Assembly (NCBI RefSeq): GCF_024521635.1
Contig: NW_026250447.1
Location: forward strand, 1 to 64,000
DNA length: 64,000 nucleotides
Origin: Tricharina praecox
Lineage: Eukaryota
Direction: 5' to 3'
In this document: in pieces, positions 1-64,000 of the stretch
Position numbering within the stretch: the stretch's first letter is position 1
Layout of the letters: every line of letters begins with the position of its first letter
Translations under genes and position numbers: made by a program
Notes under the pieces: model-generated
The model's input: only the letters and a program-made list of their open reading frames with translations
Told to the model about the DNA's origin: nothing
The model's database searches: none

Positions 1-618
1 GGCGATAGCTATCGCCAGACTAGGCTGGCGGCGCGAAGGCTGGAAGGCTGACTCTGTGGAGAAGCCATGGACAATGCTAAGCAGCCACGAAGAAAATGAG
101 GGCAGTATTCAAAAGGACGGTGGAAAGTAGCAGTGACACCGGGACAGGCAATGGGACGCATAATACCAACAAAGACCATCAATATTCAATATCAATATCA
201 ACATTCAATATCAATACCAATAATAAATACAACCCATAGGGCCTATACAAAGCCGAGAAGTCAGTCCTACCACTGTCCCAAAAACACACAAACACACCAG
301 CCCGAACATTGAACATAAAATCCAGATATCCCCCCGTCTCGCACGCATATCCTCGCCTTTTTTGTTCTCCAGTCCCCATCCATCCATCAATCCATCCATC
401 CATAACTATCGTCACAAGAAATAAACATAAACAGGTAAAAAGTAAGTATGTAGGCAGAAGAAACAAGACTATCCTCGAGCATCCACGTCGTCGTCGTCGG
501 CGCACCATGTATGTACCCAATCCAATCGTACACTCAAATCAAACCACAATCCACAAGCAATTACATCCCGAACTCCGTACCCCACCAGCCCCCTCGTCCA
601 CCCGCTATTCCCACGCGG

Positions 619-3600
619 CTAAACAAACAACCAATCCCTGCCTCCCTTCTCCAGCAGCGTCCAGCCCCTCTCTCCACCCGCATCCCCGCGCTCCCAAATA
701 TCCTCCAACACGATCCCCGCATTCTTAATATTTCCCTGCGGCAATACCTCCCACAGCCTCCCGAGCTGTGTCCTCGTCCACGCGCGCTCCTCGGTACTAT
801 GCGCGCCCGTCCCCGCCACAAAAACGGGCCACACCGCGCCCTTCAGGAAGAGACTGCGGTCCTGCAGCGCGGCGATATGTCGTCGCAGCTCTGCATGGTA
901 GGGGGCGATGGCGTCGCGCGTCGTGACGAGCGGGAACAGCGTTTCCACCGCGTAGACGCGGGCGGCGCAGCGGTAGGCGTGCACCAGGTGCGATAGCGCC
1001 GGGGAGTCAGCGGCGTCGATGTCGGTGCGGGCGGCGACGTAGGTTGCGGCGGAGAAGCTATCGATGCGGGCGAGGAGCGCGCGCGCGGTGGAGAGGAAGT
1101 CGCATGCGTCTGAGGGGGGGTGCGTGCGCGCCCGTGGCTTGAGCAGCGTGACTGCGTGGATCGTCTCGAGGAGCTCGGCCGGGCACCCGAGGAAGTTGTG
1201 GGCTTCGCCTTCGCGGAGGACTGCGAGGAACTCCGGGATGTCTTGGTCGAACACGCTGGGTTGCGAGGTCGCGGAGAAGGCGAGTGTGCGGCCGATGATG
1301 TCGACGAGGGTTACGTGGTTCATGAAGATGCGGAGCATCGCGGAGGTGTTCTCCGGGAGGGAGTCGAGCGCCAGGCATTCCTGGATCAGCCGGCGCGCGC
1401 CGCGAAGGTGGATCTTCCACGTGTTGAGCCCGCCGTCGAGCGTCTCGAAGAAGATGAAGAGCATCACGACGGCAAGCGTAGGCTCCGTTAGGATCCCCTT
1501 GGTGCCGAGGCGCTGCAGGTCCTGTGACAGGTGCGCGAACGATAGGCCCTTGTACGGGAGGTGCTTGGCGACGGACGTGTTGGTCAGATTTGAGTGGTGG
1601 CGCGCGGCGACGGCGAGGATGCCGTTGAGCAGCGCGGGATGGTGCGCCGCCGCGGGCATCAGATGGCGATAGGGGTTGTCGGACACGCGATCAAAGAGCA
1701 CAAAGTCGCGGGCGACACGGTCCTCGACTGCGAACGTTAGAGACAGGTACGCACAGTAGGCCGTAGATTGAAGTCACATACAGTACTGCATGTAGAAACG
1801 CGCTTCCGGGTTGAGATGTCCGAACGGCGAACCCTGACTCGGGGGTATCTGCAATGTGAGCGTCAACTCTCCTGGCACGCCCATCTCTGCTGGCGCCGCC
1901 GACAGCTGCATCATCGGCCGGGCCACTGTCGTGTCCGGGCCGCAGTGATTGCTGCTGCTGACGACGCACAGATCCTCATTGTCGTCGTCATCCGCCTCCC
2001 GCTTGACCGGAGTCCGGGGGGCGGCAATGGACAACGGCGTGAGCGGCGCCACCGGAGAAACCGGCGTATTCGGTAGCGTCGGCGACACGATGGTGGCAGC
2101 CTTTGCCTCATGTATTTTCTTTCTCTGCGCGGCGGTCTTTCCCGCCGTCGTCGCCGTCGCCGTCGCAGTCGGCGGCGACTTCTTGACGGCCGCAGTAGTA
2201 TTACTCGTAGTCGCTGGAGTAGGAAACGTCTTGCCCATCATCTTGCCACGGGACGCAACGCCCTTGTTCCACACCAGCGGCTTCTTGTAGCCTAGACATT
2301 CGAGCTTGGTACGCTCACACTTTGCGCACAGCGGCAGCTGGCGGTCGCACTTGACGCGTCGCCGCCGGCAGGTGTAGCAGTCGACATTCGACGTGGCACC
2401 GCAGCCGGCGGCGGTGGTGGCGGCGGCGGCGGGCAGGGGGGGAACCACCACCACCACGGCGGGTGGGGGGGCTGACGGGAACGACAGTTGGTGGTGGTGG
2501 GGTTGACGGCCGTGCGCGGGCTTTTGTGCAGTTGTTGGTGTTGTTGTTGTAGCTGGCGACGCTTTGGGATTTGCGAGGGACCGACGGGGCGCTGAAGCGA
2601 GTGGTGATGTGGATGTCGTCGGCGTCGGCGGCGACTCGCGATCGGACGACGGCGGCGGCGAGTCGGTGCACGAGAACCCGGCGGCCGACGACGGCGTGCG
2701 TGATGCAGAGCGGGAGTCGAGTAGGAGTGACATGTGCCCCATAAAATATAACGGTTGGCCGGGTGCGGAATTGTTGTTGCTTTTGCTGGCGGTGTCTCTG
2801 GTGGTGGTGTAGTGGAGGGCGTTATGGTTGGTGTGGGGTATGATGTCGTGCGGATGGCGTTGCGACAGCTGCTGTGAATGCGGGTGCTGCTCCACGTTGG
2901 GGTAATTCGAGGCCCTGCCTGCTCCTGTTCCTCCTCCTCCTCCTCCTCTGGCAGTGCCCGTACTGCTGGCTGCGGAATTGGTGGAGCACGAGTTGCCTCC
3001 TCCTCCTCCTCCTCCTCGACCTCTTCTCCCCCCTCGGATGTCCTGCTTCCAGGGGGCGATCGACAGGCCAGAATAGCCAGAATACACGATATACTGGTGC
3101 TCGCCCGAAGCGGAAGCTGCGGGTGAATAAGCTACGCTGGGGCAGTCACTACCGCCGCCACTGCCGCAGTGGATCCCTGAAGTTGGCGACGGGGAAGGAG
3201 TTGGAACGTGACCGCCGTGGTTGTGAGGGTAATATTGGTGGTTATGGTTGTGGTGGTCGCTGTTGCGTATCGCCGCCTCGCCGTGGCCGCCAAAAGGAGT
3301 CCAAGAGGGATGTGAAGAAAAGCAGGGCTCCGACGACGACCCTCTTCGCTCGAAGGTCCCACCACCACCAGCACCAACAGCAACCGGAATCGAAACCCTG
3401 TGGCTGTGGCCCAGGCCGGGGTCGGAGTACTCCGACGAGCGTGACAGCGGGGACGACCTTGACCACGAATGTGTGCGGATAGCTGCTTTGACTTCCGGCT
3501 CGCGCTGCTCTGCCTTGACCGCCGCTCTCTGTGCCTGTGCGTCGAACGGATGGGTGAAGAAGTAGTGGTTTTTTGTGTGTACGTCCCCTGCTGCCGCTGC

Positions 3601-4356
3601 TAGGGACCGCTGGTAGTGGTTGAGGTCGTGGTCGTGGTGGTCGTGGTGGTGGTGTTGCGACGAAACAGATGACCCTGCTGACGGCGACGATAGTTCTTCA
3701 CCCAGGCCCGGAAATTGACGGAGGGCGTGTACCTGTGCTTGTGCCTGTACCTGGGTGTGGGCCTCGTTGGTGTTGGTGTTGGTGTTGGTGTTCTCGTTCC
3801 CGCTCCCGCTCCCATTCTCGTGGTATTCCCTCTTCACGGAAAACCGGTGGAGTGGATCACGATCGATATTATCACCGCCGCTACTGGGAACGGACCGTCC
3901 AGGGGAGACGGCGGGAGAGAGTTGCTGTTGTTGGTGCTGTTGGTGGTGCTGCTCACGTTGCAACTTTTCTTCCGAACGTAGTAACGTGCTCGAGAACATC
4001 ACCCGTGGGGACAATGACTGGGGGAAATAGGAGGAGGAGGAGTATGACGAGGAGGAGGACGAGGTGGGCGAGGTGGAGGAGGAGAGTATGGAGCAGGCGG
4101 AAAGGGGGGGTGAGGGAATCAAAGGGAACTTTGAGGGGGGACAACCAAACGAGTCGGCGGCGGTGACACTCTGCTGCTGTTGGGGCCAACAAGCCCACGG
4201 GGACTGGTCCGCAGTGGCCATAAGATGGTGAAGCCGCTGCTCTTGCTGTTGTCGGTATCGTTGTCTGTGGTGTTGCTGGTCCTGCTCTGCTCTCGATGGT
4301 CGTCCTACGTCGTTCCATCCATGATCGGCGGAATGCTGGATATATGGGACCGCCAT
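619..4356 (-). CDS. Zn(II)2Cys6 transcription factor with Fungal_trans_2-type C-terminal domain (Acr-2-like); 2 exons
   Basis: CYTCRRRRVKCDRQLPLCAKCERTKLECLGYKKPLVWNKGVASRGKMMGK at ~2296-2380. Intron 1781-1728 (GTATGT...CTAAC...CAG) joins FYMQY to FEDRVARDFVLFD. Exon 2 has the typical NPYR, FLGCP and WPVFVAG blocks; stop TAG at 619. The start codon is uncertain (first in-frame ATG 4356). Confidence 0.9.
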
Positions 4357-5319
4357 CGGGGGGTCGGGGTGGAGTGGAAGCCGGCCGAGGGCTGTTCTGT
4401 TTTCTCTCTCCGATCTCCCCTCGATTGCCTACTATCTCTGCTGCCTCCCGTGGAACTACAAGGAGTCGAGCTGGGTGAATAGGAATGCTCGAAGCTCAGC
4501 AAGTATCTAGTATGCCGGCGGTTGATTGGATTCGATAGACAGATTTGAATTGTTCGATTGCTATCTATCCAGGTATGTTGGCCGTGGTTGATTTGATATT
4601 GATATTGATATACTGGCAGTATCCCTCGACAATGGCTGAAATCCGTCTCGATATGTCTGATACACCCACAGCCGGTATTGTATGTGTGAAGGCTCGCTGT
4701 CTCTCGGTCTGGCTAAAACTGGAAGGAAGTGGTAACACGCGGCACAACCTGAGTATATAATAAATAACTACCATAACTACCAGCTGGCCCTTTCTTGCTT
4801 GATCTCAGATTCTAAGTAGCCGACATTACCTACCGTACAGACATCCGCACACATTACACTACAAAAGGAATATTTCGCACGGGCCTGCGCGGTTCGCATT
4901 TACCGATTTACCTACCGACCTTCACAAGCAAGGCTACTTATTTACTTTTCTGGCTGAGGCTGCCGCACATCTCTGTCATTAACGCTCACCCGCCTCGCCT
5001 CGCCTCATACCGAACGATGCAGCATCAACAGCCGGTGGCGGTTTCGAGTATGTAACTGATGTACGGTACGGACGGTACTTGGACTGTCTGTCCATGCCGA
5101 ATAAAAGAAGCAAGAAGAAAACACGCGGATACCGCGGACGCTCCGTCCACCTTCCTTAACCGCTCCATCTGCATTCAAAGCACTCGAAGCACTCGGCCAC
5201 GGACCTATCATGAACGAGTAAAAGAGTGAAAGAGCCGGACTCGCCTGTATGTATGATCATAGGGCAGCAAAAGCAAAAGGCAGCAAAATCAAAGGGCAGC
5301 AAAGCTATAGCAATGCAAT

Positions 5320-5392
5320 GGGCAGCAAAAGCAAAGCAAAAGCAAAAGCAAAAGCAAAGCAACAGTAAAGTAAAAGCAATGCAAAAGCAAAG
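5320..5392. repeat. (AAAGCA)n imperfect microsatellite
   Basis: Tandem gcaaaa units visible directly. Confidence 0.85.
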
Positions 5393-8300
5393 TAGTTAAA
5401 GCACTATGTATATAGAACGATTTCGAAAAAGAAAACTGGCTCGCTAGATATGTCGGCACAAGGATCTCTATGTCTCTCTCTCTGTGTGTCTGTGTGTGAT
5501 TGTGGGTATCACAGCATCACAACAGCATCCAGAATCCAGCAGCAGCATCCAGCATTACCCAGAGACACCGTCCGTCCGTTCACCCATCCGTCCGCTTCAG
5601 TCAGTCAGTCAGTCAGTCAGGTCAGTCTGGCTCGTTTTCCCACCGGCCACGGGCCACGATTGACGCAGTGGCGCCGGCTCTGGCGCTCGGGAGTCGTGGC
5701 GAGCCATTCACTTTCCTCCACGCGGACAAAGTGCCGAACGATGCACTACACACCACGCAATACGCACCACGAAATGCCCATTGCCAACTGCCTACTGGCA
5801 CGCGGAGGAGCAAATGGCGGTTGGCTCTATTCCTGGCTGAACCTGAACCTGAACGATCGTTCGGCAGTTTTGATACATACCGGTACATACCGGTACGCGG
5901 GAGAGTAGCGAGTAGTGGGCACAGACGTGCGGCTTGGTGTGCATGGAGAATGGGGATGGGGAGGTGATGGTGGAGGTGGTAGATGAGGTGGATGAGCAAG
6001 AGGAGAGACACGGAGATGGAGACACGGAGACACCCCCGAGGTCTCCAAAGGTTTCACGGTGCAGTGGCGGCGGATCAAACACGGAACGGATTACAGACAG
6101 AAAGCGGTGAACAGTTTCCACCGGCAAACATACTGGGCCCGGCCACCGAGCTGGTGGGAGGGGAGGGCAGGAATTGGATCTGACGACCGTAAGTATGCTC
6201 GAGGAGCTTCTGGATGAGCTTCTGTGTTTCCGCCGCACGGCTACATACCGACATATGTACCGACCTACCTACCGACCTACCCACCTACCGATCCACCGAG
6301 CGCTGGGCAGTGGTACTCGAAGCCACCCTGATCTCCACCGTCCCACCCACCACTAACCACACACGCACGCACGCACAAATCGATTAAACGAACGCCACGC
6401 CACGCTTCCCCGCAGCGTCTTCTTCAAATACTCATATACGCAGCACGCACCTCCCATACATGCATCCAGAGACAGACAAATACGCAGGAAGAGAAGAAAA
6501 GCACAAAACTGACTGACCGCACGCCCGAACGAAGGAATCTAATCCGTGCTACTATCCTTCGACGAGCTGGCACGGCTGTGCAGTGCAGGTGGCTTGCATG
6601 CTGGTGCCGTGGTCGATTTCACCATGGACTCCTCGAGACAGCTCCAGCTCCAGCTCCAGCTCACCTACAGCGTGATCTGATGTGATGTGATGTAATGATA
6701 TGTGATGTCCCTCCGTTTGTTTGATAGTTTGATGGTTTCACTGGGTTCGTTTGTGTCGAAGCTTCACGTGGTCGAATCTTCACTCGAAGGAGTCGTAGGA
6801 GTAGGAGTCGTAGGGGCTGGAGGATCAGGATGAGGAGTGATATATGGCCACGTGCTGCACTTTCATCACAGATTCACAGTTAGTTAATTGCTATTGATTA
6901 CGCTATTGATTAAAATCGACCAGAACGGCGGAGCTCGTGAGCTCCCCCTCCCTTCCCCTCACTCATGCATCAAACCAACCCAAGCGTGCCCACGGATTTC
7001 CATGATTCGTTCTTTGGTTCGTTTCTTGCCCTACCCACCACCACCACGACGGCGTTCTGCGAGCCTGGAAGCTGCAAGCTCGCCCACTGCACTCCACTGC
7101 ACTCCACTGCAGTTCTGTAGGTTATAGAAGCATGCATGCATCGCCAAAACCCAAAAACCCCAAACGTCCCAAAAGAGTGACCGGTGAACGAAAGAACGAT
7201 TCCGAACCCGCCCACGCACGCACCCACCCACCACCCAGCCATGCACGCACTCTTGTTTGCACTTGCGATCCGCCGCGATCTGTCGCGATCTGTGTGGTCG
7301 AAGGCTTGGGAAAATATGAAAAATAAAAGCGGGGAAGATCGGGAATGTCGTGAAAGCAGCAGCAGCAGCAAAGTGAAGCAAGGTGGAGCATGGTGGATAA
7401 ATGCTGCTCATAAAAAGTGCAATTGGCAATTGATGTCCGCTCGGTTGCGCTTACTGCTTTCATGCCAGCCGGGATTAAGTTCCGGAACGTGGAACGTACC
7501 GTGGGAGTCTGGGAGATCTACGATTCACCCTTGACTGCACACCGAGAGCTGAAGCTGGGTCGCCGGTGCTGAATGTTGACTTGAAAGTACCTGCTACCGG
7601 CGATCCTGCTATTGGATTGGGCGGGGGAGGGGTCCTGCAGCGTTGGCAATGCCTGGCAACTTGACAGATGGAGGGCGGGGGAAGGGTCTGGAGCTCCATG
7701 GACCGTGCTGGCTCGCCAGTCGCGATGGTTTGGATATTCCTTCTTGAAAGAAGGTTATTCTATCCCAACTATGGTTTAATCCTCACCGCACTCCACAAAC
7801 TTCAAAGTTTATGTCGGCCAAATCCCTCGTGAAATCCAGCCAGTCATTAAACCAGCCCAGCCAGACTATCACGGGCATGAGCAGTTTCAACGCCACTGGT
7901 CACGGCTGGCCACAGGTTCAGTACACACCACCGCAACAATGCGCCACCACATCCGCTCTTCCGAGACATCCAACCACTGCGGTGCCCAACTCTATGAGTA
8001 AACCGCTGGCAACACTGTCCCACTGTCCCACATCGTCCCTCCCAGAGTCCCAGCAGCAGCAGCAGCCAGCTCACCGCCCCGCTCTCCTGAATCCTTACCA
8101 CACTCCTCACCACCGTCAGCCCCGCCGCCCCAACACCCACCCACCTAGCCCACCCTCCCTCTCTCGTTTTCATGGATTACACCCATACCAACAATCACGA
8201 CATTAGATCACCACATCCCCGCCTTGCCAGGTCATATTCTGTTACACGGTGTATTTTCCCTTGGTAACGATTCTCGGCACGACCGAGACCGGCTGGACCG

Positions 8301-10866
8301 TGTTAGAGCAGGCAGTGGGCACTGGGTGGAGCCCTGATGACGGGTTTTGTTTTGTTTACTCATTGATTGTATACGACCTATCTAGGTTCTAGATAATGGT
8401 AATATAAAGCCTGATGACGGAGGTGGTGGTGGAGGTCGAGGTCTAGGTGGACTCTGGCCGAGTGATTTGGTGAGTGAGTGAGTGAGAGCGCACCCCGGTG
8501 TCAAGACTCGGGGGGTAGAGTCAAGAGGCTCGGTTACTGTGAATATGGCGTTGATCAGGCGTGCGGAGGCGGGATGGAGTCGCTGGGGTGCAGGAGACAT
8601 GCTGAAGGGGTGTGAGGTAGTAGATAAAGGTGGATACAGGTAGATATAGCTGTAGAATTGGGAGGGTGGGAATGTCAGTGGGAGCTGGGCACTGGGCACT
8701 AGGCAGCTCTCCTGCTGGCAGCTCTCGCTTCAAACTTCATACCTGAGGGTATGGGGGTATGAGGGTACCTACGGAAGTGATCCCTCGCGCTCAGAGGGGG
8801 TACACGCGAACTCGTACGCTCTGTTCTTCCAACTGCCAGCGTTCGAGACATCGGTGTCGGTGTCGGTTTCGGTGTTGGTGCAACAATGCGGAATGCAGCA
8901 GATTTTGTCTGGGACGTGGAAACATGTTCAGCTCGTACAGTTAACACCAACAGCGACACCGAGCATGTCATGATTCATCTCTGGAATATTTATACCCCAG
9001 TCACCCGCCTAGGCCCGTCCAGTATCGCCGTACCCCAGTGTATGGAGTAAATCCATACATCCCATACATCCCAGGGAGTGGATAAATGGATAAGTGGATC
9101 GAGCAACCCGGTCCTGGGCAAGTACTATTCATAAATAAGCATAAATTCTCTAGATATCTAGATATCGGACGTTGTTGACGGTTGACCACCTACATACCTG
9201 GCAGTTATTCCCCGGGTAATATGTACCGGTAACTGCGGTCCCCGGCTCGCTGGACGCTGGGGAATGCGCTAGATACGGTAGTTGAACAACTGCAAGTCTG
9301 CAACTGCAACTGCAAGGGACAACGCAGCGGCTGAGTCCTCAGGACTCGTTCGTGGCTGTATGAATAGTGGCAGCAAGTCTCGAATCCGCCTTCGCTAGAT
9401 ATCACCGTATGTATGTATGTACATACAGCGCGCTGCGCGCGGCGTGATCTCCGCAGTACTGGTAGGTACGCCAGAGCCGGTCTCACCATCAATGCGGCCA
9501 GCTAACGGAGCAAGTGTGAGCCGAACCGTCAACTACCTAGGTGCCGTATCGGCGAGATTGTCGTGCCGCAATACGCATGCAGACGCGACGACGTTACCGC
9601 AGTGACTCCACGCCTCACTCGCCGCGGTCTGCCCGGCCTTCGCCAGTCTTCCGTGGTTGGGGGGTGCTTGAGGATGCTGGGGAATCCCAAAGACCATGCG
9701 GTATTGCACAAGTGCGATGCAAGCAGTTGGCTGAAGATTATCACGTGACCATGATCCACCTTTCGAGTCTTTGGCACGGCGACTCCAGTGATGTTCGATA
9801 TTCCGCGGGCGCTAGGTTGAAGGTTTGTCGCAAGTTACTCCCTCCCCGCGCTATCCGTGAGAGTAGCTCCTCGGCTATTTAGCGTCGTTTGACTCCGAGC
9901 CACTGGAACGGCCGGCAGCGACCCACTGCAGGATCCGGCACCGGCGTGTCCCAGTCTCCAGACCGTCAGCGCAGCCTTCGCCGCTGATGGTGAAATTCTC
10001 AGTCTGGCCGGCTTCGTCGCCAGTGGTGGGATGGTACCTAGGTGTGAGGCCGTTAGTTGAGGTGCGAGGAGGAGAGGGAGACTTATGATAGGGTTTTTTT
10101 TCCGGAGGGTTGTGACGTAGCCCGGGAAGGGAACGGCGAAGGTGAAGAATGAAGGAGCAGTTGAGGTTCTACTAAAGTTTGAATATGGCTCACCTCTACT
10201 GCTACATACAACTTTGAGGACCCTCACTCTCTCCGACGTTCAGGGCCACCCGATCCGGCTAGCCACTCCTTCTATCTTATCTCATCCATCTAGCCTATAC
10301 ATCGCTCCTCTCATAGCACGTGGTGGTAGACAACACCATGTGTGTGAATCAATCTTCACAAACATGTGGCAACGCGTTAGCCTTCTTAGTATCTATTCAG
10401 GCGCGAGTACTAGGTGGCGTTACTATATCGGTTCCCTCCCGCGCATCCACAGGCGCCGGCTGATGATGCTGAACAACAATGAGTTTTCACAACGAAAACA
10501 CAAGTCATCAGGGCCGGGAAGAGGTCGATTGGATAGATGGCTACTACTGGGCCCAACGGTGCAGTCCGGAGATCGGTATAATATTACTCACATCAATGGA
10601 ATCATGTACATATCACTCGATACTTGGCATCGTTCATGCTTCAGTCCGTCGCTAGATTCCTAGATAGAAGTATGTAGTATCTAGATGGAGTAGCATAGAT
10701 TCACAGACCACGAAGCGAGAATGCTCGTCCAGTCGAGAGTCCATGACAGCTACCCCTCATTGAGCGCTGTGGATATCTCTTGGGGACCTGACGGATGAAG
10801 AATATCTAGGCGGAAGCTCCTCTTTGCACTTCATTTCTTCTCTCCCATCAATTGCTGAATGAATCC

Positions 10867-10916
10867 CTTCTTCTTCTTCTTCTTCTTCTTCTTCTTCTTC
10901 TTCTTCTTCTTCTTCT
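10867..10916. repeat. (CTT)16 microsatellite upstream of the PBY1-like gene
   Basis: Perfect trinucleotide run. Confidence 0.95.
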
Positions 10917-11165
10917 GTGAACTCACATTCCTGTGATTTGAATCGACCTTTCGTTGGTTACTTCACAGTGAATCACTAACAAGAAACACTCGCCACTCAC
11001 AGTGCGCCACACTGCGCCACAAAGACCAGGGCTGAGAAATGTGGGGTAATCTCGATAAGTAGCTCTCAACTTCCAGGCACCCACCACTGCGAACTCTCGA
11101 CCCGAGGGCTCCCCACCGTCACTTCACCAGCCTGCAACACTGCTCACCCCCCATTCGCCTCTAAG

Positions 11166-13837
11166 ATGCACGTCCTCGTACGCACCCCATCCCCCCAATT
11201 CTCCTGTTTCCACTCACCCAATCCAGATTGTGAACGACGATGGCCCGCCCTCTCAAGTCTCCTCCCCATACGTCCACTCGTTCATTAGCGAACTCCAGGT
11301 GATCGGCGCTACCGTCTCTGTCGTCCTTCCCCACACCCAGCGCAGCTGGATCGGCAAGGCTCACCTCGTTGGTAAGACCGTGACGCCGACGTACTTCAGA
11401 CCAGGAACGCTCCACACGGACGACGGAACGACGCATGATCGTCCGCGCTCCGAGGGAGACGACGGCGAGGAGTGGATCCTTGTCGATGGCACCCCGGCGA
11501 GCTGTGCTCAGATCGGAATCCACCACTACTTCAAGGAGAAGGGACCGATCGATCTGGTTGTCAGCGGGTGAGTGCGAGTGTGCCGGGGATGTGGGGAACG
11601 AGGAGAGGATGTTGACGGGAACGCGGTGCAGGCCCAACTACGGACGGAATTCGACGGCGCTTTTTGCTCTGTCTTCCGGAACCGTCGGTGGTGCGATGGA
11701 GGCTGCGGTCTGCGGAAAGCGCGCCATCGCCCTGTCGTACGCGTTCTTCAATCGCAATCACGACCCGGTGATCATCAAGGGTGCGTCGGTCGCCGCGGTC
11801 AAGGTGGTCAAATACCTCCACGAGAACTGGAAGGAGGGTGTGGACCTCTACTCTGTCAACGTCCCACTGCTGGAGGGCATCGAAAGCCCTGCTACAAAGA
11901 TACTCTACACGCACATGTTGCAGAACTACTGGGCGTCTGGCAGTTCTTTCGAGCCGGTGGACGCGGAAGATGAGTTGTCACCCGAGGAGAGCGAGGCGAT
12001 GATCCGAGAGAAGGGCGAGCAGGGCAAAGAGGTCGACGCACTGTCCGCAGAGACGAAGCCGAAGACCGGGCTTAGACACCAGAAGTTCAAGTGGGCACCA
12101 CGGTTCCATGACGTGTACGCCTCCGTCGAGACCTCGGAGCCTGGAAACGACGGATGGGCGGTAGCCAAGGGACACATCAGGTACTATCGCTCATCATACT
12201 CCTTTGTTGCCTGTCATGACGGTGCCGAATCTGACGGGCGTGCGAGAATAGCATTACACCTCTCAAGGCGAACTTCATGCACGGCGGTGAGGATCTCATC
12301 GGCACTGAGTTACACCTGTAAGTGCGGCTTAGAAGGGGAATCGTCAGCATTAATCTCTGTTCAAGCGACTCACTTTCTCGTCTTTTCTCGTATTCTTTCC
12401 TTTTTCTCTCTGTGATTGACTTGTATGATTTTCATTCTCGTAGTGGCAACGGGAAAGATGAATCTACTACATTGGAAGCTAGCACCGAGAAACTCAGTCT
12501 TACGGAGCACGGCCCAAACGTATGTGCTCTCGTTGACTACGAAGACGCTTATGTAGAGCCCAAGATCCTCGCCGCACTACGGAAACACATTCCCTCCATC
12601 AGTACCGTAACGGATGCCTCGGAACTACCCAAAGACGCAAAGGTAGTGAATTGGTCTGCATACGAGAAGATACCCTTCGAGCAGCTCATGGAGAAGCCAG
12701 AAAGCATGTTGTGCTGCTCCTATATCATCCGGTAATCCCACTCCCCTCCCCCGAATTCTTTCATCCGCCATCCTCACGATAACCAGCAAAGCCCTGATCC
12801 GCAAACACCACCTCGCGCTCACAGTGCGGCATCACGTCGCCAAAAACCCCAGCTCAATCCTGAGCTCCACTTTCCCACTCACCTGCGACTTCGAACTGGA
12901 CTTCGCCGAGTTCTTGGACGAAGCACTAATGGAAGCGTACGAAGTAGCTGACTCCCTCTCCCGCAACGAAGCGGACGACAAACCCGCCTCGGAGCGCGAA
13001 TGGTGGATCCTGAAGCCGGGGATGTCCGACCGGGGGCAGGGGATACGGCTCTTCAGCACGACGGAGGAGCTGACCGAGATATTCGAGAGCTTCGATGAAG
13101 ACTCCGACGACGAAGAAGACGATGAGGAGCAGGAGGAGCGGGAGGGCGACACGTCGGTGGTCACCAGCCAGCTGCGACACTTTGTTGCGCAGAAATATGT
13201 GCACCCGCCGCTGCTCATCGATAATCGCAAGTTCCACATCAGGACGTACGTCCTCGCCGTCGGCGGCCTGCGCGTGTTTGTCTACAAACCAATGTTGGCG
13301 CTGTTCGCCGCGAAGGAGTATTCGCCGCCGTGGGAGAGCGCCGAGGATCTGGCGGCGCATCTGACGAATACGTGCTTGCAGAGCGGCGAGAGGGAGGGCA
13401 GTGTAAGGACTTTCTGGGAGCTGAAGGAGCTTGCCGAGAAAGACGCCACCGACATATGGGAGAAGATCTGTAAAACGGTGGCGGAGACATTTGAGGGCGC
13501 GGCGAGAGGACAGAGAGTCCATTTCCAGGTACCGCTCCCCCCCAACCCTCCCTTCATCCTACCAGACTAACGGAAATAGACCCTCCCAAACGCCTTTGAG
13601 ATCTTTGGAGTCGACTTTGTAGTCGCTGCGGACATGAGCGTGTCACTGCTGGAGGTCAACTCATATCCTGACTTCAAGCAGACCGGCGACGATCTCGGCG
13701 CGGTTATTGAGGGGCTACTGGAGGAGACGGTGAAGATTGCTGTTGCGCCGTTCTTTGGTGTGACTGCGGAGCAGGAAGTGGAGAAGGAGGGAAGCGGGAT
13801 GGTGAAGGTGCTGGATATCGGTCTCGGAAGCTTTTAA
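11166..13837 (+). CDS. PBY1: SurE-like phosphatase / tubulin-tyrosine-ligase-like ATP-grasp fusion (Pby1 family); 7 exons
   Basis: SurE motifs MHVL|IVNDDGPP, DGTPASC and VVSG|PNYGRN...SSGTVGGAMEA. TTL motifs WWILKPGMSDRGQGIRLF, RKFHIRTYV, AHLTNTC, FGVDF and LLEVNSYPDF. Introns 11178-11226, 11568-11631, 12181-12251, 12318-12443, 12732-12786 and 13529-13579 are all GT-AG and frame-preserving. Confidence 0.92.
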
Positions 13838-14896
13838 CTCTGGAAGTGGGATATGCGCGTGGGTGGAGCAATCGATGTCAGGGGGGTACATATCAGTGGA
13901 GGCAACTGAGTTCTATTAGATACTTGATGAAAACAAGAATCCTCGGCTCCTGAGGAAGTGAAGCGCACCCAGTACATTACGTGGCGTAGTGTGGCGCGGA
14001 TTCAAGTCCCTTCTTTTTTGACTCTACGACATATCACGGTGGGATCGCAAACGAGGGAGTGTGCGTAAGTGTACTTGACGCTTCCATTGATTGATTCCCG
14101 TAGCCCCCGCAACGGACGATGTCGAAGATGTGACGGTTCTGTTCTACAGCACAAACTGCGTGAGCTGGTAACAAGCAGGTTTTTGACTAGGGTGGGGAAT
14201 TTCCCAACCACACATCCACATTCCGAATTAATGTGGTGGTGATTGTCGATGGAGATATACCGGGAAGAGGAGGGTGATTTTGGGAGTTTCCAGGGATTTT
14301 CTAGGGAGGATACCGGCGCCCCGATATTTATATTCGAGTGAGCGGTGGTGAAGATACTTCTTTCGGCTCAGTATGGAGAGGTGTGGCTACCTATTCCATA
14401 TGTACTTTCGAGCGTGGTGGTATCATCCGGCTCGGAGTAGACTCCTTCCATTCATTGGGTGTCGAATTCCGTGGTTGCTTTTCCGAAAGCAATTCTTGCG
14501 CAATCTGTTCCATAGGCGTCCGACTCGGACCCCCGTTGTGCCCATTGAAGTACCGTAGAGCAGGATGGAAGTTATTCTTCAGAGAGTATTTACAGAGAGC
14601 ACTAGACGGGAGCGGCCGTGTTTGATGCCAACTTTCGGAAGCCCTTTTTTTCGAGTCGTATCGGCCCGGCCCGGCCTCGGGCAGTTTGTACCACATCCCA
14701 TGAGCAACGAGCAACGAAGGTCAAGGAAAGAAAGGATGCTTGACGCTCATGGACGGGATTTCCCCACCCGTCCAACTACATAAATGCACCTCGCCCGTCG
14801 CCAGAAGCGATTCTACTTGTGCTGTATTGTATCAGAACAGCCGCTCGACATCCAACACCAGCCAGCCGACGATACCTACCTACCTAGCTCGTAACA

Positions 14897-17345
14897 ATGG
14901 CCAACTTTGTAAATAACAGAGCACTGACCAACTACCGACCTGGCAATGGCGAAGTCGGCGACGACAGCGACGACGAGATGTATGGCAGCGACGACTCGGA
15001 CAACAGATGTATCTATGCGGGCCACACTGTGCCTGACTACGATCTCACGCAGATGCCAGAGTACGTGTTCCAGCAGAGACGGCTGCACCTCGAGCGTCCG
15101 AACGCGTTTACTACCATGAGGTGGCAGGACCGGTACACGAAGCAGCGGCGCGCAGAGGACAGGGACACGGCGGTGTGCCGGCGTCCCGCCGCCGACGACG
15201 ATGACGATGGAGACATCCAGTGCTGCCCCGACTGCGGCCGGGGTCACACACTGACCGATCGCCAGAGGATCGATCAGGCCGCTGAGGTGCTCGGCCTGCA
15301 CAGGGTGACGGCGGACGAGCAGGGCGCGGAGTGGGTCGTGCCGGGGATGAAAACGCCGTTGCTGAATCACCAGGTTCTGGGCGTCAGGTGGATGATCGAC
15401 CGTGAGATGGGCCAGACGCTTCCGAGGGGCGGATTGCTGGCGGATGGCATGGGGATGGGGAAGGTTCGTTTTCCCCGGCGTGGGTGCGTTTTGGAGGCTG
15501 ACGACAGCGGCGGCGTCGTGAAAGACCATGCAGGCTATCGCGACGATCTGTAGGAACTTACCTGACCCGTCGGCAGCGCCGCGAGGAAGACGGCGTGATC
15601 GTATGGTGCCCAGAGTCACACTCATCGTCGCACCACTCGCGGTGCTGGCACAATGGAAGACCGAGATCCAGCTGCACTGCGAGGCAGACTTGCTTCGAGT
15701 CCACATCCATCACGGCAACCACAAGCTTAAGACTGTGGAAGCATTTCACCGCTACGACGTCGTCCTATGCACATACCAAGCGGTCCTACACAGCTTCCCT
15801 CACCAGCTCGAGTGCAGACTCAATCCCGGCATGACCCCGCGCGAGGAGCGCCGGTGGTGGTCGCAGCGCGGTATCCTGCATCGCATCATATTCTGGCGCG
15901 TGGTCCTGGACGAAAGCCAGCTCGTCAAGAACCCGCAGGGACAAATATCGCTGGCCTGCCAGGCCCTCGAGGCGGTAAACACATGGGCGCTGTCCGGTAC
16001 GCCGATCCAGAACCGACTCGAGGATATTTTCCCAGTGATCCGGTTCCTGCGGCATCCGCTGTATGGAGCTGTGAAGGATTGGAGGACGTTGATGGGGCCT
16101 GCATTCGAGCATGACGATATTGGGAAGGCGATGAATGTCAGTCAGATCCTGAAGGGGTTTGTGCTGCGCCGCACAAAGAACGATACGCTCTTGGGGGACA
16201 AGCTGATCACACTGCCGGAGAAGCGCGTCGTCATGCTGAAGATACGACTGTTGCCGTACCAACAACGGGCATATACCCTTTTTGTAGCCGCAGGGCTCGC
16301 CGCGGTGAACAAGTTTGTCCTCGATGGATCTGTCAAGGCGAATGTGGTGGGTGTTTTGGCGATGATCCTGAGACTGCGGCAGGTCTGTAATCACCCGTAT
16401 CTCACCCGTAAGTCCATTTCCCATTCATGAGGGAATGCTTGGTTACCAATCGAGTCCCCATTGAGCCTGAGTGCGCGTCAAAGCCACGGAAGTGTCCTGT
16501 CGCTAGGAAACATATTGCTAACTTTCAGCGTCACACTGCAAGTGATTACCAATGGCAAGCCCATCGACATGATCGATTACCTGAAGCATCTACGGTACCC
16601 AGCCCGAGCACGATCTTCGCAAAACGGCCGAATCCGGTTCGTCGAGCGCAACGACCCGACCGTATTCGTGCACAGCTCCAAGACGCTCGCGCTGCTGGAA
16701 CAACTCGAGAAGTGGAAGAGGAGATATCCAAACGACAAGATTGTGATCTTTTCGCTCTTCACCAAGATGCTCGACATCGTCGAGTACATCGTGCGCAACG
16801 AGGGGTGGACGTGCCAGCGGTACCAGGGCCGCATGAGCATGGCCGAGCGGGAGGAGGCACTGAGCGCGTTCCGCGACCACGACCAGATACTGCTGGTTTC
16901 GCTGATGACTGGCAGTCTCGGCCTGAATCTCACGTTCGCGAACAGGGTCATCTGCTTGGACCTGTGGTGGAATCCGGGAGTCGAGCTGCAGGCGTTCGAT
17001 CGCGTGCACCGGATGGGGCAGAAAAAGAGGGTCGAGATACGCCGCTTCGTCACGGAGAGAAGTACTGAGATGCGCATGCTCGGCCTGCAGCGGAGCAAGC
17101 TGGCACTGGCCGTCACTGCGCTCGACGAAACTGGGAAGGATGAGGGGACGATCGCCGCGCTAGAATCGGGGCATTTGACCGAGGAGGAGTTGCTAAGTTT
17201 GCTTGTGAGTTTATGGTCGATCGCCATCACCACCTGTTCCTAGCTGACATCATTATAGGGAAAGATAGAGCAGAATAAACAAGGACGTCTGGAATTGGTT
17301 CCGTATGAAGGAGACACGCCGTTACAACAATTGTTTATATCATAG
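14897..17345 (+). CDS. SNF2-family ATPase (Rad5/Rad16/Ris1-like clade), apparently without a RING finger
   Basis: Motifs GGLLADGMGMGK|T (intron 15464-15524), TLIVAP, VVLDESQ, LSGTPIQN, LRRTK, LRLRQVCNHP, SSK, KIVIFS, GLNLTFAN, WWNP and QAFDRVHRMGQ. Last intron 17205-17258; stop TAG 17343-17345. Splicing between 16408 and 16528 is unresolved. Confidence 0.88.
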
Positions 17346-17559
17346 GTCTCTCCGTCAGAATCGATGGATGATATCTCCTAATTATTATCTACCTTCCCTT
17401 CTGTTTCCATAGGAGCGTGGAGTGCAAAACCACCGATGTGAGCGAAAAGGCGTCGCAGTGCGAGTGATTCACAGTGATGCGGTGTCCTAAGTACAACCTG
17501 GGGTAGGTACTTACGACCTGTGGAGGACTTTAGCAAGTAGCTTCGGCTGCGAATACAAG

Positions 17560-18025
17560 CGCAGAGACGCAAAGTACTCCGGTCTCAAAGATCCGAACGG
17601 GCAATAACACTATGCAGGAAAAGACAATACCCGCTCTCTGCTAGTCCTCCGCCTCTTTCCCTAATTTTTCCACACGAGATGCCATGAAAAGCGGGCGTGG
17701 CAAGGATCAGCGGAGGTGACCCCGGCTCCTCGACCTCAGCTCTGCCTCCTTTTATTCCCGCTCCGTGGGCTCCCAGTCGCCCACCTTAATTGTTACATCT
17801 TCCCCAGCGGTCTCTGGGATCCGCTTGTATGTGAAAGAGAGAGATCTTCCTGTTTTTATTTCGCATGCCGCCTATCTAGACTATGGCGAACCAACGAACT
17901 CCTTTCCTGCCTACCCTGGCCGCGCTTGTCTGTGAAGTAAGAAATATCGGTGGCAATTCTTAACCCACCGAGTGACATCGCGTGACCACGGAACAGACAA
18001 CTACATATGCGGGAAAGGCTCGATC
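17560..18025 (+). repeat. Dispersed repeat X, copy 1 (interrupted by the 87-bp insertion)
   Basis: Colinear similarity to the reverse complement of ~36336-36660, e.g. gtgaccccggctcctcgacctcagctc vs gtgaccccggtttcttgacctcagctc, gcaataacactatgcaggaaaa vs gcaataatactatataggaaaa, and a shared cccaccgagtga. Boundaries are approximate. Confidence 0.75.
17836..17922 (-). mobile_element. 5'-truncated retroposed LINE 3' tail (87 bp) with 14-bp target-site duplication
   Basis: Near-identical to 35510-35592. Flanked by cgcttgtatgtgaa (17822-17835) and cgcttgtctgtgaa (17923-17936). On the minus strand it ends aataaaaacaggaagatctctctct. Confidence 0.8.
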
Positions 18026-18612
18026 ATCCACTCGCTCATCCACACAAGTATTTGCAGAATCCCAATGATTTTTCTCATAGAACAGCTGTAAACAGGGCAG
18101 AGGCATACTGGTCGCGGGCGAGGTTGACTGATTCCAGGGGGAGTTGAGAATTCCTCGAAAATATCCCGTGTGCGCATCGGCATACTGTTAGTTTACCTAC
18201 TACATTGACTGTTTGGACTGCATGGATTGAATGCCATTTCCGCCTTGAACCGGGAACAAACACGGTACTCTAATATCGGCGTGGCACAATTGACGGCTGT
18301 AGTTACGGCTAGCGAAAACGGTGGTATCACGCTTCCTCTCGTAGCTAGGTGGCTCAAGGACCCAACTGTAGCGTACGGAAAACATCTCCAAGTTCACATT
18401 CACGTTCACGGCACGATCAAAAAGTTCCGATATGTACGATCCGGATCCCAGCAAAACTGTACGTACGTGTATTCCATTCCAATCCAATCCAATTCAAAGC
18501 CCAGCAAAACCGCAAAACCGCAAAACCCACGCAAACGCCTTTAAATCGACACCCGTAACCCAATACCCAGAAACCGTAACTACACACCCCACTATCCTAC
18601 GTCTATTCTATC

Positions 18613-21605
18613 CTACTTCGTCTTCTTCCTGTACGGTACTATTACACCCACAATACATCAGCATCACGCGCACCACACCACACCACACCATTACACCCTT
18701 AGACACGGAGCCACATACGCGGACTGAAAGAATAGGCGGCCTGCATGGGGTTCCCGAAGAAGGAACCACCGGGCGAGCTAGCCGTGCTCTCGACGGGGAA
18801 CGCGCGATTAAACGGGTTCACCTCGGGCTTGGCAATTTCCTGCGCGGGGACAGTGCTGAGCGGCGACCACGAGTACCCGCTGGTGGTGATGGTCGTCGCC
18901 GCCGCCTTGCGGCTGTTGATCGACGACGACTCCTCGTCCTCCTCGTAGCACTCCTCGCCCTCCTCGTCGGAGTCGTCGCCCGCATCCGCTGGGTCCTCCG
19001 CGTCAGAGTCGTCCGAGTCGTCCGAGTCGTGGTGGAGCGTGGAGCGGTCTAGGGTTGGGGGTTAGTCACGCTTCGACATCAGTGGACGGGGGGGTAAGTA
19101 CCGCATTTGACGCCGCGCAGCGCGCGCCCGGTCACCTCGAGGCCGCCGGCGAGGCTGATCCGCTTGTTCTCGAGCCGGTCGCGGCGCTTCTGGTCTTCGG
19201 GGGCTTCCTCGCAGACGGCGGCGATCGTCTCGTATGACATACGCACGACGCTGAGGGGTGAGAAGATCTCCCACAGATCGCCGACGAGCCGGCGCTCGAC
19301 CACGATCGTGGCGACGTTGTCGACGAAGGTTTTGTATGCCACCTGGGAATGTCAGTGGTATTCCGAGTGAGGGGGAGGAGCGGGGGGCGGGCGGGGGGCT
19401 ACCTTGTAGAATGCGAGCATGGAATCCAACGCCTCCTGACACGCATAGTCCTCCATACTCGCCTCGGTCGGTGTCGAGATGGCCTGCATCAACTGCGCCT
19501 TCGTCAACGCGGCGCCCGAGTTCGAAGACTTGTTCTGCTGCTGCAGGGCCGCCTCGATGACGGCCTCGTACTGCTCCTTCAGCCGGCGGTCGCGGATCTT
19601 CTGCACGTTCTCGGTGTAGTAGTGATTGTACGTTATCGCGTGTCGCCTCCTGTCGTTGAGCAATCCCTCGAGCTCCTTGTTCGCCCGCTGGAAGCGCTCG
19701 GCCATCTCCTGGTCGATGTGGTTCGCGAACAACCCCTCGATGACGTCGGGCGGGGCGACGCCGACCAGCGCCAACCGCAGGAACCCGTTGAGCTTGCGGT
19801 ACACCTTCTTCAGATGTCTCCGTGTAATCGCCTCCCAGCCCTTTGACTGCTCCCAGAACAGCTCACTGATCAGCAACGGATTGAACGTTCCGGGCAACTC
19901 CCTCCCCCTCCCGCCCAGCAGCAGCGGGCGCACCCACTCCATCGCCTGCGCCCTCGTGATCGCCTGCGGATACCCGTTCTGGCTGGTGATATCCTCCTCA
20001 TGCTCGACGATCTGCCTCGTGTGGCCCTTGAGCCGCATCTTCTTCGCAAAGTCCGCGCCGAGCGCCTGCACCTGCGCGCGCAGCCGCTTCTGCGAGCCCT
20101 CGTGCTCCTGCGTCAGCCCAAAGAACATGTGTTCGTACGTGCCCTCGACGGCGGACTTGCACAGGCCGCCAAAGACCTCGCTCGCGCGCAGCAGCACCAT
20201 GCGCTGCTCCTCGGGCGTCGTCCGTCGTGTCCCCAGCAGCTCGAGCTCCGCCTCGCACTCCCGCAGCGCCGCCACGATCTCCTGGTGCACGCGCGGCAGC
20301 TCGCGCTTGATGTGGTTCAGCAGCAGGACGCTGAGGCGCGAGCGCAGCGACTCGATGCCGTTATCGACGCCGCGCCACGCACCGCGCGAGAAGAACTCGC
20401 GCTCCAGCCGGTGGCGCTCCTCGAAGCTACAATCGCGCTCCTCGTAGTTGCGGTTGCGCAGGACGTGCCACCCAAGCTTGAAGAAGATATCCTTGTTCTT
20501 TGCCAGATTGACGAAATCCGACTCGCTCGCGCTCCCGGCGGAGAGCGTGTCCGGCTTCGTGATTATCCCGAGCGTGCGGGATCCTTCGGGGTCCGCCTCC
20601 TTCGCCCGCTTTAGCACGATCTGATTTGCGTAGTCGTTCTTGGCCGTGACGACCGCGAGGATGATGGTCCGCTGGTCGGTCATGTACCGGTGCACGAGGT
20701 CAGACACGATCTCGACGTCGTTCTTGTTGCCCATGTGGATCAGACCGGGGAGGTCGACGATCGTGAGCACCGGCTTGTCGGGTCCGGAGATCTACCATTC
20801 CATTCCCGTCAGCGCCGCACATTCCCCCGCCTCCAAAACCCCCCCGCCACATTCTCCCCCTCTCACTCTCTCTCTCACGCACGCACCTCAATACTAAGCG
20901 TATCCTTACAGAACGCGCCCTCGCCATCATCGATGCCCATGACAGCCTTGGCATCCTCGACGAGATCTGGCAGCTCCTCGAGCTTCTTGATTTCGCCGGT
21001 GAAGGCCTCGAGCTTTGCGCGGTCGGCGGAGTTGCGCCCGCTGTCGGGGATGATCTTTACGCGGGCGTGCGTGGTAGGCGACCGCCGGAGCATGATCTGT
21101 GTCGCGAAACGTGTGCAGAGGTTGTCCCGTCGTGGAAAGGGGATCTCCGTGATCGCTTCGAGGACAGAGGATTTGCCGGAGGATTGGTCGCCGCATACGA
21201 CTGGGGAACCGAACAGGGCAAACGGTCAGCTATCCATGAAATATCACTCTCTCCCTTGCCGGGGTGGGGCGGGGGGCGGGGTTTGTCATACCCAATTGCG
21301 GCAGCGAGACGAAATCGTTGACGCCATGGCTCCTCAGCTGTCAATCACCGTGTATCAGTCTCCCATTCCCCATTTGTTTGTCCCTTCCCCTCCCATCCCG
21401 CCGCTTCCACCCCGATTGCGCTCACTTTATCGATCTCATTAAGCAGCTTCAGCTGCTCCTCACTCTGCAGACTATTCAGTGTTCTCGTAACAACCGTCTT
21501 CCTGTCTCTCTCCCGATCTCTCCCAGGCGACGGCGGCGGCGTCCCGGCGGGCGTGGGCGCATCGATCGCGACAAGACTATTCGTATCTGAGAAGGAGTCC
21601 GCCAT
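18613..21605 (-). CDS. Dynamin-family GTPase (fungal Mx-like) with GED and an acidic C-terminal tail; about 7 exons
   Basis: G1 VVCGDQSSGKSSVLEA, G2 CTRFAT, G3 DLPG, G4 TKPD, then LGWHVLRNR, RGRELPGTFNP, ITYNHYY and AFYK|VAYKTFVDNV. Introns 21425-21338, 21291-21201, 20886-20792, 19402-19343, 19101-19049, plus a probable last intron giving a LPYRKKTK* end (otherwise stop at 18699). Confidence 0.92.
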
Positions 21606-22770
21606 AGTGTGTAAGTCTTGGTGGCGGTGGGGGTGGTGGTGGTGGTGGTGGGGGGGACGGGGTGAGTGGAGATAACGTCGGGAGGTGGGAGAGAATCCGC
21701 TGGCGGACGGGGTAGATATAGCTCGCACAGCACTATTTGCTGCTATTGCTACTGCTGCTGCCAGCGTCTGACGACACCCCACGACGGCCGCGGCGGGGTA
21801 GCTCGAACTTGCGAGCGAGCGGGGTTGCAGAGGTAGGGGTTTCGGGCCCTGCGGGCGCTGCGGGGGCGGGCGACGTGTCCACGCACTTCTGGCTGCTGCA
21901 GGGCGGTAAGGGCGTAGGTACATGTTACTATAGGCAGGATCTAGCCGCCGCGCAGGATACATGAGATGGGCGAGAGGACAACACACACTTGCACGAGTGA
22001 TATGATATAGGTGTATAGTGGTGTTTGGCCAATGGGCAACGCCGGAGCTGCGGCGAAGGTACGGGCCCATCTCAAAGCTCTCGCTGAATCCCCGCCGCGA
22101 GAGAGACCACGGGATCGTCTGCGCAGTGAGTGAGCTGTCGTGACGGCCGCGGACGGAGCGATCCACGCAATCCACGCAATCAGTCGATAACAGCACATAA
22201 CGCCACTGACACTGAGCGTTACTTGCTGCCGGGAAAGCAGGAATCACTGGCCCGCAGTCGAAGCAAACCACCCCACCCCACTCCCGACAGCACCGCCCCC
22301 GCTACGGCAGAATTCGCTGTTCAAAGCACTTGGAATTGTCCAATGACCGTTACTGCGGCCGTTGCATTATTGGCCGTTGCCGACGGTCGTAAGAAATCTA
22401 AAGTGGCCATTGAGTACCTCGCACATCAGCACCAGGGGGGAAGACCCGCCATTATTTTTCTGTATTCTTGACGAGTATTGCGGAACAAAGCACCATATCT
22501 CTCATTCTAGGTAGTCCGACCCGCACCCACACAAGGAAATTCGTGTCTATCAGCGTCTTACTGTTTTTTGTTTACCCAACCCCAGCCCAGCCCAATCCGA
22601 ACCAGCCCAGCCATCCCCCTCCAGTGAAAAGCCCCAAAAGAACAAGCCCGCAAGAACAAAGAAAATGAAAAGGAAAACAGAAAAAGGTAAATGAAATCAG
22701 CCGGACGCATACAACAAAGGCGTTCCATAACAGAAGAATGTGTTTAAAAAAGAAAATCGAGAAAAAACTT

Positions 22771-24951
22771 TTACACGTTTCCGGCGGCCAACATCTTCTT
22801 CCGCAGATGCGCCTTGTACTCGCCGATGCTGCCGGGCCACCTGCGTACGGTTCGGTTTTCGCACACGAGGATGTCCTTGGCGATCTTGTCGAGCAGTCTG
22901 CGATGTTCATCAGCACGTGAAAAAAGTAAAGCACGGGGAAGGGTAAGTACCTGAAGTCGTGGGACACGACGACAACTCCACCGGAAAACGCATTGATGGC
23001 ATCGGCCAACGAGTCGATGGTGGGAATATCCAGACCGTTGGTAGGCTCGTCGAGCAACAGCATGTTGGGGCTCTCAATGGCGAGGAGAGCAAACACGATT
23101 CTCGATTTCTGTAATAACGGGTATCAGCATCCGTGGGTGCATGCATCGACCAGCGAAGGGAAAACAAAGAATGAAAAAACGGGATGAAAGCTGCTCCATC
23201 CCGCAAGACACGTCACATAACAAGGGGGGATATCATACCTGTCCCTCAGACAGAGTTCCAATCAAGGCAGTCTGCGAATCTCCGGACAGACCGAACTTTC
23301 CGAGCTGCTGTCTCCAGTACTGGTAATCCTGGGAGCGGTCGGAGTACTTGTCCCTGACGAAGTCGAGAGCCGACTTGGTGAGGTCGAGCTGCTCGGCAGA
23401 GTGCTGGGAGTAGACACCAAGCTTCAAGTGAGTGTGGCGACTGACATTACCACCTGTGGGCGACAGCTTTCCGGTCATGATCCTGAGCAGAGTAGACTTG
23501 CCAACACCGTTGGGCCCAACGAGAGCGACACGGGAGTCCATGTCGACACCCAAGTCGAGGTTCTCGTAGAGGTTATCGGACTTCGTGCCAGAGTAGGAGA
23601 AGGTGACCTGGTCGAACGACAGGACGGGAGGCGGAAGCTTCTCGACGTCGGCGAAGCGGAAAGCGAAGACGCGGTCCTCGGCAACCTTCTGGATCAAACC
23701 ATCGGCCTCCATCTTGTCCAGAATCTTCTGGCGCGACTTAGCCTGCCTGACCAGATTGGCGTAGGTACCGGCGGACGCGATGAACTTCTTGATGTGGGCG
23801 ATTTCCTCTTGCTGCTTAGCGTACTGCTTCATCTGGTTGACTTCCTGCTCGGCACGGGTCTTGTGGTAACTGTTTTTTGTCAGCATGAAATAAAAAAGAA
23901 GCAGCGAGTGATAGAAGCTACGTACGAATCGTAGTTACCACCGTAGTAGAGGAGAGTCTTCATGCGCATGTCGATCATGGTGGTGCAGACACCGTTCAAG
24001 AAATCCATAGAGTGGGAGACGAGGACGAGGGTGTTGGTCCACTTCTTCATGTACTCTTCCAACCACACACACGCCTCGAGATCCAAATGGGCGGTAGGGT
24101 CGTCGAGAAGAAGAAGGGAAGGCCTCACGAAAAGCGCCTTGGCAAGAGCCACACGCATACGCCATCCTCCAGACATGTCCTTGGTCTTCTTCTTGATGGT
24201 GACCGGGTTGAAACCCAGACCAGTGAGAATCAGCGAGGCACGGGTAGCGAACGTGGACGGGTCCATCTGGTCGATACGCTGGAGAAAGGAAAACAAGGTC
24301 AGCGCAAGCGGTCAAGAGAAGGGATAAGATCATGTGTTCCGTTACCTCGTACAAGTGGTCAAGCTCAGGACTCTCATGGCCATCGTGCTCCAGGGTGTCC
24401 TCGGCCAGCTTCTCGAGACGGGCGAGCTCCTGCTCGGCCTGCTTGACGACGTACTCGAGAGCCGAGTAGTCGGTCGGCTCGGCGGGCTCGTTCAAAAGAT
24501 AGATATCGACGTGGTCGGGGATGGGGAACTCGCGCGCAGCGAGAGCCTTCAGCAGGGTGGACTTTCCGCATCCGTTTTCTCCGAGCAATCCGTAGCGACG
24601 GCCAAAGTTGATCTCGATGGTGGTGTCGTTGAACAGTACCTTTCCGTGGAACACAAGCGACGCGGATGTGATCTTGACGTCACGGGACGCCTCGAGCGAG
24701 GCCAACACTCCGGTGGTGACACGGTCCGAGATTCCGTCGTCGTCCTCCTGCAACTTGAGTTTCAGGAGCTTCGCGTCGACCTCGTCGTCGCCGTTCACCG
24801 AGGACGCAGCTGAGGTGTTGTTGGAGTTGGCCTGGCTGGCGGCTCTGCTCGCCTTGCTGGCGAGGGTCTTCTTGGGCTTCAATTCTTTGCCTTCTGCGGC
24901 AGCCTTTGCGGCCTTTTCGGCATCACGCTTGGCCTTCGATGCGGAGACCAT
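22771..24951 (-). CDS. ARB1: ABCF-family ATPase Arb1 (ribosome-associated); 5 exons
   Basis: Two NBDs: GENGCGKST / [12 protein letters not shown] / [12 protein letters not shown] and GPNGVGKST / LSEGQ|KSRIVF / [12 protein letters not shown]; no transmembrane segments. Introns 24345-24279, 23925-23870, 23238-23109 and 22950-22898. Confidence 0.96.
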
Positions 24952-27310
24952 TCTGGCAAGAGTTTCTTTAGGGAGAAAAAAAGAACGGAAGAATTTGCTG
25001 AGACGTGGCAATTAGGATTACAGGGTAAAGTAAGCTGCAGCGACAGAGATCTTTGACGACAATGGAAGCGACGAGTCGAGGGGGAGAATCGACTATCGTG
25101 GGGGGAGGGGGAGGAGGTGGTGGTGGCGGGTAGGATGGGAGGTGAGGAGTAGAGGCGGAGGAGGATGTCAAAGATGTGGTGGTGGAGGCAGTGGAGTGGA
25201 GTAGGGTTGTTGGGATTTCTTTTTTGCGCTGACAACGTTGTGTGTGGCGGGGTTGATTGGAGGTGAGTGAACAGTGCATACCCCGCGAGCCAGGAAACGC
25301 AAACGCAAATTGTATGAAAATTCACATATACGGTCTAGGAGCAGTCTATGGAAATACATAATACTTTAAATGCATCGAGAGCGTGTTTTGAGCGATCTGT
25401 ATGGATTTTTTGTGGATATGCTGTGCACTCGAACGGGCAAGTCTAGCCTGCCCAGCATCGCCAAGTAAAAGCCTCATAGTGGCGCACCTAGTCCACCCAG
25501 CCACAGAGCGCAGCCTCTTCACTGTGGCTTCTCCATCCTCTCCATCCTGCCCATCCACGCAAAGTAGCAGCCACACTGTGACTTATCGTTACTTGCACTC
25601 GCCACCCCCGAGCCACCTCAGCCACACGCCCCACGCCACCGTAACACCAACGACAACCCGACAACCCAACCACCCGACAAGCGCCTCCGCACCAGTAACC
25701 AGCCCGCCCGCAAAACCCGCAAAACCCGAAGGTGCAAACGGGCTTCAACACGGAATCTCTTCAAAGTACCGAAAGCACCGAAGCGGCACATTGACGAACA
25801 AAGAGACCCCCACTCGATCAGCGGTCAGCGCACGTCACCCCCATGAAAGGGGTACTTATGTGCTCTGCACAGCTGCTCCGCGTCGGATCGATATGCTTGA
25901 TTGAGCGCGGATTGGCAATTGCTGCTCTACGGTACTCTGCGGTACTATTGGTGCTCCATGGTACTATTGGTACCCTACTCTACTATTGGTACTGGTACTC
26001 ATCATGAGCATCACCACCGTCACCCACCTCCACCTCCACCTCCATCGGTATCGGTACCGTATCGGCGCGGCGCACTCCGCGCAATTACCCCATACTACCC
26101 ATGCCATCGTGCGCCACCCGCAAACGTCGCAACGGGCTGTCGGGTGAACTTGTCTTTCCTTGTCTTTCCTTGTCTCTGCGCCTGGCACCTTCGTCCCCGC
26201 AAATATGTGCTAGATACCCATCGCCTATGCATAGTGAAGTGACTGCGACGCCGCCATTCACGAGCAAGAGTGAGAGAGAGGGAGGGAGAGGGCTCATTTA
26301 AAGATGCAGGTGGCTTGCATGCGCAATGTATGTGCAATGTGTGTTCCCGCTGCTGTGCTCCACTGCTGCTGTGCTCTGGTGGCTGCGGAGAGTAAACAGG
26401 AGGACGAGGAGTCAGGGACGGGGAGTGGAATCACTGGAATGGAGGGTATAGTAGATATAATAGGTGTATAGCTGGCCCGTTATGAATGCTTATGAATGCT
26501 TGTGATGTGGTAAAATGTCTTCACCCATACGGTACCGTATCACTCCGATTGATCGACCGCCCGACTGACCCGCCAACCGGCGACGGGATGTATATCCAGC
26601 GGAGCTGAGGGGAGTTTACCAGCCCAATTTAACATACATCCATCCAGCCATCCACTGCCGGCCCGGCGGGAATTCCGCCATGTCGGCAGGTATATCAGTA
26701 AACGAGTATCGTTCTCGAGCTCTACCGGGTCCGCCGTACCACAGCAGCCTTATATATCGAAGCGAGCTCCGAGCGGCGTGCAAAACGACGGCAGATCATA
26801 GGCAAGTAGGCAAGTATGTAGGTGCCGTAACTTACCTAAACACATCCTTCAAACCGGGGAATCACCCCAAGTCCCGCGCACCGTTGCGCGAAATGTCACG
26901 GTGCACGGCACTGCCGAAGCCACAACCAGCACTGCAGCGCTGCAGCGCTCGGTGCTCTCTCCGCTAGGCACACGACTTCTACATACCGCCCACCACCGAT
27001 AGGCACGGGATCGGCGCAAGGAAGTCGTGCGGAATGTAATTCTTCCCGCGGACGTCGATCCTCCCCCGCGGATCACCAGCGGATCACCCGTGCGACGCCG
27101 GATCATGCAAGCCATCACGATGCGAGGGAGGAATGGTCGTATAATGGTAGTATAATGGTAGTATAATGGTAGCGACGACTAATTCTCCGGTGGTGGTGGT
27201 GCTGCTGGTGGTCTGATGTTGAGACATGGAGCGTGGCCGGCATGAGCGGCGCAACTGATGGCTGATGTCCAGTATCTCGTGTCTGATGTCTTGTGTCTTG
27301 TGTCTCTGTC

Positions 27311-27349
27311 TCGGGAGTCGGGAGTCGGGAGTCGGGAGTCGGGAGTCGG
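27311..27349. repeat. (TCGGGAG)5 heptamer tandem repeat
   Basis: Seen directly. Confidence 0.9.
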
Positions 27350-28275
27350 AAGTTGGAACAGGTACGTCCGTATATGTAGTGTATAGCAACGATTCCAACG
27401 GCCGTAGCATGCGTTGCCCATCGCTCCCCATCGATGGGCTCCATATATCGATGCACACCTTACATACGGCTTACAAGTTGCAATTACAAGTTACGATGTC
27501 CAGTGTTATTTCCGTCGTGAACGCGGCCCCCCTACATACCGATGCTACAATCGATACGAGGCGATGGATCATCCATGACCATGACCATGACCATGACCAT
27601 TGAAATGACCACAGCATCGAATCCTCGATCCCGGCAGCGCATCACCCCCTTCCCCCCACATACATGCTCGTAGATCGTCGCCCCACGACCTTCCTCGTTG
27701 CTTCCTACGGTAGGTATAGGGCAGTGCTTACCCGGGCTGATCCTCGCTCGCACGGTCGAGGATCCTCGCTCTCGCAGCTCGCAGCTCGTAACTCGGGGGG
27801 TATAACACTCTACCCACTACTCCCCTCCCTACTACTTTCCCCTCCCCCATACCCATGCCCATGGCGATTGAGACTCGCTACCTCGACTCGCTACCTCGAA
27901 GCAGCCACAGCCGTGTCCGGGTCCTTGTCGGTGTCCGCAGCAGGAGTAGGAGCAGAGCGGATAGGCACGGTTGTTTCACGCTTCAATGATCACCGATCAC
28001 TGCTCCGTCAATGATCACTGCAGTAGAGTAGAGTAGGTACGGTAGAGTAGAGTAGCACCCACTGGATACCGTATGCGAGGGTCCTTCATTCACTCCTTCA
28101 TTCTCTGCTTCATCCACTCCTCCGTGGCTCCGGCAAACACCTGCGTCCCAATCCGAAGTTCGCACTGCGCAGTTGTGATAAAAATACATGCCCTGATATG
28201 CCCTGCCATCCCGTACCATGCCTATTGCACATTGCCCATATCCATGCGGCGCCGGAAGTAAAAAGTAAAGAGCAG

Positions 28276-28356
28276 AAAGCAAGAAGCAAAAGCAAGAAGC
28301 AAAAGCAAAGCAAAAGCAAAAGCAAAAGCAAAAGCAAAAGCAAAAGCAAAAGCAAA
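28276..28356. repeat. (AAAGCA)n microsatellite
   Basis: Seen directly. Confidence 0.9.
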
Positions 28357-29162
28357 GAAAGCCACGGGGAAACGAAAGTGCAGAACGCCACACGCCGACA
28401 AACATCCCGCACAGTCCGAACATCCCGAGCAGCTCGGAAGACATTACATAGACCCGTAAGTAGATCAGTAGATCAGAAGATAAGCAGATAGATATGAAGA
28501 TTTGTAAGAAAAGCCCAAGCAGCGGCGTACACACCAAACTCCCCAGGACAAGATAGATCCAACAGACACCAAAACATAGCAAAAGGACGGTCAAAGTCAA
28601 GACCGGACCAGACGGAAGCTCTAGATGTATATAAATGTAAAAGGAAGAAACACCCCCAAAGGTAACATCCCCAAAGCAAAACGAAAAGAAAGCAAGAAAG
28701 CAAGTAAGTAAACGCCCCCGCACCCCATAGCCTAGTAAAAGTCGTAGTCATAGTCGTAATCGTAATTGTGGTCGTAATCATAATCGTAAACATAAAAAAA
28801 TAGTCGTGGTCGTCAAGTCGTGTCGTAAATCGTGTCGTTAATCGTGTCGTTGATGAGTCGTTAATAAGTCGTGGTCGTGAAATGCCAAGTCGTAAGAGTG
28901 ATGATGGTACATACAAGGAAAGGACATATCGGAATAAAAAGATAGGAAAGGAAACAGGGAAAGGGAAAGGAAACAAGAGCACAATCATTAGAGGGAGTAG
29001 TAGTAAGAGGCGGAAGATGACGAGAAGCACTGTACAAAGGAACCAAACCGGCCGTGGCAGCCAGACGCAATGAAACCCGCACCGACAAACGGAAACCCCG
29101 AAGCCCAAACCCCGAAGCTCAAACCCCGCTCGCGGAATCATCTCGGCTCAGCTCGTATCTGA

Positions 29163-29876
29163 TCAGAACAACCCCTCAAACCACCTCCCCCAGGTGTACG
29201 CATCCTCATCTGGCAATTTAACCTCCAGCCTTGGAGGACAACCCGCATCCACCTTTTTTTCCTCCGCACCAGCGGCCACCACCGCAGCAGTGGCGAGCAT
29301 ATCCACCCTACTCTCCATACCGACGCACCTAAAATCGAGGGTACTTGGCTTCCTGCTACTCGCGCGCAGCATCTGGACCTGAGCGTGGGTGGGTTCTCTT
29401 CCACCGCGGAACATCTGCTTAACTTTTGCCAGGAGCAGACGGCGGCGCGAGGAGCTCGACGAAGAGGAGGTGCACGAGGACGAGGTGCGAGAGGTGCGCG
29501 ACGAGGTGCGCGTGGAGTGCGAGGATGTGGATGTCGATGTCGAGAAGAAGCTGCGGTACGTGCGGCTGGTTTGCGTCGAGTCGAAGCTGTCGGGCCGTGG
29601 GCCGCTGGATGACGGCAGTCGGCGGTGCCGCGGGTGGAAGGCGTGCATCGTTATGTGGTGTTTTTGTTTCTGCTGGTGTTGTTTCTGGTGTTTTTGTGGA
29701 TGTGGATGTGGTGGTGGTTGTGCGCGAACAGCCTTGTATTTCGGATTGTGCAGGGTGTATGGCAGCTCGGCGGGGTTCGGCAGGACCAGGTCGGTGAAGG
29801 AGCAGTAGAAGTCGCGGTCGCGGTCGCGGTCTTGAGCTTGTTGATCTTTTTTTCGCAGCAGCGGAGGAGGCGGCAT
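29163..29876 (-). CDS. Hypothetical low-complexity (Ser/Thr/His/Gln-rich) protein, ~237 aa
   Basis: ATG in cgccATGc context (MPPPPLLRKK...), GC-rich coding-like composition, non-repetitive islands FYCSFTDLVLPNP and DFRCVG, ends WGRWFEGLF. No recognisable domain. Confidence 0.4.
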   Translation of the reverse strand: MPPPPLLRKKDQQAQDRDRDRDFYCSFTDLVLPNPAELPYTLHNPKYKAVRAQPPPHPHPQKHQKQHQQKQKHHITMHAFHPRHRRLPSSSGPRPDSFDSTQTSRTYRSFFSTSTSTSSHSTRTSSRTSRTSSSCTSSSSSSSRRRLLLAKVKQMFRGGREPTHAQVQMLRASSRKPSTLDFRCVGMESRVDMLATAAVVAAGAEEKKVDAGCPPRLEVKLPDEDAYTWGRWFEGLF

Positions 29877-30718
29877 GGCGTCGGTATTTGTTCTGTGAGC
29901 GAGCAGAGCAGAGCAGAGCAAGCAGAGAAGAGCAGGGCGCGGGAGTTGTGTGACGTGGGTGGTATGGGTTGGGTGTGTGGACGGGGGGGATATATGGCGT
30001 TGTGACAGCTCCGAATATGGAGGGTGGTGGTGCGGTTGGGGGCGGAAGTGGCTGGTGTGATGGTCGTGCTGGTGGTCGGCGTAATTGGTAAGTTTGCGGG
30101 TTACCTGTGGGTGGGTATCTGCCGTCGTCCAATTCGTGGTGGAGATATGGTCGACTGCGGTGGTGGTGGCAGTGGTGGTGATGATGATGTGAAGATCAGT
30201 TGCGGTCGTAGGCGACTTGTACTCTAGGGCAGGCAGGTAAGAAGTACTTTCGTGCGGGGGGATCTGGTGAGGCAAGCAAGTATAAGCCGTTGAGTTGACT
30301 TGGGAGAGGGGATCATCGGGCGGGGACGAGGTTGCAACTTGCAACTTGCGGAGTCCCAGTTGGTGGAGCAGCTGCCGAAGGAACGAAGGACGTGCGGGCG
30401 GGGCAGCTGCGAGCGAGCGAGCGAGCGGGACCAGTCGATTATATCCACTGGACTAGTTGGGGACTTTTTACTTCGCACCTCTCACCACACGTCACAGCCC
30501 GCGCCCGGACGGCTACCTGAGCTCCAACTCCAGTCCAGTAATTACACTTCAGTCCTGTTCTGCCAATTCTTTTTTCTGCTTTCTTTTCGGACAGTCAGTC
30601 GGTTTCTTGTGGTTTTTTTCTTCTGCGGGGCAGCAGCAATATCATCAGGATATTCTCCCTCTTTGAGACCGGGGCTTGCACCGGGGCTGGGGCTGGGCAA
30701 CACTTTTGCCTGCACAGC

Positions 30719-30857
30719 TTTTCTTTTCTTTTCTTTTCTTTTCTTTTCTTTTCTTTTCTTTTCTTTTCTGTTCTGTTCTTTTCTTTTCTTTTCTTTTCTT
30801 TTCTTTTCTGTTCTTTTCTGTTCTTTTCTTTTCTTTTCTTCTTTTCTTTTTCTTTCT
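30719..30857. repeat. (TTTTC/TTCTG)n pyrimidine microsatellite, ~140 bp
   Basis: Seen directly. Confidence 0.95.
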
Positions 30858-33800
30858 TATTTCTCTATTTGCCTATTCCCATCCGCTTTCGGCTCCGACG
30901 ATGGACGGGAACGGACATCATGGGGGGCAGATAACTTTCCTCATGCCCAATTACTAGAGAGCAGAGTACTCTATCTGCCAATAATCCCACCTCTCCATCC
31001 CTTTGTGCACACTCCACTGCACCGCACTGCACTCCACTCCACCGCACTGCACTGCAAAGCACGGCAGCGAGCGAGCGGAAGTGAAGTGAAGTGAAGTGGA
31101 AGTGGAAGTGGGCCCTGACTGCGTGCCTGCAGAACACACACGAATGGAGAGCGTGGTGGAGATGGGATGTGCGAAAGCGTTTTTTCCCCTTCCCTGCGAA
31201 CAGTGGCTATCTCTGTATGTAATGTACCAAGTATGTGTGAAGTATGTACATTGTGTGTGGAGTACGCCGCCCGCTTCTGCAGGTGTGAGTTGTCGTTCCC
31301 GAGAGACGGAGGGAGAGCGGTTTGTGAGGAGTTGGGTTGGGGTGAGTTGGGTTGGGGTAGAGAGAGAGATGGGTAGGGAGTCCGCGAATGGGCGGACGAC
31401 AGCCCTATGCACGGCCTTCGGCCGGGCGCACGGTGGGAGCTATGGAAAAGTACGTGCGCGAGAACGGCGAGAGGGCGGCGGCGCGGGCCATGGACTAACG
31501 GGGTACTTGTTGCTCCTCCAATCTACAACTGCAAAATACTAGCAGCATGCGTCGCTGGCGTGAGGTCCATCTCCGCTCACCAACTGGCCGCCTCGTCGCC
31601 TTCATCCTTCATCTCGTATCGATGGCTACGGCAAAGATTTGCCCGGCTCTACTCTACTGCCGGCAAATCTTCAACCTCTCCCACGCCCCCGGTTTGCTGC
31701 TGATGCTGCTGCTGCTCTCGGCAGATTCCGCCCGCCCTTTGCTCGTGCTCGTGCTCGAGAGAGGCAGAGAGAAACGCCTCCCAAGTTCAATCGGGACTCG
31801 CACCCACCCAGACTGTCGGAACTCGGAATTCGGAGGCGCGCCTTCCTTCCTTCACGCCACTGGATGTTGTGTACTACTACTACTGATAGTACTGATAGTA
31901 CTTGTGGTCAACGTCTCCCTCCAATCTTCAGAGTGGTACATACTGGTGCGTATTTCGGGCGGGGAATCGGACGACGGAGAGCCCCCGCCAGAGTCCAGCG
32001 TGCCTGGCTCCAGAGTCGAGAGTCCAGACGGCTGGCCGGCCGTGGTGAAACGAGACATCGAACACCGCATACCTCCAACGCATAAATTCTCACATGTAGT
32101 GCTATAGTTAGGGTTCCCCCCGTCACTCTCACGAGTCACGACTATCTTCGAATTCACATCGCTACCGAATCCCGAGGCCGTGATGTCTTCGTCAGATGCA
32201 AACCCCTTTAATACGCAGCCGACACGGGCGACCCGGCGACACCATGGCACTGGTACTGGGCACTGGCACTGGGCAAGGCTTTCGATAAATAGTAACTACC
32301 GTAGGTAAGAGGTACCGTATCTCGGAGCGACAGGAGCGACAGGAGCGACAGGCTAGAGTATTTACCACGAATCCGATTTATGCATTCACACACACCCGAA
32401 TTGGCGACACTGCTGCTAGTTACACACGAGTAACTACGGTAGAGTAGACAACTACCTACGTGGAGACACAAACACCACACTGTGTCGCAACTTCTCCATC
32501 TCCTTCCGCCGCTTCCGTCTCCTCTTACCTGTTTGTTTCTGGACTATCCGCCGATCGCGATGGAGCTCGCGTCGCTGGCTGGCTGGCTGGCGGGATACCT
32601 ATGTCGCTGCACGGACTGGTGAGGACGGAATTCGTGGAGACAAGAAACGTGCATACGATTGGTCCGTCCGTCCGCCACGCCACGCGCCCGTGCGGTGAGC
32701 AGGGGGGTTCCGCCACAGGGACATGCATGCATAGGTAGGTTACCTACGCACATCTCAACTCGAACGATGGCTAGAACTCGCAAGTAGCCAGCAGGAGCAG
32801 GAGTAATCGAGCAGGAGTACCTAATCGAGCAGAAGAAAAAGAAAAGATCTCGTCAGCCTCATGCGGCATGCGCCAGTCATCAGTCGGAGTCGGAGTCGGT
32901 TCTGCTTTGTCCCTCGCCGTGGCCGGTCATGCGTAAAGTAGGTACCAACCAACGGGCCGTTGTGCTGCTCTCTCGGAGTCTTGGAGTCTTGGTTTCATGT
33001 GACGGCTTGTTTTTTTATTCAAGACCTTAACAGATCATGGCAGATTATATGACCTTTTCCATCCGGCTGTCCCGGACCACTGACCGGCCGCGAGCTCGAC
33101 ATGTACCGGTTCCCTGTTGCTCTCCGCCCAGCTTTCATGTGACGGCGTGTACAGTGCAGGAATGGTTACTTCCCTCTGTTGGGCCCTTGGCCCGTTGGGT
33201 GCTGCACTGTGCGGTGCATCTGGAGTGTAAGAACTTGCGCACACGCATAAAGCACCGCGACGTATGTATATACCTACTAGTAGTAGGAGATGACCACTGG
33301 TATGTATGTAGATATCCTACGCCAATCGATGACGCATTCTTTTCCAATTTCAAGACACGCGCGGGAGGTGAGTGGGGCGAGTGAGCCGTGATGACCCACC
33401 ACCGTGAACACGTGTACATACAAGTGCGTGTACATACTACATACAAGTGTAAGTACAAGCCCAAGTGCAGTCGATGATTGACAGCTACCGGTATGTAACT
33501 ACCTATGGATCGGAACTTGGGACTTGGAAGTCTCGCAGATATGTAGCGCGGGGGTGCGAGTCATGAGTCTCACATCGCGAGTCGCCATATGGATTCATGG
33601 ATGGCGGTAACCAGTAACCAGTAACCAGTGTGTACATACGGTACGCAGAAAGTACCGGCCGGTATGTATGTACGCCTTGCATGCAGGTAGGTACATAGGT
33701 AGTTACCGTGACCGTGGCCTCCAGTAGTGAGTACATAGATCTGGCCAGCATAACCAACCAATCGTGTAGGTAGTAGGCAAAAGAGGCCGAGGCGCCACTG

Positions 33801-35509
33801 AGGAGGACAGAGGGAATTGAAAGTGCTCCGGGTTCGCTATGTATGTATATCTGGCAGCTGCATCAGCCGCGAATCGCGGACGGGGTCGCATCGAGAATCC
33901 TCCTCAGGGGCGATTTAATCAGCAGGCTGTTCCCGAGCCACAGATCTGCCGTCCCCGAAGCCTGCAACGGCGGACGCAAGTGCCGAAACCGGCCTGATGC
34001 CCCGCGTTGACGCCGTGAGATCGCAGATTGGAGTGAGCCGGCGTCGGTGTCGGTGACAGGGGGCTGCTACTACTAGTGAGTGGCCTGCTAGTTTACGGGC
34101 CGGGGTCGACTCGGCGAGAAACGAAACGCAGAAAAAAACGGCCAGTAGCCGACGGGAGCGGTTACTGGGATCAGTGGGTGGTGTTGACTGTCGAACTGCT
34201 TGATACATATTACCGGTTTTACCTATTGCGCGGTAACTGATAGCTCCACTTGCAAACGCCAGAAGGACAGGCTGGATATGATACCGTAAGCTAGCGGTCG
34301 CCGCGTTACATGGCATTGGCAGATGCCGAGGTTTACTTGCTATACACGGATGCTGAGTGACCGCCTGTGCATCTCGATGCCTGCGGAAGTGCGCAGATGA
34401 TGCCCTTCTCGGTCGGAGTCGGAATGAAACGCGTGAGCCTGACTTCCTGTGTAGTATGGCGGGCATGGGTAGGCGCTTGAGCAGCTACTCACTTGAGTAC
34501 TTACCTGGATATTCACTCTGTGTAGGCCGACCGATCTACTGCTGGTTAATTGCTACCACCGTAAAACGAGCAACTTTGGTTCGCTACTCACCTCCGAGAT
34601 CACCGCCGCGAGTCGATATCTAAGCCATCATACCGGTAGGGAGGTATGACAATACCATGAATCCGGACTCTCGAGTCCCGACTTGATTTGGCCTCGGCAT
34701 TGGGCTCTGTATAATGCGGAGAAGCAGGGCGAGCTTTTCCAGATGGTAGGGATTTGTGTCATTCGAATTATCAAACATTGAGCAACATACACCCACCGCA
34801 CTCTATGCGGGTTTCTCGAGGCGGTTGAAACCTTCAAAGACTCAGCTCAGCGTTAACCGGTGTTTCGAGGATGGTCCTTTGGGGAATTGGCAAGCCCTTA
34901 CGCCTTACGCTACCATTTCGCGACACGCCAACGGGATGCACATATCTAGTATTATTAGATACCAGATCCTGAGATTTTACATAGAACGTTGCCACGCAAC
35001 TTCCGAGTGCAGGGGAAAGATATTATAGTTCAGATCTGCCTACAGAGTCGGCGGATATGTGTCGCACATGAGCTTCTCGCCTTCTAGACTGTAAGCCGGA
35101 TCTGAATTGTATCGTGCGCCGTGCGTCGTGCGACGGCTGCCGAGGTGTCCAAGGCTTAGATCCCTGGATGTATTTTCTTTACGAACTCAAGCCACAGCAC
35201 CCGATGTCCATGTTTGAGAGCCGCGGAGTGTCAACGGTTTTTTTCTCGCCATTTTACACGTCGCCTTTAGCGGCGAAGAGTCGGGATCAAGGGTTCAGTT
35301 CTTGAGCTGAAACAACAGTGGGTTGGTACCGAGCTGTTCCAGGGCGGCGATGCTACATACAGCAATACTCAATGTCCCGTCCAAGTCGCGATCCACACCT
35401 CAGTCCAGAGCATCCAGTCGGAACCATGCGCTCTGTCCCCGGCGGAGTGGCGGCCACGATGGCTGCTGGGTCTACTATAGAGGGTATTTGTTTAATCGTC
35501 CATTACAGC

Positions 35510-36335
35510 GAGAGGTCTTCCTGTTTTATTTCGCATGCAGCCTATCTAGACTATGGCGAACCAACGAACTCCTTTTCCTGCCCGCCCTGGCCAGTCAAGG
35601 TGAAAGCCCTATACTGGCCAGTCCGATGCGGTGCCCCACTTCCCCTACCCATCCGCACCGGGCCGACAGAAGCAAAAAGTAGAAAGTAGATTGACAGTAA
35701 AGACCGGTATGGGCCTGCGTGCCTGCTCCTCCTGCTGCCCCCTCGCCTCTCTCCCCCGTCTTCCGCCTTTCCGCTCCAAGAAGATATCACCACATATCCT
35801 CATCTCCTACTTTCTCGCACCGGCCGCAGACACAGTACCCTGCTGGGAACTCTTGCTCTGCCCCCGATGCGATGCTTGCCTCCTCGTCATCCTCCTCCTC
35901 CAGGTCTGGTGGAGCTTTCCTCCCCACATCCGTCGTTCCTAGACAGTCTACGATCGCCTCGCTGCACCGCTCGTCGGCGAACTCCGCTATCGACCACCTC
36001 TCTTTCCTTCTCTCCGCCTCCTTCCCGACCTTTGCCCACAAGGCTTTCTGTTGACTTCTCCACCGTGAGCAGTTTTTGAATAGTTGCTCGCGGGATTGTT
36101 TGAGAGGCTGCTTGGTATCGTACGGCCGGTTTTTGATTCAGGTTAGTGACCACTGATGCGCCTCTCTCCACTTTCATCACTAATCCGCCTCTTGAGATGT
36201 GCCAGTGAGACCGGAAGGGGCACGTCACACCGGCGTCCATATCCGCCAACTTGCCGGAGCCATTCTACTCCATCGTCGTTTTGGTTCTCGCTGCCCGCTT
36301 GGCTCACCCATCTGTGATCTCATTTCCTTCGATTT
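35510..36335 (-). mobile_element. Degenerate non-LTR retrotransposon (Tad1-like LINE): RNase H end, ORF2 C-terminus and 3' UTR
   Basis: Minus-strand translation across frameshifts gives IEGNEITDG*AKRAA (RNase H GNExxD), GVEWL...SLAHLKRRISDE, KWREAHQW, LT*IKNRP and QSREQLFKNCSRWRSQQKALWAKVGKE...FADERCSEAIVDCLGTTDVGR, with a stop at 35787. The 3' tail is shared with the 17836-17922 insertion. Confidence 0.8.
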
Positions 36336-36660
36336 TCTGAGACTTTCCCGAGTAGTTCATTGGCCATGAGGCATCACTCGGTGGGGTCGGATATCGCTAC
36401 CAGGACGGATGCCAGAGGTAGCTGAAGAATATTCACAGACCAAGGTGTGCGAGCTGAATCCCAGGGAAAGGGAAGAAAGCGAGGTGGAGCTGAGGTCAAG
36501 AAACCGGGGTCACTCCCGATGTTCCTCCCTACACCCGATTTTTCACGGTATCTCTTCTGTGGGGGAGGCACGGCAAGGGTGAGGTCGGTAATAAGGAGCG
36601 GGCTTCATGTTTTCCTATATAGTATTATTGCATTGGTGCGATCTACTTCCATCTCTGCTT
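36336..36660 (-). repeat. Dispersed repeat X, copy 2 (abuts the truncated 5' end of the LINE)
   Basis: Reverse complement aligns by eye to 17560-18025 once the 87-bp insertion is removed. Confidence 0.75.
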
Positions 36661-37215
36661 CTACCGCTGGGACAAGCCAGAGCGGACGAGGGTATGGGAA
36701 GTCACATCGGGCGCCGTGACGAAAGTCGGATTTGAGAACGGCATGGAACCAGATTACGTGTATCGCCATGGGCTACGTAGCTAAAAACAGAAAAAGCGTC
36801 TCTTGGGTTTGAAACGTCCGGTACTGTATTTCTGGCTCCACGGGGAAGGCAACGGTATGTACATATAGTATAGATAAGACTCCCGTGGCCATAGATGCGC
36901 TCGTACATATTAGAATCTTTTAGCTGGGCTTCAGTAATAGTATCCGAACTGTCTACTCTGCTGCTTCCAGTTCCTACGGGTGAAGTTCTGTGAGGCTGGG
37001 TATCTGAGTGCAGTGGTCGACTGGCTGTTGCCATGCTTGATTCCCCGAATTGTCTCTCTCCCACAGCAGCAGGATATCGGATTCACAGTCAAGCCTTGGC
37101 AGGGCTACGAATAGCATGAAGGATTCCTACCAGTAGTGGCGATGGCAGTCACGTGGAAAACTATTCTATTAGGCCTCGAGTGGTGTAGGAACGCTAGCGT
37201 CGACTGTACCCTAAG

Positions 37216-37272
37216 TCGTACTCACAATCGCACTCACAATCGTACTCACATGTGACATCCTCAGCTATAAAA
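37216..37272 (+). promoter_or_regulatory. Putative Pol II core promoter: three tandem 12-mers plus a TATA box
   Basis: tcgtactcacaa-tcgcactcacaa-tcgtactcaca (37216-37250), TATAAAA (37266-37272), then a CT-rich tract. Confidence 0.55.
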
Positions 37273-37279
37273 GCCCCAA

Positions 37280-40200
37280 TCGTCTCCCTCCCAACTTTCC
37301 TTTTACTTCTCTCTTCATACTTCTCTCTTCATACTTCACTTCACACTACACCTTTTACTCCCAATACCTGCACTCACAAGTACATCATCCGTCACAAACC
37401 CTTCGGTGGTATAGCCCCCCCCCTCCATACCATCAACCAAACAAAACATTCATCACCCGCATCCCAATACCCCAATCTGAGCTCTCAAGATGGCAACGAG
37501 ATGTCTGTGAGTACAGTTCAACCTCGGATGCATTGTTCCAGGCCGACCGCTTTGGGCCCAGTCCTCATTGTCTGCTAACACAACTTCACCACTGGTGCAG
37601 GCTTCCGCAGCCATGCCGCAGCCATGCCGCATCCCCCCAAGCGCCAATGCGCAAGAACAGGGCCAGCATCTTCTGGTCATGCTGCTGGCGTTTGGAGGAG
37701 AAGAAACTCTCCACTTGCGTCACCACACCAGCATCGTCGAGAACACACTCGGTTCGGTCCGGTGTTAGTCTGGGCATCTGGGAAAATCTTCCCGGAGGTT
37801 GGTCCGAAACTTGGGAATAAGTTCCCAAGTTCATTGAAGATTGCTACACTCTTCGCGCCTCCTGACAGCCGAGCAGATCAGTGTTGGGTTTGGGAAACAG
37901 CAAGTTGCCCAACAATGAACCCTGGCTGGGGGGCCGGGCCGAGCACCGGATGGCCACATTGGCACATCCGCGCTGGTCCTCCACCCCAGCCTTTACCTCC
38001 CAGGTCCAAACGGGACCGAGGAGAGGAAGCTCTGCTCCTGGCAGTCAGAGACTGCCCGCCGACCCGAAGGCAGATTACTGCCTGGGTCTGGTGAAGAGGG
38101 AGGAGGCGGTCTCCTCCAAGCAGTCTGCGACTGCTCACCGATCCAAAGGCAGGTTACTGCCAGGGTCTGGTGAAGCGGCAGGGGAAGCGCCCCATGAGGC
38201 CGGGGCCCAAGAAGCCTGCGAAGCGTGGTCGGATAGAGCCGGTATGTTTCATTCCCCCCTCTCTATCTCTCTTCCCTCAACGGTCTAAACGAGTACTAAT
38301 GTCATACAAGTGGGGGCGCGAGACATTTACACGTTTGTTTCCCGCAAACGTGTGGCGAAATACGAGCACGAATCGTTCGAACAAGATGAGAACATGGAAA
38401 CCCATTATGACGTGGGCTGGCCCACGTTACGAAGGAGCAGGCGATCGGGCTGGGGCCCGAGGACTTGCCGGGGCTGCCTATGGGGCTGTTGCAGCAGCGA
38501 CTGGGAGAGCCCGATGAGGCTGGCGTGCAAGGGGGAGGAGAAGGAGGGCCATATGGGGCCGGAGGAGGGGGGGGGGGGGGGGGCATGGGGCCGGTGCGGA
38601 AGGAGGAGGAGGAGGAGGGCCATATGGGGCCGGTGCACAACACGCAAGACCATCCGATGGGGCCGGCTTCGAGGGAAAGGAAGGATCCATGGATGATGGG
38701 GTCGGTGGCCAAGAAAGAAAAACTCGATTCCTATCGGGCCGCCGCACGAGGAAGCGCCGCCGACGACGACGATAAAAGAAGCAGAGCGGTCGTAGCGGAT
38801 AATTCGAATCGATAATCGGGGCAGACCAATAACCGGCGGCGACGCGCTCCTTAAAGAGTACGCTATGTGGTGTATGCTAAGGGTGGTATGAGGGGATCTA
38901 TGATCCTAACTACGTATCCCGCCCCCAGGCTCTGCTCACGGTAACGACTGGATGATCGTGCCTCTGACTCTGGATTTGACCGACCGGTCCCGTTTGGGCC
39001 GGTCGAGCTCTCCGCCGGGCAGTCTGTGACTGCCCGGCGTTTCCGAACCCCGATGTTGTCTGGGTCTTGTGAAGATGGAGGGAAAGCGTCGCATGGGGCC
39101 GGCGCCCCGTAGCGCCTGCAGATGGATCTGCAGGTCCGGCAGCCGAAAAAACCTGTTGTGCCGATCTAAGGAGCGCCGGATAGGGAGTCCATGAACGAAC
39201 TATGGAACTATCTACGATACAAAAACTTCCCTTCGCGCCGCAGAACATCGACACGACCATATTTCGTCGTCCCTCCGGCCCTGCGAAGAGACCGGTCCGA
39301 CGTTTCGTCGGCTGCTCCGGCAAGTCATTGCCGCTCGACTTTTGCCCCCCGCCGGTCCCGTTAGGACCAGTGAAGCTCCCCTCCTAGCAGTCATAGACTG
39401 CCTACCGTTCCGAGCCCAGACACTGTCTGGGTGTCGAGCGGAAGGGAGGGGAGCGCCCCGTGGGGCTAGCGGATGCCTCCGCGACCCCTATTTATCCTTC
39501 CCCGTGCGTTTGCCCGCAATCGGGAGAGGTTCTTCCCACATCTATTCTAGATGATGGTAAGCCTCGCCGACCTCCCCTATGACCGCTCGTACATATGCTG
39601 ATATGAGATAGGGCACAATTTGGGCTTACTAGTACTGTGGTTGGCCGAGGGGCGAGATATCGCCCCTCGACCTTGTCCCCCGGTCCCGATGGGGCCGGGC
39701 ATGCTCTCCTCCTGGCAGTCTGAGACTGCCTACCGTTCCGAGCCCAGACAATGTCTGGGTCTTGGGCGGAAGGGAGGAGGAGCGTCCAGATTGCGATCGA
39801 AACTCACAGCCCCGGTAATTGCTCAACCGATGGATCAGACGGCAGTTCCACAAACCCCTCCGAACGTGAGCCGTCACATTCCGACCAACAACAATGGATG
39901 GAGTCAGACTCAGTCGCCAATCAAGGAAGCGAGTGTTCATCACACTGCTAGCAACAATAATGGATGTGGTGATACCCCGTCTCCAACCAAGGAAGAGAGT
40001 GTTCATAGCAACAATAATTGCTGGAACCAGGTCTCATCTCCAACCCAGTCCAGCAAGGGCAAGGGCAAGAAGCCGGTGTGGAACTCGGATGGCCCGGGAA
40101 AGCCGGAGCCTAGAGCTCAGAAGCAATACTGGGGTGACGACAACAATGACGAATAGTACGGCACTGTTGAACCGGGACTGAGAGAGAAGCGAAGAAGAAA

Positions 40201-40300
40201 TTTTGGTGGTGGTGGCTTCTCTTCTCTACTTCTCTTTTCATCTCCCGGTCTTCAGTCGTGAGTACCTTTTGTTTCATTTCCTTTTTTCTGTTCATTTCTT
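37280..40300 (+). other. Spliced locus without a continuous ORF (structured lncRNA or decayed repeat-protein gene)
   Basis: Four canonical-looking introns (37507-37600, 38242-38310, 38858-38928, 39557-39611), fragmented ORFs, five repeated fold-back modules and a T-rich 3' region after 40160. Confidence 0.5.
38031..39783 (+). repeat. Five dispersed ~80-nt modules with an invariant GCAGTC-N3-GACTGC hairpin
   Basis: Copies at ~38031-38105, 38110-38185, 39007-39087, 39375-39454 and 39703-39783; GCAGTC begins at 38041, 38120, 39019, 39387 and 39715. Confidence 0.9.
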
Positions 40301-41700
40301 TTCTTTTCTCCGAGTGCTACGAGCATTCATGTTAATGCTTTCCCTTCCTTTCCTTTTGAAAACTTGATTTCATTGTTGCGTTTCCTTCATTTGTTGTTTT
40401 CTTCTATCTTGCGAAGTTTATACATATTTGTTTACCTTCGTTGGTGCGGTGTCCAGCCTTTAAAGTATTTGCTACGTGACTGTACCTATGATATTTGTCT
40501 TTATCCTTGCTCTCGATTCGATTTTCTCTCCATAGGCACAAATTGTCTGCCAACAACTTCTGCATAGGTAGTCCAATCGAGTGATATTAGGTGAACAAGT
40601 AGCCAGTACGTACTTTCCGACCGTTCCACCCACGATCACAGGGACGGATGGATTACTCTCATCGGCGATTACGAGGCAATACTCTTCCCAATATGTAGAT
40701 ACATAGTCGGATGTGACGGCCGGAGGCTGGACATGGTGCCACTGACGATCTCCGACGCGTGCGTGCGTGCCATGCCTGCATGTTTTGCTCTCGTGGTCCG
40801 AGCTCCACGTCAAGTGACACGGTTTGGTGGCACCGGAACGTAATGAAAGTCTTCGGGGCCCGTGACCGATAGCTTTCGATACGAAGTTGGGCAGATGAGG
40901 AAACTCCCCGGATTGACTGACAGGTAAGACGGCCCGGACGAGCTGGGGTACCTATACCTACTTACTTAGCTGTGTAGTTGTTTCCGAACGTCAGCTCGTA
41001 ACTATGTACGGCCGGTGACCCGTCCCCCGGGGTGGAGCGGAGATCAGGGCTCTACATAGTCTTGACGAATCATCTGGACGAACGAAAGTCGCACGGATGG
41101 TCTGCTGGTCGGTCGGACTGTCGGACATGGCCATTGGCGATACGATTCTCCTGCAGATGCGCCAAGAAAATGTGAATGCGGGGCAGCCATCAAATCACCG
41201 GAAAGTATAAAGTTAACCCAGACTCCTCGACTCCTTCACGTACGAGACGGACACTCTTCGCGACATCTATTGCGATCGATCAATCAATCAGTCCGAGACG
41301 AAGAATGACAAGGTGAATTGATCTCTTCTCTCTCTATTTGGCTTCATTCTGTGATGGTTTCTTAGTCGCGCACTAAGACTGACTAATGCCCCCCACTGTC
41401 CCTGAGCGAGGAGCTGATCCCTGTCCGTCCCCCCCCCCCCCCCCCGCAATAGTGACTGGGATGGGAATAGCTCAGAAGAGAGCTCCCTAACCACGAAACT
41501 GTCTCGCTCTCCTTCTCATCCTTCTGTGCCTCTCCCCTCCGTGTCTCTTCACTCCCCTCCATCGTCTATCTCCATCTCTCGATTCCTGACTCCAACTCAC
41601 TCACTGTCCGTATCCCAGCTCTTACTGCCACCACGACCACTCTTCCTCGGGCTCGCATTTCCTCCCCAACTCCCAGCCACTCCAGCAAGTAATCGCCAGC

Positions 41701-44700
41701 ATGGGCGGCGGCGGCAAGCCCACCTCGGCGGAGACCGGCTACCCCCAGTTGAACTTCACGCCCAAGGGTGCCCAAATCCGCGATATCTATCAGAGCCGCA
41801 TCCGTAACTTCACCGCTACCGGCCAGTACCAGCATGTCAACCTCCGCTCCATGTTCGTTGCCGACAAGGAGGATGGAAAGGAATTCGTCAAGCTGGAGAC
41901 CTGGGCTGCGTCGGGGCAGGATAGGCCGACTTTCGAGGAGGCTGTGAAGGGTGTGTGCTTTTTTGTGTTTATTATCGATTGCCTAATTGCTATGAGGTGA
42001 TGAGGGAGCTGTGCTAATGAACGTCTTCTTCTTCGAGACAGGTACCTTCAAGCCCACTGGCAAACACGCCAGCTTCGGCCCCTCGTGGTCCACGCACTGG
42101 TTCCGCGTAACGATGACGGTTCCCGAGCGGATGAAGCACCATGAACGCGTACAATTCAACTGGGATAGCAACTCGGAGGGCATGATCTGGACCGAGGATG
42201 GCGACGCCGTGCAGGGACTTACCGGAGGCGGCGAGAGGGTGGAGTGGATCTTCCCACAGCAGTGGAAGGATGATGGAAAGACGCATGTCTTTTACGTCGA
42301 GATGGCCTGCAATGGAATGTTTGGAAATCCGACTGGGGGTATGTGCTTTTTTCTCTGTGTCTTGTGGTGAGTGGCGGAGAAGGAGCTATAGTGGGCTGAT
42401 GCGGATGCGTATAGGTGATACGATCCAGCCGCCGAATCCGAGTAGGACATTCCAGCTCGTTCAGGCCGACATCATTGCCCCGAACCTCGAGGCGGTGGCC
42501 TTGCACATCGACATCTGGATCATCGGAGATGCATCGAGGGAATTCCCTCACGACTCATGGGTAGGCGCTCAAAAATATTTTGGCTATGGAAAATACTAAT
42601 AATTTGCAGGAGGCGCATACCGCTACCCAAGTGTGTAACGAAATCGTCAATACCTTCATACAAGGCGACCAGGAGAGTATCAAGAAGTGCCGGCAAATTG
42701 CGGCGAAATACCTCGGCGACAAGGTCTCTTCGGCAGATGTCTACAAAACTGGGAATACACCGCTGGTGTTTGGAACCGGTCACTGTCACATCGATACGGC
42801 ATGGCTGTGGCCGTTCGATGAGACGAAGCGTATGTTCCTCGGCTACCACTCCAAATGAATAGCGACTGACGGGTTATTACAGGCAAGGTCGCTCGGTCGT
42901 GGGCTTCGCAGTGCAATCTGATGGACATGTATCCGGAACACCGATTTACCTGTTCATCGGCCCAGCAGTACAAGTGGCTCGAGAAGCTTTATCCCAAGAC
43001 TTTCGAACGAGTCCGCGAGAAGGTGCACGAGGGCAAGTTTCAGTACATCGGCGGCAGTTGGGTTGAGCACGACACCAACATGCCGAGCGGAGAGAGCTTA
43101 TCTCGTCAGTTTATTCTCGGCCAGCGATACTTCCAGAGCCGGTTCGGAGCTAGATGTACCACTTTCTGGCTGCCCGACACCTTTGGTTATAGCGCTCAGC
43201 TGCCTCAACTCTGTCGGCTGTCGGGAATGACGAGGTTCTTCACTCAGAAACTATCATGGGTGAGATGGACTTGCATAATCCCCGAATCACTGAATTGAAA
43301 CGGACTGCTGACGGTTTGCTCTCAGAATAATGTCAACACCTTTCCGCACAGCACTTTCAATTGGATCTCGCTTGATGGGAGTCAGGTTCTGTGTCACATG
43401 CCACCAAGTGAGACGTACACCGCCGATGCACACTTTGGCGACGTTAGGCGCTCCATGACCCAGCATAAATCCTTGGATCAGGACAACACATCTCTCCTCG
43501 TCTTTGGGAAAGGTGACGGCGGAGGAGGACCAACTATGGAGCATCTAGAGAAGCTGAGGAGGTGCCGCGGCATTAGCGACACTGTCGGATTACTTCCCCG
43601 CGTCCATATGGGAACTTCGGTCGACGAGTTTTTCGGCAACCTGGAGAAGAAGGAGGCTGCCGGTAATAAGTTCGTCACCTGGTACGGCGAGCTGTACCTA
43701 GAGTTCCACCGCGGAACGTACACCACCCAGTGCAAGAACAAGAAGGGCAACCGCCGGTCGGAGGTCCTGATGAAGGATCTCGAGATGTTGGCTGCCTATG
43801 CCAGTGTTCAGACCGACTATGTGTACCCAAAGCAGGAGATTGATGACATGTGGGAGGACGTCTGCTTGATGCAATTCCACGATTGTCTCCCGGGAAGCTG
43901 CATCGAGATGGTTTATCGCGACACCGATCGGATGTATGCCAACATCTTCAAGCAGGGTGCGCGAATCATCGACGAGGCATCGGAAGCACTTGGGTATCTG
44001 TCGAAGCCGGGGGCTGACACCGTGCCCCGGATCATCAACACCCATCCCTGGCCGCGTACCGAGGTCATCAAAATCCCCAAAGCTGCGGTTGCGAACGGTC
44101 AGTTCTACCAGCAATCGATCGACGGTGGCGACGATACCTACATTCTGGCAAAGGATGTTCCGGGCACTGGAGCTGGTGACATTATCTCCGCCGCCGATGC
44201 TACCTTCTCTTGCGCCACGGCCAGGGAGGAAACGAACGGAATGTTCATTCTCGAGAACGGCACGATCAAGGCTACGATTGTGGGTGGTTCCATCGTCAGT
44301 TTGATCTTCCTTCCGCAGAACCGGGAGGTTATCCCTCAGGGCAAGAAGGCCAATCAGCTAGTCATTTATGACGACAAGCCGATTTACTGGCAGGCATGGG
44401 ATGTCGAAGTCTACCACTTTGAGTGAGTACCCCTTCTCCTCCGTTACGGGGTCAGGACTAACTATGGACGATAGGACTCGTGAAGAGCTTCCCCGCGGCG
44501 ACGTTACGATTCTCGAGGCCGGACCACTTCGTGCGGCGCTGTCGGTCAAGACGAAGATCTCTGCGAAGAGTTGGATTAAGACAACCATCTCTCTGGACGC
44601 CGCTGTCCAAGGCGCCGGTAACATGCTCATGTTCGATTCTGAGATCGAGTGGCAGGAGACGATGAAGTTCTTGAAAGTGGAGTTCCCCGTCGACGTCGTC

Positions 44701-45405
44701 AACACGGAAGCCACCTACGAGACCCAATACGGGGTGCTGAAGCGACCCACCCACTACAACACCACCTGGGACATGGCTCGTTTCGAGGTCTGCTGTCAGA
44801 AGTGGGCCGACCTGTCGGAGCACGGCTTCGGGGTGTCGATCCTCAACGACTGCAAGTACGGCTTCGCCACCGCCGGAAACGTGATGCGGCTCTCCCTCAT
44901 CCGCGCTCCGAAGGCCCCCGACGCCCATGCCGACATGGGACGCCACACCTTCCGCTACGCCATGTACCCGCACAACGACATCGTCGGCGAAGCCACCGTT
45001 CGCACCGCCGCGGACTTCAACAACCCCCTGAAACTCAACCACGTCCTCCGCAGCAACGCCGACCGCGCCCACGACCTGCTCAACGCCGTCGCCGTCACCA
45101 AGCACTCGAGCGTCATCCTGGACACCGTCAAGCGCGGGGAAGACGACGAGGTCATCTCACTCGGCGGCTTGCCGACGCGCAGCGGCAACAGCGTCATCCT
45201 GAGACTGTATGAGAGTCTCGGCGGGAGAGCGAGCACGTCGATTAAGACCAAGCTGCCCGTAAAGAAGGTCTTTAAGACTAATCTCCTCGAGGATGACCTG
45301 GAGGAACTGGAGTTCCAGGAGGTTGAGGTTAATGGTGAGACTACTAAGGAGGTCGAGCTCGTTCTCAGGGCGTTTGAGGTCGTGACTGTTAGGTTGCAGT
45401 TGTAG
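41701..45405 (+). CDS. AMS1: GH38 cytosolic/vacuolar alpha-mannosidase; 7 exons
   Basis: Motifs [82 protein letters not shown] and RLYESLGG. Introns 41951-42041, 42339-42414, 42561-42609, 42830-42882, 43260-43325 and 44423-44474. Confidence 0.96.
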
Positions 45406-46094
45406 GTGGATGGGATGCAGCGGGAAAGGGGGTGTCTTTGTCTTTATACTTGCTTGGTTTTGCGTTTTTGTTTTATTGATGGATTTGATGAGATCGATGA
45501 TTATGAGAGGGGATGATCATGAGGGGACGATTATGGGAAGGGATGGTTGGGATGTACTTATGAAGGGGGTTTATGCGGTTTTTGTACTCGTGTGGTTATA
45601 TCGAATGAAGACTGCCACTCTGGTTGTCACGATGGCTCTTGAAGGATCACAATGGGTTGTATTAATCTTCTTTCCAGTATGTAGTTCTGTCACACCTAGT
45701 GACACTGATTGGCGCAGGGCCACTCTGCTTTTCGCACACCTCATATATTCCGTATCACTCGGAATCTGTCACTAAGGTCCCCGCTCCAAACACCAAACAC
45801 CACTCCATACATACACGTTTTGGGAGTGATTGGAGTCCGGCAGCTAAGCCAAGCTACGGTAGTAGGCGGAAGTGCGTGTGAATTATGGATTCACGCTCGG
45901 TGGTCATGAAACAGCATTCGCCGCGATCACTGCGATCACTCGAACTCGTGACGCGACACACGTGATGCGAAACATAGGAGATCACTGAGCACGCAGCAGA
46001 TCACGGATAGATCACTCGCGGGACAAACTGCAAGAACGAATGGCATATTTGAGGCTTGCTAGGAAAGCGAATAAACTAGAACGCATACTTAAAC

Positions 46095-49000
46095 TCAAAG
46101 ATAAAACATACTCCTCCTGAGATTCTCATGGACCCCGCGACCCACGCCACCCCACCACGACTCCACATACTTCGCGGCCGACTCCTCAGTCCACGTCGGC
46201 AGCGCCGTCGCTGCCTTAATCGACTTATCATTCGTCAGCATAGCGTACATATAGCATCTCGCGCGCTCGCACGCAATATCGGCGTAATACGCAGGCGTGC
46301 AGACACTGACACTCCTATTCGCGCGCGCAAAGTTGTAGCTAAGGTAGTACGTCATCTTCTGCAGGTCGTCGACGTCGAGGCGGTTATCGTCGACGAGGAC
46401 GTAGTAGTGGCAGGGCCGCGCGGTCCCGCGAATCCCCTGGTGCGCTTGCAGGAAAAAGTCGAAGTCGTACGGGTCCGTGATCGCACGGTCCACCACCGTC
46501 CCTGGCGAGGGGTTGCCGTTCCGCGGGTCCATGTGTGTCTTGCTGGACGGGTAGAAACGTGTGTGGTGCCGCTTGCCGACGATGATAAGGGTCAGCCGGA
46601 TCACTGGCGCGTTCGGCCCTTGCAGTTGCCGTGATACGTCCAGGCACGCTTTGCGGATCTGGGGGAGCTCGGTTTTCATCACTGCTGCGTATTGCGACTC
46701 CGATACCCCGTCCCGGTAGAAGAAGATGCGCTTGGGAAGCACGCGTGCTGCCGCGTGGTAGGTGGTGAGGCGCTCACACATCATCTGCTCTAGGTGGGTG
46801 ATCATCTGTGAGGACGAGGTTAGTTGGTAACGTGCGATACGGTGGAAAGGGTATAAATAACTACCTCTTTGCGGCTCTCTTGGGTTCTTATCGAGGCCGG
46901 ATAATTCGTATATTTCGAGTCGTTACTTGCCACGACCGCCGCGATGGAGGGGCAGTGTCGTGCACTCGACGGGCCGGGATGCGTGACATCGGCACCGACA
47001 ATCATGCACTCCTTCGTGCACGCTCCCAATTGGACGTAATGGTTGGTACCGCCGGACTTCAGGTTGAACTTGAGCGCCACATTGGAGGCATACTGCGACC
47101 AGCCCTTGGGATTCTTAATGAACTTGTCTAGCACCGAGCAGACCGTCTGGAAGCCCCAGCGCAGATCGCCGAGCCACTTGATCGCCGCGTACAATGCCAT
47201 GTCGGCCTTTTGAGAGTTTGCGATGACCACGTAGATCAGCGCGATGTTCTTCGCTTTGTCCTTACTGAGCGCCTCGAATTCACGACACAGCGGATTTTCG
47301 GGGTTCTTGTAATCCGTCCAAGTGCGTCCAGACGGAATGGTAATCGGGGTACGTCCATTGTCATAATACGGCAGGTTCGCTCCAACGTTGCGTAGAGCCA
47401 TCATGATCTCGTCTAAGTTCGACTTAAGGTCCTTCGCGTTGAGCTCTCTGTTCCCCAGGTTTAGGACCAGACGCGTCCACACGGGCGCCAAGTTGCCGGC
47501 CGGCGCAGAGAACAGTTTCGTGCCGTGCTTCATGTTCCAGCCGCCGTACACCGGGCGGATCGAGCCCTGCCGGTAAATCACCGACGGTGATTCGAGCACG
47601 CGCATGGGCACGGTAATCATCTCCTTGCCAACGGTGATGCCGAAGCCATCCTACACGCAGTGCAACAATGCAGATGATCAGCAAATCGTGATGACTCGCG
47701 AACCACAGGAATAATTTCGATGATCAAGGAGCACATACGAGAAAACGGTTAGGAACGGTAACGCCGAGATCCGCTAGACCTTCGCTCGTGATTATTTTCG
47801 CGTTTTCAGCGGGTGCCATGCACGCCTGCTTGATCATGGTAGCGGCGAGCCTGGGGTCGAGTCTTCCTCCACCCCTGGGGATCTGCCCGGGAACCACCTC
47901 GAGGAACTCAGGTGGTATCAATAAGGGCATGTTGGCTACCCCCGTGGGGAACAATACACACGGGATAGCCGGAGCCTTCACCTGTGTCCCGTAATCTACA
48001 GATCAATTAGCACCTTGACTCCCGCGTGAGAGCTAATGGAAAGAAGAAGGGCGTGATTTTCGTACGTCTCTGGAATCGGGCCGATATGAGCTCCTGTGTA
48101 TTCAAGTACTTGGTACGTCCGGGATATTGATCGGTAAGCCCATGGACAGTTAAGAGCTGCACCTTCCCACGCGTCTGGTGGTCACTTCGCACATGTAGCC
48201 CCGTGATGAAGGCGATGAGCGCCGGATCCTTCCTCTGGCAAAGCGTTGCAAGCGGAATTGCTGGATTTTGATCTCCCGCCCACCTATCCATCAGACCCAA
48301 TAGATCAAATCTGTGGCTGGTGAATGCGGAAGTGCAGATGTTGACATTCAATGTCAACCCGTGATTCAGGGTTCGGAGGGATGTGAAGAAACCTCGAATA
48401 CAATCGATTCCATTGCTGAGATACATGGCCTTGTTGTCCGACGTGGGGAAGTACTTGTGCTTCCCGATAGTCATCATTGCGATATTGCTGCGCGGAAACT
48501 TTGCCAGGATGATATTCAGTGCTGTGACGCTGTGCTCCAGGTCTCCGATGGACAGGCCAGGAAGCCGTCCGGCAGCATATTCCTTGACTTCGGTAGTGCT
48601 GATCTTTCTTAGTTCATGAAAGCTGAACGTGTACGACTCCACCTTTGTGACGGTTTCATAGTCGACCCTGACATCGAAGGTCAGTTGTTCTTTGCTAACT
48701 ATATGGTCACCAGGAAAGTCCATAGCGGTCTTTTCCGAATATACGCGGAACCTTGGCTCTTTCTCGAATAGCGTAACCAATTGTCGCTTCTTGCGCTTAT
48801 CTCTGACCTCGGGATTGATTTTGATCGCGTAGAGGTAGATTATCGCGTCCCCGATGTCGATGCTGAAGAAGTTTGTGCGGCAGCCGTGCAGACTTCCCGC
48901 CTTGCCGTACGCTGGCCGTCGGACCAGCGGCCGAGCTATTGGGTCCTTGTTTCTTCTCACAAGTTCCTGGTCATCCTTGACCAAGTCGGTGGCTTTGAAT

Positions 49001-50189
49001 ACCAGCGGCCTGTAGAATGTTAGCACGGATATATACGGCAGCCGTGACCCCTATGTACTCACGTGCCGAACGGGACCGGATCCGGTGCTCTCGTAAATCC
49101 ACCTCCCCCGGGGGAAGCACTACTACTCCCACGCCCGCGACTACTTCCCCGGTCGCTACTGAACCCACGGCCGCTTCCCCCCCAGTCATTGCCGCTCCCG
49201 CGACTGCTCCTCCGATCGCCAGGACTCCCTCGAGCGCTTCCCGTACCGCCTGCCCCTGCAGTACCGACTCCGCGGCCGGTACCGGTTCCGCGAGCCGGTG
49301 GTCGCGCCCACCCACTACCTCCTGCAAGCAACGGATAACGACGTTGAATGTAGCTTCGTCGTTTTTCCGAGCTGGTCGGAGCTTCCTCATCATCGTCGGG
49401 GCAATCGCACAATCGTCTAGCAGGAGTGCGAGGAGATGGATTAGCTCGATAAGTGCTGTGTCTTCTCCGGTATGCCTCAGATAATGCTGAGTCCCCGGAG
49501 TGAGAATCGCTCTCTACCGCGTCCCAGTCGGGGTTGGAGGCTCCCTCTTCCGTGTCAGAGTAAGGCTCGGGGTTTATATCTTCTTCGTCTTCGTCCTCCT
49601 CGTCCTCTTCGTCTTCGTCTTCTTCGTCTTCGTCCTCTTCGTCCTCTTCGTCCTCTTCGCCCTCTTCGTCCTCTTCGTCCTCTTCGTCTTCCTCGGAATC
49701 CAGCTTCTCCCTATCCTTTTCAATCTTTTCTTTTCCCGGTTCATCCTCGGAAATTTTATCACTTTCATCCCCGTCGCTTGAGTCTTCATCCTCACTGTCG
49801 TCATCATCCTCGTTCTCACTCGTCTCGCCAGCCTCCTTTTCCCCGTCCCCAACATCGTCCTCATCGTCGTCCTCATTGTCGTCCGTGTCCCCATCTTCCT
49901 CCACTCCAGAAGTGAACTCGGCTTCCGTAATATCGTCATCATCATCCTCCTCCACCACCACCACCGCATTTTCACCTTTGAGAACCTCACTGACATACCC
50001 CGCCATCACCTGGGTCTCATCGCGATCTTGCAAGTTTTTCCTCGCCCTCCGCATCCATGCCGGAGTTCCCGGAGACTGATAAGTGACCTTCTCCTCCTCT
50101 GTTGACGAAGAATCCTCCTCCGCAGGGACAGGCGGCGCCTCCAAATCGTCTCCAATCCGGATGATGTCGTTATCTCGTGGCGAATCCAT
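46095..50189 (-). CDS. Argonaute (N-PAZ-MID-PIWI) with a long acidic plus RG-rich N-terminal extension; 5 exons
   Basis: Motifs RRPAYG...TNFF, GFFTSLR...LNVN, PPEFLEVVPGQ, GGWNM, YAAIK, KFNLKSGGTNH, IVGADVTHP, QESRKE, YRDGVSESQ, KRHHTRFYP, QAHQGIRGTARPCHY and PAYYADIACER (D-E-D-D tetrad). Introns 49062-49010, 48065-47996, 47738-47651 and 46864-46806 preserve frame. First ATG is 50189. Confidence 0.95.
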
Positions 50190-51333
50190 GTGCGAACTGA
50201 TCTGCTCGACGTGTTGCTCGACGTGTGGGGCGAGCGATGAGCGAGCGCACGGTGGGGGCAGGGCGGGGCGCGGCGGTCTAATAGTGGGCAGCGGGATCGG
50301 AGCCAACGTTCTTTATTCGCGGCCACTGCACTGCTACAGCATGATATGGCCACGAGATCCCACAGCACCCACAACGGAGTAGAAGGTAAATTACATTTGG
50401 CCAGAGGACAAAGACTCTGATCGATCGAGAACGGGAGAACGCGAGAACAAAGGCGGTGAAACTGTGTGACGAAAGGAAGACCATGGCGTTGTTCCATGGC
50501 CGCTTGCGCCGCCGCTGGTATGTACCAACCGGCCCGTGATCGTGATCGTGGCCGTGATGTCGGTTCATGTCTTGTTCGATGTGGCGCCGGTCTGTGGCTG
50601 GTGCATAGCAGGGATTATATAATTGTCACGGGTAAGTCGCGTCGAGGTTCTACGCAAGTAGAGGCCGCGTCTACGTGTGGTAGGTCACTGTTGAACAGCC
50701 TCCCGGAATGTCTCTGGAATGATTGTTGATCTCCTTGTACAATTGCAATCGTTATGCCCGGGCCCTCCAGGAATCGACGATGTTGCGACGAGTCCGATAC
50801 GCATGCGGTTCTTGCGATGTTGCATCGTGATGAAGGAGGTGATCTTCGAGGCAAGGCCACCGATAAGAGTGGCGGGGTACGGGCTGGTATGTGGAGACGA
50901 GGGGGGGCGTTCTCCTTCCGTAAGTGCTTTTTCCGGCCCCTCGCATGATGCCCTTCGTCGGCTCGGCTACAGCGGATATGCGCGCTTCTCGCCCCGTAAC
51001 CGGGCCCAGTCCCGACGTGGCCAGGTTTCGATGGTTTCAAGACTGTAGCACCTCTCGTGAAGAAACCCATTCCTCTCGCGAGGAACCTGCACTCCGATGG
51101 AATGATCTTTAATCCGCCCACCATCGCGATCTTTCTAGGCTTCACTGCCAGGGCCCCTCGTCCATAAGAACCGATCGAAGGACCTAATTCCTAATTCCCG
51201 CAACTCCCACATCCCATCCATCCCATCCACGCTGCAAGCTTGCTCCATCCTACATCCCGTTTCGTTTCAACTTTGGCTTCCGGCAAGTCCCCATCACCAG
51301 CAATTTATCTTCGGAGACTCGTATCCACTCAAG

Positions 51334-51906
51334 ATGCACCCTCGCACCTTCATCACCCTCCTCGCCGTAGCGGGGCTCACCACTACTATCGCCTCGCCGG
51401 TACCGAACTCCGTTTCCATCCGCGGCATAGGCGACCTGCTGGGTAGCCTGTTAGGGGGAATCCTCTACGGCGCCAACAGCGGCCGCGGTGGCGGCGGAAA
51501 CGGTGGCGGAAATGGCGGCGGAAATGGAGGCGGAAATGGCGGCGGGGATGATGATGCAAATACTACTACTGCGGCCGCGGACGAGGCGTTTCCTACTACC
51601 ACTGCCGCGGCGGGTGAGGGTATTGTTGCTAGTGGAGTTGGTAGTGGGACGGTAGGCGGGACGGCGATCGCTACTGAGACCACGGCAGACTGCGCGGAGA
51701 CTACGACTGCAGCGGCCGGTGAAGACACCACTGTTCCGACCGAGACTGCAGCCGCGGGGGCTGAAGAGACGGCGGCGGCGGGGACGGAGGCAGAGGCCGG
51801 GCCGACGGCTACAAGGAACTTTGAGAATGTCGCCACGCGGGTGTCCGGAGAGCAGGACACGGAGGAGGAGGATACGGAGGGGGAGGATGGGGCAGAGGAT
51901 GATTGA
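51334..51906 (+). CDS. Secreted Gly/Thr/Ala/Glu-rich protein, 190 aa
   Basis: Signal peptide MHPRTFITLLAVAGLTTTIA-SP, (NGGG)n tract, Thr-rich stalk and acidic tail; single exon. Confidence 0.8.
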   Translation: MHPRTFITLLAVAGLTTTIASPVPNSVSIRGIGDLLGSLLGGILYGANSGRGGGGNGGGNGGGNGGGNGGGDDDANTTTAAADEAFPTTTAAAGEGIVASGVGSGTVGGTAIATETTADCAETTTAAAGEDTTVPTETAAAGAEETAAAGTEAEAGPTATRNFENVATRVSGEQDTEEEDTEGEDGAEDD

Positions 51907-52596
51907 ACCTGGAGGAATGTACTCTAATTAGCGGATCGGCTCTCGCACCTGTAGTTTTCTGAGCTGGATATCAAACAAACAATAGCAAATGATTCGATCC
52001 GATTTGCTCTTACGTTTTGTGTGCAATAGGTAGTGAGTCTATACGATTGGCCTTGCGTTTTGTGTAATAGTCGAGTCTAGCCAACAAGGAGACGGCCTCC
52101 GATTATGTGTTGCATTCCGAGTCCCGAGTCCCGACCAATTACTAGCGCGTACGTAAATCAGCCCGAAATTGCGCGGATAGCTCGCGTACGCGCAGGCCTG
52201 TCTTTCCCTACCACTTCGCCCTGCCACTTCTGCTCACGTCGCATAACCGTTCCAGCGACATGGATATTTCCCAGCAGAAACGGGTCTAACAGGTGCCCAG
52301 TTACATGCATATTGAAATGACGTTTCAAGTGCGGGAGACGTCCGTATGGAGAAGCTCGTGACTCTTGGTGCATATAAAGATTCTCGAGGGCCCTCTCTCT
52401 GCCGTTTGATTTGGAAGTGCACGATCGATCTCGTCACGCAACACTCACTCTCCTTTCTTCCGCTCTTTTCCATCCTGCGCTGTAGACTTCTGTGAAGTTT
52501 CTTTTCGAATCCTTTCCTACGTTCAGTCAGCTCCGGTAGCTCCAAGTTCAACCCGCCTTCTTCCACGTACCACCTCCTCCAGAAAACACCACCACG

Positions 52597-53277
52597 ATGC
52601 GCGCCTCAGCCCTCCTCCTCCCCTTGGTCCTCTCCTTCACATCCCTCTCCGTCGCGCTCCCCCGCCCAGACACGATAGACATCTCGCTCGATGACCTCCG
52701 CGCCGCCCTTCCCGAGATCTCGGTCCCGGACCTAAGCGCGATGTTGGGCTTCATCAACAGCGTAGCCGGCGAGGTCGAGGGATTGGACCAGACGCAGGTG
52801 CAGACACGGACCCGTGGACGGGGACGGGGACGGAAGCCCAAGACGTGTACGGCCACTGCGACGGATGTTGCTACGGCAACGGACGGTGCTGCGGTGACGG
52901 AGACGGCCGTCGCGACGGAGCCGGTCACGGAAATCGCTACGGAAACACCCCCGATGGCGACTGAGACGGTGGTCGCGACTGATACGACCGTCATCGTCAC
53001 GATTACCCAGTACGATCCTATGCCGACCGAGACGGCAGTGGAGACGGCGGTGCCCACCGATGTTGCGGATCCAGAAGTACCCACCGTGACGGAGGCACCG
53101 GTGCCGACGGAAACAGCTGTGGCACCCACGGAGACGGTGGAAACTACGGCTCCAGCGGAAACCACCGCAACATCGGAAACCGCTGCGCCGGCGAATCCGA
53201 CCACGGACCCGAGCACGGCTAGCACCGTTGCGTTCCCATCCCGGACATTCGAGTTCCTGAACGCGGAGGCGACGTAG
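52597..53277 (+). CDS. Secreted mucin-like Thr/Glu/Pro-rich protein, 226 aa
   Basis: Signal peptide MRASALLLPLVLSFTSLSVA-LP, ETAV/PTE repeats, TATAAA at ~52373; single exon. Confidence 0.82.
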   Translation: MRASALLLPLVLSFTSLSVALPRPDTIDISLDDLRAALPEISVPDLSAMLGFINSVAGEVEGLDQTQVQTRTRGRGRGRKPKTCTATATDVATATDGAAVTETAVATEPVTEIATETPPMATETVVATDTTVIVTITQYDPMPTETAVETAVPTDVADPEVPTVTEAPVPTETAVAPTETVETTAPAETTATSETAAPANPTTDPSTASTVAFPSRTFEFLNAEAT

Positions 53278-53832
53278 TCCGCGCTAGCCAGAGGAAGTCG
53301 TATTGCGGAGTTTGGGCGTCTAAGGCCGGGGGAGTTGGTATAGATGTTGTATTATATAGCCGGGATGTTTGTATTCATGAGACCGTTGTGGTAGAAGATA
53401 GAGTGCGACACCTCAGCCAGCCTTGAGGTGGTTAAATAGGGCGGCAATGCATGTTTGAAGATTACAACGTACGTGGGCATGGGTGTGTGATAGTGTCTGT
53501 GTGCTACGAACCTTCTCAAGGGCCCCGTAAATCTACTAGGTAGGTGTTGTCTGCCCTTGAGTGATTGTGACTTGCATACCCATCGCATCTAGCCTGAGGA
53601 CCTTCAAGACGCGAGTGACGTGTGTAGGGATCCAGCGTGAACGTGGTTCTCGTGCCCAGGGAAACCACGGTCGACAATTACCCCGAGCTTTCAATCATTC
53701 TCCAAGAGACGGTTAATTAATTTCGGTACCGACACACGATGTCCCACATTCCGTGCAGACGATCCCGTCCTACAAGATCCCCACAAGAACCGTGTTTCCA
53801 CCGCACGAGTGCAACCCCACACAACACACGCT

Positions 53833-54515
53833 ATGTTTCCATTCCTCCCCATTCTCCTTCTGTTCGCGCCCATATTCGCGACAGCTGAGAACACTGCCTC
53901 TGTCGCCGCGGCATTCAAAGTCGCCGGCATCGTGCCCGACGTGCTGCCCTACTTCCGCCCCTCGGCGTTGGCGGAGATAACCTTTCCCTACGCCAACGGC
54001 AGCTCCACAACGATCAGCACCCCCGGCACCCGTATAGGCCGCAATGGTAATCCCCTTCCTCCTCCTCGCCCTCCGCATACTAACATCCCACCACCGAAGA
54101 CTCGCAAACCACTCCGTCCCTAACCCTCCACGGAATCCGCTCCCCGAACCACTCGCAGCGTTACATCGCGGTAATCATCGACCCCGACGCGCCGAGCCGG
54201 CTAACGCCCACGCGCCGTAGCATCCGGCACTTCCTCGGCGTGAACCTAACGCTCTCCGCCACAGGCTCACTAGAGAACACCACCGCCGCGGACGTGGTCA
54301 ACGCCTACCGCGGGCCGAACCCGCCCGCCGGCAGCGGGCCGCACAGGTACGTGCTGTTCGTGTATGATCAGCCGGAAGGGTTCGGGATTGGAAGCTTGAA
54401 TGTGAGCAATATTGCTGGATGGAATTTGACCGAGTGGGCGGGCGAGACGGGGTTAAGGCCGCCGGTGGCGGGGGGGTTCTTTGTGGCGGAGGTGGCGAAT
54501 GCGACGGTGGTTTAG
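53833..54515 (+). CDS. Secreted phosphatidylethanolamine-binding protein (PEBP family); 2 exons
   Basis: Signal peptide, AGIVPDVL, intron 54047-54099, then IIDPDAPS...RHF and YRGPNPPAGSGPHRYVLFVYDQP. Confidence 0.93.
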
Positions 54516-54739
54516 TGGGGTAGTGTGTGGGAGAGGAGGGGGAGGCGGGGGAGGCGCAGTGGCTGGACGTGGTGCGGCGGAAGCGTGCCGTCGAGGAGGC
54601 TGATCAGTGTGGTGGATGGAATAGCGTAGTGGGTATATATACGTACTGAGTTGCGAGAAAGAATACTGTAGCTGTTCACGCAGAGTTTTGAAAACGTTGC
54701 AAATTTGTATCTCTCAGTGAGACGGACGGGTGCATCATG

Positions 54740-54970
54740 TTTATCAACGGTCTCACCATTCTTCCTGTACGGAAAAAACCCCAGCGTGGCCTAGCGGCCA
54801 CGCACCTGGCGGAGTTAGCGTAGACATTGGTCCACCTATCGGGGTTTCCAAGCCACCCACTGGGGGCGGTGAAGGTTTTTGGTTCAAGCCACGGCTCCAT
54901 TTTTTTCTTTTGTTTAACCAGGAAGTGCTTGCGACCTGGGTAGATCATGGCAATATCACGCCACAGTTCG
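54740..54970 (+). repeat. tRNA-related Pol III-type element (SINE-like or small ncRNA), copy 1
   Basis: A-box TGGCCTAGCGG (54787-54797), B-box GGTTCAAGCC (54881-54890), T7 run (54900-54906); colinear with 63770-64000. Confidence 0.7.
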
Positions 54971-55290
54971 CCACGGTTTTATCTTCATCAATTTATCACT
55001 CGCCGCGTGATATCATGTGTCCGGCACGTGCTCTTGTCGGGGCTGGGATTCGCCATAGGTAGTCTAGATAGGCTTCATGCGGAATAGATTGAAGATTTCT
55101 GACTCTCTCTGGCTCTATCCGGACTCGGATTGGCGGTATCTGTGTGACTTTCGTTGTCAATATTGCGAACCTGGGGATGTGCACCATCGCCTTGTCCTCC
55201 ATCTTGGAGGATATGTGATTCACAGGAGAGCGGAGACGACGATAATGATTGATACTGTCGGAAGAACAAGCTCGTATATAGATACTACGT

Positions 55291-56147
55291 TCAGACCTTC
55301 TGCTTCGAAGCACTGGAGACCATCGGCTTCTCGCAGACCCACTCCGGCTCGTCCTTGACAGCCTGCTCCACCAACCACTGAGCTAGCTCGCTCCTCCTGA
55401 CAGACAGCGTCGTATTCCCGTCTCCGACGTACCCGTCCGTCACTGCTTGAAAGTCACCTGCGGAGCATTAGCCCCATATCCAACGAGGGCGGAGGTGGTC
55501 TGTCAGCTCACCGTTCAAGACGCCACCAAGCCGGAAGATCGTCCAGTCGATGCCGTCCTCGCGCTTGATAGTATCGAAGTAGTCGCGCACGGCAATGATG
55601 TTTCTCCAAGCATTGTGAATGACCGCCCACACAACCCACACCATCAAACTGCGGCCAAAGGAGCTCTTGTCCTTCTCGTCTTCAATGGAGATGGTGCTTT
55701 ATTTTCTCAAGTTAGCAAGGGCCAAGATGCGAACCGGGGGTAGGGGCGGGGGAGGGAACAGGCATCATACCCCATGACGAGGATCCTCCTAACACCAAAC
55801 TCCTTCATAGCATCAACGATGACTCTGTAGGTATTTGCAAACACCAATTCCTTTCCGGCGCCCCACGGGTTCATCCACTTTCCGATCTCGCTCGGGGGCG
55901 GTCCGAGCAGCGACACGATGGCATCGGGCTTCTGCGCGACCGCGTCACGCAACGCGGCCGTATCCGACAGCTCCCCGCCGGGCAGGATCCGAACGCGGCT
56001 GTCGGCCCGCAGCTCTTCCGGGATCTTGGCGGGGCTGCGCGCATACACTAGGATCTCGACGTCGCGCGTCGACGAGAGCGCGTACTGGATCGTCGCGATG
56101 CCGGCTTCGCCGGTGGCGCCGAGGAGGAGGATCTTTTTGGGGGCCAT
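55291..56147 (-). CDS. NAD(P)-binding Rossmann protein (flavin reductase / atypical SDR-like); 3 exons
   Basis: KILLLGATGEAG, YARSPAK, DAIVSLLG and AMKEFGVRRILVMG|T, DWTIFR, SVRRSELAQWL. Introns 55770-55697 and 55511-~55458; stop TGA at 55291. Confidence 0.9.
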
Positions 56148-56590
56148 GAAGAGTCGGTGCTAGGTGATATGAGGTCTGTATAACGACGTCTAAGCTGCAG
56201 CACGCCTCAGGTTATATTCCATCGAATACTTCGTCGATTTCAAAGATCATCTTATGATGCAACGGAATTCCGCACAGATCTCGCGCCGTGACGTGCACAT
56301 GCCTGGGTTAGGGTTGTGAGCGGGATAACGGATCTCCGAAAGGCCGTAACTATGATAGGTTGATACGGTGCTTTGTGTATCAGTCTTTCAACCGCATGTG
56401 GCGTGGTTCAACATGTATGTATGAGGTACGTATCGGCCTTTCAAAGCGTGCGTATTCACCTTTCGACACAGTATCCCGAGGCACTCGCATGACTCACGTC
56501 GAACTATGGACCCCCCGATTGCACGTGCCAAAGGTAAACTATCGGCTAAGAATTAACGTATCGGGATCGCGTCGATCCTTTTAGCACTCT

Positions 56591-57073
56591 TCAACTCGGG
56601 TGCGCACCCTTGCACGCCATCCCGCAGAACGAGCACTCGTCCACCTCGCCCATTTCACAACCACACGGCCACTTCCCGTCCAACTCGAGATACCCCAGAC
56701 TCAACACGTAGTCTACATGCAGCATATGCGTACAACTCGGGATCCTCGAGCCCTCGCCCTCCTCGCCGCCAAGCCCACAGAGCACGCATGTGAACGCGCC
56801 GTCGGCGGACGGAGTCTCGTCGACCTGGAAGAGCATTACTATGCCACTCCAGTACTCGTCGAGCGCCTGACGGATACCGCGCGGACAGTTGCATGGCCAC
56901 ATGGGCCGCAGCCACAGACGCTGCGAGAATGTCTCAATGCAGTGTGTGTGCAGCGTGTCGCGGCAGCCGGGGAGGGTCACCGGACGGGGCGCGGTGCGTC
57001 GGTCGCCAGAGATGCGGCAGTGCGCGCAGGTGAAGAGGTAGCGCTTGGGGACGTCGGGGCTTGCAGTCGACAT
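56591..57073 (-). CDS. Small Cys/His-rich protein with two RING-like units, 160 aa
   Basis: FTCAHC..LPGCRDTLHTHC..WPCNC and FTCVLC..IPSCTHMLHVDY..WPCGC, then CSFCGMAC. Confidence 0.65.
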   Translation of the reverse strand: MSTASPDVPKRYLFTCAHCRISGDRRTAPRPVTLPGCRDTLHTHCIETFSQRLWLRPMWPCNCPRGIRQALDEYWSGIVMLFQVDETPSADGAFTCVLCGLGGEEGEGSRIPSCTHMLHVDYVLSLGYLELDGKWPCGCEMGEVDECSFCGMACKGAHPS

Positions 57074-57987
57074 GGGCGGTTGGTGATGGGTCGTCGGTGC
57101 AGGTCCGGGGGTGCAGGTCCGGGGGACTACCTATGGCGCAGAGGAAAGGGACAGGAACCCGTTGGATACGTTCCAACTGCATACATATATTACGGCGTCG
57201 TGCTCAAGTCGCTTCTTCTGAAGCGCGATGTTGTCGGTCGTTTGATACAGTCATAAATCAGGTTGAACGATAACGTCGCTAACGGCCATTCATCGATAGA
57301 TATGCAACACGGCAGCAGCGCGTTTCAATTTCACGGTGGGTATCGAATCACTCGAGCACCGTTCCTGTTACAAGACTATAGGGCGAAAGATTTCCGCAAG
57401 ATGAACCGCTCAGTTCTATGGGCTCTAAGCGAATGATTAGTTCTTGCATGCATGCATCTAGCGTCCGCACCCACACACTATATATCACTCGCGGAATGAG
57501 TGCTGTTTCATGCACGAAGACGACGCAATTGCAAACGGAGGGGAAGGAGCTGGGCTGCGGAAGCTGAGACGCTTGGCGTACCCGATGAGTAGCATGCATT
57601 CGTAAAGCGGTAGCACATAGCAGTTTAGATGGTTGCATAATTATTGGTGTTGACGGAATACCGCAGTGAGTGATGACAGATGACTAACGGTTGCTCCCGG
57701 AACCGAGCTAGTAGAGTAGATCCACCACATTGGTGGGGCCGCCAGGTACGTGCATAAAATAGCAGCAGTCGTAAGCGTGGGACCCGCGGTGATGGTACCG
57801 GAAGGACCAATCGTTGTATGGCGTTTGCCGCGGTGGGGTGGCTACAATTGGCGGTTGGCGGAGCGAGGATCATCCACCAACGAGAGCACACGTACTGGTA
57901 GAGTACTTACACTACACAGCACCGTGTGTATGCTTTTGGGTGACGGGTCATACCCGGCACAGAAAGCCAGAACGTGGGTAGTAGTTA

Positions 57988-58124
57988 CTCGGGCCAATTC
58001 GTCCCGAGGATTCCCTGCGGGTTAACCCCGCAAATAGGCTAACCGAGCCGCAATAGTGACTCCGGGGAGCGCGCTTACGGTACTGCGGGGCACCACGCAA
58101 TCCATATAATCTGCTGGACCCCGC
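57988..58124 (+). promoter_or_regulatory. Putative sugar-regulated promoter of the rhamnosidase: CGG-N11-CCG, GGCTAA and four SYGGRG sites
   Basis: CGG-N11-CCG 57990-58006 inside ctcggg...cccgag; GGCTAA 58037-58042; CreA-consensus matches 58026-58031, 58062-58067, 58085-58090 and 58119-58124; ATATAA 58104-58109. Confidence 0.45.
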
Positions 58125-58325
58125 GCTCCATCTGTTCGATATTGCTATACGACGCGACCGGAGAATCGTCGACTGTTTACCATATCAACCCGGTATCCTA
58201 CTTCCGAATTTGGAATCCAGCCGGCGACCGACACGAAGGGATCGAGTGGGACCGGACGACTGTCTACCATACTCCGAGTCGGACGTGCGAGCCGACCATA
58301 GACCTGCGTTACCGACCTAGACGCC

Positions 58326-59930
58326 ATGAGCACCCCCATGCCAGACAACCAGGCGGTAGCGCGGAAAACGACGACTCAGTTCAATCAGAAATTCGCAGAG
58401 GTTGCCGAGAGCTGCCGTCCCAAGCTGCACGAATGGATCGAGCGGCCACTCGAGGTCATGTCGTTCAAGCCCGACACGTCCGCCTGGTTCCAGTGCCATC
58501 CGGCACACCGAATGACGATCGATGAGCTCGCGTCGACTCCCGTCGGGAAGGGCGATGACTTCATTCTCGATTTCGGGGGTCACCGGGTCGGATACTTCTC
58601 CTTCCACCTTGGCGCTGTGGGAAATAACATCGACGCACCTTGCCGATTGCGTCTTACGTTCGGCGAGGTTCCCCCGGACGTGACGGAGAACCTAGCCGAT
58701 TGCAAGAGTTGGATCAGCACGAGTTGGCTCCCCGACGAGGTGATCAACGTCGACTGGCTGCCCACGAATGTGGATATGCCACGGCGATACTCGTTCCGTT
58801 ACGTCCGGATACAGGTAATTGATACCTCGCAGCAGTACAGAGCTCTGTTCTCGGATGTCAGAGTGCGCGCTGTCAGCTCAGTGTCGCCGGAAACATTCAA
58901 TTCCGTACCTGCCCTCAACGATTCTCGGCCGTTGCTGCACAAGATCGACGCCGTCTCCCAGCGCACTCTGCGCAACTGCATGCACACCGTCTTCGAAGAC
59001 GGGCCCCGCCGAGACCGCCGCCTCTGGTCCGGCGACCTCCGCCTTCAAGCCCTCACGAACTACGCAACCTTCAAAGACTTTGCCCTGGTCAAGCGCTGCC
59101 TGTACATGTTTGCCGCGGTAGCCGGCGCCGACGGCTCCCTCCCGGCCTGCCTTTACGAGTTCCCGACGCTCCACGCAGCATCCGATTACATCGTCGACTA
59201 CGACGCGCTTTTCGGCGCGATGGTGTACGACTACGCCGTTGCATCGTCGGACCTCGACACGGCGCGGGATCTGTGGCCCACGGTGGTCGGCTCGCTGACG
59301 ACAGCACTATCGCACCTGTCGCCGACCACGGGCGCCTTCGACTCGGCGCGCAGCGACCTGTGGAAATTCCTGGACTGGGATCTGACGCTGCACGCGGACG
59401 CGGGGATGCATGGCGTGGTACTGTACTGCTGCAAGCGGGTCGACGCGCTAGCCGAGCTGCTCGGCTACCCGCCGCGGTACGAAGCTGCCATTGCTTCCAT
59501 GACTGCCGCGGCAACTACAGCATTCTATGACTCCGCCGCCGGCGTGTTCGTCTCTGGCCCCGCGCACCAGATCTCCTGGCTCTCGCAGGCATGGCTCGCC
59601 CTAGCGGGCGCGCTCCCCCCTGACCAGTCCATGGCCGCCCTGCTGCGCACCATGAAGGACCCTGCCGCGCTAAAGCCGCTGTGTCCCTACGGCTGGGCGA
59701 CGTTCGCGGAAGCGCTCGCCGTGTGCGGCGCGAAGGAGGAGTGTCTAAAACTGCTGGAGACGTATTGGGGCGGGATGGTGGAGCGTGGCGCGGACACGTT
59801 CTGGGAGTGCTTCGATCCAAAGGACTACAGGAAGAGTCCGTATCAGGACTATAGGAATAACTCGTACTGCCATGCGTGGAGTTGTAGTCCTGCGTGGTTG
59901 TTGAGGAGCGTGCTGTTTCCCGATTCATGA
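58326..59930 (+). CDS. GH78 alpha-L-rhamnosidase, short intracellular bacterial-type, intronless, 534 aa
   Basis: Motifs LDFGGHRVGY, RRYSFRY, FEDGPRRDRRLWSGDLRLQAL, FLDW, YWGGMVERGADTFWE and NSYCHAWS; no signal peptide. Confidence 0.93.
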   Translation: MSTPMPDNQAVARKTTTQFNQKFAEVAESCRPKLHEWIERPLEVMSFKPDTSAWFQCHPAHRMTIDELASTPVGKGDDFILDFGGHRVGYFSFHLGAVGNNIDAPCRLRLTFGEVPPDVTENLADCKSWISTSWLPDEVINVDWLPTNVDMPRRYSFRYVRIQVIDTSQQYRALFSDVRVRAVSSVSPETFNSVPALNDSRPLLHKIDAVSQRTLRNCMHTVFEDGPRRDRRLWSGDLRLQALTNYATFKDFALVKRCLYMFAAVAGADGSLPACLYEFPTLHAASDYIVDYDALFGAMVYDYAVASSDLDTARDLWPTVVGSLTTALSHLSPTTGAFDSARSDLWKFLDWDLTLHADAGMHGVVLYCCKRVDALAELLGYPPRYEAAIASMTAAATTAFYDSAAGVFVSGPAHQISWLSQAWLALAGALPPDQSMAALLRTMKDPAALKPLCPYGWATFAEALAVCGAKEECLKLLETYWGGMVERGADTFWECFDPKDYRKSPYQDYRNNSYCHAWSCSPAWLLRSVLFPDS

Positions 59931-60614
59931 GGTGGGACTTGTGCGAGAGGCATAATGAGCATACCTACATCCACCTCGCTAGTTGACCTTTTATTTCACA
60001 CGTGCTGCAAAGGCCTCAGCGTCGGGCGCCGTTTACCGCTCGTGTTCCCTCGCAAGACAAGTCGTATACATTCATTCCGCAACAGTGCCGTAGTCAGTAA
60101 ACACGACAATCCTCTCGCCCCCAAGATACCGCAGTACAATGCATGTGCCCACCTGTGACCTATCTGAAATCGCTGCCTGACCAGTGGCCAACCAATCACG
60201 GCAGTGTTTCCCAACCGATTCATGCAGAGAAACTCCAGTGACACCTCTCCGCCGCTTGCCATCCAGTTGCCTTACAACTGTCATCCCTTTCCTGTAACGC
60301 GAGGACATCATGGTGTGTCACTCCAAGAACGAATCATATCTCATGTTCTGGTGGCACCCACGCGCTTCCCGGTAGGATGGTTGGATTAGCTAATAGTCGC
60401 ACCATGTTACACAGTCTCAACCGGCGAGCACCTCGTACCAAAACGTCAAGTCCGGCGTAACATCGCTGATCACGATTGACCGCCATAAAGCGCGAGGCAG
60501 GGGATGAAAGAGGGGTAGGTACCATGCATCTGCTCAGACATATAAACCTTGTTTTCCTCCGGTGCCATACAATGCAGTGACCGACTTCCCACTCCCCACC
60601 ACACACGGTACACT

Positions 60615-63437
60615 ATGAACGCGATCCACCTCTGCGGCCCGTGCAATCTCACCTTCCCCGACCGCCCCACGCTCGCAGCGCACTGCGCTGCGGAACAGCA
60701 TCCGTGCTGCCAATTCTGCAACGCGTACTGTATCGACATTAGGCAGTTATCGCTGCACCGGCAGCTTTTTCACAATGACGTGCTGCACCGGTACTGCACC
60801 CTGTGCCAGCGCGTGTTTAGGGACGCAGAGGCGCTCCAGACCCATGTTAGATGGAGTCCGCGACATCGCTGGCCGCGGCTGCAACACGGCCTTCCCGCGC
60901 GAGTGGTGGTAAACGAGGATCCGACGGAGGAGGAGGATGATGATTATGAGGAGGAAAATTACTGCGCTACGTGCAATTGGGATTTTTTCAACGCTGAAGC
61001 ATTGGGTTCACACCTGTCGAATCATCCGCGACACCGGGTGCCAGACCTTCCGGAGAATGCCATGGACGATGAGCACCCAGAGACCGAAGAAAGCACCAGC
61101 TTTCAGTCTGATGCGGACAATATTGATTTCCAACTTCGGCGGCAGCTGCAACAGCATTTGGAATCCTCATTGACGGATACCTTTCATCAACTCAATCTTA
61201 GGGTGACGACACAGCAAGATGCCTCGTCAAGTGCTATTGCTAGTACAGTGCCAACCTCACCGGTGCCTGTATCCATTACCGGATCGGAATTCCAACCTCA
61301 ATCCCTCCGGGAACTATGCCCATCGATCATCTTCCAGCCCCCTGTTGTTCTTACTCCGGTAGTTGTTCCACCCGAACCCGTTCCGAGCGCCACAGCGACA
61401 CCCATTCGACCAACAGCGCAACAGGCAGCGCCCGTGCAACCTCGCCGCCGTGCAGCCGACTGTATATCATCCCGCACGCAATACTCCTATGCGGCCAATC
61501 CCCAGCACTCGGGACCAGCAATACGCCCTCCCGTTCCTACACAACCAACACAACCACCGTCGCGCCCGTCAATCCCCAATGTCACCACCGAACGCCGCTG
61601 CACCGAGTGCAGCAAAATGTTCAAAAAGCCCCAAGATTTGCAGCAACACCTGACGTCAACCGGGCACACAATGACGGCCGCTGCGAGCACTCTGTCCCGT
61701 ACAGCTCCAGCTCCAGCGCCGACGCGAACGAACGCTGGACCGCACTGCGCGGATTGCAACAGAGATTACCGCACCGAGGAAGCTCTGCAGCAGCACTGGG
61801 ACGCGAAGCATAAGCAGCGCGCGCCGGAGAATGTGAGAGCAGAGAGCAATGCTCCCCCCGCCCCTCCCGCCGCTCCCGATGCCGCTACCACCCATCCTCC
61901 TGCTCCCGTTCCTATCCCCGTTCCAACCGCCGCCATCGGAACGTCACCTAGCCGCCCAATGGAAGAATTCTTCGCCTCGCACGCATTCGTGCTCGATCAC
62001 TCGCGTAACTACGAAGCCGAATTCCTTCGTCTTTGCGAAGCGCGGGGGTGGCCACTCGGCAGTAGGCAGGGAAACTCGGCGCTGCGCGACTTTCGCGCGG
62101 CGCAGGTGCGAGCATTCGGCGGTGCGACGGTGACAGCGGCGACTCAGACGCAGCGGGTGGTTCCCGACGCTGCTGCTCCCGCTCCTACCGCCGCTCCTGC
62201 CGCCGCACCTACCCGCGCACCTGCTGGCGCTGCTGCCCACGCTTCCGCGCCCGCTGCCACTGCCACTCTCGCTCCCAGAACGGCACTCAGCCAGCCAGTC
62301 GAAGAATTCTTCGCCTCCCACGGGATCGTGCTCAATCACGACAGTAACTACAAAGGGGAGTTCCGCCGTCTTTGCGAAGCGCGTGGGTGGCCTCTCGGCG
62401 GCAGCCAAGCGACCGTTGCGAGGCGAGACCTCCGTGCGGCGCAAGTGCGAGCAATCGACAGTGCGACAGTGACAGCGGTGACCCGGGCGCGGCGGGTGGT
62501 TCCCGCCGCCGCCGCTGTTGCCGCCACTCCTGCCCCCGCTGATGCTCGCGCTCCCGCCGCCGCCGCCACCCGCGTAACAGCACTCGGCCGCCCCGTCGAA
62601 GAGTTCTTCGCCACGCACGCCTTCGTGCTCGATCACTCGCGCAACTACGAAGCGGAGTTCCTCCGTCTCTGCCGCGAGCGCGGATGGGATCTCGCCAGCA
62701 GCCAGGCGACCGCGGCTCGGCGCGACTTCCGCGCGGCGCAGGTGCGCGCATTCGGCGGCGCCACGGTGACAGCGGCCGCGAAGACGCGGCGAGTGGCGGT
62801 CGAACACGCAATACGCGGGTTCTTCGGTAGGTTTAGGGACTTCCAGTTTAATCCGCAGGCACACCACCGCAACGAGTTTGAGCGGCTGTGTGTGCTGCGC
62901 GGGTGGAGCCGTGAATACGGTGCGGGACTTGGCGCATACAGGAGGCTGCAGGCAGCGGAGATCGCCGAATTCGAGGTACAGTTCGGAACTGATCCTAATG
63001 AACCTGAGGCTTGGAGACGGCTCTGCGAGACCGCGGGGATCACGCCGATTCCAAGGACGCTGGATGAGAGGCGGCAGGTATGTAGGATTTCGCTATCGAT
63101 CGGATCTTGCTGACTTCAGAATGTAAAGAAAATCCTGGGGTCGCACATCAACCTGGTCGATATGCTGGACGCTCGGCTGCGGAATGGAAGAGCCAGAATC
63201 TACGATACAGAGAAGGAGTTGGCAGACTATACAAACCGAACTGGAAAGTACATCCGCAAGTCACTAGCATACAACAGTGGCCTCTTAATGTATCTGTTGC
63301 GGGAGATACTCGAAGATAGCCATGGCGATGAGGAGCCGGATGAGCATAAGTACTATGGGGCTAGACCTGGCGGTGTGGGAAGCAAGAGGGGCGAGGGAAC
63401 GGTCCGGGTGCATCCACAGAAACGGCGAAATTTGTGA
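60615..63437 (+). CDS. Multi-C2H2 zinc-finger protein with four FF..EF.RLC..RGW repeats and a conserved fungal uncharacterised C-terminal domain; 2 exons
   Basis: Six Cx2C-x12-H-x4/6-H fingers; repeats at ~61959, 62298, 62595 and 62820. C-terminus FGTD..AWRRLC..GITPIP..|HINLVD..ELADYT..TGKY..LLMYLLREI. Intron 63078-63128 (alternative in-frame acceptor 63119). Confidence 0.88.
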
Positions 63438-63769
63438 GATGAGGAAGAGGGATAGAGGACGATAGCTGGTGCCCTAGTGTGTGTATGTACTCATTGCATG
63501 AAGTTTTATGGGTTCCTATCATGATGCCCGCACTATGCGATACGCCCATTGACCGCATGGGGAGGATCTATCACAGTAGTGACGAGTGGCAGAGAGAAGA
63601 TTAAGAACAGCAGGCTCCTTATGAGCCCAACCGTGAGCTGTCTGCCTGCACCTGTCACTGTAGAACGTCATCCGCTTCCTACTACCTATTATGTAGGTAT
63701 GTAGAGGGATGTCGAACCAACCAGCCCTGGGTCGATACGCCCGCCGCGTTGCTGCTGCACCGGCGTGGT

Positions 63770-64000
63770 TATGATCGGAATCAACATTTTCCCTGTACGG
63801 AAAAAACCCCGCGTGGCCTAACGGTCACGCACCCGGCGGAGTTAGCATTGACAGCGGTCCATCTATCGGGTTTCCAAGCCACCCACCGCGGGTGGTGAGG
63901 GTTTTTGGTTCAAGCCACGGTTCAAACTTCAGTTTTTGTTTTTGCTTAGTCGGCAATTGCTTGCCACCAGGGTAGATCATGGAAATGTAACGCCACCGTC
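63770..64000 (+). repeat. tRNA-related Pol III-type element, copy 2 (runs off the window end)
   Basis: cctgtacggaaaaaacccc-gcgtggcctaacggtcacgc, B-box GGTTCAAGCC at 63907-63916, and a shared downstream gggtagatcatgg. Confidence 0.7.

Follow-up and report, generated by a model that had tools for sequence, protein, structure and literature searches.

A five-copy array of structured modules in a spliced, apparently non-coding RNA of Tricharina praecox: a candidate RNA docking element

Introduction

The roX1 and roX2 RNAs of Drosophila are described as spliced RNAs without a long open reading frame (ORF) that carry a short fixed motif in repeated stem-loops; the two paralogs are alike mainly in this repeated element, which was traced over many species and shown by rescue to be functional (PMC4719309). 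Chimeric transcripts made from captured gene fragments are reported for Pack-MULE, Helitron and CACTA elements (PMC1947982). Multi-stem candidates in the UTRs of fungal transcripts, conserved across species beside a fixed host gene, are presented in two screens (PMC5640933, PMC8216456). Hairpins can also be created and maintained by template switching, which is described as producing loop inversion, stem extension and arm copying, with the patterns reported in RNA genes under selection (PMC8794818); template-switch events are likewise reported for yeast (PMC3820800, PMC8604942).

A stretch of 64,000 nucleotides of Tricharina praecox (contig NW_026250447.1, positions 1 to 64,000, forward strand), here called the window, was analysed. 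The original prediction, made from the letters of the window, had proposed an array of five covarying three-way-junction RNA modules of ∼80 nt as a candidate new structured RNA family. Features of the locus are collected in Table 1.

Table 1. Positions in the window of the transcript features, structured modules and captured gene pieces
Feature	Position	Strand	Remarks
Promoter-like region and CT-rich leader	36880..37450	+	TATA-like box 37266-37273; common to the C8/C55 paralog
First ATG ORF of the spliced RNA	37490..37820	+	78 aa; stops before the modules; no counterpart ORF seen in the paralog
Intron 1 (GT..AG)	37507..37600	+	Joint in runs X2 and X4
Two upstream hairpins	37890-37912 and 37924-37991	+	Included in the larger unit that was duplicated; retained in part in C8 and C31; z -4.5 on the plus strand for 37890-38000
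Hairpin B of copy 1	38003..38017	+	5-nt loop is the reverse complement of the copy 3 / C8 loop (loop inversion)
Module copy 1	38029..38106	+	Invariant hairpin at 38041-38055 beside a closing stem; long arm pairs in register alpha; spanned by RNA contig X2 record 1
Module copy 2	38108..38187	+	Repeats copy 1 in tandem, 79 nt further on; spanned by X2 record 1
Captured chromodomain gene piece (intron 38242-38310 and exon)	38241..38411	+	84% over 171 nt to the intact gene on C17 (PF00385)
Intron 2 (GT..AG)	38242..38310	+	Joint in runs X2 and X5; DNA (soil) run X3 reads through unspliced
Short purine-rich repeats, start ATGGGGCCGG-like (Met-Gly-Pro)	38477..38715	+	Also in C8 and C31; one unit after most modules
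Piece resembling a coding-like stretch on C24	38864..38931	+	80% over 69 nt
Hairpin B and module copy 3	38986..39086	+	Invariant hairpin 39019-39033, perfect 12-bp stem; register beta; bridged by X2 record 2
Upstream hairpin, hairpin B (39354) and module copy 4	39318..39454	+	Invariant hairpin 39387-39401; no bridging RNA among the contigs listed
Intron 3 (GT..AG)	39557..39611	+	Joint in run X2 only
Upstream hairpin, hairpin B (39682) and module copy 5	39646..39783	+	Invariant hairpin 39715-39729; bridged in X2, X4 and X5
Captured 3' end of an apparently intact host gene on C17	39805..40402	+	Last coding part, stop 40156, 3' UTR; 77-79% identity; covered by RNA contigs

Results

Occurrence and predicted fold of the modules

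The pattern GCAGTC-N3-GACTGC was found at 38041, 38120, 39019, 39387 and 39715 with the loops originally given. These 5 sites in the 64-kb window compare with a mean of 0.22, and 5 was reached in 0 of 100 shuffles. When the isolated ∼80-nt modules were folded, all five copies beat shuffled sequence on the plus strand (z of -4.4, -2.7, -4.5, -7.4 and -7.1 for copies 1 to 5). On the minus strand z ranged from -1.6 to -5.4, and the plus strand scored better in 4 of the 5 copies. Strand preference is weak overall, and the originally proposed excess of G-T mismatches favouring sense folding was not significant (15 G-U against 8 A-C cells, p 0.21; 9 against 7 distinct types).

The three-way junction was the predicted minimum-energy fold of 4 of the 5 isolated copies on the plus strand, the exception being copy 2, in which the closing stem was absent from the predicted fold. 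In a 135-nt context it was recovered in 2 of the 5, and was robust solely in copies 4 and 5. The predicted helices are short and bulged. The tetranucleotide GAAG is present in every copy, as had been stated; in copies 3, 4 and 5 it is partly paired. The ggtcc..gg(a/g)cc hairpin (hairpin B) was confirmed upstream of copies 1, 3, 4 and 5. Folding of the spacers was also borne out, with 8 perfect hairpins against 1.9 expected (a count as high in 1 of 200 shuffles); over the whole 1.9 kb there were 17 against 3.2 expected. Stems of at least 8 bp occurred at 2.27 per kb at the locus and 0.11 per kb in the rest of the window. Several spacers gave a better fold on the minus strand.

HDV-like ribozymes are nested double pseudoknots with a catalytic C. 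A motif search of both strands of three loci found no hammerhead core, in agreement with the original prediction, and no hairpin ribozyme core. One loose twister-like match lay at 39957, outside the modules. An HDV-like descriptor, which lacked the extra base of the fungal variant, matched no module; its one site, at 38301, overlaps an intron and captured exon and reflects the background rate (2 of 12 control strands). Fungal HDV variants are described in PMC5640933.

Transcript and reading frames

The modules were located in exons of a spliced plus-strand RNA represented in runs X2, X4 and X5. These three runs were taken as RNA-derived because their contigs also lack the introns of a neighbouring gene. 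Among the contigs listed, RNA bridged copies 1, 2, 3 and 5 (4 of 5) and none bridged copy 4; no single contig covering the whole RNA was found among the contigs of the runs searched. Contig depth over the locus was far below that over the neighbouring gene in X2 and X4, depth being a measure unfit for ranking genes. A fourth predicted intron (38858-38928) was rejected, as it had no RNA support and sits in the captured coding-like piece.

The longest ATG ORFs of the spliced model encode 225, 156 and 155 aa; none crosses the array and none has outside homologs. No long reading frame was found across the array even with TAG read-through, hard stops being present in every frame. Automated gene models are present for both the window locus and its C8 counterpart, and that of the window omits sequence retained in X2 record 1. 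A small gene family confined to this genome gives rise to the spliced plus-strand RNA of which the modules are exonic parts, and this RNA is apparently non-coding.

Paralogs in the genome

The genome (38.4 Mb, 104 contigs) was searched by DNA or pattern alone, so that copy counts are lower bounds. The hairpin pattern gave 8 sites (control 2), comprising the 5 in the window, 1 on C8, 1 on C55 and 1 unrelated site on C83; further pattern searches of the genome added no copy. C8 and C55 are 99% identical over ∼10 kb and were counted once. The copy on C31 is broken: its long arm is gone, and the invariant hairpin is short of two bases.

Matches to the promoter-like region were confined to C8 and C55. 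Since C8 shares this region and the CT-rich leader, the window locus and C8 are paralogous genes. The module is the best-kept part of the pair (69/77 aligned bases identical, against 176/237 in the promoter and 133/181 in the leader); gene conversion or a later duplication could be an alternative source of this higher identity. An LTR retrotransposon origin was rejected, the promoter region not being repeated downstream and no pol-like Pfam match being found among the ORFs scanned. A tRNA-derived SINE was rejected because no tRNA was found in the window locus or C8, and telomerase RNA because a template-like word was found only 5' of the TATA-like box.

A MULE transposase is encoded ∼2.3 kb downstream of the C8 module; the N-terminal piece of the MULE gave no protein match. 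No enclosing terminal inverted repeats were found in 33-43.5 kb of the window or at C8, and a MULE-bounded element around C8 was not supported. The flanking short repeat is genome-wide and unlinked to other MULE transposase copies. The window also holds an Argonaute gene at about 46.1-49.0 kb, tied to the array by distance alone; among the ORFs listed at the C8 paralog there was no Argonaute. The C8 gene is itself rich in perfect hairpins. A second, unrelated hairpin family was seen on C39, with free loops and two-sided changes, part of it within a pseudo-copy of the chromodomain gene that also supplied a piece of the window locus.

Captured gene pieces

The locus is a mosaic with pieces of at least three other genes, all in sense orientation and one including its intron. 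The original prediction had overlooked this mosaic, as well as the paralogs and the template-switch-like changes. The locus arose at the DNA level by duplication of a ∼110-nt unit (hairpin B, closing stem, invariant hairpin and long arm) and capture of pieces of other genes. A 9-bp hairpin at 38329-38353 within the captured chromodomain piece is missing from both source copies. The captured 3' host fragment had no consistent gain of structure.

Constraint and covariation

The six intact copies (five from the window and C8; 65-89% alike) were aligned, with C31 and C55 left out. All 12 hairpin-stem columns were invariant, against 23 of 68 elsewhere, a layout obtained in 16 of 20,000 column shuffles, though shared descent inflates this figure. 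The short hairpin was paired in 41 of 42 cells and the closing stem, ∼70 nt across, in 51 of 59. When the consensus was mutated at random, with as many changes as observed, the fold was as stable in 0.2-1.5% of 400 simulations for copies 2-5; in the same test copy 1 (7%) and C8 (47%) lay inside the neutral range. Folding therefore beat neutral decay in 4 of the 5 window copies. The spacers between copies 3, 4 and 5 have no homology (z 0.2 to 2.3) and are not alignable, though the modules are kept. Exon position, the lack of an explanatory reading frame and a fold kept beyond neutral decay support the modules as an RNA-level candidate.

Covariation, which the original prediction had claimed, did not reach significance among the six sequences, all from one genome. 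Of the 17 pairs in the closing stem and short hairpin, 2 changed on both sides, which was matched by 62 of 500 shuffles; a second comparison gave 35 of 500. Two-sided changes fell at 4 module positions, with two more positions in the hairpin that precedes copies 4 and 5. The long arm, said to change sequence while keeping its pairing, had no pair-by-pair covariation; it had changed register. Register alpha pairs 39 of 42 cells in copies 1, 2 and C8 and fits copies 3-5 poorly (23/42), whereas register beta pairs 21 of 24 cells in copies 3-5 and fits copies 1, 2 and C8 poorly (15/24).

Searches for relatives

Rfam 15 gave 0 matches to the window at the gathering score. With E values up to 10, the 36-41 kb region gave 8 weak matches, none of them anywhere near the gathering score, and the sole one overlapping copy 5 was to a Streptomyces sRNA (E 7.8). 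A pattern scan of metagenomes returned 17 loci, bacterial-looking by eye; the 12 of 17 that were rescored reached at most 26 bits, against 82-93 for the intact copies. The same kind of search gave 0 matches in viral contigs. The pattern used for metagenomes and viruses was strict and distant relatives would escape it. The sole strong protein match was the automated Tricharina praecox model of the same locus; the others were a 148-aa protein with the same sequence as the C8 ORF, and three weak matches to repeat proteins.

With no relative found beyond this genome and no significant covariation, the proposed RNA family was not supported in the comparative sense. No description of the element was found in the literature searched; the supplements of PMC5640933 and PMC8216456 may hold a related motif. 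Five diverged copies with a retained fold point to an undescribed, species-specific RNA element, which hairpin-perfecting errors of DNA copying could imitate.

Discussion

Proposed selection on the RNA

The explanation tentatively preferred here is that selection on RNA keeps the fold, the modules being multivalent protein-docking sites that act on the fate of their own RNA. Each module would offer a single 6-bp helix of fixed sequence, capped by a free 3-nt loop, beside the closing stem and an A-rich linker. The fixed helix may be the docking site for an RNA-binding protein, and the long arm would need only to be helical. Five copies could give avidity, in the manner of the stem-loop repeats of roX RNAs. 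Since the modules are placed 3' of the first stop codon, the likeliest role would be cis control of the stability, location or translation of the RNA itself. Template switching may have supplied several of the multi-base changes, with selection keeping those that preserved the fold.

Against selection, covariation and the G-U/A-C asymmetry are not significant, and the fold in context is firm only in copies 4 and 5. The locus is best described as a species-restricted structured repeat and, with some reserve, as a selected RNA docking element; a scaffold function for the modules is a candidate.

Mutation alone as a possible cause

Mutation alone comes close behind selection as a plausible, if somewhat doubtful, account. 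The locus would then be a functionless chimeric pseudogene with an inherited promoter, in which short-range template switching perfects inverted repeats, a mechanism described in PMC8794818 and, in yeast, in PMC3820800 and PMC8604942. Several of its expected traces were seen. Copy 1 carries the hairpin B loop inverted relative to copy 3 and C8. Reverse-complementing the 3' side of the beta long arm reproduces 7 of 8 bases of the 5' side in copies 4 and 5, in the new register, as though one arm had served as template for the other. The invariant hairpin of copy 3 has grown to a perfect 12 bp, and the 9-bp hairpin of the chromodomain fragment, absent from both sources, was gained outside any module. 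Perfect hairpins fill the non-homologous spacers and the C8 gene, and the C39 family is unrelated to the array. The loop inversion and the newly perfected hairpins point to template-switch mutation.

Arm-to-arm correction should, however, fix variants as often as it reverts them and would thus predict no invariant 12-base stem, and a closing stem kept 70 nt across would be hard to obtain in this way. Mutation alone would also need a local hot spot, given the density of stems of at least 8 bp at the locus (2.27 against 0.11 per kb), and the captured 3' host fragment, without consistent gain of structure, does not fit it. The patterns in PMC8794818 themselves come from RNA genes under selection. 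Template switching would therefore explain how many of the changes arose and would fail to explain the fixed-sequence helix and the surviving 70-nt closing stem, and it is for this that selection on RNA is favoured.

Other explanations

It is rather unlikely that the ∼110-nt unit stands for a new class of fungal RNA element, a portable module with a single helix of fixed sequence, duplicated between captured pieces and acting in multivalent protein recruitment or in internal initiation at the following start codon.

A stem that never varies, closed by a free loop whose length is constant, also resembles a DNA-binding site, and the fixed hexamer pair with its fixed 3-bp spacer could be a palindromic site for a dimeric DNA-binding protein, for example a transposase encoded for a small, abundant element. 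The end repeats of a MITE-like element, which has 156 genome matches, do use the same hexamer, without spacer, and copies of it adjoin the C31 and C8 loci. The element is, however, common enough for chance neighbourhood; the hairpin pattern itself occurs only 8 times in 38 Mb, 7 in the array family and 1 unrelated (control 2), and the closing stem, long arm and hairpin B would be left unexplained. This explanation was considered improbable.

The original prediction had named a decayed peptide repeat as an alternative, by which the fold would be an accident of GC-rich codons in an ancestral low-complexity Met-Gly-Pro protein. One frame does join copies 2, 3, C8 and C31 to the downstream Met-Gly-Pro repeats and has the top synonymous share (9 of 22 changes), and automated gene models exist at both loci. 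Changes per codon position were nevertheless 8, 5 and 9 in the best frame, with no clear signal of codon-level conservation (33 columns, low power), and stops occur in all frames. Arm lengths of 37, 37, 37, 39, 39 and 38 in the six copies break any frame. The protein matches are the automated models themselves and three weak repeat proteins, the window model skips sequence kept in X2 record 1, and folding exceeds neutral decay. The peptide repeat is already largely refuted and was given very little weight.

A catalytic or processed RNA (a self-cleaving ribozyme, a Dicer/Argonaute precursor, an A-to-I editing substrate or an internal-initiation cassette before the Met-Gly-Pro starts) is suggested by the compact multi-helix fold, by an ATG that follows the module of copies 2, 3, C8 and C31 within ∼10 nt, by the two TAG codons of copy 4 together with the preference of fungal editing for hairpin loops given in PMC9600606, and by the Argonaute gene in the window, and would be highly improbable given that no known catalytic core is present, that RNA is uncut across 4 of 5 copies (partial cleavage would still be compatible), that the helices are short and bulged, that TAG read-through yields no long ORF, that no A-to-G difference was seen within modules among the contigs listed, and that the Met-Gly-Pro ATG repeats are also found without a module.

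Significance

To our knowledge, few structured lncRNA domains have been described in filamentous fungi. The origin of new RNA structures is an open question, for which the locus offers dated steps, all within a single genome: the genes of origin, the paralogs, both registers of the fold and the inverted loop. Should the fold be held by selection, the array would be a young multivalent RNA element whose partner is open to pull-down. If mutation alone is responsible, template switching can yield an RNA family that looks covarying, which would be a caution for comparative RNA discovery. If the module is portable, it would form with the C39 family a set of several young structured lncRNAs born of gene-fragment capture and tuned by template switching, giving a direct view of the birth of structured RNA. 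The reach of these points is limited while the element is known from one species.

Comparison with known systems

Template switching as described in PMC8794818 is a mutation process and not a family; the array shares with it loop inversion, stem extension and shifted-register arm copying. The motifs of the fungal screens (PMC5640933, PMC8216456) resemble the array as multi-stem candidates in fungal transcript UTRs. They differ in being conserved across species beside a fixed host gene, whereas the array is a repeat within one genome.

The array is like Pack-MULE and Helitron cargo in that at least three gene pieces, one with its intron, were captured at the DNA level and spliced into a new RNA. 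Repeated folded modules between the fragments are, as far as we know, not a described feature of Pack-MULE, Helitron or CACTA elements.

The roX RNAs are matched in having a spliced RNA (three introns at this locus) without a long ORF, a short fixed motif in repeated stem-loops, and paralogs alike mainly in the repeated element. The roX elements, as described in PMC4719309, were traced over many species and shown by rescue to be functional, and the array is known from one genome. It further differs from roX in that its unit is a multi-helix module and its backbone is built of captured gene pieces.

The module locus and its neighbours

A run of 16 G separates the longest ATG ORF of the module locus (225 aa) from the Met-Gly-Pro ORF. 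A one- or two-base error in this run would fuse the two ORFs, but the stop at 38815 would persist in the fused frame. RNA contigs stop at the run and none reads its length. The multi-intron gene was read from its ORF and reads like a candidate alpha-mannosidase. Its introns are borne out by RNA contigs; among them is one in the 5' UTR (about 41313-41618), seen in sequencing run X4. A long ORF at window 60546-63113 contains large internal repeats (61850-62800).

The paralogous module regions of contigs C8 (164-174 kb) and C55 (24-34 kb) of the T. praecox genome (G000) are 99% identical across about 10 kb, flanking genes included. This is due to a segmental duplication of recent date or else to redundancy in the assembly.

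Features of the window and of other loci (L-numbers, own coordinates)
Feature	Sequence	Position	Strand	Remarks
Run of 16 G	window	38568-38583		between two ORFs
Multi-intron gene	window	41300-45400	+	
Argonaute gene	window	46095-49050	-	domains Piwi, ArgoL1, ArgoN
Acidic low-complexity ORF	window	49059-50312		upstream of Argonaute gene
Dispersed repeat, about 185 bp	window	8342-8400, 33000-33045, 35507-35563, 54738-54967, 63766-63999		
Dispersed repeat, about 185 bp	L019	2824-2869, 5280-5465		
MITE-like element	L022	5010-5917		
MITE-like element	L100	7245-7885		
MITE-like element	L019	2634-2776		

Other repeats

A second array of hairpin-rich repeats, unrelated to the window modules, was observed on contig C39 at about 1.44-1.51 Mb (L101:3800-6000 and L021:3960-4020). 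The period is about 600 nt, the loops are free and changes are two-sided. One stretch of this kind interrupts a pseudo-copy of the chromodomain gene, the same gene that supplied a captured piece of the window. Another repeated folded unit (L021:5730-6880 and L097), whose end is a splice-donor-like site, is present in several copies across C39 1.31-1.59 Mb.

A further element is MITE-like: it has short inverted ends and contains arrays of GACTGCAGTC-type repeats. A 15-base pattern gave 156 genome matches, and the module gene on C31 is cut short by one copy of the element. A short repeat of about 185 bp, T-rich at one end, is dispersed in abundance, with 326 candidates genome-wide. At L019:2824 a 50-bp piece of it lies between the two copies of a 16-bp direct repeat. 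The dispersed repeat may be either a candidate SINE tail or a candidate MITE end.
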